Shown piece after piece: positions 1 through 64,000 of a DNA stretch of 64,000 nt. A program made the translations under genes and the position numbers. Source of the stretch: a virus. How positions within the stretch are numbered: the first letter of the stretch is position 1; each line of letters opens with the position of its first letter. The stretch lies in IMG/VR virus record IMGVR_UViG_3300045131_002362, positions 22,709 to 86,708 of that record, one strand, 5' to 3'. The notes beneath the pieces are model-generated. The model was not told the origin of the DNA. It saw only the letters and a list, made by a program, of their open reading frames with translations, and did no database searches.

Positions 1-212
1 AGCGTCTGCCGGGACTTGCCCGGCGACGTTTTGCGTATGCACACGGTGCAGTGCAGGATCTCCTTGCCGGCGTTGGCCGGGCGCCAACCGGGCAGCGCGC
101 CGCAGTGGCCGCACTTGCTCGGCGTCACGCGGGCCTCCGTGCGCCGCCCGAACACCACCCCGCGCTCGGCAAGCCGCCGCACGCCCTCCGCATCATCACA
201 GATATCGCTCAT
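1..212 (-). CDS. small zinc-ribbon protein, truncated by window edge
   Basis: ATG at 212 overlaps the stop of the upstream gene (ATGA-type); translation MSDICDDAEGVRR...KCGHCG...HCTVC has two CxxC pairs. Confidence 0.5.
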   Translation of the reverse strand, partial: MSDICDDAEGVRRLAERGVVFGRRTEARVTPSKCGHCGALPGWRPANAGKEILHCTVCIRKTSPGKSRQT

Positions 213-463
213 ATCGCCTCACCCTTCTTTTTTATGTCGCCCTGCCGATACACATCCAGCGACTTCACCGTTCCGTCGGAACACACAACGTTGATGCCGA
301 CGTATACGTCGAATCTGATCGTCACGAGCCACAGCATCTTGCCGAAGATTCTAAAAAGAGCCCGTCCGTCCACGCCGACGCAGATCTCTTCTTCAAAGAC
401 AAGTCCGACCTGCCAGAAGTATCTGTGCGGATTTTTGAACGTCAGCTTTCTCTGGTTTCGCAT
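209..463 (-). CDS. hypothetical protein
   Basis: ATG at 463 is coupled to the helicase stop (TGATG); MRNQRKLTFKNPHRYFW... Confidence 0.55.
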   Translation of the reverse strand: MRNQRKLTFKNPHRYFWQVGLVFEEEICVGVDGRALFRIFGKMLWLVTIRFDVYVGINVVCSDGTVKSLDVYRQGDIKKKGEAI

Positions 464-2124
464 CAGTCTCTCTCCTTGTAAGACTCCTGTTTGATCTTGC
501 AGAACACGGGCATGCTGAACGCGAACGCGTCCTGCACCTCGTGCCACTGACAGCACAGCGCCTGATGCTCGGGGTCGAAGCCACCCTTGCGGGCATACAG
601 CATCGACATCCGCATGACGTGCGCGCGCCGCTCTTGGATCGTCTGGTTGATCGTGACCATCCAGGTGCAGTTGTCAGCCGCCTTCGTCGAGCGCCCGATC
701 ATCCTGCGCGTGAGCGTCTCGGCCCCGTCGCTAGACCGATTGGTCTGCGTCGCGGTGATAAGCAGGATCTTTAGCTTCGTGCGCAGAGAGCTGAGACCTT
801 CCCAAATGCGCCGCAGGCCGTCGTGGTCCTTGTCCGTGTCGCGCCCAGCCTCCTGCTGCATCAGATCGGCGTAGTCGAGTACGACGACGCGCGGCACGAA
901 GTTCTCCGTCCTGTCCAGCATCGTGAGCATGTCGTGAAGCCCGCTCACGCTGAGCGAACCAGAGGAGCAGGGGGCGATCTTGAGCTTGCCGCCGGCCATG
1001 GCACACTCGAGATTGAAGCGGCGCTTGGTCTCGCTGAGCGTCGCCCTGTCGATCAGATCCACGTCGATTCGCCGCCACCAGATCGCGCTCTTCCAGCGCT
1101 TGCGGCGCTCCGCGTCCTCGGCGGTCCCGTCGTTGCGAGGGAAGCACCGACAGCATGGCGTGTACAGCCGGCCGTCGATCGCCCGCGCGCCGTCCGCCGT
1201 TCCCTCTGCGAGATCCATCGGCGTAGCCCCGCACTCGATCATGATCTTCCAGTCCTTGACTTGCCGTGGGACGCCGGACTGCCCGATCGGACATGTGCCA
1301 TTGGCGTTGTGTGCGCAGTCGGGAACCGGCACGGCGAAAGGCCCGGCGTACTCGGGCTCGACCGCCCGGCACGTCAGGTTCGTCGCCACGCGCCCGTTCA
1401 GCTCTTCCTTGTCCTCGTCGCCCGTGCCGATGAACAGGGTCGGCTCGTGTCTGGCGGCGGCGATGGCGACCGTCATGAGTCCGGTCGTCTTGCCGATCTT
1501 CTGATCAGCCAGAATGACGCCGAAGCCGCCCGGCTTCAATCGGCGGTTCAAAAGCCTGCCGACCTCGCCATCCAGAAGGAAAAGCGGGGGCGTCGACTCG
1601 GCGAGCGCGAGGATCGCGTCCTCGTCCTCCAGCGCATCCTTGCACTCGATCGCCGCGTCGCTGAACGATGAGAACTCTTTGCGCGCCTTCGCCGCGATCC
1701 GGTTGGCACGCTCGGCGTCACCGGTTGCCCGTATCCGCTCCGCGTCGGCGAGCTGCTCGGCCAACAGCGTGTTATGCCGGCTTGCGAGATACTTACGGGC
1801 CTTCTCCGTTTGCCACGATGTAGGCTTGTGCGTACGGCCTCCCGGCAGCCCCGGAAACTCCAGAGAGCGGAACCATGAACGCGCCGCTGCCGACTTCAGC
1901 ACCTCGGCGGCACCGTCGCCGCTCTCGGCCGGCGCTGCCTTGTGCGCTTTGGCGAACTCGCCGCATTCGCGGAAGAAGTCCTCGCCAGCGATGCCGTTAA
2001 ACAGGACGACCTTGGTGGCGAATGGGGCGAACCAAGCGGCGAAGCTCTTGTCGTGCCAAGCCGAGCGGGCCAGATCCGCCTCGATGTCGGCCGGGTCTGT
2101 CACGGAAACCGTTTCGTCACTCAT
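463..2124 (-). CDS. DnaB-like (SF4) replicative helicase with Cys-rich insertion
   Basis: Walker A ADQKIGKTT; Walker B VVVLDYADLM; ITATQTNR; ADNCTWMVTI resembles DnaB motif 4. Confidence 0.85.
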   Translation of the reverse strand: MSDETVSVTDPADIEADLARSAWHDKSFAAWFAPFATKVVLFNGIAGEDFFRECGEFAKAHKAAPAESGDGAAEVLKSAAARSWFRSLEFPGLPGGRTHKPTSWQTEKARKYLASRHNTLLAEQLADAERIRATGDAERANRIAAKARKEFSSFSDAAIECKDALEDEDAILALAESTPPLFLLDGEVGRLLNRRLKPGGFGVILADQKIGKTTGLMTVAIAAARHEPTLFIGTGDEDKEELNGRVATNLTCRAVEPEYAGPFAVPVPDCAHNANGTCPIGQSGVPRQVKDWKIMIECGATPMDLAEGTADGARAIDGRLYTPCCRCFPRNDGTAEDAERRKRWKSAIWWRRIDVDLIDRATLSETKRRFNLECAMAGGKLKIAPCSSGSLSVSGLHDMLTMLDRTENFVPRVVVLDYADLMQQEAGRDTDKDHDGLRRIWEGLSSLRTKLKILLITATQTNRSSDGAETLTRRMIGRSTKAADNCTWMVTINQTIQERRAHVMRMSMLYARKGGFDPEHQALCCQWHEVQDAFAFSMPVFCKIKQESYKERD

Positions 2125-2473
2125 CGTAAAGACCTTTCACGGCCAAAATATCGCGGAACAGTTTTTCCGGCGCAACTTCCGTTGGCACACGATCGCATGC
2201 CGCACGCCAGATGAGCATCGTCGCCGGGCCATGTTTAGCGATTAGCTTGCGCAGCATCTCCTGATCCGGCATTGTGAATTTGTGCGCCGCTGTGGGCAGC
2301 GGCAGCCGCATGCGGTCGTGCAGCGTGAGCCACATGGCCGAGAGCGTCTTCGTCAGCTCTAACAGGGGCGCGTCCGCCGCGCAAGCCTCGTGACGGTCAA
2401 ACCACCGCTCGGGAGGCGGCGTCCATACCGGCGGATCTTCAGGTAGGTCTTTCACTCCGGCACTTCCTTCCAT
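2117..2473 (-). CDS. hypothetical protein
   Basis: ORF tightly packed in the operon and overlapping the helicase start; start uncertain. Confidence 0.5.
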   Translation of the reverse strand: MEGSAGVKDLPEDPPVWTPPPERWFDRHEACAADAPLLELTKTLSAMWLTLHDRMRLPLPTAAHKFTMPDQEMLRKLIAKHGPATMLIWRAACDRVPTEVAPEKLFRDILAVKGLYDE

Positions 2474-2817
2474 CCGTTCGTTCCGGCCACGCTGTCCAGC
2501 AGCCGCTGCACCGCGACAGGGTTGCCGGCGATGGCGAACTGCTTCGCCGCCTTGCGGTTGCCGCCCTCGTTGGTCCTGATAACGACCCACTTCCCATTGC
2601 GAGCGGACTTCTCGACGCCGTACACGTTGCGCTCTTCGTCGACGTACTTCCTCATCCTCACTACGCTCTCGCTCATTCCATCCTCCTTTTCAAACCGTTT
2701 TGTCTCGAATTCATCATGAACCGTCATGATGAATTTCTTGTCCATCGATACGACTATCCCAACCACACGATCACCATGGGCGTTGCCCGGATCGAAGGCG
2801 ATGTAAGTTCCGCTCAC
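2452..2817 (-). CDS. hypothetical protein (possibly starts internally at MSESVVR)
   Basis: ORF track; overlapping start/stop junctions with neighbours. Confidence 0.5.
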   Translation of the reverse strand: MSGTYIAFDPGNAHGDRVVGIVVSMDKKFIMTVHDEFETKRFEKEDGMSESVVRMRKYVDEERNVYGVEKSARNGKWVVIRTNEGGNRKAAKQFAIAGNPVAVQRLLDSVAGTNGWKEVPE

Positions 2818-3140
2818 TTCGCCACCTCGATGTTCTCCACGTCTTCAACTATGGCCAACGCCAATAGGGCCAGCGCGATTCTGACTCGCTCGTGGTTCCC
2901 TCCACCGGCAAAGGTGCGCGCCCTAAAAGTTGGTGAGCCGAAACCTCCACCGCACGCATCTGCCATCGGATGCTTGACCATATCCATGTGCAGATCTCCT
3001 TGGTTATCTGCGATGAGGGTCAAGATGCTTTCGCGGTCGTCGCACTCCACAACGTGATCGGTCCCCGTGCCGATTGATCGCCACAAAGCCGCCCAGTCCA
3101 CCTTTACGCACTTGTCGAAAACCGAAGTTGGTTTCTTCAT
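2814..3140 (-). CDS. hypothetical protein
   Basis: AAGGGG RBS before ATG 3140 (MKKPTSVF...); stop overlaps the next start. Confidence 0.55.
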   Translation of the reverse strand: MKKPTSVFDKCVKVDWAALWRSIGTGTDHVVECDDRESILTLIADNQGDLHMDMVKHPMADACGGGFGSPTFRARTFAGGGNHERVRIALALLALAIVEDVENIEVAK

Positions 3141-3148
3141 TTTCCCCT

Positions 3149-5656
3149 TTATCCGGCCAGGCCGGTCTTCTGTCTCCAGTACGACATGATGCCGTTCGTC
3201 TCGGCAACGTCCAGCCCGCACGACATGCACGCATCGCGCAGTCGGCGACCCCATGAGGACAGCGGCTGCACGCCGCGCTCCTGGCACGAGAGCACCACGT
3301 TGGCGACGGCCTTGACCGCCGTGTTGTGCCGCGTGTTGTTCTCGGCGTTCTGGATGCGCTCGCATGACTTGTCAACGACCACTTCCATAAACCGCTCGTT
3401 GCGGATCTGCTCGTCGGCGGTATTTTCCCGCTGCTCGCACGGCTTCAGGCTCGCGCGGCTCACGGCGAACGTCGGCGCCTTCCACTCGAACGGAGCGGGC
3501 AGCACGCCGCCCAGCGCCTCGTCTGTGACCCGGCAGTCCGGATCATACGCCAGCGTGCGCCCGACAGTCGGCAGCCGCGTGCCGTCGTCGCTCGGCATGC
3601 AGAGGCGCTCCTCGCAGGCCGTCCGTATTGTGCGGTTCGCCGCCTGATACGTGTCATAGTCCTTTATGCCGTCGCCGGCGTTGAAGATTGCCCATGCGCC
3701 GTCGCCACGGGATGACAGCGCGCCGATTACGAAGCCGGGCATCTCGGCCAGCGCGTCGCGCACCTGCGCAGGCGTCAGCCCGTTGCCCTGCTCGGCGATG
3801 TGGTCGAAGTCGACGTGCGTGAGACCCGTGTATCCGACGATATTCTCGACGCGGCTGAAACGGTCGAACTTCGTGCCTGGGAATATCTGCCGCAGGCACA
3901 GGCGCTTGTCCGCCTTGCCGGCCCGCACGGCCTCCGTCGACTTCTTCAGCGCCTCGTCGCCAGTAATGTACGCCCACAGCGCCGCCACGCCCATGCGCTC
4001 GCGCTCAACATAGAATGCCCGCATACGCGGCTTGTACTGCATCGCGAGCCCTGACTCAACGGGCGCTTCGGCCACAGGCTCTGCCGTTTCCTCATCCGTG
4101 TCCTCAGTGGGCGGCTCCGTGTCGTCCGGAGAAGGATCACACACCGGGGGCGGCGGAATCGGATCTGCCGAAAGCGGCTCGACCCACTCCTCGCGGGCCG
4201 TGCTCATCTCGGCGATCGCCTTGAACCGGTACGCGTCCGGGGACCAGGAGAAGCCCTTGTCCGTCCGGTAGTCGCGATAGTCGCTGTACAGCAGCCCGCC
4301 TGCCGCCCCGCTGTTGACCACGAAGTAATCGTGATCGGCGGGCGACAGGAGATGCTGCGCGTCGATCGTGCGCCGGGCCACGGCCACGGGCCGCCAACCC
4401 TCGTCCAGATAGCGCTGAGCGCGCACCAGAAGCGCCCAGCCGACGCAGGTGCGAAGCTCGCCCATCGTCCAGCCGGTGCGCTCCTGCACGCCATCCAGCA
4501 TCTTGCGCAGCGACGTGCCTCCGTCGCTCACTTCCGCAGCGACGAAGAACTCAACGCGACGCGAGCGCGGACTGTCGATCGGCAGCGGCGAAAGATGGTT
4601 GGACGACAGCAGCTTCAGCGAGTTGTCACGGACAGAGCGCTTCGCGACATACTTCTCCTCGGCGGTCTTCCATCCCGCGTCGGCGAACGCCTTCACGTCC
4701 TCCGCAGTGTACCGCTCGCTCGCTGAGGACAGCGCCTCGGTGAGCACGCAGACGGACGACTCGTACAGGGGCAGCAGGTTGCCGCCGGCAAGGGCCGTGG
4801 TCGGCACCGTTACGACGGCATCCCTCGGCACCAGCGCCGCCAGTGACTCATGCAGCAGCGACTTGCCCGTACCCTGCCCGCCGTTCGTCGACGTGAAGCA
4901 GAAAAGCTTGAGGCAGCGGAAGCTGCCGAAGTCGCGCAGCGCCAGCAGGTGCGCTCCGGCGTCCAGCACAAACGCCTGCTGCTTGCGCAGGGCGTTCTCT
5001 GGATCGCCGTCCGTGATCGTGCGTGCCAGGACCTCGTCCAGGATCGCTTCGGCGTCCACGCCGCTGCCGTACTTGGTCGGCTTCTCGGCGATAACCGGCG
5101 GTCTGCCGTAGGCGCAGTTGACGCTCTTGCGGCCCATCACGTCGATGATCTTGTCCGCCCACATGGCGCGGTCGGAGGCGACCCCGTAGAGGTCGTAGTC
5201 CGGGCGGTGCGTCGACCACCACGTCCCGAACGGCACCGGCATGGCCTCTGTCTTGCCCGTCTTTTTATCCGTCCTCGTGCCGCGCACCCATTCGTGTACG
5301 TCGGCAGGCGCAAGCGTGGCCGCGTCCTTGACCGACCAGAAGCCGACCGTGCGCTTCCCATCCTCCATGACGGGGTAGTAGGTCGAGCAGAACAGGTCGG
5401 CGAACTCCGGCAGCCCGTCCGCACACGGCTGCGGGTCGCCCGGCGCGATCGCCTGCGCCACGGCTCTGCTGGACCGGCACACCGAGGCCAGCCGCAGCAG
5501 ATCCGAGCGCTGCGAGTCCGACATCTCGCTGGCGTTTTGAGGTAGTGAGGCGCAGAGGTCGGTGATCTTCGACGCAAAATGCTTGGCGCGGCTGCCGGAG
5601 CGCAGCGCCGTCTCGATAATCCCGTTTGATTTTGTCATGTCGTTCCCGAGGATCAA
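3149..5656 (-). CDS. helicase-primase fusion: SF3/DUF5906-like NTPase followed by a BT4734/VirE-N-like AEP primase domain
   Basis: Walker A GGQGTGKS, VCVLTE, EEKYVAKR and LLSSNH are SF3 helicase motifs; Pro/acidic linker; then YTGLTHVDFDH and SSRGDGAWAIF (AEP-like) and a helical PriCT-like tail. Confidence 0.8.
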   Translation of the reverse strand: MILGNDMTKSNGIIETALRSGSRAKHFASKITDLCASLPQNASEMSDSQRSDLLRLASVCRSSRAVAQAIAPGDPQPCADGLPEFADLFCSTYYPVMEDGKRTVGFWSVKDAATLAPADVHEWVRGTRTDKKTGKTEAMPVPFGTWWSTHRPDYDLYGVASDRAMWADKIIDVMGRKSVNCAYGRPPVIAEKPTKYGSGVDAEAILDEVLARTITDGDPENALRKQQAFVLDAGAHLLALRDFGSFRCLKLFCFTSTNGGQGTGKSLLHESLAALVPRDAVVTVPTTALAGGNLLPLYESSVCVLTEALSSASERYTAEDVKAFADAGWKTAEEKYVAKRSVRDNSLKLLSSNHLSPLPIDSPRSRRVEFFVAAEVSDGGTSLRKMLDGVQERTGWTMGELRTCVGWALLVRAQRYLDEGWRPVAVARRTIDAQHLLSPADHDYFVVNSGAAGGLLYSDYRDYRTDKGFSWSPDAYRFKAIAEMSTAREEWVEPLSADPIPPPPVCDPSPDDTEPPTEDTDEETAEPVAEAPVESGLAMQYKPRMRAFYVERERMGVAALWAYITGDEALKKSTEAVRAGKADKRLCLRQIFPGTKFDRFSRVENIVGYTGLTHVDFDHIAEQGNGLTPAQVRDALAEMPGFVIGALSSRGDGAWAIFNAGDGIKDYDTYQAANRTIRTACEERLCMPSDDGTRLPTVGRTLAYDPDCRVTDEALGGVLPAPFEWKAPTFAVSRASLKPCEQRENTADEQIRNERFMEVVVDKSCERIQNAENNTRHNTAVKAVANVVLSCQERGVQPLSSWGRRLRDACMSCGLDVAETNGIMSYWRQKTGLAG

Positions 5657-5949
5657 AGGCGTTTGCAGTCGATGCAGCCGCAGATGCTGTGCCGATAGAG
5701 CAACCCGCCGTCTTCCGGATGAAGTGAGCGTTCGTATCGAGTCCTTGCTTCACAGTTCGGCAGAGGGCTCCAGTTTGTGTCGATATGGCCAGAGTCGAAC
5801 AGAAGAGAGAGCATAGCTTTCGGCGAATCCGTGTCTCCGGCGATCAGCGTCCTGTCCTGCTTGCCGTCCGCGAACATCTCCAGCATCTGTCCTGTGATCT
5901 CGTTCAGCGCGAAGCGCGCTCCGTTTGCCCTGATTTGTTCAATGGTCAT
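5653..5949 (-). CDS. hypothetical protein with C-terminal Cys cluster
   Basis: ORF with RBS; ends HSICGCIDC. Confidence 0.55.
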   Translation of the reverse strand: MTIEQIRANGARFALNEITGQMLEMFADGKQDRTLIAGDTDSPKAMLSLLFDSGHIDTNWSPLPNCEARTRYERSLHPEDGGLLYRHSICGCIDCKRL

Positions 5950-5961
5950 TTTGAGTTCCCT

Positions 5962-6309
5962 TCACTTCCCGTTTTCAAACTCGTGCAGCCGATTGATAAG
6001 CCACGACTTGCCCGTACGCGGCGCCATCGAGTAGATCAGCCGAACGACCGTCTTCTGCCAGACGCAGAGGTGTTGGCGATGCCTTTCGACAAGCCACTTC
6101 TCAAAGCGGCCTGTGCAATCCGGCGAGCGACACACACCATTTTGTGCTCGGACAAGCTCCGACAGCATCAGAACGCGACTCCATTCGACGCCTCTGCTGG
6201 CGTCGTCTGTGGCGCTATTCGCAAAAGGTCTGAGCGCGTCGATCGCGTCCAGAAGATTTTCGAGCGTACCGTGTATCTGGCTTTCCTCCATCATTGTCGA
6301 ACTTAACAT
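5962..6309 (-). CDS. hypothetical protein
   Basis: GGAG RBS; contains a terminase-like APRTGKS fragment but is too short to call. Confidence 0.5.
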   Translation of the reverse strand: MLSSTMMEESQIHGTLENLLDAIDALRPFANSATDDASRGVEWSRVLMLSELVRAQNGVCRSPDCTGRFEKWLVERHRQHLCVWQKTVVRLIYSMAPRTGKSWLINRLHEFENGK

Positions 6310-6318
6310 TGTGGTCTC

Positions 6319-7473
6319 CTATTCGTATCTCGACGGACGACCACCGAAGGTCTTGTCCACGAGCAGCTTCTCGTTCGCGTCCCAGCGGGCCTTGACGGCC
6401 TCGACAACCTTGGCGATCAGCCCGTTCGTCTCGACGAACAGCGCCGCGTCCTTGCCGACGTACTCGATACCGATCTTGCGCAGGTCGTAGCCTTGCGGCA
6501 CTATCTTTTTCTTTCTGCCGCCCTCCTCTTCCTTCTCTTCCTCCTCGTCCTTCTTTTTTCCGTCCACGGTGCCGTAGACCTTCTTCGCCTTTTCGTCCTT
6601 CGGCGGCGGATCAGGCTTGATGACGCCCTCGGACCAGAGCCAGTCGAGGTTGGCGCGGGTGTCGTCGATGCCGTAGGCGGGCATGATGGGGAACCAGACT
6701 TCGCGGGCCTTACCGTTGGCCTTGCTGCGGGCAATCTTCGCGATCGTCCAGTCGCCGACCTTCACAGTGCCCTCCTTGATCTGCCCGCCCTTGCTGAGCC
6801 ACATTTCGATGAAGGCGAAGAAGCCGAGCGCCTTGCCGCCGCCACGGATCTTCGGTGCGAACATGGCGCCCTTGCCAATAGCCTCGGCAGCCTGCGACAG
6901 GTAGATTAGGAAAGAGCCGTTCATCGGCAGGTTGCCCGCGAGGCGGCGCAGAAGGTACTTGTTCGCCACGGCCCGCAGCGCAAGCGCGCCGCCGCTGTCG
7001 CCCTTCGCATCGTTAGCGTACTCCTGCTCGGCGATGAGCGTGTCCATGCTGTCGATCACGAAGAACTGCGGCTTCTTCTCCATCCACGCGAGCATCTTGA
7101 GCGCCAGGTTTTGTGTCGACCATTCCTTGTCGTACGGGATCGGGATGATCTCAAGCGCAGCAGCGAACTTCTTACCGAACAGCGCCGCCGTGTTGAAACA
7201 GTAGGCGTTCTCCGCATCCAGCAGCTTGTAATCGAAGTGATTGCCGTAGCGCTTGAACGTCTCGGCCATCGACGCGATCGCCTGCATCGTCTTGCCGGCG
7301 TTCCTGTCGCCGATGCTGTTGACGCCCTGTCCAGCGCGGCAGAAGCCGTCCGTTGTGTCGGTACACGCGAGGTCGAGAAGCGTCGAGCCGCTCGGGATAA
7401 TGAGCCCAGGAGCGGCGGTCGCGATCTCCATGACGCTCTCGGCGTCGATCGCGTTGGTCTTTCTCTTTGCCAT
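6319..7473 (-). CDS. RecA/UvsX-like recombinase
   Basis: IPSGSTLLDLA, Walker A GDRNAGKT, DAENA, Walker B FVIDSM, IYLSQ, GGGKALGFFA, YGIDD are all RecA-family motifs. Confidence 0.9.
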   Translation of the reverse strand: MAKRKTNAIDAESVMEIATAAPGLIIPSGSTLLDLACTDTTDGFCRAGQGVNSIGDRNAGKTMQAIASMAETFKRYGNHFDYKLLDAENAYCFNTAALFGKKFAAALEIIPIPYDKEWSTQNLALKMLAWMEKKPQFFVIDSMDTLIAEQEYANDAKGDSGGALALRAVANKYLLRRLAGNLPMNGSFLIYLSQAAEAIGKGAMFAPKIRGGGKALGFFAFIEMWLSKGGQIKEGTVKVGDWTIAKIARSKANGKAREVWFPIMPAYGIDDTRANLDWLWSEGVIKPDPPPKDEKAKKVYGTVDGKKKDEEEEKEEEGGRKKKIVPQGYDLRKIGIEYVGKDAALFVETNGLIAKVVEAVKARWDANEKLLVDKTFGGRPSRYE

Positions 7474-7661
7474 AGTCTATTCTCCAACTTTTTGAACGTA
7501 ATCGATCAGGCACGGTCCGCAATGGCGGATGTCGCGCCGCAACACCTTGGACGGATCTCTCGGCTGGGTCGCCGTTACGATGCAGCGACCTTCGCGCTGT
7601 GCATTCTCGGACAGCGCCAGAAGTTCTTGCCAGTGCTGCTCATAGCTTTTCATGATTCTCC

Positions 7662-8225
7662 TTAAAAGGGAACGTCGCCAGCCTTATAGGTCGTCGGCTG
7701 TGCTTTCGGCACAATCACAGGAATTGGTACCGGAGCGCTCAACACAGTATAGTTGTCTCTGGTCACTTCGACCCCAGCAAGCGCGAAGGATGTTTTGACC
7801 ATCGCCACGATCGTCTGGAACATCGCGTGCCGCTGCTGACGCCAGCACTGATGCGGCAGAGACTTGTAAATCTCTCCAGCCCTGCGCCAGACAGCATAGT
7901 CCAGCGGATGCAGAAAGACGAAGTTGACGCGCAGCGTATCGCCTCCGAATTTAACGTCCGCGTGTACCCCGCTATTGTAATCGCTGCGGTCGATGTGTAC
8001 GCAGGCCGCTTCGAGATAGCTCTCGACATCCTGGCGAAACATGACTGACACCGCGAGATCGATGTCGCTGTCCTCACCGGCCTCATCGAACGCCACCGAT
8101 CCTGTCAGAAACATCTCCTGCATAATCGCAAACGACGCGCCGAATGTCGCCCGCACAAACTGTTCTGCGTCTTCGGCAGTCGGCTTCCGCGTGGAACCGC
8201 TACACTTTTCCTGCATGTTCGTCAT
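7662..8225 (-). CDS. Pol-beta superfamily (minimal) nucleotidyltransferase
   Basis: FLTGSVAFDEAGEDSDIDLAV matches the hGS-x-DxD signature. Confidence 0.75.
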   Translation of the reverse strand: MTNMQEKCSGSTRKPTAEDAEQFVRATFGASFAIMQEMFLTGSVAFDEAGEDSDIDLAVSVMFRQDVESYLEAACVHIDRSDYNSGVHADVKFGGDTLRVNFVFLHPLDYAVWRRAGEIYKSLPHQCWRQQRHAMFQTIVAMVKTSFALAGVEVTRDNYTVLSAPVPIPVIVPKAQPTTYKAGDVPF

Positions 8226-8236
8226 CCTTTTGCTAA

Positions 8237-8310
8237 TGGCTGCGCCGGAAGGACTCGAACCTTCTCACCGGGGATCAAAGCCCCGTATGCTGCCATTACA
8301 TCACAGCGCA
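8237..8310 (-). tRNA. tRNA-Gln (UUG)
   Basis: Reverse complement TGCGCTG...CGGGG-CTTTGAT-CCCCG...GGTTCGAGTCC...CGGCGCAGCCA gives a cloverleaf with anticodon TTG, T-loop TTCGA and encoded CCA. Confidence 0.93.
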
Positions 8311-8311
8311 A

Positions 8312-8643
8312 TGGTGGAGGCGGGGGGAATTGAACCCCCGTCCGCCGATTGCTATACGTTGAAGCTACGCGCGTGTCCCGATTAGGTCGGGCAACCGAGA
8401 GCGACCCGGCAACAACTCCGAGCCTTCCACCATCCCGTTCCTTGGTCTACGGGCAACCGTCACGTTCCCTTTCGATGATTCGGTTCACCGCCGCTCAGGG
8501 TGCAGCGGGAACTATAGCGGCGATTAGGCCGCGATTTTCTCAGGCATGGCCTTTGAAGTTTTGCCTTGATTTTTACGTGGCCATCTAGGCTACCACGGCA
8601 CGCATCAACGTAATCGAAACCGGCGTCGAAACCTGACGCCCCC
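8312..8643 (-). ncRNA. ssrA: tmRNA
   Basis: 5' GGGGGCGTCAGGTTTCGAC pairs with 3' CGCCTCC-ACCA including the G3:U wobble (alanine identity); T-arm GGGGGTTCAATTCCCCC; internal tag frame ...GGC AAA ACT TCA AAG GCC ATG CCT GAG AAA ATC GCG GCC TAA. Confidence 0.92.
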
Positions 8644-8762
8644 GTAAATCGTTGCCGTCTATCCGGCTGTCGTTCTTGTTTGGAAAAGAGACCCATGCGC
8701 GGGCTGTACTCCGGAAAGGCGAGGGCAGACAATCCCTCAACCGCGCAGGGGTCTTTAGCTGT

Positions 8763-9188
8763 TTAACGCTCGTTGAGGCCGATGGGCCGCTGGCCCTGCA
8801 TCCACGTCTTGAACAGGCCGTACGCGCGGTCGACGTTTTCGAGCGACGCCTTGATGCCAGTGACACGGGCGGTCAGCTTAGCCTCCTTCAGGCGCAGCGC
8901 GTTGACGTTGCTGTCGGCCGCGACGGCCGCCGCGATGTATCCCGCGAGCCCGGTCATCTTCAGCCCTTGGACGTGGATTGACATCTCCACATCCGCCTCG
9001 GCCTTGCCCAGCGCAACCCTGACCTCGGCGAGGTAGTCGTTCTCCTGCTGGTAAAGCTGGACGAGATCGTCGCCAGCCTTCGTGATGTTCTGGCAGGTGC
9101 ATTCCTGCGCGGAAAAGTCCAGCGCCAGCTTGGTCGGTCCGGGCTTCACTCCAACTGTTGCATCGTTCATGTTCGTCTCCTTGTGCAT
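8763..9188 (-). CDS. helical protein, possibly UvsY-like recombination mediator
   Basis: ~135-aa coiled-coil protein in the recombination module; first gene after a conserved promoter; family call is inference. Confidence 0.4.
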   Translation of the reverse strand: MHKETNMNDATVGVKPGPTKLALDFSAQECTCQNITKAGDDLVQLYQQENDYLAEVRVALGKAEADVEMSIHVQGLKMTGLAGYIAAAVAADSNVNALRLKEAKLTARVTGIKASLENVDRAYGLFKTWMQGQRPIGLNER

Positions 9189-9217
9189 TATATCCGAACG
9201 CGGGCCATTCCCGCGCC
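9186..9217 (-). promoter_or_regulatory. putative phage middle promoter, copy 1
   Basis: GGCGCGGGAA-N9-TTCGGATATAATG; matches copies at 12983 and 24912. Confidence 0.75.
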
Positions 9218-9225
9218 AGAGTTGT

Positions 9226-9597
9226 TTACCGAACTTCCGGAACGCCCGGAATCATGATCGTGCGGACGCTGCACAACTGGCAGGTCTTCACGTTCGGCCC
9301 CATCACCGTGCCGCACACGGGACAGATCCAGCCGGTCGACTTGGTCCTCGTGATCGGCGGCTCTGCGATGAGTCTCGCCGCCGTCTCTCTCGCTTCTTTC
9401 ATAGTCGTCACCTTGTGTTGTTCGCCCGTGGCTTCTTCGCCGTGCGCAATCTCCAACCGGTCTTCGTGCGGGGCAGCTTGCGCCGTCCAGCGCACACCGG
9501 CCTTGTGATACAGAACACTGTCTAATTTTCCATTCTTGCAACTCACATACAGAACCGGACGCTTCTCTCCGCCGTCCAACCAAGTGAGGATGCTCAT
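9226..9597 (-). CDS. hypothetical protein with C-terminal zinc ribbon
   Basis: GWICPVCGTVMGPNVKTCQLC. Confidence 0.6.
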   Translation of the reverse strand: MSILTWLDGGEKRPVLYVSCKNGKLDSVLYHKAGVRWTAQAAPHEDRLEIAHGEEATGEQHKVTTMKEARETAARLIAEPPITRTKSTGWICPVCGTVMGPNVKTCQLCSVRTIMIPGVPEVR

Positions 9598-9599
9598 AA

Positions 9600-10640
9600 T
9601 CAGATCCCCTTCGGCGCGAGATGCGCCAGATCCCCGCTAAGGCCGTGGAATCCCGTGTTGTAGTAGTTGTCCCGCAGCGCGTCGATCACCGTGAGCGAGA
9701 ACGCGCGCTTCGGCTTGCAGGGCGCCTTGTCGCTGATGAGCGTGCCGCCGAACCAAGCGAGCAGGCCGCGCCGCAGCCCCTCTGCATCTTCGCCGTCCTC
9801 CTTCAGCTTGCGCAGCACGCCGGCCACGCGGTCGAAGTCGCGGCTCTCCACGGCGGTTGCCAGATCCTTCAGGTTCGGTGTGAAGTCCTCGCTCATCGTC
9901 TGGCAGTCGACCTTGATACGGTCGATCTCCTGGGCGCGCAGGTCGATCGGCAGTGAGGCCAGCCGGGCCATGTTGTTGATGGCGACGCGCACGCAGCGTC
10001 GGGAGTTCTGGCCGCAGATCGCAACCTCCTCCTTCGACAGACCGAGGGGCTCCTGCTCGTTGATAAGCGTCAGCCGCGCCAGCATGTCCTCGGGCCGCAC
10101 GTCCATCGTGTCGATGCGGAAGGGCCGCGTCAGCAGCGCCCCCTTGCCGCCAGTCAGCTTCTCGGGCGAGTTCGTCACGAAGCAGACGTAGGTGTTCGCG
10201 GGAATGCCCTTTTCGAGGGGCTCCATGAACATCTCCTGCGCCGCCGTCGTGATGTTGTGCGCCTCCTCGAAGATGAAGGCGCGGCTGTTGCTCATCAGCG
10301 ACGAGGCCGTCAGCTCCGTCGTGAGGAACTCGGTCACGAAGTCGATCTTGCCGCACTCACGGCTATTGAACACGCGGATATCGCCGCAGCCGAACGCCTC
10401 CATCAGGATATGGACGAGCGTGCTCTTGCCGCTGCCGGTCGGGCCGGTCAGCAGCATGAAGCCGGGACGCCGGCTCGGCTGCGTGTCGATCAGCGTCTGG
10501 CACTTGGCCTTTGCGATCGGGTTTCCGCACACGTCCGACAGCTTCGTCGGGTTCCAGCGCCGGTAAAGCGACGCCTGTTCTTTCTCAGCCATAATCATTC
10601 TCCCTTGGTTTGTTTCTCGATGCTGTTGTGCCGCGCCCAC
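9600..10640 (-). CDS. DnaX (gamma/tau)-like AAA+ clamp loader subunit
   Basis: SLYRRWNPTKLSDVCGN, Walker A GPTGSGKST, FIFEEAHNIT..AQ, TNSPEKL; probable start at MAEKEQ. Confidence 0.85.
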   Translation of the reverse strand: MGAAQQHRETNQGRMIMAEKEQASLYRRWNPTKLSDVCGNPIAKAKCQTLIDTQPSRRPGFMLLTGPTGSGKSTLVHILMEAFGCGDIRVFNSRECGKIDFVTEFLTTELTASSLMSNSRAFIFEEAHNITTAAQEMFMEPLEKGIPANTYVCFVTNSPEKLTGGKGALLTRPFRIDTMDVRPEDMLARLTLINEQEPLGLSKEEVAICGQNSRRCVRVAINNMARLASLPIDLRAQEIDRIKVDCQTMSEDFTPNLKDLATAVESRDFDRVAGVLRKLKEDGEDAEGLRRGLLAWFGGTLISDKAPCKPKRAFSLTVIDALRDNYYNTGFHGLSGDLAHLAPKGI

Positions 10641-10903
10641 AGGATCATCGCCCGGTTGGCGATGTCGATTATCCGCTCATTGTCGTCGTCGGGGGTGTAC
10701 TCCGACTCGAACATGTCCATGCGGAGGCAGGACGCGTCAACGAACAACTCATTCGCGATATGATGGTCGGCCGGAACGTCCTTGTCCCAGCCGCGCTTGC
10801 CGGCGACGGCGCGCTCGATGAGAACGCGCTTCATCTCGGCAGCGAAGGCGTCGACAGCCTTGGCCAGCTTTTGCTTTTCAAGAATCAGATGGAAATCGAT
10901 CAT
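10595..10903 (-). CDS. hypothetical phage protein
   Basis: ORF with GGAGG RBS; GKRGW...DIANRAMILW helical pattern. Confidence 0.6.
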   Translation of the reverse strand: MIDFHLILEKQKLAKAVDAFAAEMKRVLIERAVAGKRGWDKDVPADHHIANELFVDASCLRMDMFESEYTPDDDNERIIDIANRAMILWARHNSIEKQTKGE

Positions 10904-10912
10904 GTGCCCTCC

Positions 10913-11548
10913 TTACGGGAAGCACGAGAGCGCCTCGTTGGCGATCGCGTCATCCGGTTTGTCCGTATCCAGGCCGAGCTGGAAATCGTTGTTGAGCCGC
11001 AGCAGATCATCTCTGCGCATGCGTAGGATCATCGCGTCGCGGTCGGCCTTCGTGACCGTGCCGTCGTCGTTCTCCACGACCTTGCAGAACGCAGCATACA
11101 GCTCCTTCTGCGGGATGCCAGCGATCGAGGCGGGAACAGGCGAGACAGACTCGGCCTTCTTCTCCATCTTCGGCTCTACCTTCGGTTGCTCGGGCACCTT
11201 GGGATCATCCTTGATGGGCTCCGGTGTCTTCTCCGGTTCCACGACGACAAGCGGTACGATACGCTGCGTCGGAAGATTCGGCTCGATCTTGACGACGGGC
11301 TCCTGCACCTTTTGCGCGGCGGTGATGATGGCGACACCCTCTTCTTTCGCGATTGCGGTCAACCTCGCCAACCGATTCGTTTCCTGCTCGATGGGCTCCG
11401 GAACGTCGTGCTTGCTGGCGAACTCGCGCGCCTTGCGCTCGATGAGGCGTTCCTGAGTCTCGCTCAGCTCTCTCGCCTGCAATTCGATGTGGAAGCTCTT
11501 GACGCCCTTCGACGCAAGAAAGTCGATGAATTCCTCGAAACTGTTCAT
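10913..11548 (-). CDS. hypothetical protein with Pro/Glu/Lys-rich linker
   Basis: AAGGAG RBS; ORF track. Confidence 0.6.
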   Translation of the reverse strand: MNSFEEFIDFLASKGVKSFHIELQARELSETQERLIERKAREFASKHDVPEPIEQETNRLARLTAIAKEEGVAIITAAQKVQEPVVKIEPNLPTQRIVPLVVVEPEKTPEPIKDDPKVPEQPKVEPKMEKKAESVSPVPASIAGIPQKELYAAFCKVVENDDGTVTKADRDAMILRMRRDDLLRLNNDFQLGLDTDKPDDAIANEALSCFP

Positions 11549-11567
11549 GATGTCTCCTTTTTGGATG

Positions 11568-11601
11568 GGGCGGCGCGCGAGCCGATTGACCCGCGCGCCG
11601 C
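11568..11601 (-). terminator. GC-rich hairpin after the SSB gene (terminator or processing site)
   Basis: GGCGGCGCGCG...CGCGCGCCGCC inverted repeat; no clear U-tract. Confidence 0.4.
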
Positions 11602-11623
11602 CGTTGTTCTGTTGCCGCTCAGA

Positions 11624-12889
11624 TTAGAACGGCAGGCGTTCGTCGTCCGCCGTCGGCTCGTTGGCGGGCTGGCGCACGGCCTGCGGTGTCACCTTCCACA
11701 GGGAGGCGACGCAGCGACGAAGGGCTGCGATGTTGGCCGCGCCGGTCAGCGACAGATCGTGCGCCGATCCGCCCTTGGCCGCGCCGTACTTGACCAGCTC
11801 GTCGACTTCCATCGCAAGCAGGTCTTCCCATGACGGGGCTTCGAGGTTCGACACATCCTCGTAACGCACCGGCTGCGTGTCCGCCTTGGGCGGCTGCCCG
11901 GTCTGCTGGCCTGCGGGCGCCTGCTTGCGGGGGTTGAGGATCGCGTCGACGCGCTCGCGGGTCGCTGCGGCCAGCTCCTCGGCGGGCGAGTGGTTGACGA
12001 GCGCGTACACGTCGACCAGCTCCGTGCCGTCCTTAGCGTCCTTGCCCTTGCCCAGCTCAGGCCACCAGATGTCGCTGGCCTTGCCGACACCCTCGATCGC
12101 CTTCATCGGCGTGATCTTCGAGAGCTTCCAGTACGGCGCGGGGGCACGCTTCGACTTCGCGTCGCCGCCGCCCTCGTCCTGATAGGTGGCGCGGACGTAC
12201 TCAGCCACGAGCCAGCGCGCGCCGTCCCCGTTGCTGTAGTAGTCGCTCGGCAACACCTCGCCGGCCAGCAGCTTCTTCGGCGTCGCGAGCTGTGCGACCA
12301 TATCGAAGAAGTTGTCATGCTTGGCATTCGACGCCTGCTCATTCGTCAGCGCCGTCGTCCAGCAGCGGATGCCGAGATCCTCGCCGTTGAAGTACACGCG
12401 ACTGATCACGAGCGCAGTCTGCTTGGTGCCGAAGCCCGTCTGCTTCATGATGTCGTCCTTCGTGACCGAGCCGCTCTTGTAAGCCTCGCTCTTGAACAGC
12501 TCCATGCGCCCGTCGCACACCGCGCAGCGGCCCGTGCGGGTCGAGGCGGGACACACGCGGTCGGTGTAGGTGAACCCGAACCGCTTGTGGTAGCTGAACG
12601 GGTAGAACGGCAGCAGGTTGCCGATGTGCTCGCCCGTCACCGTGCTCGGCAGGTGAGCGAGCAGATCCTTCGTCACGAGGATACCCAGGATGCGGTGCGC
12701 CACCTCCAGCGTTGCCTCCTGCGTCTCCTTGGCCAGCGGCAGGCTGAACTCGCCCGCGATCAGCCTCGGGTTGAACTCCCCGTCGAACTTGACGAGGGGG
12801 CGCTCGACGGCGCTGCTGCTACCCTGCTCGCCAGCACTCTTCACGTAATCCGTCTGGTTTACGTTCGCTACTCCGTATGTCTTCTTCAT
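11624..12889 (-). CDS. T4 gp32-like single-stranded DNA-binding protein
   Basis: H...C-x8-C-x2-C zinc motif (VCPASTRTGRCAVC) and acidic-aromatic tail DDERLPF; start moved to ATG 12889 after a GGAG RBS. Confidence 0.75.
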   Translation of the reverse strand: MKKTYGVANVNQTDYVKSAGEQGSSSAVERPLVKFDGEFNPRLIAGEFSLPLAKETQEATLEVAHRILGILVTKDLLAHLPSTVTGEHIGNLLPFYPFSYHKRFGFTYTDRVCPASTRTGRCAVCDGRMELFKSEAYKSGSVTKDDIMKQTGFGTKQTALVISRVYFNGEDLGIRCWTTALTNEQASNAKHDNFFDMVAQLATPKKLLAGEVLPSDYYSNGDGARWLVAEYVRATYQDEGGGDAKSKRAPAPYWKLSKITPMKAIEGVGKASDIWWPELGKGKDAKDGTELVDVYALVNHSPAEELAAATRERVDAILNPRKQAPAGQQTGQPPKADTQPVRYEDVSNLEAPSWEDLLAMEVDELVKYGAAKGGSAHDLSLTGAANIAALRRCVASLWKVTPQAVRQPANEPTADDERLPF

Positions 12890-12982
12890 CTGTGTAACTC
12901 CGTATCGGCATTTTGCCCCGCATCGGGCGTTGCCGGTTGTCTGTTTCATTCTGGAGAAGCGGCACCCGCCGCCTCTCACACT

Positions 12983-13014
12983 CATTATATCCGAATCCGC
13001 ATCGTTCACGCGCC
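12983..13014 (-). promoter_or_regulatory. putative phage middle promoter, copy 2
   Basis: GGCGCGTGAA-N9-TTCGGATATAATG. Confidence 0.75.
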
Positions 13015-13317
13015 GTAAATCAGCACGAAAAAGACGATTGCAGTCACTAGCACGCCGGCAAGAAAATCGGCCACCATCATGACCTTCTCCTTGCGACGAA
13101 GCTTTTCAGCTTCGGCCTCCGCCGTCGCGACAGCCTTCCGAAGCACGTCCCGCTCCCTGCGGTACTGCTCCACGAACCTGATGTGCGCGGACTTCACACG
13201 GTGAAGATCCATTTTGAGCAGCATTACCTGTCTCGCATAATCCGTCTTCAACATTTCCCTCTGTCGTTCCATGTCGCCCTCCTTAATCGAACAGGTCGTC
13301 CGAATCGTCCTCTTCAA
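13006..13317 (-). CDS. coiled-coil protein with C-terminal transmembrane helix
   Basis: Hydrophobic tail FLAGVLVTAIVFFVLIYGA; probable start MERQRE after AAGGAGG. Confidence 0.55.
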   Translation of the reverse strand: MKRTIRTTCSIKEGDMERQREMLKTDYARQVMLLKMDLHRVKSAHIRFVEQYRRERDVLRKAVATAEAEAEKLRRKEKVMMVADFLAGVLVTAIVFFVLIYGA

Positions 13318-15349
13318 CCACCTTCTTCGCGATCTTGTCAGTCGCGTACCATTTCAGGTCGATGTCCTCGACTTTCACCTTTTCAGCCAGCGCCGCGAAC
13401 TGCGGACAGCCGGTCGCCTTGCGGCGCTTGCGGAACGACAGATCGTCAGACATGTCACCGAAGAGCCCGTCGTCCATCTTGCCGTCGTCCTTGCACACGA
13501 TCTCAATATCGCTCGCCTTCTTCGAGTTCGGCGCGACCGGAACCACGTCGAGCCACTCGCGCCGGTCCTCCTTTCCGTTTACACTGAAGCACTCGCTGTT
13601 CTTATCGCGCTTCAGCTCTAGCGCGAAGCTGTCGATCGTGAGTCCGTCCGTGGGCATCACGCGCCCGTCATTGAGTGCAGCGTACACCCGAGACTCGTAA
13701 AGATATGGAACGACTGTGCAGTGCTTGAGATTGTACCAGGTGCCTTTCTTTTTGAGTTTGCCAGATCCTACGGGCTTGCCCGGCTTGGGCATCTCCCGCG
13801 CCACGTAGTTCGATATGTCCTTCTGGTACATCTGCTCGAACTCCGTCCATTCCATCTCCAACCGAGTGCGCTTCTCGAAGGCCGCTACAATCTCGCGGAT
13901 CTGCGCCATCGACTCGTCTGTGCGGCTCAGCAGCCGGAAGAAGATTCCGTCCGTGTTCGACTGTACCAACTCGATGTGCCGCTCCAGCTTCTCCAGCAGG
14001 TCGGTCATGAGCAACTGGCCCGTGATCGTGACGCCGCAGAAGTTGTACGGATCGTACATCTCGCTCTTGTCGAAGCCCATGCTGCCGAAGCTGCCGTTGA
14101 GGCACAGCTTCAGCCCCTCGGCCCGCTTGTCGCCGCGCGGCTTGTAAACCTTCGTGCGCAGGTCGATCAGGTTGCCAAATAGCGTCCTATCGTAACCGAT
14201 CACGCGGCGGGACAGGAAGTTGTAATGGCGCATGATGTTGGGATACAGCGACGCAGCGTCCAACGACCAGATGCCACCGCCCTTCAGCGACCACACGCCG
14301 GGAGGGCAGCCGTGGACGCCGCCGATACCGTAGACGTGCGGTATGCCGCAGACCTTCTTCAGCACGACGCCCGTGCCGCCCGTCTTGCGGCTGGACATGG
14401 CACGCAACTGCCCGAGCGTCTTCTCGCTGTACGCCTTTAGGATGTCGCGGTGCTTCCAGATCCGGATCTCCTTCGGAACGACGTACCGCTGGCTCTCCCA
14501 GTCCTCCGGTACGGCGAAATTCTCCTCCTTGGCGTTTAGCACGATCGCGGTGATGCGTGGCTTCGTCATCTCCCAATCGACGCCCTTGTCGCCGTAGTCG
14601 TCCACAAGAACGCGGCGTGCGTTCAGGCACGGGTCCCAGCCTTCGCCCGATAGCAACAGCAGCGCAGTAGCGCAGCAGTCGTACAGACAATACTTCGACA
14701 CCTCAGAGCGCTCACCCTTGCTAAGGTGCCGCCTGTCGAACGGAACCGAGCTGCGCATGATGTTGTATCCGTTCAGACGCTCCCAGCGCTTCAGGCCGCA
14801 CTCGGGTATCTTGCGCTCGTTCGGAGGCACGCCGATCTTCTTCTGGCCGATGTCGAAGCCGATGTCGAACGTGCGCCCCGTCCACTCAGGCTTGCGTCCA
14901 CGCTCGCCGCTGCGCCAGGGCAGGTCAAGTTGACCGACAGCGTTGACCAGCTCGTCGGAAAGCCGCTTTACAGCCGCCTCGTCCGCGCCGGCCAGGATCG
15001 CGTCCGTCAGTTTGTTGTCGAAGTTCTTGTTGTTGAAGCCAACGGCCACAACGCTCATGTCGCGCAGAAAGACCTGCCGCAGCACGCGGCGGATCTCGTC
15101 GCAGCCCCACACGCTCCAGACGTGGCCGGTCGCCACGTCCAGCATTGTCAGGTGCGTGTCGTCCGGGAACGTCTCATAATCGTGGACGATGAAGCGCTGC
15201 TTGAACGTGCGCCGCGCGTCCTCGCTCAGCTCGCCGAAGCGCTTCTTGAACGTCTCCACCACCTCCGCGACCGTCGCGTCTTTCATGTACGCCTGTCCTT
15301 TTTCATAGGCAACAACGCCCGTCTTGCCTTCTTCGCCGCGTTTCGGCAC
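13283..15349 (-). CDS. family B DNA polymerase with 3'-5' exonuclease
   Basis: ExoI HDYET, ExoII GFNNKNFD, ExoIII YCLYD; motif A DAASLYPNIM, motif B KLCLNGSFG, motif C QSNTDG. Confidence 0.92.
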   Translation of the reverse strand: MPKRGEEGKTGVVAYEKGQAYMKDATVAEVVETFKKRFGELSEDARRTFKQRFIVHDYETFPDDTHLTMLDVATGHVWSVWGCDEIRRVLRQVFLRDMSVVAVGFNNKNFDNKLTDAILAGADEAAVKRLSDELVNAVGQLDLPWRSGERGRKPEWTGRTFDIGFDIGQKKIGVPPNERKIPECGLKRWERLNGYNIMRSSVPFDRRHLSKGERSEVSKYCLYDCCATALLLLSGEGWDPCLNARRVLVDDYGDKGVDWEMTKPRITAIVLNAKEENFAVPEDWESQRYVVPKEIRIWKHRDILKAYSEKTLGQLRAMSSRKTGGTGVVLKKVCGIPHVYGIGGVHGCPPGVWSLKGGGIWSLDAASLYPNIMRHYNFLSRRVIGYDRTLFGNLIDLRTKVYKPRGDKRAEGLKLCLNGSFGSMGFDKSEMYDPYNFCGVTITGQLLMTDLLEKLERHIELVQSNTDGIFFRLLSRTDESMAQIREIVAAFEKRTRLEMEWTEFEQMYQKDISNYVAREMPKPGKPVGSGKLKKKGTWYNLKHCTVVPYLYESRVYAALNDGRVMPTDGLTIDSFALELKRDKNSECFSVNGKEDRREWLDVVPVAPNSKKASDIEIVCKDDGKMDDGLFGDMSDDLSFRKRRKATGCPQFAALAEKVKVEDIDLKWYATDKIAKKVVEEDDSDDLFD

Positions 15350-15443
15350 ACTCGATCACAATATTTCTTCGGTGTGCCTTTGCCGTCGTCAAAGCTGTGC
15401 AGCGGAAAGCCGCACCAAACACACGGAACAATATTCGTTATCG

Positions 15444-15830
15444 TCACGCCTTCTTCTCCTTCCTGGCCTTGCGCCATTCCGCCGTGCGCGTTTTGTGGCA
15501 CGCGTTGCAAAGGGTCCTCATGTTCTCGAGCACCGTCGCCCCGCCCTCGCAGAACGGCACGATGTGGTCGTGCTCCTCGCGCGTCGTCTCTCTACCCGCC
15601 CACCACGCCTTCCACTGCTCTTGTGTGTATCCGAAGCCGGCGACCGGCCTCGTGCGGCGCCACGCGAGATAATTGGCGCGGATGTCCGTGCCGCAGATCT
15701 GGCAGATGTGCTTGTCGCGGGCGATCACCGCAAGCTTGACCCAGTACGGGGTGATGTCGTATCCGTAAACCGGATGCGCTTCCCTTCCGGGCATCGGGTT
15801 GCAGAGGCGGCACTTACAATGATCGCTCAT
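15444..15830 (-). CDS. HNH endonuclease
   Basis: RDKHICQICG...EHDHIVPFCEGG...ENMRTLCNACH. Confidence 0.88.
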   Translation of the reverse strand: MSDHCKCRLCNPMPGREAHPVYGYDITPYWVKLAVIARDKHICQICGTDIRANYLAWRRTRPVAGFGYTQEQWKAWWAGRETTREEHDHIVPFCEGGATVLENMRTLCNACHKTRTAEWRKARKEKKA

Positions 15831-16035
15831 GGCTTGCCTTTCAGGACCAGCTCGTCCACCATATCGTCGAAGTTCTCACCGCGAATATTGCGCGCGCAGA
15901 GATCTTTGAACGCGAACCAATCCAGCTTGCGCAGAGCCTCATAGCGCAGGTAGCCGGCCGCTAGATCGAGCTTATCGTGCCTTGCCGCGAGGATTGTTAG
16001 CGTACCAAAACGAGCCTGACTTTCTTTGAGTGTCA

Positions 16036-16734
16036 TCAGAAAATCTCCTGTTGGAGAAAGTATGGCACAGACCACTGGGCGGCGAAAGCTTTCGCGATGC
16101 CCTCGTACGTTCTCGAACGGATCTTCGACCGGTCGGACGACGGCGGCAAGCGGTTCTGCCCACTCGCCGTCTGGTCGGCCCAGCGAAACAAAGTTTTCTT
16201 GCTTGGGGAATAGTGAGTTTGCGAATATCTGTGCCCATTGCCATCACGATAGTCGGTTCCGTCAGAATTCTGTTGAAATATCGGTTGGCAGATCGCCGTC
16301 GGCACGATCTTCGGCAAGCCCTTGAGCCACAGGCACGTCTTCTTCGACTCCGGGCACCCGTGCTCATACGGCTGGATGATCTGGTCGGGCTTGCGCCAAA
16401 GCCGCGACATGATGCAGACCGGGTTCTCGATGGCCACGCGCGGAATGTGGTCGAGCCGCGTGAACGCCATGAAGAAGTCGATACCGGCCTGCTGCCGCCC
16501 GTCTGCGATCTTCTCTTTGAACCAAGCCGCGCCACTCACCGCGATATGGGTACACGGCGGATGGCAGATCGCCAGGTCCCAGGCGGCCTTTGCCACTTCC
16601 AACGCGTCGGCCTTATAGTGATACGGGCTGCCGTCGTCCGCAGCTTGTAGATCGCAGCTCCAAGCGTCGTGACCGAGGGCGCGGAAAGCCTCTCGAACTA
16701 CGCCAGAACACTCGCACAAAACAACAACACGCAT
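16036..16734 (-). CDS. phage-type short DNA cytosine-5 methyltransferase-like protein
   Basis: VLCECSGVVREAF, WSCDL, catalytic-type CHPPCT, IENPV, KKTCLWL, RSRTYEGIA; start moved to ATG 16734. Confidence 0.8.
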   Translation of the reverse strand: MRVVVLCECSGVVREAFRALGHDAWSCDLQAADDGSPYHYKADALEVAKAAWDLAICHPPCTHIAVSGAAWFKEKIADGRQQAGIDFFMAFTRLDHIPRVAIENPVCIMSRLWRKPDQIIQPYEHGCPESKKTCLWLKGLPKIVPTAICQPIFQQNSDGTDYRDGNGHRYSQTHYSPSKKTLFRWADQTASGQNRLPPSSDRSKIRSRTYEGIAKAFAAQWSVPYFLQQEIF

Positions 16735-17218
16735 TGAACTACTCCATAATTGAAACTCGTGTGCACAAATCGTTCTCTTCTTCGAGAGGGCCAACAAATG
16801 CAAACACATCATCGGGTGCTGGGCAAACCTTCATTCCGGAAAAGGGATAAGACCACTCGTTGCCGCTCCAAAACATGAATCTGCGCTCTTCAAAGATACG
16901 CGCCATATTTTCGTATGCCCGGCGATACCGCACAACCGCGTATGTCCCGATTTCACTCGGTGTCCCTATTGTGAATTCAATTTTGCTCATGTCTTCAGCC
17001 CTTCTCGTAGAATTCGACGAGCACGAACTGCCAGTTCCACGCAAAATCGTGTTCGTAATTTTTGATGAGCTGGTGGAACCTCGCATGCGCCTCGCTCTCA
17101 TTCGGGAAGCTGCCTTTGTACCCGTTGAAGGGCTCCTTGCCCTCTTCCGCGTTGCCGATCTCGCCCGGCTCGACCAGCACGCCACCGTCGAGCAGCACCT
17201 TCCAACAATAGCGTTTCC

Positions 17219-17938
17219 TCATACCCTCACCACCTCGCTCTTTTCATAACCGATCTTGCGCACCTCGTACACGATGACGCCGGGCTCGCCGGCAATCACG
17301 TCGAGACTCTCGTCCGTCGCGGAGGCGTCGCCGATGTCGCTCTGGTGGACGACGACGGCCTGGATGTCGAGAGCGACGCATGTGTTGTACAGCATGCGCA
17401 GCGCACGCCTGCGGCCCGCAGAGCCGTGTAGGTTGCGGAACGGCTCGTCCAGCACAAGGACGCGCGAGGGCGCAGGCTGCTCGATAACGACAACGCAGGG
17501 CCGCAGCGCGAAGCTGAGCGTGTCCCACAGGCCGCCACCGGCGCAGTCGAAAGGATGGGCCTCGTCGCCAGCCTCCGTGCGCAGCAGCAGCTCGCACTCC
17601 GTCTTGCCCCGGTTCTCCCGGAAGCGCACGACGAAGGCGTCCTTGCGCCGGTCGTGGAAGACGTGGTGCATCGCCTTGGTGACGATCGCGCCTACGTAGT
17701 TGCCGAAGCCGCTCTGCACGCGCGCCGCGACGTACTGCACTGTCTTCTGCACCGCGTCGATGTCAGTCTGCACGGCGCGCGCCGCGTCCAGCTTCACGCG
17801 CGCCTCTTCCAGCCTTGAACGCACCAGCAATCTTTGAGAGAAGAGAGCGTCTCGGCGCTGGCGAAGGCTTGCCACGCTTGCAATAGGGCAGCTTGATTCT
17901 GTCTGCATGAATGATTCCTTTCTGCTCGAATTCCTCAC
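17219..17938 (-). CDS. SbcC/Rad50-like ABC ATPase, C-terminal half
   Basis: Coiled coil followed by signature-like CAGGG, Walker B VLVLDEP and H-loop VVHQ; no Walker A. Confidence 0.8.
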   Translation of the reverse strand: MRNSSRKESFMQTESSCPIASVASLRQRRDALFSQRLLVRSRLEEARVKLDAARAVQTDIDAVQKTVQYVAARVQSGFGNYVGAIVTKAMHHVFHDRRKDAFVVRFRENRGKTECELLLRTEAGDEAHPFDCAGGGLWDTLSFALRPCVVVIEQPAPSRVLVLDEPFRNLHGSAGRRRALRMLYNTCVALDIQAVVVHQSDIGDASATDESLDVIAGEPGVIVYEVRKIGYEKSEVVRV

Positions 17939-18182
17939 CCGGCTGCCGCGATCCGCGACACGCCGGAAACTTCACACACCCGTAGAATGGCCCGTGCGGG
18001 CCTGTCGTAACCAGCCTCGTCTTCGCACCGCACTCGGGACACTCGCCCGGTCCGCAAGGGCGGTCGCTATACAGCCTGCCCTCCGCAGCGTACGCGCCGT
18101 CGAAAAGCGGCTCCTCGTCGTCCGCCCAGTACGAATCGTAAAGGCCGCTCCACATCTCCATGTCATCGGTTGTGTCGCTCAT
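17763..18182 (-). CDS. topoisomerase C4 zinc-ribbon protein
   Basis: CPECGAKTRL...GPFYGCVKFPAC; 3' end overlaps the next gene and is uncertain. Confidence 0.65.
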   Translation of the reverse strand: MSDTTDDMEMWSGLYDSYWADDEEPLFDGAYAAEGRLYSDRPCGPGECPECGAKTRLVTTGPHGPFYGCVKFPACRGSRQPGEEFEQKGIIHADRIKLPYCKRGKPSPAPRRSLLSKIAGAFKAGRGAREAGRGARRAD

Positions 18183-18664
18183 GGTCTGCCGCCTATGCTG
18201 TATTCCGGGATGTCTGTCAACACTCCGTTGAACTTCAGAAGCACTCCGGCCTTCTCAAGCGCGTCATGAGCACTGTCACCACGCGCTTTGGCTCGTTCGT
18301 GCTCGTTCATGCGGATGCGGGCGATCATGCGCTGTTTGTAATAAAGCGAATAGAGCGCCGCCACAGGAGACCGGTGCGCGAACTTCTTGATCGCCGTCTT
18401 ACACACGCGCTTCGGCTTGAACAGCGGAATGACACGATGACCATCCGAGAGAAAGCCTACCGTCTCAAAGCACCGTGTCTCTGACAGCACATCGTATTCG
18501 ATGCACAAGGGGTTAGCTTCGTCGTACTTCCCAAAATACCAGCGATACCTCTTAGCGGGATCGGGAACGAAGTCCTTCGCGAGATACTTTGCAAGATCAT
18601 CGCGTTTCTCGGCGCAGGTCGCGAGAATGTTTCCGTCAAACAAACGATTCATTTCATCACCCAC
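18179..18664 (-). CDS. hypothetical protein
   Basis: ORF track; coupled junctions with neighbours. Confidence 0.5.
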   Translation of the reverse strand: MGDEMNRLFDGNILATCAEKRDDLAKYLAKDFVPDPAKRYRWYFGKYDEANPLCIEYDVLSETRCFETVGFLSDGHRVIPLFKPKRVCKTAIKKFAHRSPVAALYSLYYKQRMIARIRMNEHERAKARGDSAHDALEKAGVLLKFNGVLTDIPEYSIGGRP

Positions 18665-19058
18665 CTCTCCCGAAAAGGATCGAGTCGAGTTCTCTCGCCA
18701 GATCCTTCAGCGTGTATCCCGTGCAGTGTCTCTTGGCGCCGAAAGCCTGCACCGACAGGGTTTTCAGCGAGGCCGAAATGCGCTTCACCTTTGCGACATC
18801 CTCCTCGGTGAGCCGCTGCTTGCACACGCAGCAGATCGACTCGAAGCCGCCGGATCTCGCGGCGATCTTCTCTTTCAGCGCGGAGCGATCAGATGGTGTC
18901 ATCGTTGTCACTTCAGCCTTCTCCAGATTGGACAATTCTCGATCTTGCACTTTCCATAGGTGAATGGGCGAGTCGTTCGATTGCTCGCATTGGCACATGC
19001 CCCGAGATCAAGATGCGAGCAGTTCCGCTTGAGTTGTCGAAAGGTTATCTCTTTCTTC

Positions 19059-20009
19059 TCAGATGCTGTTGATGATGTCACGGAGAAGCCTCCTCTGATT
19101 TTCGGTGAACACAAGTTCGCCGCACTTGCCTTCCTTCTCGATGCGCTCCAGCCCGGCCTTGAACGTGTCGCCGTATTGGAAGCCACCCGCGAGGGCCTCG
19201 CTGAACTCGTCCTTCTTGTCCTCCCGGCCCTTGTCCGCGTCCGAGCGCTCCAGCTCAAACACGTCCTTCTCGCCGACGAAGACGTTCTCGACGCTCATGT
19301 CGTCGAACAGGACGCAGAAGCGCGGCTGCTGTTCCTTGTAGCGCACGTCGCTGCGTGTGAAGCAGCCGATGTTGTGGAACTCGACGCCGCCGACCGTCAC
19401 GTCGAACGCCTTGTGGTTGTCGCCCGAGAACACCATGTCGTAGCCGAGCGCCTTGTACTTCGCGGCTTCCACCGCCACATTGCCCTCCGTCTGGCCGGGA
19501 AACACGGGCGTGTTGTGCCACAGCGTCTTGTGCGTGACGAGGACCGACAACTTTGTGTCGTGACTCGGCTGCGGTATCACGTCGCCCCAGCCGGCGCCGT
19601 AAACAGAGACAGCTTTGTCAAGTTCGTAGGTTGAACCCGAGAAGTTCCTCATCGACGGTCCGGCCTCGTCGAACAGGGCATTCAGCGAGGTCATGCGGTC
19701 ATTCGCGTTATGGTGAAATCGGTCGTGCTGGCCAGGCACGACGTAGAGCCGCACATGCGGCCAGAAGTGCTCGCGCAGCACATCCCGCAGCGTCCACCAG
19801 TCGTTGAAGCTGCGGCTGATGTCGAACGTGTCGCCGGCCACGAAGCCGGGGATGCCGTGCTTACGCAGATATCCCGCGAACTTCACCAGCTTCGCGCCGA
19901 TCACCTCGTTGAACGGACACGTCTCGCGCCGGTACTCGGGCGTCCGCGTCATCCAGTGGATGTCGGCCGCGAAGGCCGCTATCGGTTTCTTGCTCATTCG
20001 GGCCTCCAT
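19059..20009 (-). CDS. SbcD/Mre11-like metallophosphoesterase nuclease
   Basis: ADIH, AGDTFD, PGQHD, VTH, SGDNH, NIG motifs. Confidence 0.88.
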   Translation of the reverse strand: MEARMSKKPIAAFAADIHWMTRTPEYRRETCPFNEVIGAKLVKFAGYLRKHGIPGFVAGDTFDISRSFNDWWTLRDVLREHFWPHVRLYVVPGQHDRFHHNANDRMTSLNALFDEAGPSMRNFSGSTYELDKAVSVYGAGWGDVIPQPSHDTKLSVLVTHKTLWHNTPVFPGQTEGNVAVEAAKYKALGYDMVFSGDNHKAFDVTVGGVEFHNIGCFTRSDVRYKEQQPRFCVLFDDMSVENVFVGEKDVFELERSDADKGREDKKDEFSEALAGGFQYGDTFKAGLERIEKEGKCGELVFTENQRRLLRDIINSI

Positions 20010-20314
20010 TCGGGATCAGACGTGAGTTCGGGCACCCGGATCTCACAGCGCGTCTTCTTATCCGCGTCGATCACGAGCAGCTTGCCGGAGATCTCCTTGG
20101 CGTACCGGACAACCGCGAGCGCCGGAGACGCCCCGTTTCCGTGTTCGCCGCAAAGGATGCGACCGTCCTTCGTCTCGGCGCCTTTGAAACTGGCGTAATA
20201 GCGCATCATCGGATCAGGATGATTTTCGCGCTCGACCACGCGCATCGTAAGTCCGTGCTTTTCGGCAAAGGCTTGCAGCGTCATGCGCTCGGCCCGCTTT
20301 ATTTCGATCTTCAC
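19994..20314 (-). CDS. hypothetical phage protein
   Basis: ORF track; start overlaps the upstream stop. Confidence 0.6.
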   Translation of the reverse strand: MKIEIKRAERMTLQAFAEKHGLTMRVVERENHPDPMMRYYASFKGAETKDGRILCGEHGNGASPALAVVRYAKEISGKLLVIDADKKTRCEIRVPELTSDPEWRPE

Positions 20315-20571
20315 GCCCGCACCCCCACGGCAGCCTCGACGGCCAATACCGCCGCCTCGGCTTTACGATTGGCCTCCTCGGCCTCGGCGGTGAGCCGCAC
20401 GGCCTCGGCGCGCTTCTCCTCGACCTTGGCGCTCAGCTCCTCGACAGTCGAGCAGCCGTATTTCTCCTTCGCCTCCAGAAGCAGCGCCGCGCGCTTCTCG
20501 TTGTTCTGCCGGTTGCGCTCGCTGGCCACCGCCAGCCTCTGTTGCAGCTCGTTCAGGTTCGCCATAGTCAT
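20311..20571 (-). CDS. short coiled-coil protein (candidate middle piece of split SbcC)
   Basis: MTMANLNELQQRL... is entirely heptad-like; start overlaps the stop of the SbcC N-half. Confidence 0.55.
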   Translation of the reverse strand: MTMANLNELQQRLAVASERNRQNNEKRAALLLEAKEKYGCSTVEELSAKVEEKRAEAVRLTAEAEEANRKAEAAVLAVEAAVGVRA

Positions 20572-21950
20572 TCTCCCTTGTTCGCGTGCCAGTGCTTTTG
20601 TTCGGCTCCGCATTCGGGGCACACCGGATGCAGTCGCTTGTATTCCTCGATCTCCTCGCTCAGCGCGGCGACCGCGCTCCCCAAGAAAATCCTGTCGACC
20701 TCTGTTTTGCCGATCGATAAAACGAGCGCTTCCATCCCGGCCAACTCTTGCGCACAAAACTCAAGATCGCATGTTTCGTTCTTGGCGGAAAGGCATCTCC
20801 AGTCGGCCTCTCGGATGCCCACGGATTCGTCATGGCTGACGCGAAGCAAAGCCAGGTGCAGGTTCTCCATCTCGAAGATCTCGGACTCGGACATCTCTCG
20901 CTTCTCGCGCGCCGCCTGCGCCTGCGTCAGCATCAGCGCCGCCCTGCGTGGCGCGATGCCCGCGTCTCGCGGCAGCGCCGTCAGCCCGGCCAGTGTAGCA
21001 GCCATGCGGCCCAGCACGGCCTGCTCGCCGTCGCGCAGTACGACCGCCATATCCAGATCGACCATCGTGTCCTTGGCCCGCAGCGTGTCCGCTTTAGCCG
21101 GCAGCCGCGCCAGCTCGTCGGCGATGCGCGACAGGTCGGCTCTCTCAGCAACCGACGCCTCGCTCGCCTTTGCGGCACGCGAAGCGACTACGACTGCGCA
21201 ACTGGCAAAATCGACAGCCTCCCTGTGATCCGGAAGCACCTCGACCAGCCTATCACGGATAGAGACGAGCATGCCTACCAGCTCCTGCGCGTCCACAGCC
21301 GCCGACTCGGCGTATTCCGCGTCGATGACGGCCTCGGTCGCCGCGTCCAGCCCGGCGTACTTCGCGCCTGCCGCCTCCTCGCGCTCGATCTCCGCTTGCG
21401 CAAGACGCAGCTTCTCGTCGTTCGCGTTCTTACGCGTCCGCACCTCAGCAAGCGCCGCGTCGATCTGCACGAGGCCCACGGCCTTCGAGAGAACCTCCGC
21501 GACGCGCCCGTCCGTCTCGCAAAGCAGGAAGTTGCCAGTTGAGGCCGGTGGCCGCGCGCCCTGCAACTGGATGGCGTGAGGCGACAGGCGCAGCAGCGTG
21601 GCGACCTCCTCGGGCACCTCTCGGCCGATCGCGTTCAGCGGTTGGCCGTCGATCTCATACTCGTTCTTGCTCTTGCCGCGTCGGCGCACGATGCTGTGTT
21701 CCTTGCCATCGTCGCCCTCGATCAGCACGTCGACCTCGCTGCACGCGCCGCGCTTGGCTCCGTGACGCAGCAGGTCGATGCCTGCCGGAAGGTTGCGGAA
21801 GTGCTGATTCAAGCCGCGCACAATGGCGCTCTTGCCGCTTTCGCTTACGCCCGTGAACACGGTCAGCCGCTCGGCGAAGTCGAACCGGCTGTCGACATGA
21901 CTCAGCACATCCGTGAATCTAGCACTTTTAAGTTTCATTCGTTTTCTCAC
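20568..21950 (-). CDS. SbcC/Rad50-like ABC ATPase, N-terminal half ending at the zinc hook
   Basis: SHVDSRFDF, Walker A GVSESGKS, Q-loop IQLQ, long coiled coil, terminal CPECG. Confidence 0.85.
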   Translation of the reverse strand: MRKRMKLKSARFTDVLSHVDSRFDFAERLTVFTGVSESGKSAIVRGLNQHFRNLPAGIDLLRHGAKRGACSEVDVLIEGDDGKEHSIVRRRGKSKNEYEIDGQPLNAIGREVPEEVATLLRLSPHAIQLQGARPPASTGNFLLCETDGRVAEVLSKAVGLVQIDAALAEVRTRKNANDEKLRLAQAEIEREEAAGAKYAGLDAATEAVIDAEYAESAAVDAQELVGMLVSIRDRLVEVLPDHREAVDFASCAVVVASRAAKASEASVAERADLSRIADELARLPAKADTLRAKDTMVDLDMAVVLRDGEQAVLGRMAATLAGLTALPRDAGIAPRRAALMLTQAQAAREKREMSESEIFEMENLHLALLRVSHDESVGIREADWRCLSAKNETCDLEFCAQELAGMEALVLSIGKTEVDRIFLGSAVAALSEEIEEYKRLHPVCPECGAEQKHWHANKGE

Positions 21951-22349
21951 TTTTCAAGGCGCGACGCTCGTCAGCCAACCGCCCGATTGTCTTGACGAAG
22001 ATTGCGCCCTGATGCTTGTTGAGCCAATATTGAAGCTGCGCCAGTTCTTCAACGGAGCAGTCGTCCAGATCCTTTGTTGAGATCTCGCTCAGCTCACGAA
22101 TCGCAGCGTGAACATTCGCCGTCATGCCCCGTGCTCCTTTTTTGTAAACAAAACGTACTGCGGAGAACCGCTGTCTTCGCCGCTTACGGCCCGCCCGTCT
22201 CGCACTTCAAAGTGCGACTCTTTCGGAATCGTGAACCCGGCATCGGTCAGTCGGTCGATCACTCTTTCAATAGCACATTGAGCATCGGCAGCTTCTATAT
22301 CGGCAAAGATGTTCAATGGTGTGATCCTGTGCATGCCCATTACAAAACC

Positions 22350-23417
22350 TCACTTTTTATTGTAAGCACAGACGGGCACGGCGCCCTCCGCACGGGGCAG
22401 AGTCACGTCGGCGAACGAGGGCCACGCGGAGCGCGGCACGCCGTTCGAGTCCATGAGCGCCGCCATATCCTCCGGAACGCCCGGCTTGGGCCACGCCTTC
22501 GCCGACAGCAGCAGGGGCGGCATCGACGGTTCGCCATCGTAAGGCAACCGCACCAGCCGCAGGTTGCGCCGCAGGATCTCTGCGCCTGCATCGCTGTTGA
22601 GCGCCGCGCGGGCCTTCGGAACGCTAACGTTGAACGACCGGTTGGCCAGAAACTCGGCGACCGTCTTCTCACCGCATCCCGGAACGTTGCCAACGTTGTC
22701 GCTCTTGCACCCGCCCACGCACTTCGCGGCCACCACATCGGCGATCGCGATCTTCGTGTGCTTCTCGATATCATCCGCGTCGCACAGAACGCCCGTCGTC
22801 ACATCCGCCCACTTCACGCCCTCCAGCACTACCTGGTGCAGGTCGTGGTCGTTCGACACGATCACGACGGGCTTGTCGTACTTCGGCTTTCCGTCGACGT
22901 GGCCGTCTGTCTGCTGCTTCAGGCCGAGCACGAACGACGCGATCACGTCGTCGCTCTCGTAGCCGTGAACGCAATATCCCTGCACGTTGTAGCCTGGAGC
23001 GTACACGCAGCGCAGCAGCCGCTTGATCTCCTCCTTGCAGCCTACAACGCGCTCCTCCTTCTCCGTCTTCTTCTGCGTGCCCCTGTTGCCCTTGTAATCG
23101 GCGTACAACTGCTCGCGCCGAAGGCTGCGGCTGCTGTCAAACGCCATGACCGGAGCGCACGCGAAATTGCGGCACGCCTCGGCAACGTCCAGCATCACAT
23201 CGGCGGCGACGGCGTGGGCGATGCGCCCAGTGTCCGCACCGCAGCGCTTGCAGTAGTCGTCAGCCTTCGCCCACATGAGCCTGTACATCAGACACGATGT
23301 GTCGAAGAAGGCCGGGCGGACGCGCGCCTCCCGAAGGACACGCGCATTCGCCTCGCCAGCGCCGCCGTCCGCATAAGACGGGCGTGGCGCTAGGATCTCG
23401 TCGATCACGGGGGTCAC
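22350..23417 (-). CDS. 5'-3' exonuclease / flap endonuclease (T4 RNase H/T5 D15 type)
   Basis: AFDS, YADYKGNR, YESDDVIAS, SNDHDL, KSDNVGNVPGCGEKT (H3TH motif). Confidence 0.9.
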   Translation of the reverse strand: MTPVIDEILAPRPSYADGGAGEANARVLREARVRPAFFDTSCLMYRLMWAKADDYCKRCGADTGRIAHAVAADVMLDVAEACRNFACAPVMAFDSSRSLRREQLYADYKGNRGTQKKTEKEERVVGCKEEIKRLLRCVYAPGYNVQGYCVHGYESDDVIASFVLGLKQQTDGHVDGKPKYDKPVVIVSNDHDLHQVVLEGVKWADVTTGVLCDADDIEKHTKIAIADVVAAKCVGGCKSDNVGNVPGCGEKTVAEFLANRSFNVSVPKARAALNSDAGAEILRRNLRLVRLPYDGEPSMPPLLLSAKAWPKPGVPEDMAALMDSNGVPRSAWPSFADVTLPRAEGAVPVCAYNKK

Positions 23418-23704
23418 GCCAGCCGCCCGGCAGGTTTTTCCGCCGCTCCCTTGCGCCCTTCGGCGATGTATCCCTTATCGAAGTCCGGCGCGGGCATGAC
23501 TGGCATCTTGCTCGTGACATAAAGGCGCGTGATGTCGAACCACTTGCCGTCCTCCAGCTTCCCGTCGGCGTTCGCCTTCGGTGTGACGACGGCCTGCACA
23601 CAGCCGTACAGGTCGAAGGACACGCAGGATACGACACCTGCAAACCCTGTGACGCGATCGGAAACCGTGAGGCCGAGCATCTTCATGTGAGTTTTGACGT
23701 TCAT
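23414..23704 (-). CDS. conserved-type hypothetical phage protein
   Basis: LGLTVSDRVTGFAGVV...LYGC...WFDITRL; GGAG RBS. Confidence 0.65.
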   Translation of the reverse strand: MNVKTHMKMLGLTVSDRVTGFAGVVSCVSFDLYGCVQAVVTPKANADGKLEDGKWFDITRLYVTSKMPVMPAPDFDKGYIAEGRKGAAEKPAGRLA

Positions 23705-23730
23705 GTTCTCTCCTTTTTGTTGTTTTGTGA

Positions 23731-24879
23731 CTACTGTGCTGTCGCCGCATCGGCAGGTTTCGGGATCGTCATCTGCCCAGCGACAACGATCGTGGACTGC
23801 GTACGGCAGATGCCAACAGACACCTCGCCGTCGGCCGTCATTGTGAAGTCGCCGCCCAGCTTGGCGAAGCGCGATACTATCGGAAGAGAGAATCGTACCT
23901 CATCGCCAGGCGGAAGCTCGACAGACGCATCGAACTCGGCGACCGGCTGTCCTCCGGACATCATCGCCACGCCAACCGAAGAGAACGTCAAAACGCCGCC
24001 GAACGAGTCGTTCGCCCCGAGGCCAAGAGCAGTGATGTCCTCCTCTAACTTACGAAGCGGAGCGGCAGCCATGAGTGTAACCGACTCCCTGCTGGCATTG
24101 TGCATCACGACGCGAAGCAGATTCGGGCGTTCCGCCGCAGAGATCTTCTCGACGAAGGTCGTTCCGTCCGAGAGCCTGAACGTGTGGAACGTAGCGCCGG
24201 CATCGTTGATCTCCCGGACGTACCCTGTGATGTCGAACATATTCACGAGCGACGGGTCGAAGCTGAACATCTCAGGAAGCGACGGGACCTTGTGCATAAT
24301 CGCGCTCTTGCTGTCCGTAGAACCCAACCATCCGCCGTCGTCTGCCAAAAAGGCGTACACGCGCCTCAACGTGGGGCGGTTGTCATCGCGCTTTGTGAAC
24401 TCGATTAGCAGCTTGCCGATGTCCTTGGACACATGCTCGCCCAGCGAGAACTCTAGGATACCTTGCGGAGCCTGCGGCGAAGGCATCTCGTTAGACTCGA
24501 ACGTGGCCGAGTGGATCGTCGTTCCTTTACCCTTGACGTGCAGGGCGTGCGTCAGGGGGTCGATCCAGGCCGTGCCCGTGCCGTCCTCCGGCAGCCGCAC
24601 GTTGGCGTAGGCCCGCAGCGCCTTGGCAGCGTTTGCGCCGCCGAACGCATTGTCGAACGGGAAGCACGCGCCCTTGGGGAACATGGACAGAACAGTGTCT
24701 ACCCACTCCTTATCGGCGTCGTAGAACACGTTGACGCTGCCTCCGCTCTTCGGCAAGATTCCGTACACGCAGCCGTTCGCTGCGAACACGATCGACGTGC
24801 CGCGCTTCATCGCCAGCTTGGCTGTCCGCGCCATCCACTCGGGATTGAGCGTCTTCTTCTCTTTCCTGATAATCTTCAC
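23731..24879 (-). CDS. divergent DNA sliding clamp (beta-clamp-like)
   Basis: 382 aa; FTKRDDNRPTLRRVY and STDSKS resemble the beta-clamp D.SRP.L.G and ATDG motifs; clamp loader is present in the same arm. Confidence 0.55.
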   Translation of the reverse strand: MKIIRKEKKTLNPEWMARTAKLAMKRGTSIVFAANGCVYGILPKSGGSVNVFYDADKEWVDTVLSMFPKGACFPFDNAFGGANAAKALRAYANVRLPEDGTGTAWIDPLTHALHVKGKGTTIHSATFESNEMPSPQAPQGILEFSLGEHVSKDIGKLLIEFTKRDDNRPTLRRVYAFLADDGGWLGSTDSKSAIMHKVPSLPEMFSFDPSLVNMFDITGYVREINDAGATFHTFRLSDGTTFVEKISAAERPNLLRVVMHNASRESVTLMAAAPLRKLEEDITALGLGANDSFGGVLTFSSVGVAMMSGGQPVAEFDASVELPPGDEVRFSLPIVSRFAKLGGDFTMTADGEVSVGICRTQSTIVVAGQMTIPKPADAATAQ

Positions 24880-24911
24880 TCTGTCTCTCCTTTATTGACC
24901 CATTCTTCAAA

Positions 24912-24943
24912 CATTATATCCGAACACGATCGCTTCCCGCGCC
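24912..24943 (-). promoter_or_regulatory. putative phage middle promoter, copy 3
   Basis: GGCGCGGGAA-N9-TTCGGATATAATG. Confidence 0.75.
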
Positions 24944-25124
24944 GGATTTGTCGACGATTCGGAGCGCCCCGTCATGGCAGCGCTCCGCTCAGCACAGCGA
25001 GCATGATGAGCACGAGCGCCCACACAATCGCTGTGAACAGATACAGTAGGGCAATCCTGACGCATCTCGCCCTATCGCTTAGTTTGTGATTGTGGCTCGG
25101 ATTCACGATTGGTCTCCTTTTCGT

Positions 25125-25367
25125 CTAGCGTTCGGCTTGCCAGTTCATCTCCACACGTTTCAGCATGGCCTCTCCATCGATACCTTCCCTGTCGCACAGG
25201 TGCAGCAGATCGGCCATCAGATCCCCGATGCCGGCTTCGAGCGTATCGTTGGAAAGGTCGTACGCGCAGCCTTCCGCGCACATGGTTCGCTCTGCATTTT
25301 CAGCCCGGGTGCCGTTGCTGGAACAGCCGGGCTCGTGTTTGTCAGGTTTGAACTTGAATTTTGGCAT
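25125..25367 (-). CDS. small helical protein, paralog of the C-terminal half of 31729-32205
   Basis: Shared NG.RA..AE and DLMADLLH.CDR..I.G...W.AER. Confidence 0.65.
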   Translation of the reverse strand: MPKFKFKPDKHEPGCSSNGTRAENAERTMCAEGCAYDLSNDTLEAGIGDLMADLLHLCDREGIDGEAMLKRVEMNWQAER

Positions 25368-25390
25368 TGTGTCGATTCCTTTGTTGTTGG

Positions 25391-26344
25391 TTAAAGCTCT
25401 GGTTTGTAAAAAGCACCTTTCGCGATATTCTCTGCTGCCCACAGGGGCTGAAGATTGCTGTAATGGAAGCACATCAACTGCTGTTGACGCTCCGACAGGT
25501 TAAACGACGCACAGGGCCGGATGTGGTCGACGTGCCAGCCGTTGATTCCGTAGTTGTCCCAAGACATACCCGGCTTCCAAAGGGACTCCAAATGAAGTCT
25601 TAGATAGTTGGCCGAACAACCTAGCATAACGAGCGTGCATTCCGACTTCTTTCGCCCATTCAGCGCACCCTTTAAGCGTCTACTTACCGATCGGATAAGC
25701 CTGTACCCAAAGTCCGTCTGTCGTTTGTTCTTTTTCCAAATACGTTTGTTTTTCCGCACATTTTCTTTTCGCTGTTCGGGTGTGAGGCTGCGGTCTATTT
25801 TGTACTTCGGTATATAAATTTTCTTTCTTGTTCGTTCGCAACCAAGAAATGTCCTCGTTTGATTTGTGCTACGACATTTGCTCGCCAAGGCCAAAATTGC
25901 CACGACATCTTCCGGAGAATAATCTTTGCGGTCTCGTGGTAATTTTCGGCAAAGTTTGCGTATCTTAATTGCAAAATGTTTGGATCGCGTTCCGCTGTTC
26001 AAAACAGCAGAGAGCAAACTTTGCTCGGGTAAAACTCGTGTCTCTTTTCTTCTCTTAGAACCGAGATTTTTAAACCCGAGCGTTTTTGAAACTTCTCTTG
26101 CGCATCTGCATTGAAAAGCCAATTCGTGAATCGCAGAGACCTTGGCGTTTTCGACGGTCAGGATTTCACCGCGAAGTTCTCCGCACAATACCGTGATCTT
26201 TTTCGCGAAGTTTTTGGATCGACTTCCGCTCCTGAGAGCAGCCTCAACTTCGGACAAAAGGAACGGACTCGCCCCGCCGGGTGATGTAGGGCCAGAAGAC
26301 AGGCACCCTCCGTCAGGGGAGTCCGAAATTGAAAGTTCGTTCAT
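25391..26344 (-). CDS. HNH/EndoVII-like endonuclease with two N-terminal repeat domains
   Basis: LGCS..YLRLHLE...GMSWDNYG..GWHVDHIRPCASF...CFHYSNLQPLWA.EN; AT-richer than flanks; start moved to ATG 26344 after AAGGAG. Confidence 0.85.
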   Translation of the reverse strand: MNELSISDSPDGGCLSSGPTSPGGASPFLLSEVEAALRSGSRSKNFAKKITVLCGELRGEILTVENAKVSAIHELAFQCRCAREVSKTLGFKNLGSKRRKETRVLPEQSLLSAVLNSGTRSKHFAIKIRKLCRKLPRDRKDYSPEDVVAILALASKCRSTNQTRTFLGCERTRKKIYIPKYKIDRSLTPEQRKENVRKNKRIWKKNKRQTDFGYRLIRSVSRRLKGALNGRKKSECTLVMLGCSANYLRLHLESLWKPGMSWDNYGINGWHVDHIRPCASFNLSERQQQLMCFHYSNLQPLWAAENIAKGAFYKPEL

Positions 26345-26468
26345 GAGCGTCTCCTTGTTTTTGCCCGACATCACTCGGGGAAAGTCGTTAATCGACCGTC
26401 GATGCAATGGTACAAGGATTCGTTGCGCTTGTCAACCGCCGAGTTTGCAACTTCAAACTTTCTACCGG

Positions 26469-26686
26469 TGTCACAAGAACACCGTCACATTTATACGTAA
26501 GTCGTTGATGTTGTGGTGGTTGTGTTAAGACAGAGGTTGCGAAAAGCACCGTCACAATTGTCACAAGCCGAACGTGATCCCTGTGACAGTATTGGGACGG
26601 TAAACGTCGATTGTCATAGCACTGTCACAAGTCTAAATAAGGCTATATCAAGCACTTATGTATTTGTGACAGTGTTTTGTGACGGT
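26469..26686. repeat. intergenic cluster of GTCACA/TGTGAC motifs (origin/iteron candidate)
   Basis: About 8 copies in both orientations near 26470, 26484, 26551, 26560, 26582, 26624, 26665 and 26678 in an AT-richer non-coding stretch. Confidence 0.6.
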
Positions 26687-26738
26687 CGCTTAATGTTTCA
26701 TGTGAGGGGATGTATACACTCGTATGCACCTGTATACA

Positions 26739-27245
26739 CTAGGACGCACATTCCCGTTCGTGTTTCCGCAAAGCGTCGACGAGTGTGCGCTTCGCCAGCT
26801 CGTACTTGTGCTCGCCGCCCACCTCGTTCAGGAATGCCGCCTTGACCCTGCGCCGAAGCTCCTTCAGATTCGGCCTGTACCAGACGCCGCGATCCACATC
26901 CTCGAAGCGCTCGGCCTCGCGCTGCGCGATCCTGGCCAGCCTTCGTGCCAATGGCCGCAGCCCCGACAAGAACGCCTGCCAGTCGACCTCCTCGCAGGGC
27001 GAGTCGAACACGGCGAGCGTGAGCGCAGCGCCGGACGACTCGTCATCGATGCTCGTGCAGAAGCGCCGCGCCATCCTGCGCCGCTTGTCCTCGATGTTCA
27101 GCAGATCCCGCAGCGCAATCGTCCACGCGAGCCTTGCCCCGCGCCCGGCTGCCAGAAACTCGGCGATCGCGATCTGCTGCATCACCTCCGCAGAACTCAG
27201 GTTCGGGAACCTGTGCAACAACTGGTTGATGTGTCCCTTGTCCAT
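26739..27245 (-). CDS. hypothetical protein, possibly a transcription factor
   Basis: GAGGAGG RBS; helical and Arg-rich; function is inference. Confidence 0.5.
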   Translation of the reverse strand: MDKGHINQLLHRFPNLSSAEVMQQIAIAEFLAAGRGARLAWTIALRDLLNIEDKRRRMARRFCTSIDDESSGAALTLAVFDSPCEEVDWQAFLSGLRPLARRLARIAQREAERFEDVDRGVWYRPNLKELRRRVKAAFLNEVGGEHKYELAKRTLVDALRKHERECAS

Positions 27246-27254
27246 AACGCCTCC

Positions 27255-27518
27255 TCACAGTCCAAGAACGGCTCGTGCCTCGTCGACCAAAGCGCGATCC
27301 TCGTCGTTGTTTGAACAATCTACGTACTGCTCGGCCAGCCTAGCCATGTCTGAGAGGGCGCAGCTCAGATCGTCGATGCGCTTGTCGCGCCACGCCAGCT
27401 CGCAGGCGATGTCGCTCTTCTCGTGTAGCCCTTCAGCCGTCATCGCTTGGACGTGCTTGAAGTAGTACCCGCCCTCGCGGTCCAGCTCCATAGGGTCGTT
27501 GTGCCCGTAGTGTTTCAC
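27255..27518 (-). CDS. hypothetical phage protein
   Basis: GTG start after GGAGG; YYFKHVQAMTAEGLHEKSDIACELAWRD. Confidence 0.6.
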   Translation of the reverse strand: MKHYGHNDPMELDREGGYYFKHVQAMTAEGLHEKSDIACELAWRDKRIDDLSCALSDMARLAEQYVDCSNNDEDRALVDEARAVLGL

Positions 27519-27811
27519 GTCTCTACCTCCTTCGTCGCGGCCAGGCGTTCCCGACCCCGTGTCTCCAGAAAGGCGAGCACGCTCTCGTTGTTGCCCGCGC
27601 TCGTGTCGCAGACGGTCTCCATCTTGAGCATGAGCATCGCGTCTGTTGCGCTGATCGCCACAGAGGTTCCGCTTTTGCAGATTCTGCGCGCCTCGTCCTC
27701 GTTGTAAAAACCGGCCTTCTTGAAGTCGCGGGTGTAACCGGTGCTGTCCGGACGCCACCACATCACATCGCCCTGCGTGCGCTTCTTGGACCAGATAAGA
27801 TACTGCTGCAT
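27515..27811 (-). CDS. hypothetical phage protein
   Basis: YLIWS...WWRPDSTGYTRDFKKAGFY; GGAG RBS. Confidence 0.6.
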   Translation of the reverse strand: MQQYLIWSKKRTQGDVMWWRPDSTGYTRDFKKAGFYNEDEARRICKSGTSVAISATDAMLMLKMETVCDTSAGNNESVLAFLETRGRERLAATKEVET

Positions 27812-28093
27812 ATTCTCTCCTATTCCGGGATAAGCCAGGCTTTTGCCAGCTCCCATGTTATGACAGTGAAATCGAGTTCCGGCTCGGACACGACGCAGAA
27901 GTCGATCCAGTCGTAGCCCATCATCACCCATTCGTGATTCAGGCTCGCACTCTTTTTAAGTCTGTACCATTCGTGATCCATTCCCTGAACACGAATGTCA
28001 GATCCAACGAGGTGCAAGCCTTTTATCGGAAACAGCAGCCCCTTGCCGGAACTCAGCTCAAAGAACTCTCCGTACACAAAAGTCTCCCATCTG

Positions 28094-28723
28094 TCAGTGT
28101 CGATCGAAGTACACCGACTTGCCGGGTTTGATTTTCCAGCACAGGCCGCACGTTGAGCAGCCGCCGTCGCAATGCACGGCACTCTTCGGGATTCGCGTGT
28201 CGATGTTGCGCGGATCTTTCATCCACGCAACAGGAAAGTGATTCTGCACGACGCCTGGCATCGCGAGCCCCGGCCACGCCGACGCGACGATGCTCATGTT
28301 CTTCGGACGAGGGATACGAAAGCCAACAAAGTTATCGAGCAGCTCGTACTTCTTTGTGAAGACGAGGTGCTTCGTGTCCGGTGTCCGAGCCGCGATATTG
28401 GCGATTTGCCACAGATAAGGCTGGTCTGGGATGTCACCCGCAACATGCCAGCGGAACATGGCCGGCTTGCGAGAGCCGACGACTTCGCATATGCTCTCCA
28501 TGTAGACCACGCGCTCGGTCATGGCAAGCTCCCAGTTGGCTTCCCAAGCGTCTCGGCAGCCCTTGCGCAGGTTGTACAGTCTTACACCGTAACATCCGGC
28601 CTTGTAGCACGGCAAGTTCGGATCGCATGTCCTGCGCGGAGGCAGGCTCACGTTGAACACCTTGCCGAGCTTGTTGTTGCCGCGCATGATCGTAAGCTTG
28701 CCGATCTTGATAGAATGCCCCAT
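28094..28723 (-). CDS. GP88-family Cys-rich protein
   Basis: NNKLG...SLPP..TC....C...CY, FRWHVAGD, FTK, terminal C...C..C..C; start moved to ATG 28723 after AAGGAG. Confidence 0.7.
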   Translation of the reverse strand: MGHSIKIGKLTIMRGNNKLGKVFNVSLPPRRTCDPNLPCYKAGCYGVRLYNLRKGCRDAWEANWELAMTERVVYMESICEVVGSRKPAMFRWHVAGDIPDQPYLWQIANIAARTPDTKHLVFTKKYELLDNFVGFRIPRPKNMSIVASAWPGLAMPGVVQNHFPVAWMKDPRNIDTRIPKSAVHCDGGCSTCGLCWKIKPGKSVYFDRH

Positions 28724-28734
28724 AGCGTCTCCTT

Positions 28735-29661
28735 TTACAGCGTTTCCACAACTGCCGCGTGTCTGTGATTTTCGATCATCTGCTTCAGACTCAGCTCCCG
28801 GTGCGGAGGCTTGAACGTGAACCCGTTTGTGAACTTCTGGCATTTCGGATTTAGCGGCATGTCGTCCGTCGGCATCACGTACGGAAGATCCTGCTTCAGA
28901 ATAAACTCCGTGATGCTTCCGGGCCTGCCGTCGCTCTTTCGCGGCTTGCGCCAAAGGCCGTGTACCTCGCGGTTGAACGGCTCGCCGGTACACTCGACAC
29001 GCATGATCATGCCGCGCTCCTCCGGCGTCAGCTCGTGAAGCACCTCTTCCGGTTTCTGGTTCGGGCAGAACACGCAGGACGATTTCGGCGGCACCGGCAG
29101 CCCGGCCTCGCGGATCATCTCCTTGCAGATCTCCCGTGTCCAGCCCCAGTCCATGAGCGGGTGCATGTAGTCGAACTTCTTGTCCGGCGCCGTGTGCGCC
29201 TTGTCTGATGCGCGGTTGCGGCGGTAGTCCTCCGTCGCGTCGAAGCCGATCAGCTTCGCGATCTTGCGGCCGGCCGCCCACTCTGATTTGCACGCCGGAT
29301 CTCTGTCCGTCCATTTGTTCTGCGGCACGATCTTCCATTTGATCGTACACGACGCGCGGCCGAACGTAGCGCCGGGCAGCGTGGCGTTCATCACCATGTT
29401 GCCCTCGATCGTCGTGTACGGGCTCTTCGGAGCCGGATTGCGCACTACGGTCACGGGCGGGAAGCCAACTCTGGCGAGCCACTCCTGGATCACCGGAAGA
29501 TAGGCGTACGTCGCCGCCTTCTCGCTGCCCACGTCCGCCCATAGGATGAACGCGGGGCGCAGCCGCATCGCTTCCAGGCCCACCAGCATGGCCGTGCTGT
29601 CGACGCCGAGCCCGTAGGCCACTCCGACAAGGCCGTTATCGAATCGCTCTTTGAGATTCAT
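28735..29661 (-). CDS. PAPS-reductase (adenine nucleotide alpha-hydrolase) family protein
   Basis: PP-loop AYGLGVDST, ADVGSE, CTIKWK, IGFDATE, HPL..WGW, KSSCVFCP. Confidence 0.85.
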   Translation of the reverse strand: MNLKERFDNGLVGVAYGLGVDSTAMLVGLEAMRLRPAFILWADVGSEKAATYAYLPVIQEWLARVGFPPVTVVRNPAPKSPYTTIEGNMVMNATLPGATFGRASCTIKWKIVPQNKWTDRDPACKSEWAAGRKIAKLIGFDATEDYRRNRASDKAHTAPDKKFDYMHPLMDWGWTREICKEMIREAGLPVPPKSSCVFCPNQKPEEVLHELTPEERGMIMRVECTGEPFNREVHGLWRKPRKSDGRPGSITEFILKQDLPYVMPTDDMPLNPKCQKFTNGFTFKPPHRELSLKQMIENHRHAAVVETL

Positions 29662-31728
29662 GATTTACCTTTTCTTCTTCTTTTCAGGCGCGACCTGGTA
29701 GCCGACGTGATCGAAGGCACATTTGCAGTTAGGACAGGTCGGGCAAAATTTCCACGTAATCTCGGTCGTGATGCGCTCCAAACATTGGTAGCAGCGCCAC
29801 ACGTTCCGCAATCGACCCACAACCGGCTTCCAACGGCCACCTGCGTTTTGGTACATCTCAGCCATGCAGTTTTCGTAGCGCAGTGTGTGGCGGTCAATCA
29901 GCATGGCACGGACAAACTGCGCTTTCGGATGAGCCAACGCCGCCGCAGCCTCAGCCTCTTCTTTGCTGTTGGCCTTCGCGATGTAGTGCCAGTATCTACC
30001 CGACTTGCTTCTTCCTTTGATTCTGTAGGTGCTCATTCTTGACCTCCACACATTCCATGCTGAAACTACAATTACACCGTTCACACTGCGGCACGCCGTA
30101 GACGTGCGTCTCGACAGGCTGCGTCATGCGCAAGCCGCACCCGAAGCAGTGCCACACTGCGCGGGTCGAACACGGCTCCAGCCGCGTCCACTGCGGACCA
30201 GCCGCGTCGCCGTTTGCATAGAGGGTGGCGGCCGGGTTTCGCAGCATCGTGTTACGGATCAGTTGTTGCTCTGTGTTCATGCCCGCACCCCTTTTCCGTC
30301 GTGTCCGGGAAGACGGACGTAAACGTCGCCCTGCCGCTCGTAGCCGACCTGCTCTGAGTTTGGACCTGTCGTTCCGGAGAGCGCGTCGAAGGTCTCGGCG
30401 AGGATGGGATAGCCAGCGAGCGCCGCCGCCCACATCTCCACGCTCTGCCACTGCGCCGACAGGATCTGCGTGTCCACCGTGTCCGGCAGCCCCTCCAGAG
30501 CGATGCGCCGCTTGTGGTACTCGTCGACTGTCTGCATCTCCGGCATCTTCGTCTTGTCGCTCACGACCCGCCTCCCTTCCGCTTCTGGCGCCACAGGATC
30601 GTGAGCGCCTCCGTCTTGATCGTCTCGGCCAGGTTGGCGAGCGCCTCGCGGACAACGCTGGCCGGCACGACAGTCGCGCAGCCACCGAGCGTGACGCCCT
30701 CGGTCTTCATGAGGCCGTCCAGCGGCTTGTCCCAGCCCTCTGCCTTGCGCTTGGCCCAGCGGTACGCTGCATGCGCGTCAGTGCATGTCCGGCAGCGGCA
30801 GCCACCGCAGTAACCGGCCCTTCCGTGTTTCTTCGTCATTCCGTCACAACTCCTTCCCCGTCCTTAACAGTGATCTCCATGATGTACTTGCCGCCGCGCT
30901 TGCGTCTCTTCATTCTGCCCTCGCAGAACGCTGCAAAAAGCCTGTCGCGCTCGCTCGCCTCTGCCGCCCGCGCCGTCTTGTACGCCGTCTCCCAAAGGTT
31001 GTGGGCGTAGTCCCAGCGGTCGGCCTCGGGTGTGATACCGGCGATGAGACGCAGCAGCCCTGTCTCGTGACGGCGCTCCTTGTCCACATCCACCATCCAG
31101 CCCTCGCCGCCGCCGTTCCACCAGCGCAGGGCGATCTGTTTGTCCCAGCCCTCGCCCTTCTCGAAGATGTCGTACCGGTAGCTGTCGCCGCTCCACAGCC
31201 CTACAGCGCTCTGGCGGGCCTCGCCGAACCGGCACGGGCAGATTTGCCGCCAGTCGGCAGTCATAATGTCGAACTGCGTCAGCCTGTTGTCATAGGCCGG
31301 CGTCAGAAACCTTCCGCGCTCGACCGGCTTCATCGGCGGAATATCCGTCTGTGTCCAATGGCTCATGTTTCCTCCTTCACGCATTCCTCACCGGCTGCGA
31401 CGAGCTGGTCCTGCTCGGCACGCATCGCCAACCACTTCGCCTTGTAAGCCGCGACCGTCAGCCGCACGACCTGCTTCGGGTCCGGCGAACAGAATGTCTT
31501 GTCCGGCGCGAGCGATGCAGCCATCCCGCACTCGCCGATCATGCAGAACCACGTCCCGTCTCGGCGCGAGGAGGGATACACATGGATCAGCCCCTTCCAA
31601 TGCGCCTCGAAATGCCAGCCCATGTTCTGCCACACACGCGACTGCCAGCCCTCGCCGAGCCACACGCACAGGCGCTCGGCCTTCGCAGTCACGCGGTCTT
31701 TCTCGTCATAGATCTTCTGCATAGCCGT

Positions 31729-32205
31729 CTACCTTTCGGCGCGCCAGTCGCGCCTGGCCGTCGCCATGATTTTCGCTCCCGGTATATCCTGCCTGTCGCA
31801 GAAGTGCAGCAGGTCGGCCATGAGGTCGCGCACCGCGTCCTCGTCGATCGTGCGGGACTCGCCAGTCGAGATAAGGAATCTGTCGAGTGCTTTCTCGGCG
31901 TGCTTCGCCCGATCGCCGTTCGTCGGCGAATCGGGATCGTCATCGTCACGCTTGTCCGCCTTGAAGCGCGTCTTCTTCTGCTTGTGCTGCTTATCAAAAA
32001 CGAACTGGTCGTCCCGCTCGTGCCCACCCAGGACCAGCACCGTGCGGACGTAACCGACGAACACCTCGCTGTCCATCAGCATCTGCGCCGCGCGCTGCTT
32101 CGCCTCCTTCAGCGTGTCGACATCCCGCGACACCTCGTAGCCGCGAGTCCCAACCGCGTCCATGTCCAGATAGCCCTCGACCCTGTACTTGCTGTGCTCT
32201 TTCAT
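31729..32205 (-). CDS. two-domain hypothetical protein; C-terminal half paralogous to 25125-25367
   Basis: DLMADLLHFCDR motif shared with the paralog. Confidence 0.7.
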   Translation of the reverse strand: MKEHSKYRVEGYLDMDAVGTRGYEVSRDVDTLKEAKQRAAQMLMDSEVFVGYVRTVLVLGGHERDDQFVFDKQHKQKKTRFKADKRDDDDPDSPTNGDRAKHAEKALDRFLISTGESRTIDEDAVRDLMADLLHFCDRQDIPGAKIMATARRDWRAER

Positions 32206-34236
32206 GTCGTCTCCTCGCCCGCAGGCTCAGACCACGTTCTCACGGGGAAGATCCTGCGCTCGCCACCGAAACCCTCGCGCTCCAGCAGGCGGCACACGCA
32301 GTCCGCCTGCTCCTTCGTGTAGTGCCCGTCCTCGGTCACGTTCGGCCGCTGGCCGTTGCTCACGAGCCCTTCCGGCCATTCAGCACAAGATGTCCACGGC
32401 TTCATCACGCCTCCTTTTTGATCGATTGCAGACTCATCGTGAAGGCGGCGCGGGCATGTGGCTCGTGCCGCAGGGCGGCCTGATACGCGAAGTACACCGC
32501 TTCGTCGTCGCTGTCGAAGATGTCTGACTCGTCCAGCCGCAGGATCTCGCAGCGCGTCCCGTCCGTCGTGAACAGCGACCAGCCCTCGCTCTTCGCTTTC
32601 TTGTCGAAAGAGTCGGACCAGCGCAGATCCGGATCGCGTTTCTTCTTGCCGTGCTCCTTCATCAGTACGCCCTCCCTACGCTGTACGAGAACCCGTGTCT
32701 CGGATAACGATTGTTCTGCCACATGAACTTGCCGCCGTGCAGGCGGAAGCACCAGTCGCCGGCCGAGGATGTCCAGTCCTCCACTTCCAGCTTGCTGTAG
32801 CCCAGCCGACGCGCCACGGCCCTGTACGAGCCGCTGCCGGCGTTAGGAGCCTCGACGACTTCGCCCTCGCGCACCAAGCGCCGGGCCTGCGTGTCGCTGA
32901 TCTTCTCACCTCGCCCGTCGTAGAACTGCCCGCCGTCGGCGACCCGCTCGCGGATTCCCGTCGCCATCTCAGCAATTATGTCTGCCATACCCGCTCCTCA
33001 GTTTTCTCGCACTCTTTCGCCAGATGCCGCTTCGACAGCCAGGGCATGCGCTCGGCCGCCGCAGCGACACACTCTTTCTTTGTCACGGCGCGCACCTCTC
33101 CGCACTGACCGCCCCACCGTGTGTTGAGTCGAATCAACCAGACGGCCATCAGCCTCCTCCCCACAGCGCGAAGCCATCGGGTTTCGAGATCGCCTGCGGC
33201 TTTTGCGCCAATTCGCTCTTCATGCTAAGCATGTCGTACTTTGTAAGGATGATCTTTCGTGCCTCATGCACCGTGTGCGCCATAGCGAACATGATGCCCG
33301 GCGTGTAATCCCTCAGCACGTTTTCCCAAACGTACAGCTTCAGTTTCCTTTCCGCCATATCACACCTCCTCGTTGTAGATCTTCTCCAGCTCGTCACCGT
33401 AACGCTTGCGCAGCGCCGCTCCGGTCTCTGCGCTGTACACAACAGCCATGGCCTTGTACTCGCCCGGCTTCTGCCCCTTCAGCCGGTAGCAGGTGCTCTT
33501 CTTGCACCTGCGGCGCATGACGAGGGTGAACTCGTGATTGTCGATCAGCTCGGCGACGAACATGTCCGGAGTGAGCCTATGCTCCTCACCGAGGATCGTC
33601 ATGGTGCGGCCCAGGATGTGACCGCGCAGCGCCGCCTCACCGGGGAACACACTTGCGAGTCGCTGCGCCTCGTGCGGATAATCGCTAACGTCGATCGTCT
33701 CGCGCCCGCTCTTGTCGTACCAGTCGAAGCGATGGCAGTCGCCGTCGGCGTTGTTGAGGACGAACGCGACGGGCACTCCGTCGCGCACCAGCTCCGCGTT
33801 GAAGCCGTGGCCCTCCCGACCCATGAACTTTTTGACTTTGCGCACAGTGTATCCGCTCATCTCACACCTCCTTCATGATTCTGTCGAAGCAGGCCGCGAG
33901 CCCGCACTCGGTCTTCGTGCCCCATGCCGTTTCCCGGCGATCTTTGTGTTCATGGTCATGCTTGAGACTGCACCACACCAGCTCGACCATCTTTAGTGCT
34001 GCGGCGCTATGCTCGTTCAGGGCGCACTTAGGGCAGAACGAGGGTTTGTCCGGTTTCGCAGCGTCAACGAACGCTTGCATCCAAGGCGCGTCCACATCGA
34101 ACTTTTCGCCGTTGTCGAACTCGGCGAACAGGCCGCCGGCATCGGGCCTCGCATAGACCGTAACCTTCGCGCCGTACAGCCGGCTGTTGATGCCGCGATA
34201 ATATCCCGTCTTCATGACTGTCATGGCCGTTCTCCT

Positions 34237-34674
34237 TTAAGCCGGAACCGCGAAGTAGCGGTCGCGGTATTCCTTGATTGCTTCCGGAATAATGCCGATG
34301 TCGATCTTGCCCGACTCGTTGACCTCCAGCATGTTCGCCAGCTCCTCGAAGCGGCGATGTCCCGCCCACGTCTGGATCACGTCCTGAAGATCCGAAAGCG
34401 CGTCATCGCACTCGTCGAAGAATCCGACTCCGTGCCCGCTCAGGCTGAAGTAGCAGTTTCCGCCGAACGAGCGCTCCAGACGGTCAAACGACGCCATGTC
34501 GAAGCCCGTCTTCTCCAGATGCGCCCGGAAGCCGGCGCAGAACGCCTCGGCTCCGGTGATCATCTCCGGTGCGAACTGGTGAATCGTCATGCCCTCGAAC
34601 GGGCGCGTTTCGCCGCCGGGATCATCCGCGACCCACAGCAGCGTCTCCAGAAAGTTCTCTGTGTCCTTATTCAT
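34237..34674 (-). CDS. acidic hypothetical phage protein
   Basis: FLETLLW...GGNCYFSLSGHGVGFFD; GGAGG RBS. Confidence 0.65.
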   Translation of the reverse strand: MNKDTENFLETLLWVADDPGGETRPFEGMTIHQFAPEMITGAEAFCAGFRAHLEKTGFDMASFDRLERSFGGNCYFSLSGHGVGFFDECDDALSDLQDVIQTWAGHRRFEELANMLEVNESGKIDIGIIPEAIKEYRDRYFAVPA

Positions 34675-37631
34675 GCTTCCTCCTACAGTTTGCTGTCGAT
34701 GCTGTCCAGATCGCCGTTACAGATCGCCTCGATCAGCGGAATGACCCAGCTTTTCGTGTAGCGCTCCGTCGCCACCCTTATCTTCTCGGTGTCCTCTGAA
34801 CAGGGCATCGATTCGTCTCCCTTCAGAGAAAATCCGGCGTTCTTAAACAGAACAAGCTCGGTAAGCTTGCGCTTCGCCCGCGCCAGCGTCGCCGCCTCGC
34901 GCTTTCCTTGCACTCTCATGCTTCCTCCGTTCCCTGCTCGATGGTTTTGCCGCAATGGGCGCACGGCTTTGGCAGCTCCGGGTGGCCCGGATACATGAAG
35001 CCGCGAGACATCGGCCCGCCGCCTTTGCCGAACGACGCCGTGTACGCCTTCGCGCACCTCTTATGGACGAACGCGTCGGCGAACCGCTCGAAGCACATCC
35101 GCACCGCGATGATGGTTTTCATACTTGTTCCTTACACATTTTTGAGGCGCTCGTGCGCCGACCGGATCATGTCGTGCGCAACGTTACAGGCGTCCAGCAG
35201 AGCAATCTTGCGACGCTCGGCCTCCGCGACGAGATCGGCGGCGATCTTCTTCGCGGCCTGAAGCGCGTCGCACGCTTGCTTGTCCATCCGTTCCGCACTC
35301 GCCTTTGCGTCGGCGATGATCTGCGTCCGGATGGCCTCCGCTTCGCGGTAGTTCTTGGCGTAGCACTCGGCGGGAACGTCATCCATGATGGCGCGCTCCA
35401 GCGCCGGCAGCTCCGCAGTCAGCCACTCGCCGCAGTAGCTCATGTTGCGGTCGCCCAGCCTTGCCACGAACTTCCGCAGCATCGCAATCTCTTCCTGCTT
35501 GCTCCAGCTCATACGACCTCCCTAAAGGTTGTTGACGATTACGGTGTTCCGATAGTCCTTGTTGCGTTTGCCGTGCGGATGCCGGCGAAGCTCAGTTCCC
35601 CAAGCCGCGCTCTTCGCCTTACCCGAAAAGAGGCAGCGCAGCTCGTGCCCGTCCCACGACTCCGGCACCTTGCCGGCCGCGATGCTCATCACGATATCGG
35701 CCGCGATGTTGTCCGACAGCTCGCGCACAAAGTGCATCTGGTCTTGTGTGGTCATTTGCTCACCTCGATCTCTTCAACTTTGGCCGACCACGATTCGACC
35801 CATGCCGCCGTTGTCCCGGACAGCATACCCTCATCAGCGAGATGGTCTGCCGCTTCCAGCAGCAGCGGATGCAGATCCTGCACCAAAGCGCCGCCCGAAT
35901 ATTCCACATCGATCGTCAGTCGCAGTTTCATGACGCTCCTTTCGCCTTCTTGACAGCGATGCGTGCTAGTTCGGCCCCCTTGTCCATCGTTTCCAGATCG
36001 TCGGGGTCGAACTCGTAGAGCCAGAGGATCTCTTCCAGCGCCGCCAACATATCGGGTGCGGCGCGGATCAGCTCCGCGTTTCCTTCGATATCACAAGGCC
36101 CGATTCTCGCAACGTGCGATTCGTCTTTAACCGAAACAATGTGCGTGGTCGTTACGAACTCGCCTGGCGTCGTCCTTTTCTGGATCTTCCAAGGTCCGGC
36201 TGTGTGATTCACTTCGCCCCCTTTGCGCGCTTCTCGACCGCCGCGACGGCTTTGTTGTAGAACCTGGCGAAGCGGCGGGCCTGCGCCAAGCCAACAACCC
36301 TGCCGGTCTTGAGGTGGAAGTCAATTGCAATTGTCCCGTCAACGCAGCCCGCCACAGCATCTCTGAAGCGGTTGCTGCAAGTCGCGACCATTCCGGGACA
36401 ATACTCGGCACCGCTCTCGTAGTGACCATAGCAGGGCAGCCCGAGGGCCGCAATGTTGCCAAGCTCTTCGCTTCCGCCGCCGTCAACCCCGTTGAAGCTG
36501 CCGTTCACGATGCAGTTCTCAACGGTCTCATCTTCCGGCTGTCCCAAATCAACCTCGATCGCCTCGCGGTCGCACTCGGCGTAATTCAGATGCAGCGTCG
36601 TCCTGTCGCTCATACAACCTTCTATTCTGCCGCGTCGATCGCGGCGTTCATTTCCTTCTCCAGCTTGTTGAGCGAGGCGCGGGCCTCGCTACAGCGGGAT
36701 CGAACACACTCACGCACGTCTTCGATCGCCGCTGCCTTGAGGCGCATCGCGTTGTCGCGGATGAAGAGGGCCAGCTTCTCGTGGATATGCTGCTTGATGA
36801 AGGCGCGCTCGCCCTCGGTCGGCTTCTGAAAGCCGCGAACGCGGATGGCGGGCCACTCCGTGCCGTTCTCGTAGACGATGTTCATCTCGCCCATGTCGAC
36901 GCCGCGCAACGTGAACGTGCCGGGGGCCGGGTGCGGGTCGCGCTGGTCCGGTACATAGCCAGCGTGGTCAACACGCGTGCTCTGGTCGTGGTTCTCCTTG
37001 TCGCTGCGCAGCAGGTCGCACCAGTACGTGCGGCCGATGCTCGGCTTCTCCATGTCGCACGGACGCCACTGCGGAATGAGTCCGCCATAATTGCGCCAGC
37101 GGAATCCTCCGCAGCAGCCCTCGAAGTCGGGTCTCGGCCCGATCTGCCGGACACACCAAAGCGTCTCGACAACGCAGCCTTTCTTCGTCTCGAATGCGAT
37201 TTTCAGCTTCAGCATGACACTTCCTCCTCGATGTGGTAGCTCTCGCGCTCACGGCGCGGGATTGTGTGGTCTGCCTTGCGACGCTCCTCGCAACGGCCCT
37301 CGTGTTCGTGCAACTCTCGCACACTGTTCTCTGCCGACGCTCGGGTCGCGTCGGCCTGAATCGCCAGCCCGGTCTTGTCGTTCACGACATAGAAGCGTCC
37401 AGTGAACGCCCCGCCCGGCATGTCTGGATGTCTCTTGATCATTGTGATTTCTCCACATTGTATAGCGGCTTGCCTTGGTGTTCTCCGACGACAAGCGTGT
37501 ATTCTTCTGGAATTTCTAACTTTCCGAATCTCGTCACACACAGCCCTTCGAGGCTGAAATAACCGGACATCTCTTTGTCGCGACTGATCTTGATCTTCAC
37601 TTCAGACCATCCTTTTTGATTCCACGCGGAA

Positions 37632-38921
37632 TCAGTTGCCGTTCTTGTCGGTGAATTTCACGATCATCGTTGCGACATCGGTGCCGGAAGATTTGAAAGC
37701 GCCCGAGTCGACATCTTCGATCTCCACACTGTAACCGTCCGCGAGTTCGGAAAAGCATCGACGGTCACGATTGGGCCACATGATCGCGACCAGGATTCCT
37801 CCGGGCCTGAGAAAGCGCAGCGCGTGCTTCACGTGCCGGCAGTCTTGATTTTTGGAGAACGGAGGGTTCATCACGATTCTGTCGAACGTGCCGAGATCCG
37901 CAACCGTCATGTCAAGAAAGTCACCGGAAAACACGGAAAACTTTGTGTTGTCGATCTTCGCGGCCTCTCGGTCCGACAGCTCGACGCCGGTGGCCTCGCA
38001 GCCTTCTGGCAGCGCCCTCAGAAGCGCCCCGTCACCTGCGCTCGGCTCCAGTACACGATTGCCGATCGCAATCTCGGCAAGTTCCACGACATGCGCGGCG
38101 AGCTGGTCCGGCGTATAAAACGCCTGACGGTCTTTCTTCTCGTTTTCGAGATCCCCGGTCTCGATGTAGGCTGCCAACTTTTCGCGTGGATCGTCGGCGA
38201 ACTTGAAACACTGCCCCGACGTGTTCCACTTCCCACCCAAAACGGTCATGACGGCCTTGACCTTTTCGTACAGATCCCTTGCGAGCTGCTTTTTCGGCAG
38301 TCGGACAAAGGTTTCCGCGATCTCGCACTGGGAGACGGCTGTCCGCACAGGGTCGTCCAAAAGGGCAGGAGGCGGGGTTTGTTTCTGACGCTTCACGGTT
38401 TCCTCTTTCTTTTTCGGGATTGTCTCTGCGTCGATCCTCGCGAGATAGCGCGACGCGAGTATCTGGTTTGAGACCACATACACGTCGGCCTTCTTCGTTT
38501 CGTGAACAACGACCTTGAAATACACCTTGTCGTTGCTCACGACCAGCATGTTCTCCTCGCAAGCCTTCAGCACTGCTGCGCTCGGGACGACTCGAAATGA
38601 ACCGCACGGATAGTCGATCGTGACGAAATCCGAAACGATGAGCGAGCCGGCCTTGCTGTCGCCGTTGCCCGGCTTGAAAATGTCTTCCCATTTTTCAGGC
38701 CCGGGGAGAAGCGGCTCGCACAGATGGCCATAGTGGAACTTGGCCGACGGAGTGTGCAGCTTGGAAAGCAGCAGCTCCCTTCTTTCTGCGGGCGTCTCGA
38801 AGATATCGCCGTCTTCGCATTCCGTCCAGAGATCGCCCATGTCCTGTTCAAAAATCTTTGCGCGCTGGCCACGGTATGGTGCGCCGATGTTCACGAAGAT
38901 GCCTTCTTTGATGAGCTTCAT
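37632..38921 (-). CDS. amino (N6-adenine type) DNA methyltransferase with an extra N-terminal domain
   Basis: QAFYTP, VLEPSAGDG, GDFL, IVMNPPF, GGILVAIM. Confidence 0.88.
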   Translation of the reverse strand: MKLIKEGIFVNIGAPYRGQRAKIFEQDMGDLWTECEDGDIFETPAERRELLLSKLHTPSAKFHYGHLCEPLLPGPEKWEDIFKPGNGDSKAGSLIVSDFVTIDYPCGSFRVVPSAAVLKACEENMLVVSNDKVYFKVVVHETKKADVYVVSNQILASRYLARIDAETIPKKKEETVKRQKQTPPPALLDDPVRTAVSQCEIAETFVRLPKKQLARDLYEKVKAVMTVLGGKWNTSGQCFKFADDPREKLAAYIETGDLENEKKDRQAFYTPDQLAAHVVELAEIAIGNRVLEPSAGDGALLRALPEGCEATGVELSDREAAKIDNTKFSVFSGDFLDMTVADLGTFDRIVMNPPFSKNQDCRHVKHALRFLRPGGILVAIMWPNRDRRCFSELADGYSVEIEDVDSGAFKSSGTDVATMIVKFTDKNGN

Positions 38922-39900
38922 TCGTCGCCTTCGCTTTCAAAATCGGGCATCACAATCCCGCTTCCGGCCGGATCTTTTCTAAGTTCCAAGCCGCCCATGT
39001 CACAGTTCTGAATCTTCAGGGCGCATCCGCGCCCGTCCCAGTTGAAGATGGGCTCGGGCTTGCCGTCACCAATGATGCGCCGCATCTCACGCAGGATGGC
39101 CACAGACTCGCGCTTTACGCGCGCCGTCTTGACCTCGCCGTTGCACCAACCGACAGACAAGGCGCGCGCCCTGCGCTCCAGGCGCAGCAGCTTGCGACAC
39201 AGGCGCAGCGGATCGCGCTCTCGGCAGTTGGGCCAGATCGCGAGCAGATCACGTCCATGTCGCTCGATCTGCGCATTCATCTTCTCACGCTGTTTCGCGT
39301 TCACGTTTCCTCCTTTGCCTCTTCATTCACCTCTTTCAGGAATATGGATACAGCCGTCCGTTTGTTGTAGCCCAAGTACTTCCTGCGAAAGATTGCGTCG
39401 CCGATCTGCGCCTCGATAACAAGCCATCCGCTCGGCGGCGTCTTGATCGCAATGTCCTTTCGCGTAACCCTCATTTACGCACCTCCTTCACTTTCGGGCG
39501 CTCAATTACGCCGGCAAGATACAGCGCCTCCTCGTCAAAAGGCTGTGAGAGGTCGCGCCGCATAGCATCGAGCATGTCTACGCTCCAGTCTCTAACATTG
39601 TCGTACTTGTGACGCTGCGCCCTCATATGCGCGACCCGCTGTTCGGTCGTCATAATCACTTGCGAACCTCCTCATAGGCCGATACGGCCATTTCCAGTTC
39701 GCGAACGGCAGTCGACAGACGACAGGTAGGCCAGTCGCGAACGACATTCTTCGCCGCTCGGACAAGGATCTCCTCGGTTGACTTGCGTACGTTCTCGCGT
39801 CCACGTTTGGACTTTCGCAGCGCAGCCTTCTTCTCCTGCGCCCAATGGTACGTCGCCTGGTCTTCTTTGGACATCGTATCCAGAACACATTTCGGAATGC

Positions 39901-40347
39901 TCATTTCGCCTCCTCGATGAGTTCGCCGTAGTAGTGGCCCGGTCGCAGGTTCCAAACGTCCAGATAGTCGTTCACGACGAGCTTGCGGCAGTCCTCCGGA
40001 AGATCCTCGAAGCGGATGCGCTTCCCGAGATGGCACTTGCGGCCGATCGCCGGGGGCCAGTGCCACCCAGGTTTCTCGCCCATCGTGTCGCATGGCTGGA
40101 TCTTCGTACTGCCCCACATGCCGACGCCCTGCGGATGGAAGGGCTCTCCGCTCATGGCGCGATACGGGTACTCGCCGCCGCACGCCTTGACGCACGCAGC
40201 CCCGCTGAACACGACGGTGTAGCGGTCGGTGCTTCCACCAGTGTCGGGGTCTCCACCGTTATCGTAGCAGCGAATCCAACGCGGGATTCCGTTCGGCATC
40301 AGCGACACGAGGCGCTTGGCCAGCATCGCGGGACTTTGCTTCTTCAT
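39901..40347 (-). CDS. conserved-type hypothetical phage protein
   Basis: IRCYDNGG...DRYTVVF...HLGKRIRFEDLP. Confidence 0.7.
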   Translation of the reverse strand: MKKQSPAMLAKRLVSLMPNGIPRWIRCYDNGGDPDTGGSTDRYTVVFSGAACVKACGGEYPYRAMSGEPFHPQGVGMWGSTKIQPCDTMGEKPGWHWPPAIGRKCHLGKRIRFEDLPEDCRKLVVNDYLDVWNLRPGHYYGELIEEAK

Positions 40348-43110
40348 CTTGCGTTCTCCGGTTTGAGCATTCCGCCGCTCTGAAGCGACGCTTCCAGATC
40401 GACCAGATCCTGTATCGGAACAGCCGTGAGAAGGTGGGCGTAGCCTCTCTTCTCAAAAGCATTTCTGGCAGCCGCAGCATCTTTCTCGGCGACCAGAAAG
40501 TTGACCGTCGGCGGCGCCATGCCGTCACCGAACCTGATGCGACCTCCCGGTCCTGAACCACATGCGGGTTTGAAGTCGTTGTTCTTCATCGCGATCTTGT
40601 GCTCTACGCCGGCGGCGGTCAGAATGTCGCCGAAGAACTTCGCGTTCCGCTGGGCATAGTAGTCGTAGGGGCACACGCTATGGCATCCCGTCACGCTCGC
40701 AACGATAAGTTCGCTCATGCTTCCGGCTCCTTCCATTTGGGGTCGTTGAAAAGACAATACACCTTCGTATCGTTGGCGCAGAGGTCGACGAACAGATCTT
40801 CGAGCTTGAAGCTCACCTCGGCATCGTTCTCACGCATCCGCGCCGCGCCCTCGATCAGCGTCGGCCGGCACATGTCGCGATCCACCTCGATCGTGCCGCT
40901 GAATTCGCCGACTGTCTTCCAATCCGTTTGTGACGCGTGATCTATTATGGCCACGTCTTTGCACACGAATCTCATACGCACTCCTTCCACAATGCCTGAT
41001 CCAGAACCGGCTTGCCGTCGATCCACAATTCGCCGGGAGGCAGGTTCAACCACATGCCGTTATCCTGCGCTTTGCCGTACACGGGCGTCCACCGCTGCTC
41101 GCCATCGTGCCAGTAGCCGACTGCCGTCTTGTCCGGCCCGTAGATCGCGATGCGCTTGCCGGGGTTGTCCGTCTTGAGCTGTTCCGCCAGACCTTCCGCT
41201 GTGTACATTTTACACCCTGTATCCGTAGAAGCCCGTGCCGTCCCGCTTGCAGACGGCGCGTGCCAGATCGTCCATCGTACGTTTGCGCACACCCCTCGGC
41301 CGCAGCGCCTGGCCCATCTCATTCTGCCGCGTCACCTCGCGGGCCATGTTCATGAGCAGAACCTTGACGCACTCGGGGAAGTGGTCGCGGACGCAGCCGC
41401 TGATGGGCTGTCCGCTGCCGTCCCCGTAGTCCCTTATCGCCGCCTCGGCGAGCCTGCTGTGCTCTTTCGACGCCTTCGCGGCACGAGCAAAGTGCAACTG
41501 TGCGTTGTACAAATCCGTTCGCTCCAGAATCTTCTTCACGCTGCCTCCTTTAGATGTCCCCGACCCTGCTCAGCACGCGCTGAACATGGAAGGTGAAAAT
41601 CGCCATGTAGGCGTCAACGGCAGTCTCCATCGAGGGAAAGTGGAAGTTGTGCGAAACGCCAACGTCGTTCGCATCCGCGATCTCAATGTGAAAGTCGATC
41701 TTGCCGGCATACCAAACGACCAGCTTGAACGAGTCGGTCATTCGCGGCGCGCCCACCGTGATGAAGAGAAATCCCTTCCCATCGTCAAAGATCTGCGTCT
41801 CCCGCTTGTACTGCACCGCGACGTATTCTGCCACGGCTGTCTTGATCGCCGTGATTATCCCGAAATCTTTGTTCATGAGAAACCTCCCTCATCTGTCTCG
41901 ATGCAGTAGCCGCCGTCTGACGGCTTCGGCACGGATGCGAAAGCACCCTTCTTCAGATCACCGCGATGCCGCACCGTCTCGGTCCACACGGGTCCGCAGA
42001 TCTTGACGAACACGGCGATCCCATACCCGAACCCCTCGAAGCTGACGGTTCTCGCCTTCAACTTTGTGAACTTGACACCTGCCTGCGCCAGCCTCTCGGC
42101 ACAGTCCTTCTTGCACTCGTTTGTGGTCATTTCAATCCTCCGGAATGAAGAAGTCCTCGGGCTTTCCGTTCATCGTCACACCGTCTCTCCAAGTGAGCCC
42201 TATGCAGTGATCGTTCAATTCGCACTTGATGAGCCACTGATCGCATCCGTTCTTGTACGGCCTTCCGTTTTTATCCAACCAGTCGTGGACGACGAAGTAG
42301 GCTCTGTTTTTCCAACAGACACGCTTGCCTTCTACAACGGCAATTTTGATCTCTTGGAGCGTCATTTCAATCCTCCGGCATTAGCAGGGCGACGAACACG
42401 CAGATCTCATCGCGCAGCTCTTTTGCAGCCTTGCGGCCTTCCTGCTGTCGAACCAGCCGCAGGCTCTTGGCCCGCAGACGCCGGCCCTCGTCGCTCAACA
42501 GCCACGAGGACGGCGCGTTGGCGAAGCGCTGGCGTATCAGCTCGCTCGCTTTCACGAAACAGCCTCTTCGATCAGCGCCGAAACGATATCGAACGTCTCG
42601 CCCACAAAAGTGTTACGTGTGCGGTATCCTTCGTTCCCGACGTACTCGATCGCCGTGCCGTAAACGAGCAAACCCTGCCCGTAGTCGAGCTGATGCGGAT
42701 GAGCGCTTGTGATGTAAGCTGTGCCGATCAGCAGGGGCTTGTCGTTGCCTCTCGACAGCACACGACCAGTCCTGTCTCGGTTCACCACAACCTCACCGAC
42801 AAGAATGAATCCCTTCATCTTCCCTCCCTTGATTCCACGCGGAATCACATACGACTGCGATAACGTTTGTTGTCGACGAATTCTCGCGCCAGCGATCCGC
42901 ACTGGCAATACTGGTCGTCGTTCAGACTGTCCCCGAATCTGTAGTTCCGAATCAGCCGTTTTGCCAGCGCCTTCCAGATCCTCGCTTCGACCCGCCGCCA
43001 GAATTCGGGCTCGTGCCGACCAATTTCGATCAGGCAAGTCTGCCACACGGTCGTCTCGATGTACTGTCTCGTTCTCTCTTTCATCTTGCCTCCTTTGATT
43101 CCACGCGGAA

Positions 43111-43419
43111 TCACCTCACCCTGATGGACAGATAGTACTGCGTCTCGGTGTCCTCGATGTCCTGTTTCGAGAGGCCCCGATGCTGCGAAGGTAGCCACGT
43201 ACCGTCTGACGCGAAAGTCTGTTCTTGCCTTTGATGTGGGACGTGTCCCAACCGTGCTGCGCGAGCCCTTCGCAGGCGTCCTCAAACGCCTCGCGGGCCG
43301 TATCGCCCATGCCGGTCGCCACGTGCTTGAACTCGGTGAAGGCCGTGCCGCAGCCCTGGAAATACGACGGGCTCTCGAAGCCGTGATCGACGATCTGGTA
43401 GCCGCTGACCTTTTTTCAT
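43111..43419 (-). pseudogene. small gene with two apparent homopolymer frameshifts (or sequencing errors)
   Basis: ATG at 43419 is followed by A6 and is out of frame with the protein-like VSGYQIVDHGFESPSYFQGCG...; a second shift at a G4 run (~43175) is needed to reach ...TQYYLSIRVR ending at the palindrome TGA. Confidence 0.55.
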
Positions 43420-44092
43420 CGCTTGCTTCCTTTCAGCGTGACGTTCACGCCGTCCTCGATCATGAGCGCCAACTCCTGCGAGTTGGTACGGTCGCCCGGC
43501 AGCACCCGCAGCGTGTTGACACACTCCAATACCGCGAACTCGCGAGTACCCGTCTGCCATCCCTTGATGACCGCCACGACCACCTTTGCCTGAATCTTCA
43601 TGCCTTTGCCTTTTCCCGCGCCTCGCCCAGCGCGATTGTCTCGTTCCACATCTCGACCTCAAGCTCCGCTTCTTCGGCCAGCTCACGATACGGCTTCACG
43701 TTCCTGGAGCTGAGGCCCTCGTGCTCGATCCAGTACGTCTCCGCGTCGCGAGCCGTCTTTGCCCGGTTCTGCGCCATGCTGCGCTTTTCCCTCGACCACT
43801 CAAGATGCGTCATTTCAGTGCCCTCACTTCCCCGCTGCGGTTGTCGGTGAGCGTCTTGTCGCTGTACCGGATGAAGCCGTCATACTTCTCGCGGCACTTC
43901 TCCTCTTCAAACGAATACACGAACTCGCCGCAGGTCACTTCTTTCTTTCCTGCGTCGAAAGCATAGCCGATAGAGTCTCTCGCGTTCATGCTGTAAAGCC
44001 CGCCGGCAACGCGCATCGCGTCGCGGATTACGCTCGCCGGGATGTTCTTCGTTCTCTTGATGTTCATGTTGCCTCCGTGATTCCACGTGGAA

Positions 44093-44410
44093 TCAGTAGC
44101 GCTTCGTTACCTTCGGGCAGATCGACTTCAGCGCCGTGTAGATGTGCTCGTCATGCGAATAGCTGTACAGATATTGGCACACCCAGGCACAAAGTCGCGC
44201 GTCGAACATCATGTCGAAGCAGAAGCGCTTCTGAAGATCCTTGGTCCCCTCGCTGCGCTCGTGCTTGCCCGTCTCGTACTTCTCCACCAGCGCGGCCCAG
44301 CCGCCCTGGGTCTCTGCATAAGCGTCAATCGCCGCTTTCATGTAAGCGACGTGCTCATCTTTGATTTTCACGATTCCTCCTTCCCAAAGTTGCCTTTGCA
44401 TCCGCATCAC
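44093..44410 (-). CDS. hypothetical phage protein
   Basis: RFCFD...LYSYSHDEHIYTALK; stop codon lies within the palindrome; probable GTG start at VKIKDE. Confidence 0.7.
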   Translation of the reverse strand: MMRMQRQLWEGGIVKIKDEHVAYMKAAIDAYAETQGGWAALVEKYETGKHERSEGTKDLQKRFCFDMMFDARLCAWVCQYLYSYSHDEHIYTALKSICPKVTKRY

Positions 44411-45323
44411 GAGCGCAGGCGTGACAGAAAGCGACGTGCGCGGTTTTCTTTTCTCTCTTCAGAGCCTTTGCCAGCACTTTCTTTTCACTTCTGATTTTCA
44501 TGCCGCCTTTCAGGGCCGCAAAAGGGTGAGCCCGCGCTTCTCAGCGTCTTCCTTGGTCGTTATGATCATGCCCCACGACGTGAGCCATGCTAACACGTAG
44601 GGGTCGGGAACGATCGGATACGGGTTGTCGGTTCCGTCGTACCATTCGCCGTCGATGATAATTCCGCCGTTGAACCGTTGGCGGCCGTATCGCGGCCTCG
44701 CATCCGCGCTGCCCTGAATGATGCCTTTCGGAGGCCGGTTGCCCCAGTGATCCGCCGGGGCATACTTGCGCGCCTTCTCGCACTCCGCGACCGACCACGT
44801 TTCCTGCGGTGCGTGATGATACGTGTACTGCCTTTTCATGCCCGTCTCCTCGTGAGCGGTTTCCACACGACCGTCTTGTCGATGCGTCCGCTACCCTGAC
44901 CGTCGAAGTTCTGCGCGATCCAGGAGATGACGATCTCGCAGCCGGGATTCTCGCGGCGGTGCTGCGCGGCCCTGCGCATTATCGTCCTGACTCATATAGG
45001 TATGATTGTGTTCACAGCCCCGACGTGTTGTTCGGCGTGAGGCAGCCCTTGAAAGCGCTGTCGAAGGCGTTCATCACGGCATTCTTAACAGCGATGTCTA
45101 TTCCCACCATCCTTGCGCAAGGCCTGCACAGCGCCTGGTGCGCCTGATCGTAAGTCACTCCGTGGGCGATCATGATGCCGGCCGCGACGACCTCGGGCTT
45201 GAAAAGGTAGGCACTCCTTATCGCGTTCACGACAAGCTCTCTGGCCATCGTGTCCGAAAGCGTAATACAGCGCTCCTCTTGCGTTTTCGTCCTGTCTGCG
45301 AATGTCCTGTTCATATACTTCTC

Positions 45324-45734
45324 CTATCGATCCCGAAACAGCCGCTCGTGCCGCTCCATGATGTCGCCCACACTGCACACGCGCCAGCTCCCGTTGAAGC
45401 GGCATAGGGTCACGTCGTATGTGTCGCCCATGTTGACGTACTCCAAAGGCGGGCCGTCGCGCATGTCCACCTCGCCGGCATACTCGACGCCGTATCCGCC
45501 GATGATGTCGTTTGCCATCTGCATTTTCATCTCGGCGGGATTGCGATTGGCGCTGGCCGCATACTGCAAGCTCGACCTGAACATTTTTCTGTCGGTGGCG
45601 CAAATCTCCTCACGCTGGCTCCGGCTGTTTGTCTCCAGCACCTTGCGCAGAAGCTTGGCACGGTCCTTGTCGTGCTCCAGATCCCCGATTCTCATGAGCG
45701 TCTTTACGCTCGGCAGATTGTGTCTCAGTCTCAT
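45324..45734 (-). CDS. hypothetical phage protein
   Basis: GYGVEY...YVNMGDTYDVTL...SVGDIME; AAGGAG RBS. Confidence 0.7.
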   Translation of the reverse strand: MRLRHNLPSVKTLMRIGDLEHDKDRAKLLRKVLETNSRSQREEICATDRKMFRSSLQYAASANRNPAEMKMQMANDIIGGYGVEYAGEVDMRDGPPLEYVNMGDTYDVTLCRFNGSWRVCSVGDIMERHERLFRDR

Positions 45735-46071
45735 TTCGGCTCCTTCACCTTTCGCATCTCCTTCTCCACGACGCCGCAGCGCCAGCGATCCGAGTTCGGT
45801 GCGGTCTCGATGCCGAAGTGATACACCCCGGGCAACACGAAGTCCACGCAATTGAACCACTTCTGGCGCTCGCCGCGCGGCTGGGTCACGAAGGGCACGT
45901 CCACACTACCTACAACTCCGATCGCACCGACGGGCACAATGACGACGGGGCTACCGGCGTAATTCGAGCCGTACGCTTCCTGCGGTGCAAGCAGCTCCAC
46001 CTTGTCGCCAATCTTGAATTTGCTGGGCATATCGTCCTTTCTTGATTCCACGCGGAATCAGCGTTATGGTA

Positions 46072-46106
46072 TCCGGCCCGCAGACGGAGGTCCGCTGCGG
46101 GCCGGA
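46072..46106. other. strong intergenic hairpin
   Basis: TCCGGCCCGCAG...CTGCGGGCCGGA, a 12-bp perfect stem. Confidence 0.7.
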
Positions 46107-47000
46107 ACGTAGGGTTTTGGCCTACATGTGCATAACGCCTCCTTTCGTAGAATACTGCTACACCTTAAATCCTTGCGAGCGTCGTGGCCTTGCCGATGCC
46201 ACCGCACTTCTTGAGCGCATCAGCGATACGCTTTGCATCCTCATCCGGCACGCCGTCCTCTGCAAACAGGCCGTTCGCCCGGCGCACGAGCCACTTGCCG
46301 GTCGTGCCGCGTAGGCCGCGAAAGACCTCCAGGCTGTTCATCGACACGCGGCCGATCACCGTGCCCTCGCCCAGCTCCAGCGTGACGCCGCCCGCCTTAA
46401 GCGCCTTCTTCATCGCAGTCATGTGCTCCGCATCCATCACCTGAGTCAAAACAATTCGCAGCATAAGCCCCTCCTTTGATTCCGCGTGGAATCAGCTCGC
46501 TGAGTACAGCTACATCGCCGAGTATAGCTACACCGGCAGTTTGTCCAGCCAGTTCGAGAACCGCGACCACAGCTCAGGCCGCCGCTCGATGTTCTTCTCC
46601 AGATCCGCCCGCGTCATGCCAGCGGCCACAAGATCCAAGAACGCCTTGTTCGCGTCCGCAATCTTACGCTGCTCCTGCCAATAGAGCTGGAGCTGGTCTC
46701 GCCCTTTGCGCGGAACACTGCTCACTTGGCACCCCAGCGCCGCGTCTGACGCCGCGTATCGCAGCGCCCTTCCCACCACCCCGCCAAGATCACAGCGAGC
46801 GCCAGCGACGCCGCCACAACCATCAGGATCATCACGATCGCGGTGAGCGCCGCCGCTGTCTGGTTGTCCGCCCCGACGCTGCCAAGCCACGCGTTCAGTG
46901 CGTTGCCGGCCTTCATCATAAGTTCGTTCATGCTGCCCTCCCTTGATTCCACGCGGAATCACCTCGCGGGATACCGCTACACCGTCAGATACGACTCCCA

Positions 47001-47132
47001 CTACTTCACAATCTTCTGGATGCGTCCACCAAAGCGGCGAACGATCGACTTCGCCACCTCCAGAGTGCTCGCCCAAAACACGCCATCGTTGACGGCACAC
47101 TTCGTCACCACATACGCTGCCCACTCTTTCAT
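47001..47132 (-). CDS. 43-aa hypothetical protein (below the ORF track cutoff)
   Basis: GGGAGG RBS; MKEWAAYVVTKCAVNDGVFWASTLEVAKSIVRRFGGRIQKIVK. Confidence 0.6.
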   Translation of the reverse strand: MKEWAAYVVTKCAVNDGVFWASTLEVAKSIVRRFGGRIQKIVK

Positions 47133-48765
47133 GATGCCTCCCGTTTTGCGCATTACACTGATACACCCGAAACCGGAAATACTGTAGCGCCCGGCCGTGC
47201 TCCTGTTCGCAGAATACTGCTACAGGTCTCCCCGCAGGGACTATGGCCGTGCCGGACGCGCTTATCGCGATCGCGATTTCAGGGCGCTGGTCGTCACGCC
47301 CCTTCTCTTCGGCGGCACTGCCGCATAAGCGGTCACTTTCGCCGGCTCTTTCTCATCGTAAAGCCAATCACCCACATCCTCCCACACGGTGCTCACACCT
47401 CCTTTTCTGCTAAAACCGCGAGTTCTCAGCGTCAGCATCCCGCTCACGCCACACCCTCACCATCGGCTCGAATGCCGCCAGCGCATCCACAATCGTCTTC
47501 GCCTTCTCCTCCACGAGATGATCCGCAATCTCGCTGTCGCTCCACGCCTCCACGATCACATCCCAGCCGCCCTCGGCATAATGAGCGTTAGCGTGCTTCT
47601 TGACCTCTTCCACCAGATAAGGTATCAGACCCATAACACTCCGTTCTGATTCCACGCGGAATCACTGCTACACCGTCGAATACGACTCCGACCGTCAACT
47701 CCTACGAACACCACCCGAGCAAAGCGCACCGCACAAACGATGCACGCACTCGCTGCACCATTCACACTCCTCATGCGAATCGTATCCCTGCCCCATTGTC
47801 CACCCCGCCGGACAACTGCTGCCCGCCAATCCGTTCTCCAGATAACCCGCCATCGCTACCACCCTTCTGATTCCACGAGGAATCACCTCGCCGCAATATG
47901 CAGCCTGGCAAGATACGGATTTACCAGAGCGTCATAAACCCGCCGGGCGCAACGCACAACATCCCCAATGCTGCCACGCGAAACCTCCACACCATGACGC
48001 CCACGGCAACGCGGATCATACCCGCACGGGCACGTCAACCAATACCCGCTGCTGTCCTTCAACACCCGAAACCCGCCCCCGACAGCCGTGATGCTGCCCA
48101 CCTTGCTGCCCACAATCGCCTTCTTGCGCTGCCTCGCGTTCATACCATTCTCCATTCTGATTCCACGCGGAATCGCTGCCACCGCTGAATATAGCTCCTG
48201 TTGAATACGCTGCCACCCTATCCCCTCACACAATACAGCTATGCTGCCCGGCTATGCTGCCGCCTTTGCTGCCCAAGGATAGCCCGGTGGGAGGGTTTTT
48301 GGGCCGAAACCGTCAAAAATGACCCAAAACGGCTATTTCAGAACTCGACTGTGCCCGACAGCCGATCCCCGGCACGCCAGCACACACGGGCCAGGCGGCG
48401 CAGGGCCGCGTTGGGCCTGCCATGGCACGGGTTGGCCTCCAGGGCGCGACCGGCGCTATAGGCGAGGGTGGCGAGGGCGGAAATGGCTGCTTTCATGGCT
48501 GTTTCTCCGATTGTGTACGTTTGTGTGGGTACAAGCGATTTTCGCGAGGGGAGAAAATCCGCTTCTGAAAAACACGCCTGTCTGAAAATGCACGTATGTG
48601 TACACTATAGGCGTGCGAAAAATGGGACTGCCGTACCACTGGCACACGCCAGGCCGGCGAAAATTGAGCGGAACGGCCTTTAAAGCGCCGTGTGGGATCG
48701 GTTCGGCTTGATTCCGCGTGGAATCAGCGGGAAGGGGCCGTATACGCGCGGGCGCGCGTAAAGGG

Positions 48766-48796
48766 AAGGGGAGCGCCCTTGTGCGGCGCTCCCCTT
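48766..48796 (-). terminator. hairpin immediately downstream of 48805-49488
   Basis: AAGGGGAGCGCC-N7-GGCGCTCCCCTT. Confidence 0.6.
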
Positions 48797-48804
48797 GTGG
48801 CGTC

Positions 48805-49488
48805 TTAGCAACCGGTGCTTTCCGGTGCCGGGCCACGCATTGCCGACAAAGCAGCAATCACGGCTTTTTCGGCATTGTGAAGCGCGTTACGAAGGGCAAC
48901 AAGTCCGTCGGCGTCTAAACTGGACAAGTCCAGTGTGGACAAGCCGTCGATAATCGATTGCGGGACGCACTTACGAACGGTCGGCTCGGTCGGCTCGGTC
49001 GGCTCGGTCGGCTCGGTCGGCTCGGTCGGCTCGGTCGGCTCGGTCGGCTCGGTCGGCTCGGTCGGCTCGGTCGGCTCGGTCGGCTCGGTCGCTTTTGGGG
49101 CGGTCAGTGCGGCAACAAGCGCGGCCGTTTTGGCGTCAGCACTAGCTTTCAATTCCCGGTCAGCGCGTGAAGCATCTTTATGGGCGGCCGCTTTCTCGAT
49201 CATAACGGCGTACACTTCATTAACGCCCTTGGCATTCTTACCATCTTTATCACCCTTTGCTGCAGTCAACCCAGCACTGTAAACGATTGTCGCGCAGCCG
49301 AGATTAGCGCCAACGATAGAGCGTAAGGCGTCGCCAAAGGCGCGTTGTGTCAAACCCGCTTTTCCCGCTTCTACGCAGCAAACGGCGATAGCCATATACC
49401 GATTTTTTGTGGAAGCGATAAGGCCAGCGATAGCCGATTGTGTGAACTCAAAAGGCTTGATTGTGGCATTGATTGTCTCATTACTCAT
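48805..49488 (-). CDS. first gene of the leftward arm; two domains joined by a (TEP)n linker
   Basis: AAGGA RBS; palindrome directly upstream; about 12 TEP units. Confidence 0.8.
   Translation of the reverse strand: MSNETINATIKPFEFTQSAIAGLIASTKNRYMAIAVCCVEAGKAGLTQRAFGDALRSIVGANLGCATIVYSAGLTAAKGDKDGKNAKGVNEVYAVMIEKAAAHKDASRADRELKASADAKTAALVAALTAPKATEPTEPTEPTEPTEPTEPTEPTEPTEPTEPTEPTEPTVRKCVPQSIIDGLSTLDLSSLDADGLVALRNALHNAEKAVIAALSAMRGPAPESTGC
48978..49091. repeat. 9-bp tandem repeat CGGTCGGCT, about 12.7 copies
   Basis: Perfect tandem array, in frame in 48805-49488. Confidence 0.97.
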
Positions 49489-49596
49489 TGTGTGTTCCTT
49501 CATTGTGTGATTCCACGCGGAATCATGGGTTATCCCGGCAATATACCGGAAAGCGCGTCAAGCATGGCGCGCTTTCCGAAACATTCCCAACTTGTA

Positions 49597-49627
49597 ACCA
49601 TACGGGCGCAAGTCGCGCCCGTATGGT
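49597..49627. terminator. 13-bp perfect inverted repeat in the divergent intergenic region
   Basis: ACCATACGGGCGC-AAGTC-GCGCCCGTATGGT followed by a pyrimidine run on the + strand. Confidence 0.55.
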
Positions 49628-50089
49628 GTCTTCTTTTCTTCTACTCCCAAAACGGTCTAAGGTTTCACATGTGCCGTGATCGCCCGGTGTTCACATGTGG
49701 CGCTTTTGGGGTCTCTCGTTGGTCTCACGCCAACGGCTCTATTGAGAAAGAACATTGATTCCGCGTGGAATCACCGGCAAGCTTGCTAGTGGTCTAGCTC
49801 CCTTGCCATGCCATAAGTATACACAATGTGGAAAGATAGCACAACTCCGATTTTGCTGCTTGAAGGGGGTACGCCAGGGGTCTGGGTGCCCGCTCAGATA
49901 AATTCGGCCATTTTGTAAAATTGGGATTTTGGAAAACTGAGATTTTCGGGCCGCGTATCCGGAAACTCAAAGTAGTCGTGCTCGACGAAAGTTGCCTGTG
50001 TTGACACATGCGGCGGAAAAGCAATATACTACGCGCGAGGAAAGAAGCGGTATTCCGCGAGAGGAGTCGTGTTCGACGGGAGGTGTCGT

Positions 50090-50842
50090 ATGGGATGGAT
50101 CGGGATAGAGTGTTCGGTGGAGGCATGGGAGCTGCGGCGGTGGGCAGATCATGTGGGGCGTTCGGGTGGTGCGCGTGTGGCGGATCTGCTGGAGAGGTGT
50201 GCGAGGCTGGTGGCTGGCGAGACGGTGGGGGTGGCTGGAGCGGACAGGATGCTGGAGATTGAGAGCAGGGCTGCGGCGGCTGTGGCGCGGATGCACGCGG
50301 AAGCGTCGGCGAAAGCATCGGCGATTGTGGGCCGGCTGATGGGGGAGGGTGCGAATCCTGTGGACGTGATGAAGGCTGCGGGGATGGACGGGTGGAGGGC
50401 GGGGAGTGCAGCGGGAGGTAAGAATGGTGGCGTTAATGCGAGGAGGCGCAAGTACCCGAGGGGGCATGCGGCGCAGGGCGTGACGGCTGAGAGGGGCGAG
50501 GCGGCGCTGAGTGTGGAATCCACGATTGCTCGGGACCGGCGGTATGGGGAGAGTTGGGCCGGATGGGCTGGAGTCGAGATGCGCAAGGACGGCTTCAAGA
50601 TGGCGCGTGTGGCGCGCGGGCTCGATATGGATGTGACAGAGGCGTGGCGGCATGTGAGTGGATGGGCGAAGCACTGGCGTCGTGAGGCGCTGCACGGTCG
50701 GGCGTTCCCGGGGCCGCAGGCGGGGTGGTGCGAGAAGTTGAAGGAGGCGCGCGACAGGGCGATGAACGTGGGTGTGAAGGGACGGCGCCCGGTGAACAAC
50801 GGGAGCGGCGACTTCGGACAAGACAGGGAGACAGAGACATGA
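50090..50842 (+). CDS. Arg/Gly/Trp-rich hypothetical protein, probably DNA-binding
   Basis: GGGAGG RBS; AGGKNGG..ARRRK basic patch; first gene of the rightward arm. Confidence 0.6.
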   Translation: MGWIGIECSVEAWELRRWADHVGRSGGARVADLLERCARLVAGETVGVAGADRMLEIESRAAAAVARMHAEASAKASAIVGRLMGEGANPVDVMKAAGMDGWRAGSAAGGKNGGVNARRRKYPRGHAAQGVTAERGEAALSVESTIARDRRYGESWAGWAGVEMRKDGFKMARVARGLDMDVTEAWRHVSGWAKHWRREALHGRAFPGPQAGWCEKLKEARDRAMNVGVKGRRPVNNGSGDFGQDRETET

Positions 50843-51588
50843 GCGAGACGGATGTGAAAGAGGAGCCGGCGGCATGCGAGGTGCTTCCGCCCGAGAACAG
50901 AGCGGCGGTAGCAACCGTGACCCAGCAACCTGATCTGCCTGAGCTGCCGAAAGGGGCGATGGCGGTGGGCGACATACGGTTCGGTATTACGTGCACGGAT
51001 GAGCCGATAGGCACGCGACACTGGCTGGCTGATTCTTCGGGGTGCGGCGACCTCATCATGGCGCTTCCGTCCTCGGTACTCATCGCTGGGCGGTCGAAGG
51101 AGGCCGGCGGTGTAGCTGTGGACATGGGGATGTTTTTGGACAGCATCATCGAAGGCGTGGGGAAGTTCACTGCGATGCAGGGGATCGCGGAAGTCTCGTC
51201 GCTTCCCGTGTGGGCAGTCAACCGGCTGTTCGGCACATTCCCGGTGCTGATGGACGTGTACCACGAGGCGATGGACCAGGCCGTACTGCTGGTAGAGGCG
51301 GCAAGTATGAAGGCGGCGATCGGCATGCAGGTGCAGAACGTCCGCAAGATGCGCAAGACGAAGGTGGGAGCGCCCGGCATCGCGATCTCGGCCAGCGGCA
51401 AGGTGGTGGAGACGCCCGGAGAGAAGACGGAGGAGAATAGCGAGGAGACGCTCGACAAGCACATTCCTCCTGACGCCACGCTGTCGAAGCTGATCCTCAC
51501 GTCGCGGATGAAGAGCCGGTACAAGGACGAGGGCGGCGTACGTCAGGCGATCCAGATCAATATCAGTGGCGCGGAGGCACGGCTATGA
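50839..51588 (+). CDS. probable terminase small subunit
   Basis: HTH-like segment followed by KAAIG...KHIPPDATLSKLILTSRMKSRYKD, a TerS-like C-terminus; upstream of TerL. Confidence 0.6.
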   Translation: MSETDVKEEPAACEVLPPENRAAVATVTQQPDLPELPKGAMAVGDIRFGITCTDEPIGTRHWLADSSGCGDLIMALPSSVLIAGRSKEAGGVAVDMGMFLDSIIEGVGKFTAMQGIAEVSSLPVWAVNRLFGTFPVLMDVYHEAMDQAVLLVEAASMKAAIGMQVQNVRKMRKTKVGAPGIAISASGKVVETPGEKTEENSEETLDKHIPPDATLSKLILTSRMKSRYKDEGGVRQAIQINISGAEARL

Positions 51589-51773
51589 TCGGGTTGTTGC
51601 GGGAGATCCCCGCGCTGGTATGGTACGCGATCCTGTTCGCCTGCGCCTGGGTATGGCGGGAGGTGCATGGCCGTCACGAGGAGACGGTTGTGCGAAGGGG
51701 ACGATTGGGGGAGCCACCTGTCGTGTACCGCGTCAATCTGCGGACGGGCCGGAGCAGAAGGGTCAGGTGAGCT

Positions 51774-52139
51774 GTGGGCAAGTGGTCATGGAACGCGAAT
51801 ACGGCGAGGCGCGTGAACGGGTTCGGCAATCCGGTCGACCGTGCGCCGGCCGTGCGCGATAACGACGGCCGTCTCGTTCCCGAGTGGCGTAGGCGCGCGA
51901 TCCTACCTCCGGATCTACGGGTTGGAGCGGACGATCCGGAAGACCCTCGTCTGCATCCCGAGAACTTTCCGCCGGCCCGCATGTGGGCGCACTACTTTGA
52001 GGGCGCGCGAGATCCGAGACGGTGCGCTAACCTCGACAGGGCGATTGCCGACGGGCTCTGCGTGGCCCTCGGAGCGGTTGCCGGCGTGTACACGCCCGCG
52101 CAGATCCTCGACCAGGTATACGGAAGGAGACCGAGATGA
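51774..52139 (+). CDS. hypothetical protein
   Basis: ORF track; stop overlaps the start of 52136-52387. Confidence 0.5.
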   Translation: MGKWSWNANTARRVNGFGNPVDRAPAVRDNDGRLVPEWRRRAILPPDLRVGADDPEDPRLHPENFPPARMWAHYFEGARDPRRCANLDRAIADGLCVALGAVAGVYTPAQILDQVYGRRPR

Positions 52140-52993
52140 ACCCTCTGTCACAGGCGCTTGACGACGAAATCTTCGAGCGGAGGCTCCGCGCCAACACGGA
52201 GTTGTCTCCGGAGGACAAGGCCCGCAGGCTCTCAAAGCTGGAGAGCGAGGCGTGCCGGGACAGGGTGCGCGCAGAGCTGGACTTCGGCCAGCGGTTCGAC
52301 GTTCTGGAATATGCCGCCGACATCCCGCTGATACCGGCCTGTGGCAGCACACTTCCGTCCGCACTCGCCATGCACACGCGCAAGTAAACAGTACGTATAG
52401 GGCTCTCGGACGGTAGTCCCTCGTAATCCCATTGTGATGGCCTGCATCGGAGGCTTGCGCGAGGCCGCAAAATGCGGGCACAATCCGCAACAGAATCTAG
52501 TGAAGTCGATAAATACGGCTTGGCTGCCATCGGTGACGTTCTTTCGGAATACCGAAAGATCGACCGTAAACTTCGTTTACTGTTCGCTCTTGGTTCTTGA
52601 AGGAACACGCTTCACCGATGGCGGGACCGTGGCTGGACTATATTGGGCACATCTCCCCAGCCGCCTCTCCAAATCTAACATATTTTGGAACGAAAAGCGA
52701 AGAGGTTTTGGATTACAGTTTTGTAACGATCCACAAATGAGTCAGAATCAAGGTTTTATGACTCTTTGGTCGGAAAACCGTATGGGGAAATTTCCCTTGG
52801 AGGTCGATTTTTCAATACGTGAGCCTCGGCTAACTTCAAAAGTGCCTCTTTTTGAACAACTTACGGCTTTTTGAGCCTGTTTTGAACATTACAGTGCTGT
52901 AATGTTCGATTTTCGACGAAATAGGCGTTTTCGTAGAATATTCCCCCATTGACACTTGACCCAACATGCTTTTTCTGAAATCATTACGGCGAA

Positions 52994-54352
52994 ATGCAGC
53001 CGACGCCACTCACACAAAGCGAAATGAACGCGGAATTGACGAGACCTTTCCGCTTGAACGCGAAACAAGAGATCGCACTCGGTTTCATGACCGACGATCT
53101 CGCCAGGCACCATCTTCTACTTGGCGGTTCGCGATCCGGAAAGACGTTCATTGCAGTTCGTGCGATTATTCTGCGCGCGCTGACGTACAACCGGTCCCGC
53201 CACCTATGTCTTCGTCTTCACCGCGTGACCGCCGAGAAGTATCTCTGGAAGCAGACGATGAAGGATGTCGTTGAGAAGTGCTTCCAAGGCGTCGCCTTCG
53301 AGTACAACAACTCCCGCATGATCCTCACCTGCCCGAATGGTAGCACAGTGTGGTTCGGCGGACTCGATGAAGGCAAGGACAGCGACGGTCTTCTCGGATC
53401 GGACTGGAACACGATCCTATTCGACGAGGCCAACGAGATGCTTCCCGAGGGCATGCAGAAGGCCCGTACGCGTCTCTCGCTCAAATCCTTCAGCGTCGAC
53501 GGCCGCATGTGCATCAACCGCTCCTTCGCGACGGTCAACCCGACGTACAAGACCCATCACCTCTATCACACCTATGTCGAGAAGTTCGATGTCTTTCGCG
53601 GTCTACCAATGTCCGCAGAGTCGGCCTCGATGTACAACTGGTGTCGGATCAATCCCTGCGACAATCTCGAGAATCTCTCAAATGACTATCTTCGCGAACT
53701 CGAATCTTTGTCGCCCGAGAACCGCAAGCGCTTCCTAGAGGGCGAGTGGAGCGAGGAGAGCAAGGATGCGCTGTTCAAGTCCGGCGACATAAACCGCAAT
53801 CGCGTCAAGACCTTCGAGGAGGTCGCAGCGATTAACTTCGACAAGATCGTCGTGGGTGTCGACCCGGCCGTTACGAGCGGTGCCAAGGCGGACATGACCG
53901 GCATCATCGTCGTCGGATGGACGCGCCCGAAGTCGTTCGACCGCCGTTCTTCCGGCCAGTACTACCTACTCGCCGACTACAGCCTGAACGGGACACCCGA
54001 GGAATGGGCGCAGGCAGTTTACGAGGCATACACCCATTGGAAGGCGGATCTCGTCGTCGGCGAGGCGAACAACGGCGGCGACCTGGTGGAGACGAATATC
54101 CGATCCGTCAGCCGCGTGATACCATTCAAGAAGGTGTGGGCCTCGCGCGGGAAGGCGATCCGCGCCCAGCCTGTCGCCGCTCTCTGCGCGCACGGTGATC
54201 TGCACGTCGCTGTCAGTCTGCCCGAGTTGGAGGGCGAGATGGTCGGGTGGAATCCGGATTCCGGTGAACCCTCACCGAACCGGCTCGATGCAATGGTGTG
54301 GGGAGTGTCGTGCTGCATCGGCAGCAAAACCAAGGAGGCGAGAATCATATGA
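52994..54352 (+). CDS. terL: terminase large subunit
   Basis: Walker A GGSRSGKT, Walker B ILFDEA, TVNP, RFLEGEW, nuclease VGVDPA, EANNGGD, SPNRLDA. Confidence 0.95.
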   Translation: MQPTPLTQSEMNAELTRPFRLNAKQEIALGFMTDDLARHHLLLGGSRSGKTFIAVRAIILRALTYNRSRHLCLRLHRVTAEKYLWKQTMKDVVEKCFQGVAFEYNNSRMILTCPNGSTVWFGGLDEGKDSDGLLGSDWNTILFDEANEMLPEGMQKARTRLSLKSFSVDGRMCINRSFATVNPTYKTHHLYHTYVEKFDVFRGLPMSAESASMYNWCRINPCDNLENLSNDYLRELESLSPENRKRFLEGEWSEESKDALFKSGDINRNRVKTFEEVAAINFDKIVVGVDPAVTSGAKADMTGIIVVGWTRPKSFDRRSSGQYYLLADYSLNGTPEEWAQAVYEAYTHWKADLVVGEANNGGDLVETNIRSVSRVIPFKKVWASRGKAIRAQPVAALCAHGDLHVAVSLPELEGEMVGWNPDSGEPSPNRLDAMVWGVSCCIGSKTKEARII

Positions 54353-54723
54353 GGAAAGACAGAAATCCGGAGTTCTTCAAGCGCGATCTGATTTTTGCGC
54401 ACGCCTGCGAAAAATGTGCTAGAGCGAGTCGATGCGCATTCAAGACATCACCAGAAGGTCCCGAGGAGGTTTGTTGGCAGTTGGTAATTGGGGGAACGTA
54501 CAACTGTGAGAGTTGTGTTCGACACAACATAAATGGCGGCTGCACGTTTAAATGTATCTTCGCAAAAGAACTTGTTGTCGAAGAAGCCCCTGTCCGCAAC
54601 ATTTTGCACGTCGAAAAGAAAAGTATGCACGACGAGTTTGCAGAACGCAACCATGTCTTTCCAAAACATGTGCGGCTCGATCTTCTACTCGGAGAGATGA
54701 TAGAGAAAGATCTGGATGGCTGA
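54349..54723 (+). CDS. Cys-rich hypothetical protein
   Basis: CEKC....C, CESC, C...C; ATG overlaps the terL stop. Confidence 0.6.
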   Translation: MRKDRNPEFFKRDLIFAHACEKCARASRCAFKTSPEGPEEVCWQLVIGGTYNCESCVRHNINGGCTFKCIFAKELVVEEAPVRNILHVEKKSMHDEFAERNHVFPKHVRLDLLLGEMIEKDLDG

Positions 54724-54789
54724 GCCAAATCCGTCGTTGTTGTTCCAAAAACCCCTTTGATGTAAGATCATGACGATTTTAGGTGAACT

Positions 54790-56424
54790 ATGGCCGAAAT
54801 TGACAGCAAAACAACTCCGGAAGCCGCGATCCCGTCTGTGACAGGGAAACCGACGGGAAAATCGGCCGATATCAAGGCGTTGGACTACGTTTTGCGCGAC
54901 GAACGCGGTCTCGGACCTCTCTTCGGGATGGATTCGGCGACGGAACGCGTCTGGCGCAACTGCCGGTATCCTGTGCGGGTCACGTTTGAGGACTACTATC
55001 GGATGTACAGCCGCAACAACGTGGCTGCTCGTGTGATCGAGACGTTCCCCGACTACACCTGGAGCGCGATCCCCTTTGTCACCGACAAGGGAGGGGCCAA
55101 GGGACGCTTCGCTAAGTCTGTATCAACTCTTCTCTCGACGCACTACAAACTGCAAGACGGCGTGAGTCAGAGTCTACTGTCCTCGATGAAGCAGCTCGAC
55201 GTGCTCGGCGGTATTGGTGGAGAATCCCTACTAGTTTTCGGGTTTTCGGACAGCGGAACGCTTTCGTCGAAGGTCAGTGGGGCTTCCGGAACGAAGATAT
55301 CGTGGATCAAGATTCTCCACAACGGGCAGTTTGAGGTCGAAGCGCGAAATGAAGACAGCGCCTCCACGGACTTTGGCGATGTGGTTTTGTACAAAACAAA
55401 GGCTTTTTCCGACAACGGGGATCTGAATTTCGCCTCCCAGATCGCCCCCGGCGTTTCGATTCACGCCAGCCGCTGCGTGCATTTCAAGGAGTCGAACGGC
55501 CTATCTTACGGCACGTCGAGAATTCAGAAGTGCTACAACCAGCTTCTCGACATCACTAAGCTGGCCGGCGCGTCCGCAGAGGTGTACTGGCTCGGTGCGT
55601 TCAGCGGTCTCGCTATCGAGAGCGACCCTAATGCTACGGTTAGCGACGACGCTTATCTGCGGATGAAGCAGGAGACACGCAAGTACTTCGACGGACTGGA
55701 GCGCTCGCTCATCTTCGACGGCGCTACCTCGAAGCTGCTGTACCCCGCGATCGTGTCGCCGAAAGATCATTTCGATCTCCAGATTACGATGATCTCGATT
55801 GCCACCGCTGTCCCGAGGCGCTTCCTTACAGGTGCCGAGGCCGCGAAGCTCGCCTCGCAGCAGGACACACTCAACTGGGACACGCGCGTCATCAACAGGC
55901 GTGAGACTTTCTCCGGTCCTCGAGTAGTCTCGCCCGTAGTGCAGCGCTGCATCGACGCGGGTGTCATTCAGCGACCTTCCGGTGATACGTTCGGCGTGAT
56001 CTGGCCTCGCGTGCAGTCCGTGGCCCTCAACGAGCGGGCTGACGCCGCGCGCAACATGACGGCGGCCTGGCAAGCCTACGGCACGTCCGGCCTGTCGAAG
56101 GTCATGTCGTTCGGCACGTATCTTCTTTACGCATGCGGCTTTGGTGAGTCGGAAGCTCTTGATATCGAGTCCAAGATCCAGGCTGGCAAATGGGCAGAAG
56201 TGGAGAAGCTGGCCGCAGCCGCAAAGGCACCGTCCCAAACGTCGGGTGCGCCAGGTAAAACCGACAGCCCAGACAAGAAAGACATGTCCGATCTTGAAGA
56301 GCGCGTAGCCGAGATTGAAGCGCGCATGGATGAAACGCCAACGCCATCCTCAGTGTCATGGCAGGATCGGCCCGAAAATAAAAACCCGAAACGGATAGGT
56401 GGAACAAATGGCCAAGCAGAATAA
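54790..56424 (+). CDS. portal protein (DUF1073-like)
   Basis: YSRNNVAARVIETFPDYTW, IHASRCVHF, ATAVPRRFLTG...ASQQD; located between TerL and the protease. Confidence 0.85.
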   Translation: MAEIDSKTTPEAAIPSVTGKPTGKSADIKALDYVLRDERGLGPLFGMDSATERVWRNCRYPVRVTFEDYYRMYSRNNVAARVIETFPDYTWSAIPFVTDKGGAKGRFAKSVSTLLSTHYKLQDGVSQSLLSSMKQLDVLGGIGGESLLVFGFSDSGTLSSKVSGASGTKISWIKILHNGQFEVEARNEDSASTDFGDVVLYKTKAFSDNGDLNFASQIAPGVSIHASRCVHFKESNGLSYGTSRIQKCYNQLLDITKLAGASAEVYWLGAFSGLAIESDPNATVSDDAYLRMKQETRKYFDGLERSLIFDGATSKLLYPAIVSPKDHFDLQITMISIATAVPRRFLTGAEAAKLASQQDTLNWDTRVINRRETFSGPRVVSPVVQRCIDAGVIQRPSGDTFGVIWPRVQSVALNERADAARNMTAAWQAYGTSGLSKVMSFGTYLLYACGFGESEALDIESKIQAGKWAEVEKLAAAAKAPSQTSGAPGKTDSPDKKDMSDLEERVAEIEARMDETPTPSSVSWQDRPENKNPKRIGGTNGQAE

Positions 56425-57739
56425 GACCGGCGGAAAACGCCATGTGATGATCGTCGGGGCCGTCGTGTCCGGGCGAAGCGGTGCGGGTTGGTACGGAGGC
56501 CGCTACACCGGTGCTGAGAGTGTGCTGAAAGAGATCGGCGCTTCCGGCGATATCGATGTGTACGTCAACTCTCCCGGGGGCAGTGTCTTCGCCGGCTTCG
56601 AGATCCTGAACGCTCTGAATGCGGCGACGGCAGCGGGGCGCACCGTAAACATCTACGTGAGCGCCATGGCGGCATCGATCGCATCTTACATCTCCTCCGG
56701 AGTCAAGGGTGCCAAGGTAATCGTTGCGGAGAATGCGAAGTTGATGTTTCATGCGCCGTGGACCGGTGTTCAGGGTAGCAAGGACCAGCTTCGTGACACC
56801 GCCGACCTCTTGGAGAAGATGGAGGACGACATCATGGCCGCGATCGTCTCGCGCGGCGCCAAAGAGGATCGTTCGTGGATGGCTGCCGGGCGCGCGAAAT
56901 GGCTCTCGGCTAAAGAGGCTGTCGCGGCCAAACTGGCCGATGAGATCGGCAACCCTCCCACCGAGCTTCTCGAAAGTGTGGCGTCGTTTGGTGATTCTCA
57001 CGGCTCTCGCGGCGACGAAGAAGGATGGGACAGTGCCAGTGCAATGTCCGGGGCCGATCGGTACGCCGCCGCCTGTTCGATTGAAGGGTATGCTCAGGCG
57101 CTCGCGGAGGATCGTTTTGGCGAGGGGACCGTGGCACAAATCTTCCCCGATGGGACAATGAAAATCTCCAAAAAGGACGGCTCTGAAACGTTGTTGAAGT
57201 ATCGGGCCGATTCGCATAACATCCTCGACATCGATTGGGAATCAGCTTCTTTTGAGACCAAACAGGAGAATCATATGAACGAAAAAGAGAAAGCCGAAGC
57301 GGCCCTGAAGGCCAAGGAAGAGGCTGACGCGAAGCTCAAGGCCGAAGCGGACGCGAAGGCGAAAGCCGATGCGGATGCGAAAGCCAAGGCGGATGCCGAA
57401 GCGCTGGCTCTGAAGGCCAAGGAAGAGACTGACGCGAAGCTCAAGGCCGAAGCGGACGCGAAGGCCAAGCAGCTCCCAGAAGGCATGACGCCGGACATGG
57501 TTGCCTTCGCGCAGAAGAACTACCAAGCCGCTCGCGATCTGCACATCGCTGTCATCAAGGCCGCACCCGGATGCATCTTCACGGATGCGGAACTCGCCGA
57601 CTACAGCATCGAGATGCTCGCCAAGATGGCGAAGATCGCTGAGAAACCTGGCGCCGCCGCCAAGACCGACAACTCCATCGTTGACCCCTCGCTCAAGCCG
57701 AAGGGCAATGCCGGAAGCCTCCCTCCCCCTGAGAACTAA
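56408..57739 (+). CDS. ClpP-type prohead protease fused to scaffold
   Basis: VNSPGGSVFAG, AASIASY (catalytic Ser), LMFHAPW (His), WLSAKEAV; Ala/Lys/Glu-rich C-terminal region. Confidence 0.9.
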   Translation: MAKQNKTGGKRHVMIVGAVVSGRSGAGWYGGRYTGAESVLKEIGASGDIDVYVNSPGGSVFAGFEILNALNAATAAGRTVNIYVSAMAASIASYISSGVKGAKVIVAENAKLMFHAPWTGVQGSKDQLRDTADLLEKMEDDIMAAIVSRGAKEDRSWMAAGRAKWLSAKEAVAAKLADEIGNPPTELLESVASFGDSHGSRGDEEGWDSASAMSGADRYAAACSIEGYAQALAEDRFGEGTVAQIFPDGTMKISKKDGSETLLKYRADSHNILDIDWESASFETKQENHMNEKEKAEAALKAKEEADAKLKAEADAKAKADADAKAKADAEALALKAKEETDAKLKAEADAKAKQLPEGMTPDMVAFAQKNYQAARDLHIAVIKAAPGCIFTDAELADYSIEMLAKMAKIAEKPGAAAKTDNSIVDPSLKPKGNAGSLPPPEN

Positions 57740-57757
57740 GAAAGAAGGAACCTCAAC

Positions 57758-58222
57758 ATGAGCAGATTCAAGACAGTAGTCCCGGTTCCCCTCGGCGAGA
57801 TCCGTCGTATCGAGGGTAAGCTCGGCGCAGCGGCCAAGGCCGGCATCCTTTTGACCGCCAGCGACGCGTTCGCGGCGGGTGACTCCACGCACGCGCAGTC
57901 CGACGGTGCGACCTTCGCCCTCAACGGCGCGGGCAACAACGCTGGTGTGATGATTCTGATGGAGCAGCAGGACTTTGTGACCGAAGAGATCACGGCCGAA
58001 CGCGCGATCAACACCTGGGGTCGCGCCCATGTGCTGAAGAGCGGTGAGGAGGTCACGGTGATCCTGAGTGCGGCGGCGGCGATCGTTTCTGGCGACTTGC
58101 TGGACACCGCAGCCAACGGCACGGTCGTCAAGGGCACCACGGCTCCGAAGTTCACCGCCATCGAAACCGCCACCGCCCAGTCGACCGGCGACGGCCTCCG
58201 CATTTTGGCTCGCGTTCTGTAA
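57758..58222 (+). CDS. capsid decoration/cement protein
   Basis: Small Ala/Gly/Thr-rich beta protein between scaffold and capsid; IVSGDLL..ANG.V. Confidence 0.7.
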   Translation: MSRFKTVVPVPLGEIRRIEGKLGAAAKAGILLTASDAFAAGDSTHAQSDGATFALNGAGNNAGVMILMEQQDFVTEEITAERAINTWGRAHVLKSGEEVTVILSAAAAIVSGDLLDTAANGTVVKGTTAPKFTAIETATAQSTGDGLRILARVL

Positions 58223-58248
58223 CGCGGCACGAGAAAGGAAACGAGAAC

Positions 58249-59370
58249 ATGAGCAACAGCACACTTGAGAGAACCCTCGGCCGCCGGTTTTTCACCAAAG
58301 GCGACGGCAAGGTCTACCTGACGCTCCCGACGGGAAAGGTCGGCGAAGACGGCAAGCCGGTGTATGAGGATCGCGTGATGTCCGATTCGGCCATCGACGC
58401 GAGCGCCGCGCTGACTGTGACGGAGTACAAGCAGGTCGATACGGTCGTCACCGAGATCGCGAAGACGGCGGAACGCTTCACTGCGTGGATGCTCAGTCTG
58501 ACCGGGTGCGTCGATCGTTTCGACGGGCTGAAGCGCATGACCTACTGGTATCAGCGCCGGACGGGCAACACCAGCTCGCGCATGACGATGAACCTCGAGG
58601 ATGACGCGCCGGGCACCACGATCTCGACCGAAGAGGATGGCGTTCCTCTGCCGCTCGAGTTCGCAGACTGGAGCACGAGCATCCGCAGCGATCCTGTCGC
58701 GTCGGCATCGGCCGGCGAGGATGTTGCCGCGCAGAAGGCCGCCGGCACTGCCGACGCGGTTGCGACGGGGCTGGATCTGCGTCAGCTAAACGGTTGGGGC
58801 GGGTTGACCTACCACGGCGTGACTGTGTACGGTTGGCGCGACGTGCCGACGAACCTCACGGTCGCTCAGAAGACCGGTGGTTGGTTATCCGACGCAGTGT
58901 CCGTCACCGATATCTACAACGATATCGTGAAGATGGTCAATCTCGCCGATGCGGCGAAGATCCCCGGTCCGTTCGTGTTGATGACCTCGCGCAACATGCG
59001 CAAGAAGCTTGCGCAGCCGTACTCGGTTACGGCGAACGGTGTGGTCACGACCCTGTGGGATCAGATCATGGGCATGGGCCGGGTTGGCGCGGGCGCACCG
59101 AGCGTGCTGGACATCTCGCAGATCAAGCTGGTCCCGCAGATGGACGAGCTGAAGGGTGGCGGCACCCCGACGGTCGGTGAGGCGTACCTGACTTCGCTGA
59201 GCGCGAAGTACTTCCGCGTGCTGAGTTATCTGCCCATGCAGAGCTTCACGATGGATCTCAAGGGCGCCATCGCCACGAAGCATCGCATGGCCGAAGGCGT
59301 GTGCCCCCTGTTCAAGAAGGACTGGTCGGGCAACTATGGCGTCGTCAAGCTGGTCGCTCCCGCTGATTAA
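58249..59370 (+). CDS. major capsid protein (HK97 fold, encapsulin/linocin-like)
   Basis: 373 aa at the canonical position; VPLPLEFADW, YGWRDVP, GPFVL; followed by a terminator. Confidence 0.8.
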   Translation: MSNSTLERTLGRRFFTKGDGKVYLTLPTGKVGEDGKPVYEDRVMSDSAIDASAALTVTEYKQVDTVVTEIAKTAERFTAWMLSLTGCVDRFDGLKRMTYWYQRRTGNTSSRMTMNLEDDAPGTTISTEEDGVPLPLEFADWSTSIRSDPVASASAGEDVAAQKAAGTADAVATGLDLRQLNGWGGLTYHGVTVYGWRDVPTNLTVAQKTGGWLSDAVSVTDIYNDIVKMVNLADAAKIPGPFVLMTSRNMRKKLAQPYSVTANGVVTTLWDQIMGMGRVGAGAPSVLDISQIKLVPQMDELKGGGTPTVGEAYLTSLSAKYFRVLSYLPMQSFTMDLKGAIATKHRMAEGVCPLFKKDWSGNYGVVKLVAPAD

Positions 59371-59397
59371 GTGACGCGCGAAGCGAACGATTCAACG

Positions 59398-59434
59398 GAA
59401 AGCCGTCCGTCCGATAGCCGGGCGGGCGGCTTTT
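59398..59434 (+). terminator. rho-independent terminator after the capsid gene
   Basis: AAAGCCGTCCGTCCG...CGGGCGGGCGGCTTTT. Confidence 0.75.
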
Positions 59435-59456
59435 CACATGAGAAAGAGGAGACGGT

Positions 59457-59858
59457 ATGAACGAGTACAAGTGCAAGTTGGGCATCCATTATGTGAGCGG
59501 CGGAAAAATGGTTCGGGCGGGCGACGTGTTCTCCGATCCGAGCGAGACGTTGGCGGACGGCGATCGCGCGCGTCATTTCGAGAAGATCGTGCCGGCGAAG
59601 GCCCCCGGAAAGACGGATGAGGAGATCGCCGCCGAGAAGGCCGAGCAGGAAGCCAAGGACAAGGCCGAGCAGGAAGCCAAGGACAAGGCCGAGCAGGAAG
59701 CCAAGGACAAGGCCGAGCAGGAAGCCAAGGACAAGGCCGAGCAGGAAGCCAAGGACAAGCTTGCAAAGGCAACTTTGAAAGCGGATGCGAAGGCCGCGAA
59801 GGCTAAGGCAAAGGCGGATGCGAAGGCCGCGAAGGCTGTCGCAGAGGCGAACGGGTAA
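59457..59858 (+). CDS. small head-associated protein with (KAEQEAKD)5 repeat
   Basis: GAGGAG RBS; position directly after the major capsid gene. Confidence 0.7.
   Translation: MNEYKCKLGIHYVSGGKMVRAGDVFSDPSETLADGDRARHFEKIVPAKAPGKTDEEIAAEKAEQEAKDKAEQEAKDKAEQEAKDKAEQEAKDKAEQEAKDKLAKATLKADAKAAKAKAKADAKAAKAVAEANG
59637..59759 (+). repeat. 24-bp tandem repeat, 5 copies
   Basis: AAGGCCGAGCAGGAAGCCAAGGAC, perfect copies. Confidence 0.95.
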
Positions 59859-59870
59859 AGGGAGGTTGTT

Positions 59871-60296
59871 ATGGGTTACGAGTACAGCGATTCCAAAAAG
59901 GTCATGATCGAGGATGAGCCGCTCGTAATCCGTGACGACGTTCTCGGCATCTGCAAAGAGATCGACGAGGACACGCCGGAGGCCGAGACAACCGAGTTCA
60001 TCCTTGCCGCTCACATCTACCTCTGCAACACGCTGGACGGCTGGGGGATCGCGCCTTCGCTGATGAAGCGGATCGAGATGTACCTTTCCGCGCACTTCGC
60101 TGCTATAACGTATTCTGTGACGCAGCGAAGTGCGATCGGGCCGCTCAGCCAGTCTTTCATGCACAAGATTGATCTTGGCTTCGATCACACACGGTACGGG
60201 CAGATGGCGAAGGCGCTCGACCCGACAGGCACGCTCGGAACGAAGCGCAGGCCCGTCAGCATGGTGAGCCTCGGCTCCGGTATCCTCACAAGCTGA
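59871..60296 (+). CDS. head-tail adaptor
   Basis: IEMYLSAHF...TRYGQMAKALDPTG; gene position. Confidence 0.75.
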   Translation: MGYEYSDSKKVMIEDEPLVIRDDVLGICKEIDEDTPEAETTEFILAAHIYLCNTLDGWGIAPSLMKRIEMYLSAHFAAITYSVTQRSAIGPLSQSFMHKIDLGFDHTRYGQMAKALDPTGTLGTKRRPVSMVSLGSGILTS

Positions 60297-60307
60297 AGGA
60301 GTACCAC

Positions 60308-61015
60308 ATGAACGATTTCGAAGTCGCACCGACCGGTGAGCCCATCGTCCCGGTCGTCGCCTTTCTCATTCCGACGTACAAGACCCCGTATCTGACATCA
60401 GATCTTCTCTCCGCAGCGCTGGCCTGCGGAAAGTTCGTAGGTTGCACATTCGTGCTTTTGTTGGACAAAGAAGATCCGCACATTCTGACGTACAAGACGC
60501 TCGTCGAGAATGTTCGCGAGAAGGGTCTGTCGGCTGGATTCTTCGTGTTCGACGGCACGCCGTACTGCGGAAAGATCAACCGCGTGGCGCCCATCGTGTC
60601 TGCCGAATGTCTATGCGTTCTGGACAGCCGGCATCTCCCGATGATTGACGGGGTCGCATCGTTCGCGGAAGGCGTGCGCTCCTGGCTGGCGCTTTCTCCG
60701 GAGCCCATGCGTGTCGGCACCTTTACGGAGGAGTGCTTCTTCCCTCTCGTGACGCGCAAGCTTGTGGACAGACTCGGGTACATGTTCCATCCGCTCAGCT
60801 ACGGAAGAGTGGAGGCCGAGAACTGGCTGCTCACGCTTTCTTCAGCCGTCGGGATTCTTTCGTCAGTGGCCGGCGGCAAGATCATCGAGTCCTCGGCCGA
60901 CGGCGTAGAGATCGTCGGTACGTCAGATCCGGAAGACAGTCGCTGGGTCGACGAGATTCTGGATCAGACGGTCGACGAGGAAGCCGAACGGCTCACGGGT
61001 TATCTTTTGCGATAG
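60308..61015 (+). CDS. glycosyltransferase GT-A-like protein (possibly degenerate)
   Basis: FLIPTYK, LLLDKED, KIN, CVLDS, FPLVTRKLVDRLGY resemble GT2-family elements. Confidence 0.55.
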   Translation: MNDFEVAPTGEPIVPVVAFLIPTYKTPYLTSDLLSAALACGKFVGCTFVLLLDKEDPHILTYKTLVENVREKGLSAGFFVFDGTPYCGKINRVAPIVSAECLCVLDSRHLPMIDGVASFAEGVRSWLALSPEPMRVGTFTEECFFPLVTRKLVDRLGYMFHPLSYGRVEAENWLLTLSSAVGILSSVAGGKIIESSADGVEIVGTSDPEDSRWVDEILDQTVDEEAERLTGYLLR

Positions 61016-61023
61016 GGGGTTTT

Positions 61024-61419
61024 ATGGGTCAGAATGTCGCCAAGGCGTTTGCGAAACAGAGGCTGCTCTACTGGGCGCCCGTTGTGACAGGCTCAGGCGT
61101 GCGTCACGACGCGCCGGTTGAGTTTAAGGGCGCGTACATAGGCAACATGCAGCTCGGCGAAGGCGGGCCTTCTGACGTTGTTTTCGCAGGGGGTGGCACG
61201 CGCGACAACATGGTCCTCTTCTACCTTTGCAAACCGGTGGTTGACGGCTTCGTGTGCTGGACGAAGCGGCTGACGGATCTGGAGGCCGATGGAACAACGA
61301 ACATCCCTCCCGATCAGCTCGAGGACACACACAAGATCCGCGCAGTGACCGAGTACGTCATGCCCGGAGTGACTCGTGTGACGCTCACCAATCAGGCATT
61401 TATCGCCTCGGTGATGTAG
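61024..61419 (+). CDS. head closure (stopper) protein
   Basis: KQRLLYWAP....G...DAPVE; gene position; start set at ATG 61024. Confidence 0.6.
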   Translation: MGQNVAKAFAKQRLLYWAPVVTGSGVRHDAPVEFKGAYIGNMQLGEGGPSDVVFAGGGTRDNMVLFYLCKPVVDGFVCWTKRLTDLEADGTTNIPPDQLEDTHKIRAVTEYVMPGVTRVTLTNQAFIASVM

Positions 61420-61426
61420 GCTGGCT

Positions 61427-63211
61427 ATGGCTAAAGAGGCAAAGAGCAAAGACAAAGCCCTGGCGGCTGACAGGCAAGCACCGGTTGCGCCGCGTTGGCG
61501 GGTTGTGCACAACGAAAATTCACTGGTTGTGCTCGATCGTGGCTATTTTGCCGACTCTTCCGGAAAACTTGACAGCGGAAAAGTCTACGATGCCAGACTG
61601 GCTTACCCCGGATCAGAAATTGTGTTCTCAGATCCCGGTGAGAACAAGATCTATGTTGACCGAAAAGTTTACGATGCGCGGTCGGACAAGACCGTATATA
61701 AGCCGATTGCAAAATTCGGAAAACAGTTAGGCAAATACGACTCGCCAACTGAGGACCCTCGCGCGGTCAAGATTTCTGTTGAGAAGACACCTGTGCGACT
61801 GGATCAGCGGCCCGGTTTCGACTCGTCCAAAATCAAAAAAATAGAAACGACGAAAGAACAGTTGGATGCTGATAGAAAGGCAGCCGACGCGCGTGCGGCG
61901 AAGAAAGAAAATGCAACGCCAAAATTTGCCGCGAGAGGTCAGACAGCTTTTGGCGCAAAGTTACAGAAGATACGAGATTCCCACGAACTGACACGCTTTG
62001 AAAAAGCGGACATAAGAGCTGTCGCCAAACGTAAAGAGAAACGTGAAAAGGCAAAGATTGTTCGCCCAAAGAAAAACACGCTCCCGTATTCCGAAAAGCA
62101 GAAGGCGATGCGCGCATCGATAGCGGCATCTAAGGCAGCCACGAAAGAACTGCTGGATCGCCGGAGGGCGTTCGCCAAGGCCACTATGCACAGCGCGGCA
62201 ATCGAGCGGGACCGCGTGCGGCGACGCGACAAGGCCGTCATCATGCGCGCAAAAAACAAGGCCGCAGGAAAGCCGGCTTCGCTCGGATATGCAAAGGGTC
62301 GCGCAGCAATGTTCGCAGCACAGCGTAGACTCATGTCTCCACCAAGCCTCGTCGAGGCCGGGCGAAAAGTTTTCTCGGAGAAGTTCGCACGTAGAGCGAC
62401 CACACTGAAAAAGTTCGGTAAGATGCCTCTTCATTTTGCGGCAAGGGGCACCACATTGGCTGCTGATGCAAAGAGGTTTGCCAAAGACATGCCACGAAGC
62501 GCGCGCTATCCGAGCATGGGGCACGCCACTGAGAACCGTCTGCGATCCCCAGTTTCGATGAATGCCGTTTCCGGAATGCAGTCGCTGCTGGAAGCACACG
62601 GAACGTCTGGTGTGCGCGGCACGTCGGTCTTTGCGACGCAGAATACGCTCTCTGCCAAAACATATGGTGGCCCGGGCCAAGGCATCTTCTTCAGAGTCGA
62701 TGCGAGTGCGGTATTGGCGAATCTCGAGACGAAATTTCCCGAGGCGATCCGCACTGCCGTCGCCGGTCTTTCGGTGTCGATCGGTCGGAAGCTCCTCGAC
62801 ATCGTTGAGCCATATGTTCCAAAGGACACCGGGCTGCTTTACAGCACAGCGGCGACGGCGACAGAGCAGACCTCCGGCGGAATGGTTGACATAGCCGGGG
62901 GCGAAGCGTATCCTGCCTCGCAGATGTACGGTGTCTCGATCTCGTACAATGCCCCATACGCAGAGGTGGTTTACTTCAACGAGAAAGCGGCGCACGGTGA
63001 GGAGTACAACCGTAAGCACAATACGTCCGAGAAGGGCGACAAGGAGACCGCGCGCTGGATAGAAGCGGCCTTCCAAAACGAGCGAGCGGCCATCGGCGGC
63101 CTGCTGCGTGAATATTCCAACGCGATAACGGCGGCGCTCGGGGCGGCTGGTGGCAAAGCGGTAATGTTCCAAAACAAGGCTGGCGGTGTCGTGAACTTCG
63201 TTCGACGCTAA
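61427..63211 (+). CDS. neck/tail-completion (HK97 gp10/minor capsid-like) protein with a long basic N-terminal extension
   Basis: C-terminal VEPYVPKDTGLLYS...YNAPYA...ARWIEAA; preceded by a long K/R/A-rich region. Confidence 0.65.
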   Translation: MAKEAKSKDKALAADRQAPVAPRWRVVHNENSLVVLDRGYFADSSGKLDSGKVYDARLAYPGSEIVFSDPGENKIYVDRKVYDARSDKTVYKPIAKFGKQLGKYDSPTEDPRAVKISVEKTPVRLDQRPGFDSSKIKKIETTKEQLDADRKAADARAAKKENATPKFAARGQTAFGAKLQKIRDSHELTRFEKADIRAVAKRKEKREKAKIVRPKKNTLPYSEKQKAMRASIAASKAATKELLDRRRAFAKATMHSAAIERDRVRRRDKAVIMRAKNKAAGKPASLGYAKGRAAMFAAQRRLMSPPSLVEAGRKVFSEKFARRATTLKKFGKMPLHFAARGTTLAADAKRFAKDMPRSARYPSMGHATENRLRSPVSMNAVSGMQSLLEAHGTSGVRGTSVFATQNTLSAKTYGGPGQGIFFRVDASAVLANLETKFPEAIRTAVAGLSVSIGRKLLDIVEPYVPKDTGLLYSTAATATEQTSGGMVDIAGGEAYPASQMYGVSISYNAPYAEVVYFNEKAAHGEEYNRKHNTSEKGDKETARWIEAAFQNERAAIGGLLREYSNAITAALGAAGGKAVMFQNKAGGVVNFVRR

Positions 63212-63216
63212 GAAAG

Positions 63217-63735
63217 GTGGTCTTTATGTTCGTGACAAGGGGTGATCGGGCAATGCCCAGCGTGGCGCTCACAGCGGCCCGGTTTGCGGCGAAGCATTCG
63301 GTTGGGACGTTCGGCGTGGATCTCTTTGCAAACACAGTCGTTGATCCGTCCAAGAAGGACGGCAAGAATCTCGTCGTGTACTTCGACAGCGACGACGCCG
63401 GCAAGGACGGAGGCAACGTGCGGACACTCTCCGGATCGCCGACGTGGTACATTGACCGGATGATCATTTCGGCCTCGGGTGGAGACACGGCGATCGCCAA
63501 CGGCCTCCTGCGGAGACACGTCAACTTCCTGTGTTCGGTACGCGGCGAGCCCGCCCTGTGTGAAGAGGATGGTGTGTGGTATCGTTTCTTGCACTTCGCA
63601 CTTCTCGGCAGGCCGCGCCGCCCCGGACGCACGGCGGCAGGGCAGGATCTGTACGAGGCTATGCTTCGTATCATGTGGAGGCCGATGTCGGCTTCCGACC
63701 CAGATTACGCCGCCGTGACGGGCATCACGGTATAG
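63217..63735 (+). CDS. probable tail terminator
   Basis: VGTFGVDLF motif and gene position; start uncertain. Confidence 0.5.
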   Translation: MVFMFVTRGDRAMPSVALTAARFAAKHSVGTFGVDLFANTVVDPSKKDGKNLVVYFDSDDAGKDGGNVRTLSGSPTWYIDRMIISASGGDTAIANGLLRRHVNFLCSVRGEPALCEEDGVWYRFLHFALLGRPRRPGRTAAGQDLYEAMLRIMWRPMSASDPDYAAVTGITV

Positions 63736-64000
63736 TCGGCGTTGTTGAAAGGAACGGCACTCCGTTCTATCATGCCCGCGTTATCAATGGAGGTTCATAT
63801 GGCAGACGAGACAGTTGCGAAACCGACGCCCGCAGCGGCGAAAAAGACGGTGAAGGCCGCCGGCAAGCCGGAAGGCATCACGGTATAGTCGGCGTTGTTG
63901 AAAGGAACGGCACTCCGTTCTATCATGCCCGCGTTATCAATGGAGGTTCATATGGCAGACGAGACAGTTGCGAAACCGACGCCCGCAGCGGCGAAAAAGA
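63721..64000 (+). repeat. 153-bp tandem duplication running off the window edge
   Basis: 63721-63847 is identical to 63874-64000. Confidence 0.95.
63745..63773 (+). promoter_or_regulatory. sigma70-like promoter with palindromic spacer (second copy at 63898-63926)
   Basis: TTGAAA-17 bp-TATCAT; spacer contains GAACGG-CACT-CCGTTC. Confidence 0.55.

Follow-up and report, generated by a model that had tools for sequence, protein, structure and literature searches.

Why should a nuclease and a replicative primase-helicase of one and the same phage carry the same small domain? This question is raised by a 64,000-nt stretch of a virus genome (IMG/VR record IMGVR_UViG_3300045131_002362, positions 22,709 to 86,708; hereafter the window), in which we analysed an HNH-type (His-Me finger) endonuclease gene (25391..26344, minus strand, 317 aa from the ATG at 26344) and a primase-helicase gene (3149..5638, minus strand, likely start at the ATG at 5638). 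A preliminary description had claimed that an unrecognised domain is common to the two proteins, with two copies in the first and one at the N-terminus of the second. It read the nuclease as domesticated, a replication initiator or loader and not a selfish homing endonuclease, and it suggested a profile search and a structure prediction as checks, which we ran.

The sharing is confirmed. In a six-frame translation of the window, the motif L.SG[ST]R.K.FA.KI occurs exactly three times, twice in the HNH ORF and once in the primase-helicase ORF (835 aa), at residues ~10-75. Between L11 and R54 the three copies need no gaps to be aligned, and 16 columns, C-x24-CR among them, are invariant. A profile built from the three copies matches nowhere else in the genome of 86,708 bp. 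By pairwise BLASTP, the primase copy matches the HNH protein twice (24/58 identities, E 2e-12; 22/51, E 2e-11). This similarity is not circular, because each single-family profile recovers every member of the other family: a profile from 10 primase N-termini alone finds 10 of 10 HNH proteins that bear the domain (E 1.5e-34 to 2e-11), and one from HNH copies alone finds 10 of 10 primase sequences (E 4.3e-22 to 3.3e-18). Searched against 8,748 sequences, these single-family profiles found nothing outside the two families. Thus, a module of ~60 aa is homologous between the HNH protein and the primase-helicase.

The copies have diverged far from each other. No nucleotide similarity was found between them (best blastn E 0.17), and across both families they are 27-47% identical. 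Over the aligned 51-58 residues, the HNH copies share 41-43% identity with the primase copy of their own phage. In the multi-copy alignment this value is 31-34%, against 27-44% for foreign HNH copies, and the HNH copy nearest to the primase copy is in fact a foreign one, that of P0003 (47%). Since the HNH copies are no closer to their own primase copy than foreign ones are, one cannot conclude that their sequence specificity is the same. In a tree of 19 copies, 12 of 16 inner branches stay open and only the two from P0006 pair (96/95); the tree thus gives no information on the order of events.

How widely is the module used? A search of 1,835,955,588 proteins at E<=0.001 gave 13 matches: eight HNH proteins, four primase N-termini and one repetitive false positive. 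Later searches raised the membership to at least 10 HNH proteins and at least 10 primase-helicase sequences; the word-index searches scored 8,000 candidates each, the member counts are lower bounds, and the later protein search did not relist P0002, P0003 and P0005. Two copies are present in seven of the 10 domain-bearing HNH proteins found and one copy in the other three. P0001 is an identical 317-aa HNH protein in a public collection, and every member outside the window is encoded on a contig of 1-32 kb from Logan, ENA or NCBI, those of P0003, P0013, P0019 and P0020 measuring 12-14 kb. Scans of IMG/VR with A1, A3 and the motif pattern found no relatives. A pattern scan of JGI metagenomes gave three chance matches, all without the domain. 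In GTDB genomes, P0014 had no match and a single chance match came up (Solimonas marina), and tblastn with the primase found nothing in 50,697 phage records. We found no paper on this domain or on an HNH/primase-helicase domain pair. The carriers are HNH proteins and orthologues of this primase-helicase only: the module is restricted to these two families, and such a distribution naturally suggests a shared targeting role, through the same DNA site or the same partner.

What kind of domain is it? For 14 copies, AlphaFold2 confidently predicts a four-helix fold (pLDDT 86.1, pTM 0.67; helices 3-12, 17-30, 40-53 and 56-63), and the module is, according to this model, a discrete, independently folding domain. 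Libraries of known families gave it no name. Pfam-A hmmscan at E<=10, with three and then 14 copies, returned scattered matches and nothing recurrent (F-box-like in one copy, HTH_38 in one at E 0.026, HEPN_Apea in two, RPW8 in one). NCBIfam and PDB sequence profiles did not match the module, none of the PHROG matches on the HNH protein covers its N-terminal half, and PADLOC had no match for this protein. With the predicted domain, Foldseek reached a best E of 3.3 against the PDB and 5.3 against BFVD. VIA-align reached a Z of 4.2 at most against 48,161 chains, below 5 in every case; its weak rows include HhH-GPD glycosylases at Z 3.5-4.1 and, at Z 3.3, a lambda-repressor-like protein. In the ESM Atlas, the N-terminal half of the HNH protein scored 0.77 at best, with a structure TM <=0.36. 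The claim that the domain is unrecognised therefore holds, with no Pfam, NCBIfam, PDB-sequence or fold match, and the generic NUMOD-type repeat without a link to primases, which the preliminary description had named as a finding that would count against it, is not what we found. In fact, the known homing-endonuclease repeats tried as an identity (NUMOD1/3/4, HTH families, RepA_N, zinc fingers) gave no recurrent profile match. The module is a new protein domain family, present in two protein families only and recognised by no curated library or solved structure.

Its conservation is uneven. The string E.ALRSGSR.K, which corresponds to helix 1, the loop and helix 2, is strictly conserved in both families. 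In seven primase orthologues, pairwise identity is 77% at residues 8-24, 42% at 25-64 and 31% in the linker at 65-77. A net positive charge is found in 18 of 19 copies, with means of +4.5 in HNH and +3.4 in primase copies. In the primase copies, helix 4 has many Ala, Val and Ser residues, a composition untypical of a base-reading helix.

The HNH protein is built around this module. The mechanical ORF (25391-26407, minus strand) opens with a TTG at 26407, and the real start is most likely the ATG at 26344, judging from an alignment with seven homologues that share M1. The first 27 residues (26264..26344, minus strand) form a conserved peptide, M..(L).SD[FS][PS].GG...S.P[IT]SP....P, that is predicted to be disordered (pLDDT <50 at residues 1-4, 10-13 and 15-26; block means 46-51 over 1-30). 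M1, S7, D8, G12, G13, S17, P19, S21, P22 and P27 are invariant in 8 of 8 aligned sequences, and the peptide is also present in P0019 and P0020. Copy 1 of the four-helix domain follows at residues ~30-102 (26039..26257, minus strand; hmmsearch envelope 28-102), with predicted helices at 30-38, 43-57, 66-78 and 82-88 and pLDDT block means of 68-92. Copy 2 occupies residues ~106-179 (25808..26029, minus strand; envelope 106-180), with helices at 107-116, 122-134, 144-156 and 160-167 and block means of 88-93 over 111-170. Both copies fold in AlphaFold and their mutual orientation is undefined (pTM 0.39); in the model, they are like beads on a string, tethered by flexible linkers. A homotypic docking between them was considered and set aside, as AlphaFold shows no defined arrangement, a result that leaves docking in trans unaffected.

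A basic linker and the nuclease core make up residues ~195-317 (25394..25762, minus strand), including GWHVDHIRPC...NLQPLWAAENIAKG. The hallmark of HNH/His-Me finger enzymes is a beta-beta-alpha-metal motif with catalytic residues in the order D-H ... N ... N/H, and this pattern is kept across the core family: in 78 sequences W270, H271, D273, H274 and N297 are invariant and N306 nearly so. PHROG matches the C-terminal part with phrog_1035 'endonuclease VII' (E 7.9e-10) and phrog_28061 (E 3.9e-7). Pfam finds no family on the whole protein at E<=1, PF01844 is absent among the Pfam families matched in 78 core relatives at E<=0.01, and the core has no PDB sequence match. The one hint from the ESM Atlas is a cluster with PF01844 on 52% of its members (score 0.88). 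The assignment as a nuclease thus rests on the PHROG labels and the motif, because the Pfam HNH model does not match the core.

Relatives of this core are common and carry other N-termini. At least 569 IMG/VR loci are 38-58% identical over the core, and the best 80 match the query from residue 123 or later only. None of these 80 has the four-helix domain, and none has the N-terminal peptide. The majority N-terminal consensus in the core relatives is K.C..C...C..C, and one relative has Sigma70_r4/HTH instead. The ten domain-bearing HNH proteins stand apart from all others, scoring 317-512 bits where the rest reach <=199 bits. The likeness to the phage His-Me finger nucleases of PHROG 1035 and phrog_28061 is therefore that of the C-terminal ~120 residues, and it is in the four-helix domain and the N-terminal peptide that the best 80 relatives in the PHROG 1035-type core family differ.

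On the other side stands the primase-helicase, whose mechanical ORF of 835 aa (3149-5656, minus strand) starts with a TTG at 5656. Its copy of the four-helix domain spans residues ~2-74 (5417..5635, minus strand) and is followed by a variable linker. From the N-terminus, the protein consists of the four-helix domain, a conserved region, an SF3/D5-type NTPase, a Pro/acidic linker and a PrimPol/BT4734-like domain. PF19263 DUF5906 matches residues 259-367 (28.4 bits, above the cut-off of 27.6) and is also precomputed on four of the five orthologues P0014-P0018. The primase side is matched weakly by BT4734-like_N (E 0.012) and, at residues 581-700, by PADLOC PrimPol (E 4.1e-4); PHROG gives phrog_1156 DNA primase (E 2.3e-5). 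We found six full-length orthologues at 58-72% identity. The orthologue P0014, with the locus tag BWY66_00553, is encoded on a 32-kb NCBI MAG contig. The four-helix domain is present in 7 of 7 full-length sequences.

The two genes look very different at the nucleotide level. The difference in base composition that the preliminary description had pointed out is real: the HNH gene has GC 0.478 and GC3 0.506 (0.417 in its domain region), the primase gene GC 0.665 and GC3 0.856 (0.822 in its domain region), and the neighbours of the HNH gene have GC3 of 0.79-0.86. The HNH gene and the region upstream of it form a low-GC island (25300..26700; GC 0.41-0.55 in 200-nt windows, against 0.594 for the genome). 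Within this island lie a candidate sigma-70-like promoter (26407..26435, minus strand; TTGACA, 17-nt spacer, TACCAT), which is a consensus match only (10/12; two such sites in 2.3 kb against 1.2 expected), and eight intergenic TGTGACR(GTG) boxes upstream of the HNH gene (26469..26684), a candidate recognition site. These 216 bp hold 8 of the 24 such boxes of the window and 8 of the 33 of the genome, with an extended consensus of tTGTGACRgtg. Foreign composition, intergenic placement and a candidate promoter are features of a free-standing homing endonuclease gene. Rfam on 24800-27400 gave a sub-threshold snoRNA match only, and there is thus no sign of an intron at the gene. The gene lies in the replication/recombination arm, near UvsX-like, exonuclease and DnaB-like genes.

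Is the island ever absent? In the lake run X6, some contigs diverge from the window before 25204 and behind 26926, that is, 100-230 bp outside the edges of the island, and other X6 contigs bridge the borders. A joint across the HNH gene, as expected for an HNH-less allele, was seen in none of four lake runs. In run X9, contigs end and start on either side of ~25200 to 26834; no contig covers or spans this gap, and it is not counted as an HNH-less allele for that reason. In runs X12-X17 the shares are small, and no statement on habitat is based on them.

To explain these results, we propose that a homing-type nuclease carries tandem targeting modules homologous to the N-terminal domain of a replication initiator, a reading to which we give an even chance of being right. 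The module, we infer, serves target recognition and most likely binds DNA. Its task in the primase-helicase would be to guide the SF3-type initiator to the site where it acts. In eukaryotic viruses, origin-binding domains are found N-terminal to SF3 helicases. In the nuclease, one or two tandem copies occupy the place of the zinc-ribbon or HTH modules of its relatives and would aim it at a site of the same kind as the initiator's, the adjacent TGTGACR(GTG) cluster being the obvious candidate. The conserved anchor E.ALRSGSR.K could touch the DNA backbone and the fast-evolving second half (helices 3-4) set the specificity, and the bipartite conservation of the primase copies, 77% versus 42%, fits such a division. 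Against DNA binding speaks that neither Pfam, Foldseek against PDB and BFVD nor VIA-align recognised a DNA-binding fold or family, and that helix 4 of the primase copies lacks the make-up of a typical base-reading helix. If the module does read DNA, it points to the origin-recognition element of an uncultured freshwater phage lineage, and yields a protein pair together with a candidate site.

Of the interpretation in the preliminary description, the discrete module found in two families only has stood, and the domesticated initiator or loader has not. Most likely, the HNH gene is no core replication factor but a free-standing, mobile cassette for a homing-type endonuclease; it reads so because of its foreign GC3, the promoter match, a core family with other N-terminal modules, the flexible copies and the divergence of the X6 contigs. 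Besides the HNH gene, this cassette would take in the TGTGACR box region and possibly a promoter of its own. Should the nuclease indeed be mobile, it exemplifies a selfish element that aims at, or rides with, a replication origin, which would bear on the diversification of phage replication modules.

A precedent for such borrowing is Odn (ICP1 Gp88). According to passages of Barth, Nguyen & Seed (eLife 2021, PMC8263062), its DNA-binding domain is highly similar to the RepA initiators of PLE, a satellite that parasitizes ICP1, and cutting by Odn requires the origin iterons. Homologues of Odn occur in the coliphages Inny, Muut and Mt1B1_P17, and coliphage homologues with two RepA_N domains are described in parts of Barth, Dunham & Seed (bioRxiv 10.1101/2023.03.23.533998). 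The likeness is close: in both cases, a homing-endonuclease-type core is fused to a domain homologous to an initiator's N-terminal domain, sometimes in two copies, in a modular and shuffled arrangement by which the nuclease would be directed to the initiator's site. The parts are different. Odn combines a T5orf172 core with a RepA_N domain and has RepA as its partner, whereas here an HNH-type core is combined with a new four-helix module and the partner is an SF3/D5-type primase-helicase. The similarity between Odn and its initiator is recent, while here it is old (27-47% identity, no DNA identity). Moreover, Odn's initiator homologue belongs to a hostile satellite, whereas here the phage's own primase-helicase is the only such homologue that its 86.7-kb genome encodes. 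An origin-directed nuclease whose carrier itself encodes the initiator homologue would put that carrier at risk, barring an alteration or protection of the site! The HNH nuclease could conceivably have its target in other phages. The principle of a nuclease borrowing an initiator's recognition module would thereby extend to an HNH nuclease and an SF3 primase-helicase, both in one phage. In the main text of 10.1101/2023.03.23.533998, the words 'primase' and 'helicase' have 0 occurrences; its supplementary tables S4-S6 might list related architectures.

Could the module bind a protein instead? A docking module for a common replisome partner of phage or host (an SSB, the putative clamp encoded at 23731-24879, the DnaB-like helicase encoded at 463-2124 or the domain itself), with which the nuclease would travel on the replication machinery instead of reading DNA, is rather unlikely in our view. 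It would agree with the failure to recognise a DNA-binding fold and with the location of the gene in the replication/recombination arm. The most conserved part, RSGSR.K, is a compact surface loop identical in both families and could fit one ligand, and the invariant disordered N-terminal peptide of the HNH subfamily resembles a docking motif. However, nothing in the model hints at homotypic docking, as the tandem copies lack a defined packing. A net positive charge is the rule (18 of 19 copies), and a copy number of one or two, in the position of the relatives' zinc ribbons or HTH, fits DNA-reading repeats better. Foreign codon usage of the HNH gene also speaks against a long-standing replisome subunit. 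We consider it quite unlikely that the two proteins share ancestry only, a generic, non-specific nucleic-acid-binding or structural helical domain having been shuffled once in this phage lineage between a homing endonuclease and a primase that now act at unrelated places. The copies are indeed old and diverged, with a mostly open tree, and phage homing endonucleases swap domains widely with phage and satellite genes, according to parts of 10.1101/2023.03.23.533998. Against this, the anchor E.ALRSGSR.K is strictly kept in both families despite the divergence, and confinement to two families among 1.84 billion proteins indicates a maintained, specific role.

The idea closest to the preliminary description is a two-part initiation, in which both proteins would reach the TGTGACR(GTG) boxes (26469-26684) through the shared domain, the HNH protein would nick there, and the SF3 primase-helicase would load at the nick, which serves as entry point or primer. 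We hold it to be very unlikely, both as a mechanism and as the role of a domesticated HNH nickase. That the domain is exclusive to these two families would suit it, as would the eight-box cluster directly upstream of the HNH gene. Distinct HNH and primase sequences were recovered in equal numbers (at least 10 of each), which would also fit a single gene of each kind in every phage lineage, a weak point. On the other hand, a GC3 of 0.51 against 0.86 for the primase does not suggest an old co-adapted resident, the boxes lie within the same foreign-looking island, near whose borders X6 contigs diverge, and the phage's own HNH copies are no closer to its primase copy than foreign ones. No domain-bearing HNH protein came from NCBI, though P0014 did, which weighs little as the lists are non-exhaustive. 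In a variant, nuclease and boxes would form a portable origin module that spreads among phages sharing this primase. If two-part initiation were true, a phage origin would be fired by a nuclease that resembles, and descends from, a homing endonuclease.

Our preferred reading, a mobile nuclease with initiator-type targeting modules, also bears comparison with other known repeats. NUMOD1, NUMOD3 and IENR1 are tandem DNA-binding repeat modules of phage homing endonucleases. The likeness lies in small, independently folded, linker-joined modules placed N-terminal to the nuclease in variable copy number. As stated in parts of 10.1101/2023.03.23.533998, such DNA-binding repeats are laid out as 'beads on a string', and T5orf172 endonucleases carry CapR/DUF723/DUF4397 zinc-finger repeats. 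The new module, in contrast, has no Pfam match, is all-helical and also occurs in a non-nuclease replication protein. Being all-helical and cysteine-poor, it is not a zinc finger. The primase-helicase, in turn, resembles those of the D5/P4-alpha type (SF3 NTPase with an AEP/PrimPol-type primase) in its DUF5906 and weak BT4734-like/PrimPol matches, and differs from them in the reversed order, with the NTPase before the primase-like domain, and in the extra N-terminal four-helix domain. Its gene has host-genome codon usage.

The motif that the preliminary description had read in two proteins, twice in the HNH-type nuclease (26039-26257 and 25808-26029) and a third time at the N-terminal end of the primase-helicase (5417-5635; all on the minus strand), has exactly three matches when the window is translated in all six frames. 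As first described, the copies can be aligned gap-free; they have 16 invariant columns (L11...C28-x24-C53-R54), and BLASTP aligns the primase copy with the nuclease twice, over 58 residues (41% identity, E 2e-12) and over 51 residues (43%, E 2e-11). No fourth copy turned up anywhere in the genome with a profile built from these three. Run exhaustively with HMMER against 1,835,955,588 representative proteins, this profile gave 13 matches at E<=0.001: eight are proteins of ~270-370 aa that share the C-terminal nuclease core and carry the domain once or twice, and four are N-termini of orthologues of the window's primase-helicase. One candidate carrier, P0011, a repetitive protein with nine ~5-bit stretches, was treated as false. 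Five full-length primase orthologues (P0014-P0018) and the nucleases P0019 and P0020 came in addition from two word-indexed searches of 5.8 billion sequences, in each of which 8,000 candidates were scored; member totals are lower bounds. We thereby collected at least ten domain-bearing nucleases (two copies in seven, one in three) and at least ten primase sequences (seven full-length, three fragments), the full-length ones being 58-72% identical and all seven carrying the domain. Among 8,748 sequences, including six-frame translations of 80 loci that encode nuclease-core relatives, a primase-only profile detects 10/10 nucleases (E 1.5e-34 to 2e-11), a nuclease-only profile detects 10/10 primases (E 4.3e-22 to 3.3e-18), and neither detects any other protein. 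Each family by itself thus leads to the other, which makes the homology robust and free of circularity. The observation holds, and it now extends to a new domain family restricted to two protein families, those of the nuclease and the primase-helicase, as far as public data reach.

The domain also deserves to be called unrecognised, since sequence profiles from Pfam, NCBIfam and the PDB give no match. AlphaFold2, given an alignment of 14 copies, confidently predicts four helices (residues 3-12, 17-30, 40-53 and 56-63; pLDDT 86.1, pTM 0.67), for which neither Foldseek (best E 3.3 in the PDB, 5.3 in BFVD) nor VIA-align against 48,161 chains (best Z 4.2, none at >=5) gave a clear match to a known fold. 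Net charge is positive in 18 of 19 copies. Conservation splits the domain in two in the seven primase orthologues: over residues 8-24 (E.ALRSGSR.K...I) pairwise identity is 77%, on a par with the SF3 core (75%), over residues 25-64 it is only 42%, and over the variable linker that follows 31%. Both nuclease copies have a high-confidence predicted fold, with disordered linkers and an undefined mutual orientation (pTM 0.39). The two copies of P0006, a nuclease from outside the window, pair together (support 96/95), apart from the first and second copies of other proteins, an indication that this gene underwent a duplication of its own or gene conversion.

The 86,708-bp virus record, whose bases 22709-86708 are the window, has direct terminal repeats of 280 bp and a GC content of 0.594. 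The window sequence is found again in metagenomes of lake and freshwater origin (17 runs listed, from 14 studies); at least half of the sampled words are present in eight of the 17 runs, and three runs are possibly the source sample. The primase-helicase ORF (3149-5656, minus strand; 835 aa, likely start ATG 5638) encodes first an SF3/D5 NTPase (residues 259-367), then a Pro/acidic linker and last a PrimPol/BT4734-like domain (residues ~581-707); such domains usually come in the opposite order. It adjoins a DnaB-like helicase gene (463-2124), and tblastn found no relatives of it in 50,697 phage records. The nuclease ORF (25391-26407, minus strand) runs to 338 aa from a TTG; because homologue alignment places the start at ATG 26344, we take this as the real one, giving 317 aa identical to P0001, the window's own nuclease in the databases. 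Two exonuclease-like genes (phrog_16465, phrog_107) and a PAPS-reductase-like gene (phrog_424) flank the HNH region on the minus strand (20568-23417 and 28735-29661), and a UvsX-like recombinase is encoded at 6319-7473. These genes thus put the HNH gene in the replication/recombination arm.

The C-terminal ~120 residues of the nuclease match phrog_1035 ("endonuclease VII", E 7.9e-10) and phrog_28061. Because the Pfam HNH model has no match to this core, we call it HNH-type from the PHROG label, an Atlas lead and the D-H...N...N residues, invariant or nearly so across 78 sequences of the core family; Pfam at E<=0.01 recognises the core in none of the 78 members scanned. Phages commonly encode this core: relatives are found at no fewer than 569 IMG/VR loci (at least 600 stretches matched in a pattern scan). 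The best 80 of these align only from query residue 123 onward, and none of the 80 has the four-helix domain or the N-terminal peptide. Their N-termini differ: in the majority consensus a C..C...C..C ribbon precedes basic Y...N repeats (Y...N..E), and one relative carries a Sigma70_r4/HTH domain. In a profile search the domain-bearing nucleases form a separate block (seven of the ten among the matches listed, at 317-512 bits; the next protein at 199 bits). In this modular nuclease family the four-helix module thus stands where relatives have a variable N-terminal region that presumably reads the target. Each of the ten domain-bearing HNH proteins opens with the pattern M..(L).SD[FS][PS].GG...S.P[IT]SP....P (residues 1-27; 26264-26344, minus strand), a peptide disordered in the AlphaFold model that looks like a putative docking motif for a partner.

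What does such a nuclease do for the phage? It had been proposed as a domesticated HNH acting as replication initiator or loader. The reported difference in base composition between the two genes is real (GC3 0.506 in the nuclease vs 0.856 in the primase), and over the domain copies it is 0.417 vs 0.822; the flanking genes have GC3 values of 0.786 (382-aa gene) and 0.858 (168-aa gene). A low-GC stretch (~25300-26700) takes in the 330-bp intergenic region upstream of the HNH gene, with a sigma-70-like site at 26435-26407 (TTGACA, 17-nt spacer, TACCAT; a consensus match only). In the lake metagenome run X6, single contigs differ from the window over the 201 nt before 25204 and the 255 nt behind 26926, and other contigs bridge both positions; a second haplotype seems to have the island in common and not the flanks. 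In none of four runs does a contig join across the HNH gene, so no empty allele was seen. By eye, the X6 sequence beside 25204 appears, when read on the minus strand, to begin a different coding sequence at an ATG. In the alignment of domain copies, those of the window's nuclease are 34% and 31% identical to the primase copy and foreign ones 27-44%; the nuclease copy nearest to the primase copy is that of P0003 (47%). By these identities the primase copy is no more similar to the nuclease copies of its own phage than to foreign ones, and no DNA-level similarity between nuclease and primase copies was found. Because of the foreign GC3, the low-GC stretch, the sigma-70-like match, the X6 contigs and these identities, domestication is not supported and the nuclease is probably not a resident replication factor.

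In the best reading, to which we give about even chances, the nuclease is Odn-like, a mobile enzyme of homing type, and its tandem putative recognition modules have their homologue in the N-terminal domain of the initiator. In ICP1, Odn joins a homing-endonuclease-derived T5orf172 nuclease domain to a DNA-binding domain that closely resembles satellite RepA initiators; its binding and cutting are directed at the satellite origin and require the iterons (PMC8263062). Homologues in coliphages have two RepA_N domains, the DNA-binding regions of homing endonucleases are described as repeated modules ("beads on a string") that shuffle among phage and satellite genes, and the nuclease genes lie at genetic-exchange boundaries (10.1101/2023.03.23.533998). 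The logic is the same here: a nuclease joined to a putative recognition domain that it shares with a replication initiator. Unlike Odn, the window nuclease has an HNH-type core, the shared domain is a new four-helix module, the partner is an SF3 primase-helicase, and the nuclease and initiator-homologue genes are both in one genome. Neither "primase" nor "helicase" occurs in the main text of 10.1101/2023.03.23.533998, and literature searches found no description of an HNH/primase-helicase domain pair. Shared targeting of the nuclease and the primase-helicase by the domain is a reasonable proposal, now with a close precedent.

Where might the domain bind? Eight of the genome's 33 TGTGACR sites fall within 216 bp at 26469-26684, inside the low-GC island and upstream of the promoter-like site of the HNH gene. 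The eight boxes have a longer consensus, tTGTGACRgtg, in common and are convergent, with three in one orientation and five in the opposite one. For the domain they make the obvious candidate site, though the foreign-looking island that holds the HNH gene holds them too. At 26711-26749, directly behind the stop of the 168-aa ORF (26739-27245), three ~19-nt direct repeats overlap with a period of 10 nt; they contain the palindrome TGTATACA.

Follow-up and report, generated by a model that had tools for sequence, protein, structure and literature searches.

An 18-bp start-associated palindrome in the putative early genes of an uncultured freshwater phage: a possible operator of a phage-encoded regulator

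Cluster A mycobacteriophages with their stoperators and Streptomyces phage phiC31 with its conserved inverted repeats have many copies of one repressor site in short early intergenic regions, and a single protein silences the whole arm. Both kinds of phage are temperate, with a repressor that is known; stoperators lack symmetry and point in the direction of transcription. Arbiol 2010 (PMC2839356) is said to deal with the promoter-early stem-loop (PeSL) elements of T4-type phages. Other repeats were described as SAS and extended SAS (ESAS) in Cluster K mycobacteriophages (Pope et al. 2011, PMC3203893), as a 17-bp dyad, TGTTCGG-N3-CCGAACA, in Cluster O mycobacteriophages (Cresawn et al. [quoted passage not shown] 2020, PMC7302621). 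The passages of these papers that present the repeats assign no function to any of the three; factor binding was considered for SAS and ESAS. Similar repeats, likewise without an explanation, are thus known from a few cultured phages, and the Cluster EG repeat is the closest published analogue of the palindrome analyzed here.

The present phage is uncultured and originates from freshwater. The window, i.e. the whole stretch of 64 kb that was analyzed, contained 12 exact matches to TGATTCC-N4-GGAATCA and one match with a single mismatch (48158-48175), giving 13 copies which all lie within positions 37617-49773; 100 shuffles gave an expectation of 0 for the 18-mer. This count leaves out two look-alikes with two mismatches at 34275 and 40284, both located within coding sequences. 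The whole virus record of 86,708 bp yielded the same 13 sites and no more, confirming the initial annotation, which had reported these copies and none outside the interval; a reversed-pattern control gave 0 matches in the whole record. An unbiased scan for 6+6 palindromes identified the 18-mer as the sole multi-copy palindrome of the genome outside the terminal repeats. The terminal repeats carry another palindrome in four copies.

The arms had been described as nearly invariant with one copy ending in G, and we found a single change in 182 arm positions across the 13 copies. This variant produces C.A on the mRNA strand and breaks the pair; no G.U-type or compensatory variant occurs among the 91 stem pairs. 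The cores on the plus strand are those annotated before, namely ACGC (eight copies), GCGT (three), ACGT (one), and ACGA (one). The full symmetric site reads TGATTCC-R-CG-Y-GGAATCA and has an invariant, self-complementary CG at its center; 25 of the 26 half-sites have a purine at position 8, and half-site centers are 11 bp apart, about one helical turn. A heterologous core, GCGT/ACGC, was present in 11 of the 12 R-CG-Y sites as compared to 49% expected (p=0.003). Isolated 7-mer half-sites occurred four times in 64 kb versus 6.7 expected. In most copies, homology to the others breaks off sharply where the 18-mer ends; copies 7 and 12 have 26 nt in common, comprising the palindrome and the SD.

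All palindromes are confined to the promoter-proximal 12 kb, approximately, of the leftward arm, where coding scores indicate a block of about 40 small ORFs on the minus strand (37439-49503). From the gene order we infer that these are early genes; except for a methyltransferase, their proteins belong to no known families. As annotated, 11 of the 13 copies precede a ribosome-binding site and a start codon on the minus strand: they adjoin a purine-rich SD and end 10-19 nt (median 12) before the start. The spacing between palindrome and SD is 0-6 nt, that between palindrome and any promoter-like box 0-46 nt.

Copy 1 (49756-49773, gene-strand core ACGC) has a TATACT box (49816-49821) about 36 nt upstream; a T-rich run but no SD comes after it, and it was flagged as terminator-like. 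Copy 3 (48709-48726, gene-strand ACGC), the other copy without an SD, is located about 35 nt past the terminal hairpin and T-run of gene 1. Copy 2 (49508-49525, gene-strand GCGT), where the RNA cover has its 5' edge, precedes an SD, GAAGGAA, and an ATG 19 nt away at 49488. Copy 4 (48158-48175), the sole arm variant, carries C instead of T as its first base on the gene strand and precedes the ATG at 48143 (14 nt). In four copies the leading TGA was confirmed as the stop codon of the preceding ORF: copy 5 (47868-47885, TCGT, ORF 47883-48143, stop at 47885, ATG 47853 at 14 nt), copy 10 (44078-44095, ACGT and fully symmetric, ORF 44093-44410, stop at 44095, ATG 44067 at 10 nt), copy 12 (42830-42847, GCGT, ORF 42845-43084, stop at 42847, ATG 42818 at 11 nt), and copy 13 (37617-37634, GCGT, stop at 37634 of the 429-aa methyltransferase gene 37632-38921, GTG 37600 at 16 nt). 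For copy 11 (43096-43113, GCGT, ATG 43084 at 11 nt) such an overlap is uncertain, because the ORF upstream of 43113 has no coding signal in any frame. Copies 6 (47647-47664, ATG 47634), 7 (46944-46961, ATG 46931), and 9 (46043-46060, ATG 46030) carry GCGT and end 12 nt before the start; a second motif adjoins copy 6 upstream and ends 7 nt upstream of copy 7, and copy 9 lies 12 nt past a GC-rich hairpin. Copy 8 (46477-46494, ATG 46464 at 12 nt) is the only SD-linked copy with ACGC on the gene strand. Both orientations therefore occur, as had been noted, but not at random: eight of the nine SD-linked copies with an asymmetric GCGT/ACGC core show a gene-strand GCGT (p=0.039, binomial), and both copies without an SD show ACGC.

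A -10-like TATATT (49540-49545, minus strand) is located 14 nt upstream of copy 2 and predicts a transcription start at about 49533. Contigs of the RNA libraries end with adapter at 49522 (X7) and 49535 (X8), at the upstream edge of copy 2, and RNA depth was about 0 at 49526-50026. An apparent RNA 5' end is located no more than about 10 nt from copy 2, and the contigs of the downstream gene reached the highest depth. RNA contigs furthermore span eight palindromes (copies 3-10); the element is therefore present in RNA and is not a strong terminator. The second motif, (G/C/A)TGTAGCnnTAyyC, is -10-like and has eight matches versus 2.5 expected, six of them on the minus strand in 46150-47673 (at 46150, 46502, 46520, 46969, 47212, and 47660); in three instances a palindrome follows it after 0-7 nt. 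On the plus strand its core is the -10 of TTGACA-18-TATACT (50001-50030). The phage presumably relies on the host RNA polymerase: a scan of 88 distinct proteins revealed no such enzyme, and the phage DNA carries sigma70-like boxes.

The best reading of these data, which we hold tentatively and with somewhat less than even confidence, is that the palindrome is the operator of a phage-encoded regulator of early genes. The 18-mer would be the recognition site of a sequence-specific, probably dimeric, phage protein that binds DNA and not RNA, and would label one temporal gene class, the first 12 kb or so of the leftward arm. Within a packed operon, the stretch from the stop codon of the preceding gene, or from a -10-like box nearby, to the next SD would be the sole room for an invariant 18-mer, which would then occupy about +1 to +30 of locally started transcripts. 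The bound protein may stop initiation or elongation by host RNA polymerase at many points together; early genes would thereby be shut off co-ordinately, or otherwise timed, while replication genes would be driven by a separate promoter class with four copies. An added effect at the RNA level is possible, a transcribed copy being predicted to form a 7-bp hairpin beside the SD.

Several observations argue for an operator, among them the copy number of 13 as compared to 0 expected, the absence of the site elsewhere in the genome, and the presumable use of the host RNA polymerase. Conservation concerns the sequence itself and not pairing alone, and the symmetry of the site runs on through the bases that would form a loop. 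Dimeric helix-turn-helix operators show a comparable half-site spacing of about one helical turn. Placement near promoter elements fits as well, both at copy 2 with its TATATT box and RNA contig starts and at the three copies just past a -10-like motif. Copies 1 and 3 adjoin a promoter-like box and a terminator-like hairpin; they lack an SD, and no ribosome site is available there as a target. The initial annotation had also favored an operator, arguing from orientation independence; that argument is weaker than stated because of the 8:1 bias of the SD-linked cores. Against an operator, neither a Pfam search with 88 distinct proteins nor a PHROGs search with 30 queries revealed a helix-turn-helix protein, a repressor, or another regulator family, and for the binders proposed earlier (48805-49488, 50090-50842, and 26739-27245) no DNA-binding family was found. 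Furthermore, spacing to the SD is tighter than spacing to promoter-like boxes, as a function in RNA or translation predicts, and a symmetric dimer leaves the orientation bias and the GCGT/ACGC excess unexplained; common descent or a role in RNA would explain them.

Additional clues to an operator come from the Cluster EG phages. According to the passages on the repeat (Jacobs-Sera et al. 2020, PMC7302621), its 8-10 copies occupy short intergenic gaps before start codons, as do the palindromes here, at a distance of 14-22 bp; again like the palindromes, they are found solely in the leftward non-structural arm, at its promoter-proximal end. The repeat is conserved across relatives, and these phages, like the present one, are of lytic type with short direct terminal repeats. 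The sequences differ, however, with arms of 8 bp and a 2-bp center as compared to 7 bp and 4 bp here, and the EG hosts are Actinobacteria, whereas the present phage is from freshwater. By our own inspection, Squash has 11 sites and Phinky has nine, and every one adjoins an SD, as here. At the five orthologous junctions compared between these two phages of one host strain, the palindromes differ in all five; flanks are identical at 24-39 of 45 positions, arms at 8-11 of 16. Four Phinky sites are hybrids of two different half-sites with an RNA hairpin energy of about 0. This independent variation of half-sites, together with a palindrome that switches genome-wide in one host, fits a phage-encoded DNA-binding dimer, and the EG pattern points to recognition of DNA half-sites by such a protein. 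The analogy rests on phages without detectable protein homology to the present one (terminase about 28% identical, nothing in the right arm), which counts against the operator.

The main rival, which we regard as possible but rather unlikely, is that the palindrome acts as RNA, in the form of a transcribed hairpin with 7 bp and a 4-nt loop directly 5' of the SD. Such a hairpin might act as a stabilizer, either 5'-terminal or post-cleavage, that leaves the SD unpaired and guards the cistron behind it from 5'-end-dependent decay; E. coli mRNAs are stabilized by 5'-terminal stem-loops. Alternatively, a sequence-specific translational repressor might use it as its operator and keep 30S from binding to early mRNAs; the translational operator of phage T4 gp43 is a hairpin beside its SD. 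The initial annotation had listed an RNA hairpin among its options, and several observations speak for it: the element is transcribed and locked to the SD, the hairpin is predicted at -7.6 kcal/mol with a mean pair probability >0.9 in 10 of 13 native contexts, copy 2 would place it near the RNA 5' end of the most deeply covered gene, and the core orientation is biased on the gene strand. It nevertheless ranks behind the operator. If the role were purely structural, the sequence would have no need to be invariant and free of wobble and compensatory variants, and the only arm variant breaks the mRNA-strand pair. The loops are neither GNRA nor UNCG, the stable types, and only their self-complementary center is conserved; an SD is absent at two copies, copy 8 is predicted to be unfolded in its native context (p=0.01), four of nine analogous Phinky sites are unable to fold as RNA, and an Rfam search gave no family match to the palindrome.

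It appears improbable that the palindrome has no dedicated function and is a linker piece between promoter and ribosome-binding site, homogenized by gene conversion and kept as stop codon and spacer. Common descent predicts the observed prevalence of the GCGT core and of one orientation, and the second motif and common SD strings indicate interrelated intergenic regions within the block. However, gene conversion alone does not explain the sharp stop of homology at the edges of most copies; moreover, the palindrome occurs only whole, with fewer lone half-sites than expected, and the same layout evolved independently in unrelated phages. Quite improbable, too, is a site for a host global regulator or nucleoid protein exploited for the timing of early genes, even though no phage regulator was identified among the scanned proteins and the early genes would be read by unmodified host machinery. 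A search of 185,579 species genomes, among which the host may be absent, returned only 29 single copies of the exact 18-mer and no contig with several; at least 10 of the 29 lie within conserved coding sequence, in two contig groups whose flanks are near-identical. Different palindromes in two EG phages of one host strain argue likewise against a host protein.

The DNA runs X9 and X10 contain mosaic relatives, 37-47% of their aligned contigs continuing into unlike sequence. One joint only was reported across the four runs, 47200->47242 in X9, and it deletes a copy of the second motif and no palindrome. Among the 20 of 71 loose ends listed, 12 derive from DNA runs and fall at 10 distinct places (37885, 38973, 41877, 42147, 42166, 42200, 42215, 43445, 44930, and 50168), none within 20 nt of a palindrome. 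The proposal of a recombination site, either site-specific or serving as a homology patch, for gain, loss, or shuffling of single-gene modules as in integron attC or T4-type PeSL is the least probable of all and gained no support: mosaic relatives, the cassette-like order of stop codon, palindrome, SD, and gene at 13 sites among small ORFan genes, and the 26 nt common to copies 7 and 12 would suit it, but the joint and the loose ends listed for the DNA runs lie off the palindromes, palindrome-flanked genes are not paralogues, some 27 junctions out of roughly 40 in the block lack the element, and Pfam detected no integrase or recombinase family among the 88 proteins, RecA and a 5'-3' exonuclease being the only recombination-type matches. 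The interpretation given in the initial annotation is, as a whole, partly supported.

The Cluster O repeat, as presented by Cresawn et al. (2015, PMC4351075), shares invariant 7-bp arms, a variable center, and tens of copies that are densest in the leftward non-structural arm; it differs in having more than 30 copies genome-wide, about one third of them intragenic, as compared to 13 in one 12-kb block, and its authors describe the repeats as not tightly tied to translation starts, whereas 11 of 13 are start-linked here. SAS, in the account of Pope et al. (2011, PMC3203893), is likewise a well-conserved short repeat locked to the starts of a subset of genes, and ESAS adds an inverted repeat just upstream; however, SAS is a 13-bp asymmetric sequence at the position of the ribosome-binding site and ESAS has imperfect 17-mer arms and a variable spacer, whereas the palindrome here is perfect, short, and outside the SD. 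PeSL elements, as described in Comeau (2014, PMC4122927), are also repeated modules between small early ORFan genes, but they combine a full sigma70 promoter with a terminator-like stem-loop of varying stem, and indels of close relatives map to them; here the stem is invariant and lies between a -10-like box and the SD, and no indels were seen at the palindrome. The recurring pairing of a -10-like motif with a stem-loop nevertheless resembles PeSL. Unlike Cluster A phages and phiC31, the present phage showed neither a repressor nor an integrase among its 88 scanned proteins; the mechanism of stoperators and of the phiC31 repeats is the one that we propose for the palindrome.

The initial annotation had described an 18-bp palindrome, TGATTCC-N4-GGAATCA, repeated within a single interval. 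Twelve exact matches were indeed found in the window as compared to none expected from 100 dinucleotide shuffles, and a thirteenth copy at 48158 carries one mismatch. A scan of the whole 86,708-bp record returned the same 13 sites and no more, with 0 matches for the reversed-pattern control. All 13 copies lie within 37617-49773, corresponding to the first 12 kb of a minus-strand arm starting at about 49800, and are numbered here from 1 (49756) to 13 (37617) along this strand. A genome-wide scan for any palindrome with 6+6-bp arms revealed no other multi-copy palindrome except GAACGG-N4-CCGTTC, which is present in two copies per direct terminal repeat (window 63752 and 63905, i.e. genome 86460 and 86613, and also genome 32 and 185). 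Isolated 7-mer half-sites were not enriched (4 in 64 kb, 6.7 expected); hence, the element is present only as the whole 18-mer.

A linkage to gene starts had also been proposed and was borne out: on the gene strand, 11 of the 13 copies are followed after 0-6 nt by a purine-rich Shine-Dalgarno (SD) sequence and then by a start codon. These 11 copies are located in short intergenic gaps at a distance of 10-19 nt (median 12) from the start. The first TGA of the palindrome serves as stop codon of the preceding open reading frame in four copies, as suggested before; the fifth case (43113) is uncertain, since no upstream frame scores as coding. Copies 1 (49756-49773) and 3 (48709-48726) are devoid of an SD sequence; copy 1 adjoins a TATACT box and a T-rich run, and copy 3 follows shortly behind the terminator-like hairpin at the end of the first gene (48805-49488, minus strand). 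A scan for intrinsic terminators was passed by copy 1 only, and a T-run follows 1 of the 13 copies. None of the eight promoter-like sites found by scanning is located at a palindrome.

The arms of the palindrome differ at 1 in 182 positions. Every copy has N-CG-N at its centre, and with both strands counted, 25 of 26 half-sites carry a purine at position 8; the consensus is therefore TGATTCC-R-CG-Y-GGAATCA, a degenerate perfect palindrome. Two asymmetries were detected in the core. A mixed core, GCGT or ACGC, occurs in 11 of 12 R-CG-Y sites as compared to 49% expected (p = 0.003); furthermore, the gene-strand core is GCGT at 8 of the 9 SD-linked copies with a mixed core (p = 0.039) and ACGC at both SD-less copies. 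Because of these asymmetries, the orientation independence attributed to the element is overstated. Each arm contains GANTC, the CcrM/GcrA target; this idea was discarded, as GANTC is evenly spread over the genome with a count of 276 (about 314 expected). The palindrome also contains a GTG; it shares the reading frame of the true start in 3 of the 8 copies with GCGT, as expected by chance. Rfam covariance models gave no match at E ≤ 1 over 36500-53000.

The record, of which bases 22709-86708 form the window, carries direct terminal repeats. Coding-potential scoring assigned the structural genes to the plus strand, where they extend from window position 50.7 kb (approximately) through the record end and resume at the record start; a small-terminase-like gene, the terminase (52994-54352), and the portal (54790-56424) belong to this block. 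The leftward arm starts near 49.8 kb on the minus strand with about 40 small genes without known family, followed by a replication module encoding a methyltransferase, a 5'-3' exonuclease, a DNA polymerase, RecA, a clamp-loader-like ATPase, a primase-helicase, and an SNF2 helicase. From their position, we infer that the genes of the palindrome block are early genes. Between two domains of unknown family, the first of them contains about 12 tandem Pro-Thr-Glu repeats (48990-49080, minus strand), which are encoded by the 9-nt DNA repeat CCGACCGAG. Within the replication arm, genes for tRNA-Gln(UUG) and a tmRNA with the tag peptide AAIVPAAP (ARAGORN) are found 1 nt apart at 8237-8643 (minus strand), adjoining a nucleotidyltransferase gene (7662-8225).

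A near-consensus promoter, TTGACA-18-TATACT, faces rightwards at 50001-50030. Additionally, the string GGCGCGGGAA-N9-TTCGGATATAAT occurs in four copies on the minus strand (window 9186-9217, 12983-13014, and 24912-24943; genome 20705-20736), each upstream of an SD sequence and a block of replication genes; in one copy, the third G of GGG is replaced by T. Judged by sequence, these copies resemble promoters of a second class, in which the -10 box is perfect and a GC-rich box takes the position of the -35 region; the exact pattern had 0 matches in IMG/VR. Among 88 distinct proteins scanned, none was assigned to a family of RNA polymerases, integrases, or repressors. Since two promoter types are present and an RNA polymerase was not found, the phage apparently relies on the polymerase of its host and on two or more classes of promoters. 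An N4-type hairpin promoter or a promoter of a phage RNA polymerase was rejected for the 18-mer, because no such polymerase is among the 88 proteins and the site is symmetric.

A second motif, (G/C/A)TGTAGCnnTAyyC, has 8 matches in the window as compared to 2.5 expected; 6 of them are on the gene strand at 46150-47673, and in three cases the motif is located 0-7 nt upstream of a palindrome. Its core on the plus strand forms the -10 element of the consensus promoter at 50001-50030, and the motif is therefore read as a putative -10-like box. Between the palindromes at 46150-48240 lie members of a second, degenerate motif family (GTGTAGCnGTATTC, GGAGTCGTATyyGACGG, GCGAGG); this family is also present at 50020-50070, where it recurs on the plus strand directly after the TTGACA-18-TATACT promoter. 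The stretch 46001-48000, which includes palindromes 5-8 and the majority of the second-motif copies, shows a GC skew of -0.26, much stronger than its neighbours, and almost no AT skew. One lake population (DNA run X9) is devoid of 41 nt (47201-47241) holding one second-motif copy.

The window sequence is present in freshwater and lake metagenomes and in two metatranscriptome runs, X7 and X8, from the probable source sample. Contigs, not reads, were compared over 36500-51500, and the two RNA runs represent one sample and are not independent. Among the 32 of 180 contig pieces listed, contigs of the RNA libraries span copies 3 to 10 (X7: 43966-44487, 45909-47161, 47281-47822, and 48109-49007; X8: 45782-46294, 46291-46572, and 47449-48010). 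Transcription therefore passes through the palindrome, which acts neither as a strong terminator nor as a site of complete processing; an intrinsic terminator was rejected on the same grounds, together with the scan that only copy 1 had passed. RNA depth peaks over the first gene, with 41.6 and 18.9 in 49025-49525, and falls to 0 and 0.23 in 49526-50026. This missing cover was counted only jointly with two further observations: the RNA contigs stop in Illumina adapter at 49522 (X7) and 49535 (X8), and the DNA runs continue across 49526-50026. These data fit an RNA that begins at the upstream edge of copy 2 (49525-49508), with a TATATT box (49545-49540) located 5-18 nt ahead of its 5' end. In the leader region of the leftward arm, a strong intrinsic-terminator-like hairpin with a 13-bp stem and a T-run points rightwards (49597-49637, plus strand). 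It has no plus-strand gene upstream and no RNA contig cover; possibly, it belongs to a small antisense RNA or terminates transcription in both directions.

Relatives carrying the motif and a protein binding to it were searched for in several databases. For the terminase, metagenomes yielded many relatives at 60-88% identity; one of them (P0010) is encoded on a contig of 87,235 bp, and other close terminases (P0006, P0002, P0026, and P0028) are likewise on long contigs, of 39 kb for P0006 and 26.6 kb for P0002. Among the matches listed from its alignment with IMG/VR and JGI metagenomes, the relatives are mostly at ≤42% identity; two short contigs from this alignment (L088, L089) end before the early region. 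IMG/VR searches with the terminase, terminase P0002, and the methyltransferase returned nothing close, and a search with the DNA polymerase gave one relative (L007/G001), which covers the replication module only and there has neither the motif nor any repeated palindrome. The exact 18-mer had 2 single chance matches in IMG/VR. INPHARED phages contained no near match; the closest terminases there share 35% identity (Synechococcus phages), and the DNA polymerases about 24-29%. Species genomes contained 29 single matches of the 18-mer, at least 10 of them within conserved coding sequence, in two contig groups with near-identical flanks. Because the 18-mer occurs there only singly and in part inside conserved coding sequence, these are regarded as chance matches, and neither a host operator nor motif-bearing kin is indicated; a likeness to parS or another host operator finds no support in this search. 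Protein P0011 had no match in species genomes. The proteins initially named as candidate binders yielded no regulator in Pfam, PHROGs, or the ESM Atlas, and repressor or helix-turn-helix families were absent by Pfam (88 distinct proteins) and PHROGs (30 protein queries). In the ESM Atlas, the 227-aa product of the first gene matched viral hypothetical clusters only, and an 86-aa Cys-rich protein matched nothing.

We tentatively favour the prediction that the 18-mer is a candidate DNA operator. An operator would fit the invariant sequence without wobble variants, the symmetry continuing through the centre, and the half-site spacing of about one helical turn. It would also agree with sites located directly downstream of -10-like boxes and at the RNA 5' boundary, and with the promoter or terminator positions of the SD-less copies. 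By analogy, it would be consistent with the EG-type repeat of Microbacterium phages, which behaves like DNA half-sites. For this comparison, the genomes of Phinky (L200, MT639641.1) and Squash (L201, MH153813.1) were analyzed, which belong to one genus and were both isolated on M. foliorum NRRL B-24224. Squash contains 11 sites of GATCAACC-NN-GGTTGATC, Phinky contains none, and at the palindrome junctions of Squash the Phinky genome has GATTTCCC-NN-GGGAAATC instead. At five orthologous junctions, 24-39 of 45 flanking positions are identical as compared to 8-11 of 16 arm positions, and the arms differ at the same positions. Furthermore, Phinky has four hybrid sites in which a GATTCACC half is paired with a GATTTCCC half, with an RNA hairpin energy of 0 to -0.1 kcal/mol. 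Since the palindrome switches genome-wide within one host and the half-sites vary independently, the EG-type pattern matches the prediction for a phage-encoded DNA-binding dimer and not that for a structural RNA or a host factor. This evidence bears on the analogue and not on the phage studied here, which has no detectable protein homology to the right arm of Phinky.

A role at the RNA level, which would be compatible with an operator, is possible though doubtful. It is suggested by the lock of the palindrome to the SD sequence, which is tighter than that to any promoter-like box, by the core orientation bias, by a predicted stable hairpin of -7.6 kcal/mol (p > 0.9 in 10 of 13 contexts), and by transcription through the element. 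Both levels could be combined, and we consider it unlikely that the 18-mer is such a two-level switch, invented repeatedly by unrelated phages. One phage protein would then recognise the 18-mer in its double-stranded form, both at early promoters and where genes adjoin, and bring about transcriptional shut-off; the transcribed 18-mer would fold as a 5'-proximal hairpin setting stability and ribosome access for each early cistron. In such a two-level switch, site and protein would co-evolve and thus provide each phage lineage with a private 'early-gene address', for which the switch between Phinky and Squash is suggestive. If this were true, co-infecting relatives would be shielded from one another's regulators.

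That the palindrome is a functionless linker homogenised between the genes is improbable. A host factor recognising the site is quite improbable: the genome-wide switch of the palindrome between the two EG phages of one host would, by analogy, contradict what this explanation predicts. Finally, mosaic relatives occur in two DNA runs, where 37-47% of the compared contigs continue into unlike sequence. A recombination site bounding gene cassettes, as put forward in the initial annotation, is nevertheless highly improbable and without support in these contig data, in which rare events are possible, because the only joint reported (47200->47242, deleting one second-motif copy) and the 12 DNA-run rows (10 distinct places) among the 20 of 71 loose-end rows listed are off the palindromes and the flanked genes show no paralogy.

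Short, invariant palindromes locked to early-gene starts have been reported from a few actinobacteriophage clusters. Since a freshwater phage that is uncultured and unrelated to these shows an equal layout, such addressing of one temporal gene class may be widespread and convergent. This phage adds environmental RNA evidence, as the element is transcribed and one copy lies at an RNA 5' boundary. In the EG phages, the switch of the palindrome and the hybrid half-sites of Phinky, which cannot fold as RNA, provide a way of finding the binding factor that is concrete and open to testing. The product of Phinky gene 79, annotated as a helix-turn-helix protein and encoded next to the primase, is an obvious candidate. 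If found, such a factor would account for the shut-off of early genes across several groups of phages and provide compact, orthogonal operator/regulator pairs.

Among known repeats, the closest published case is the 18-bp start-associated inverted repeat of Microbacterium Cluster EG phages, located 14-22 bp from the start codon according to the description from 2020, which gives a single shared consensus (PMC7302621). The Cluster EG type is an inverted repeat of 17-18 bp that is perfect or nearly so and has at least about 8 copies per genome, and 13 copies, 12 of them exact, are found here. The type further comprises retention of the repeat at equivalent junctions of related phages with diverged flanks. 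Its copies lie in short intergenic gaps at a fixed short distance from starts and are confined to the promoter-proximal non-structural arm; correspondingly, 11 of the 13 copies abut an SD sequence here and all are within 37617-49773. Cluster O mycobacteriophages are described with more than 30 copies of TGTTCGG-N3-CCGAACA and, in that account, no start linkage (PMC4351075), whereas 11 of 13 copies are start-linked here. The start-associated sequences (SAS) of Cluster K are reported as start-linked and asymmetric (PMC3203893). They comprise 13 bp and fill the position of the ribosome binding site; in contrast, the palindrome leaves the SD sequence outside. Stoperators are bound by a phage repressor; they are asymmetric and oriented with transcription, whereas the arms are symmetric here and only the 4-nt core is biased (8/9). 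The PeSL elements of T4-type phages are described as a promoter coupled to a variable terminator-like stem, to which indels and replacements between close relatives map (PMC4122927). There, a full sigma70 early promoter accompanies the variable stem; here, the stem is invariant and none of the eight promoter-like sites of the scan is located at a copy. Integron attC sites, which are imperfect inverted repeats of about 57-141 bp, contain extrahelical bases and have an integron integrase in their vicinity, unlike an 18-bp perfect palindrome in a genome with no integrase among the proteins scanned. The 18-mer is thus a start-associated short palindromic repeat of phage non-structural arms, an element of an already described kind.
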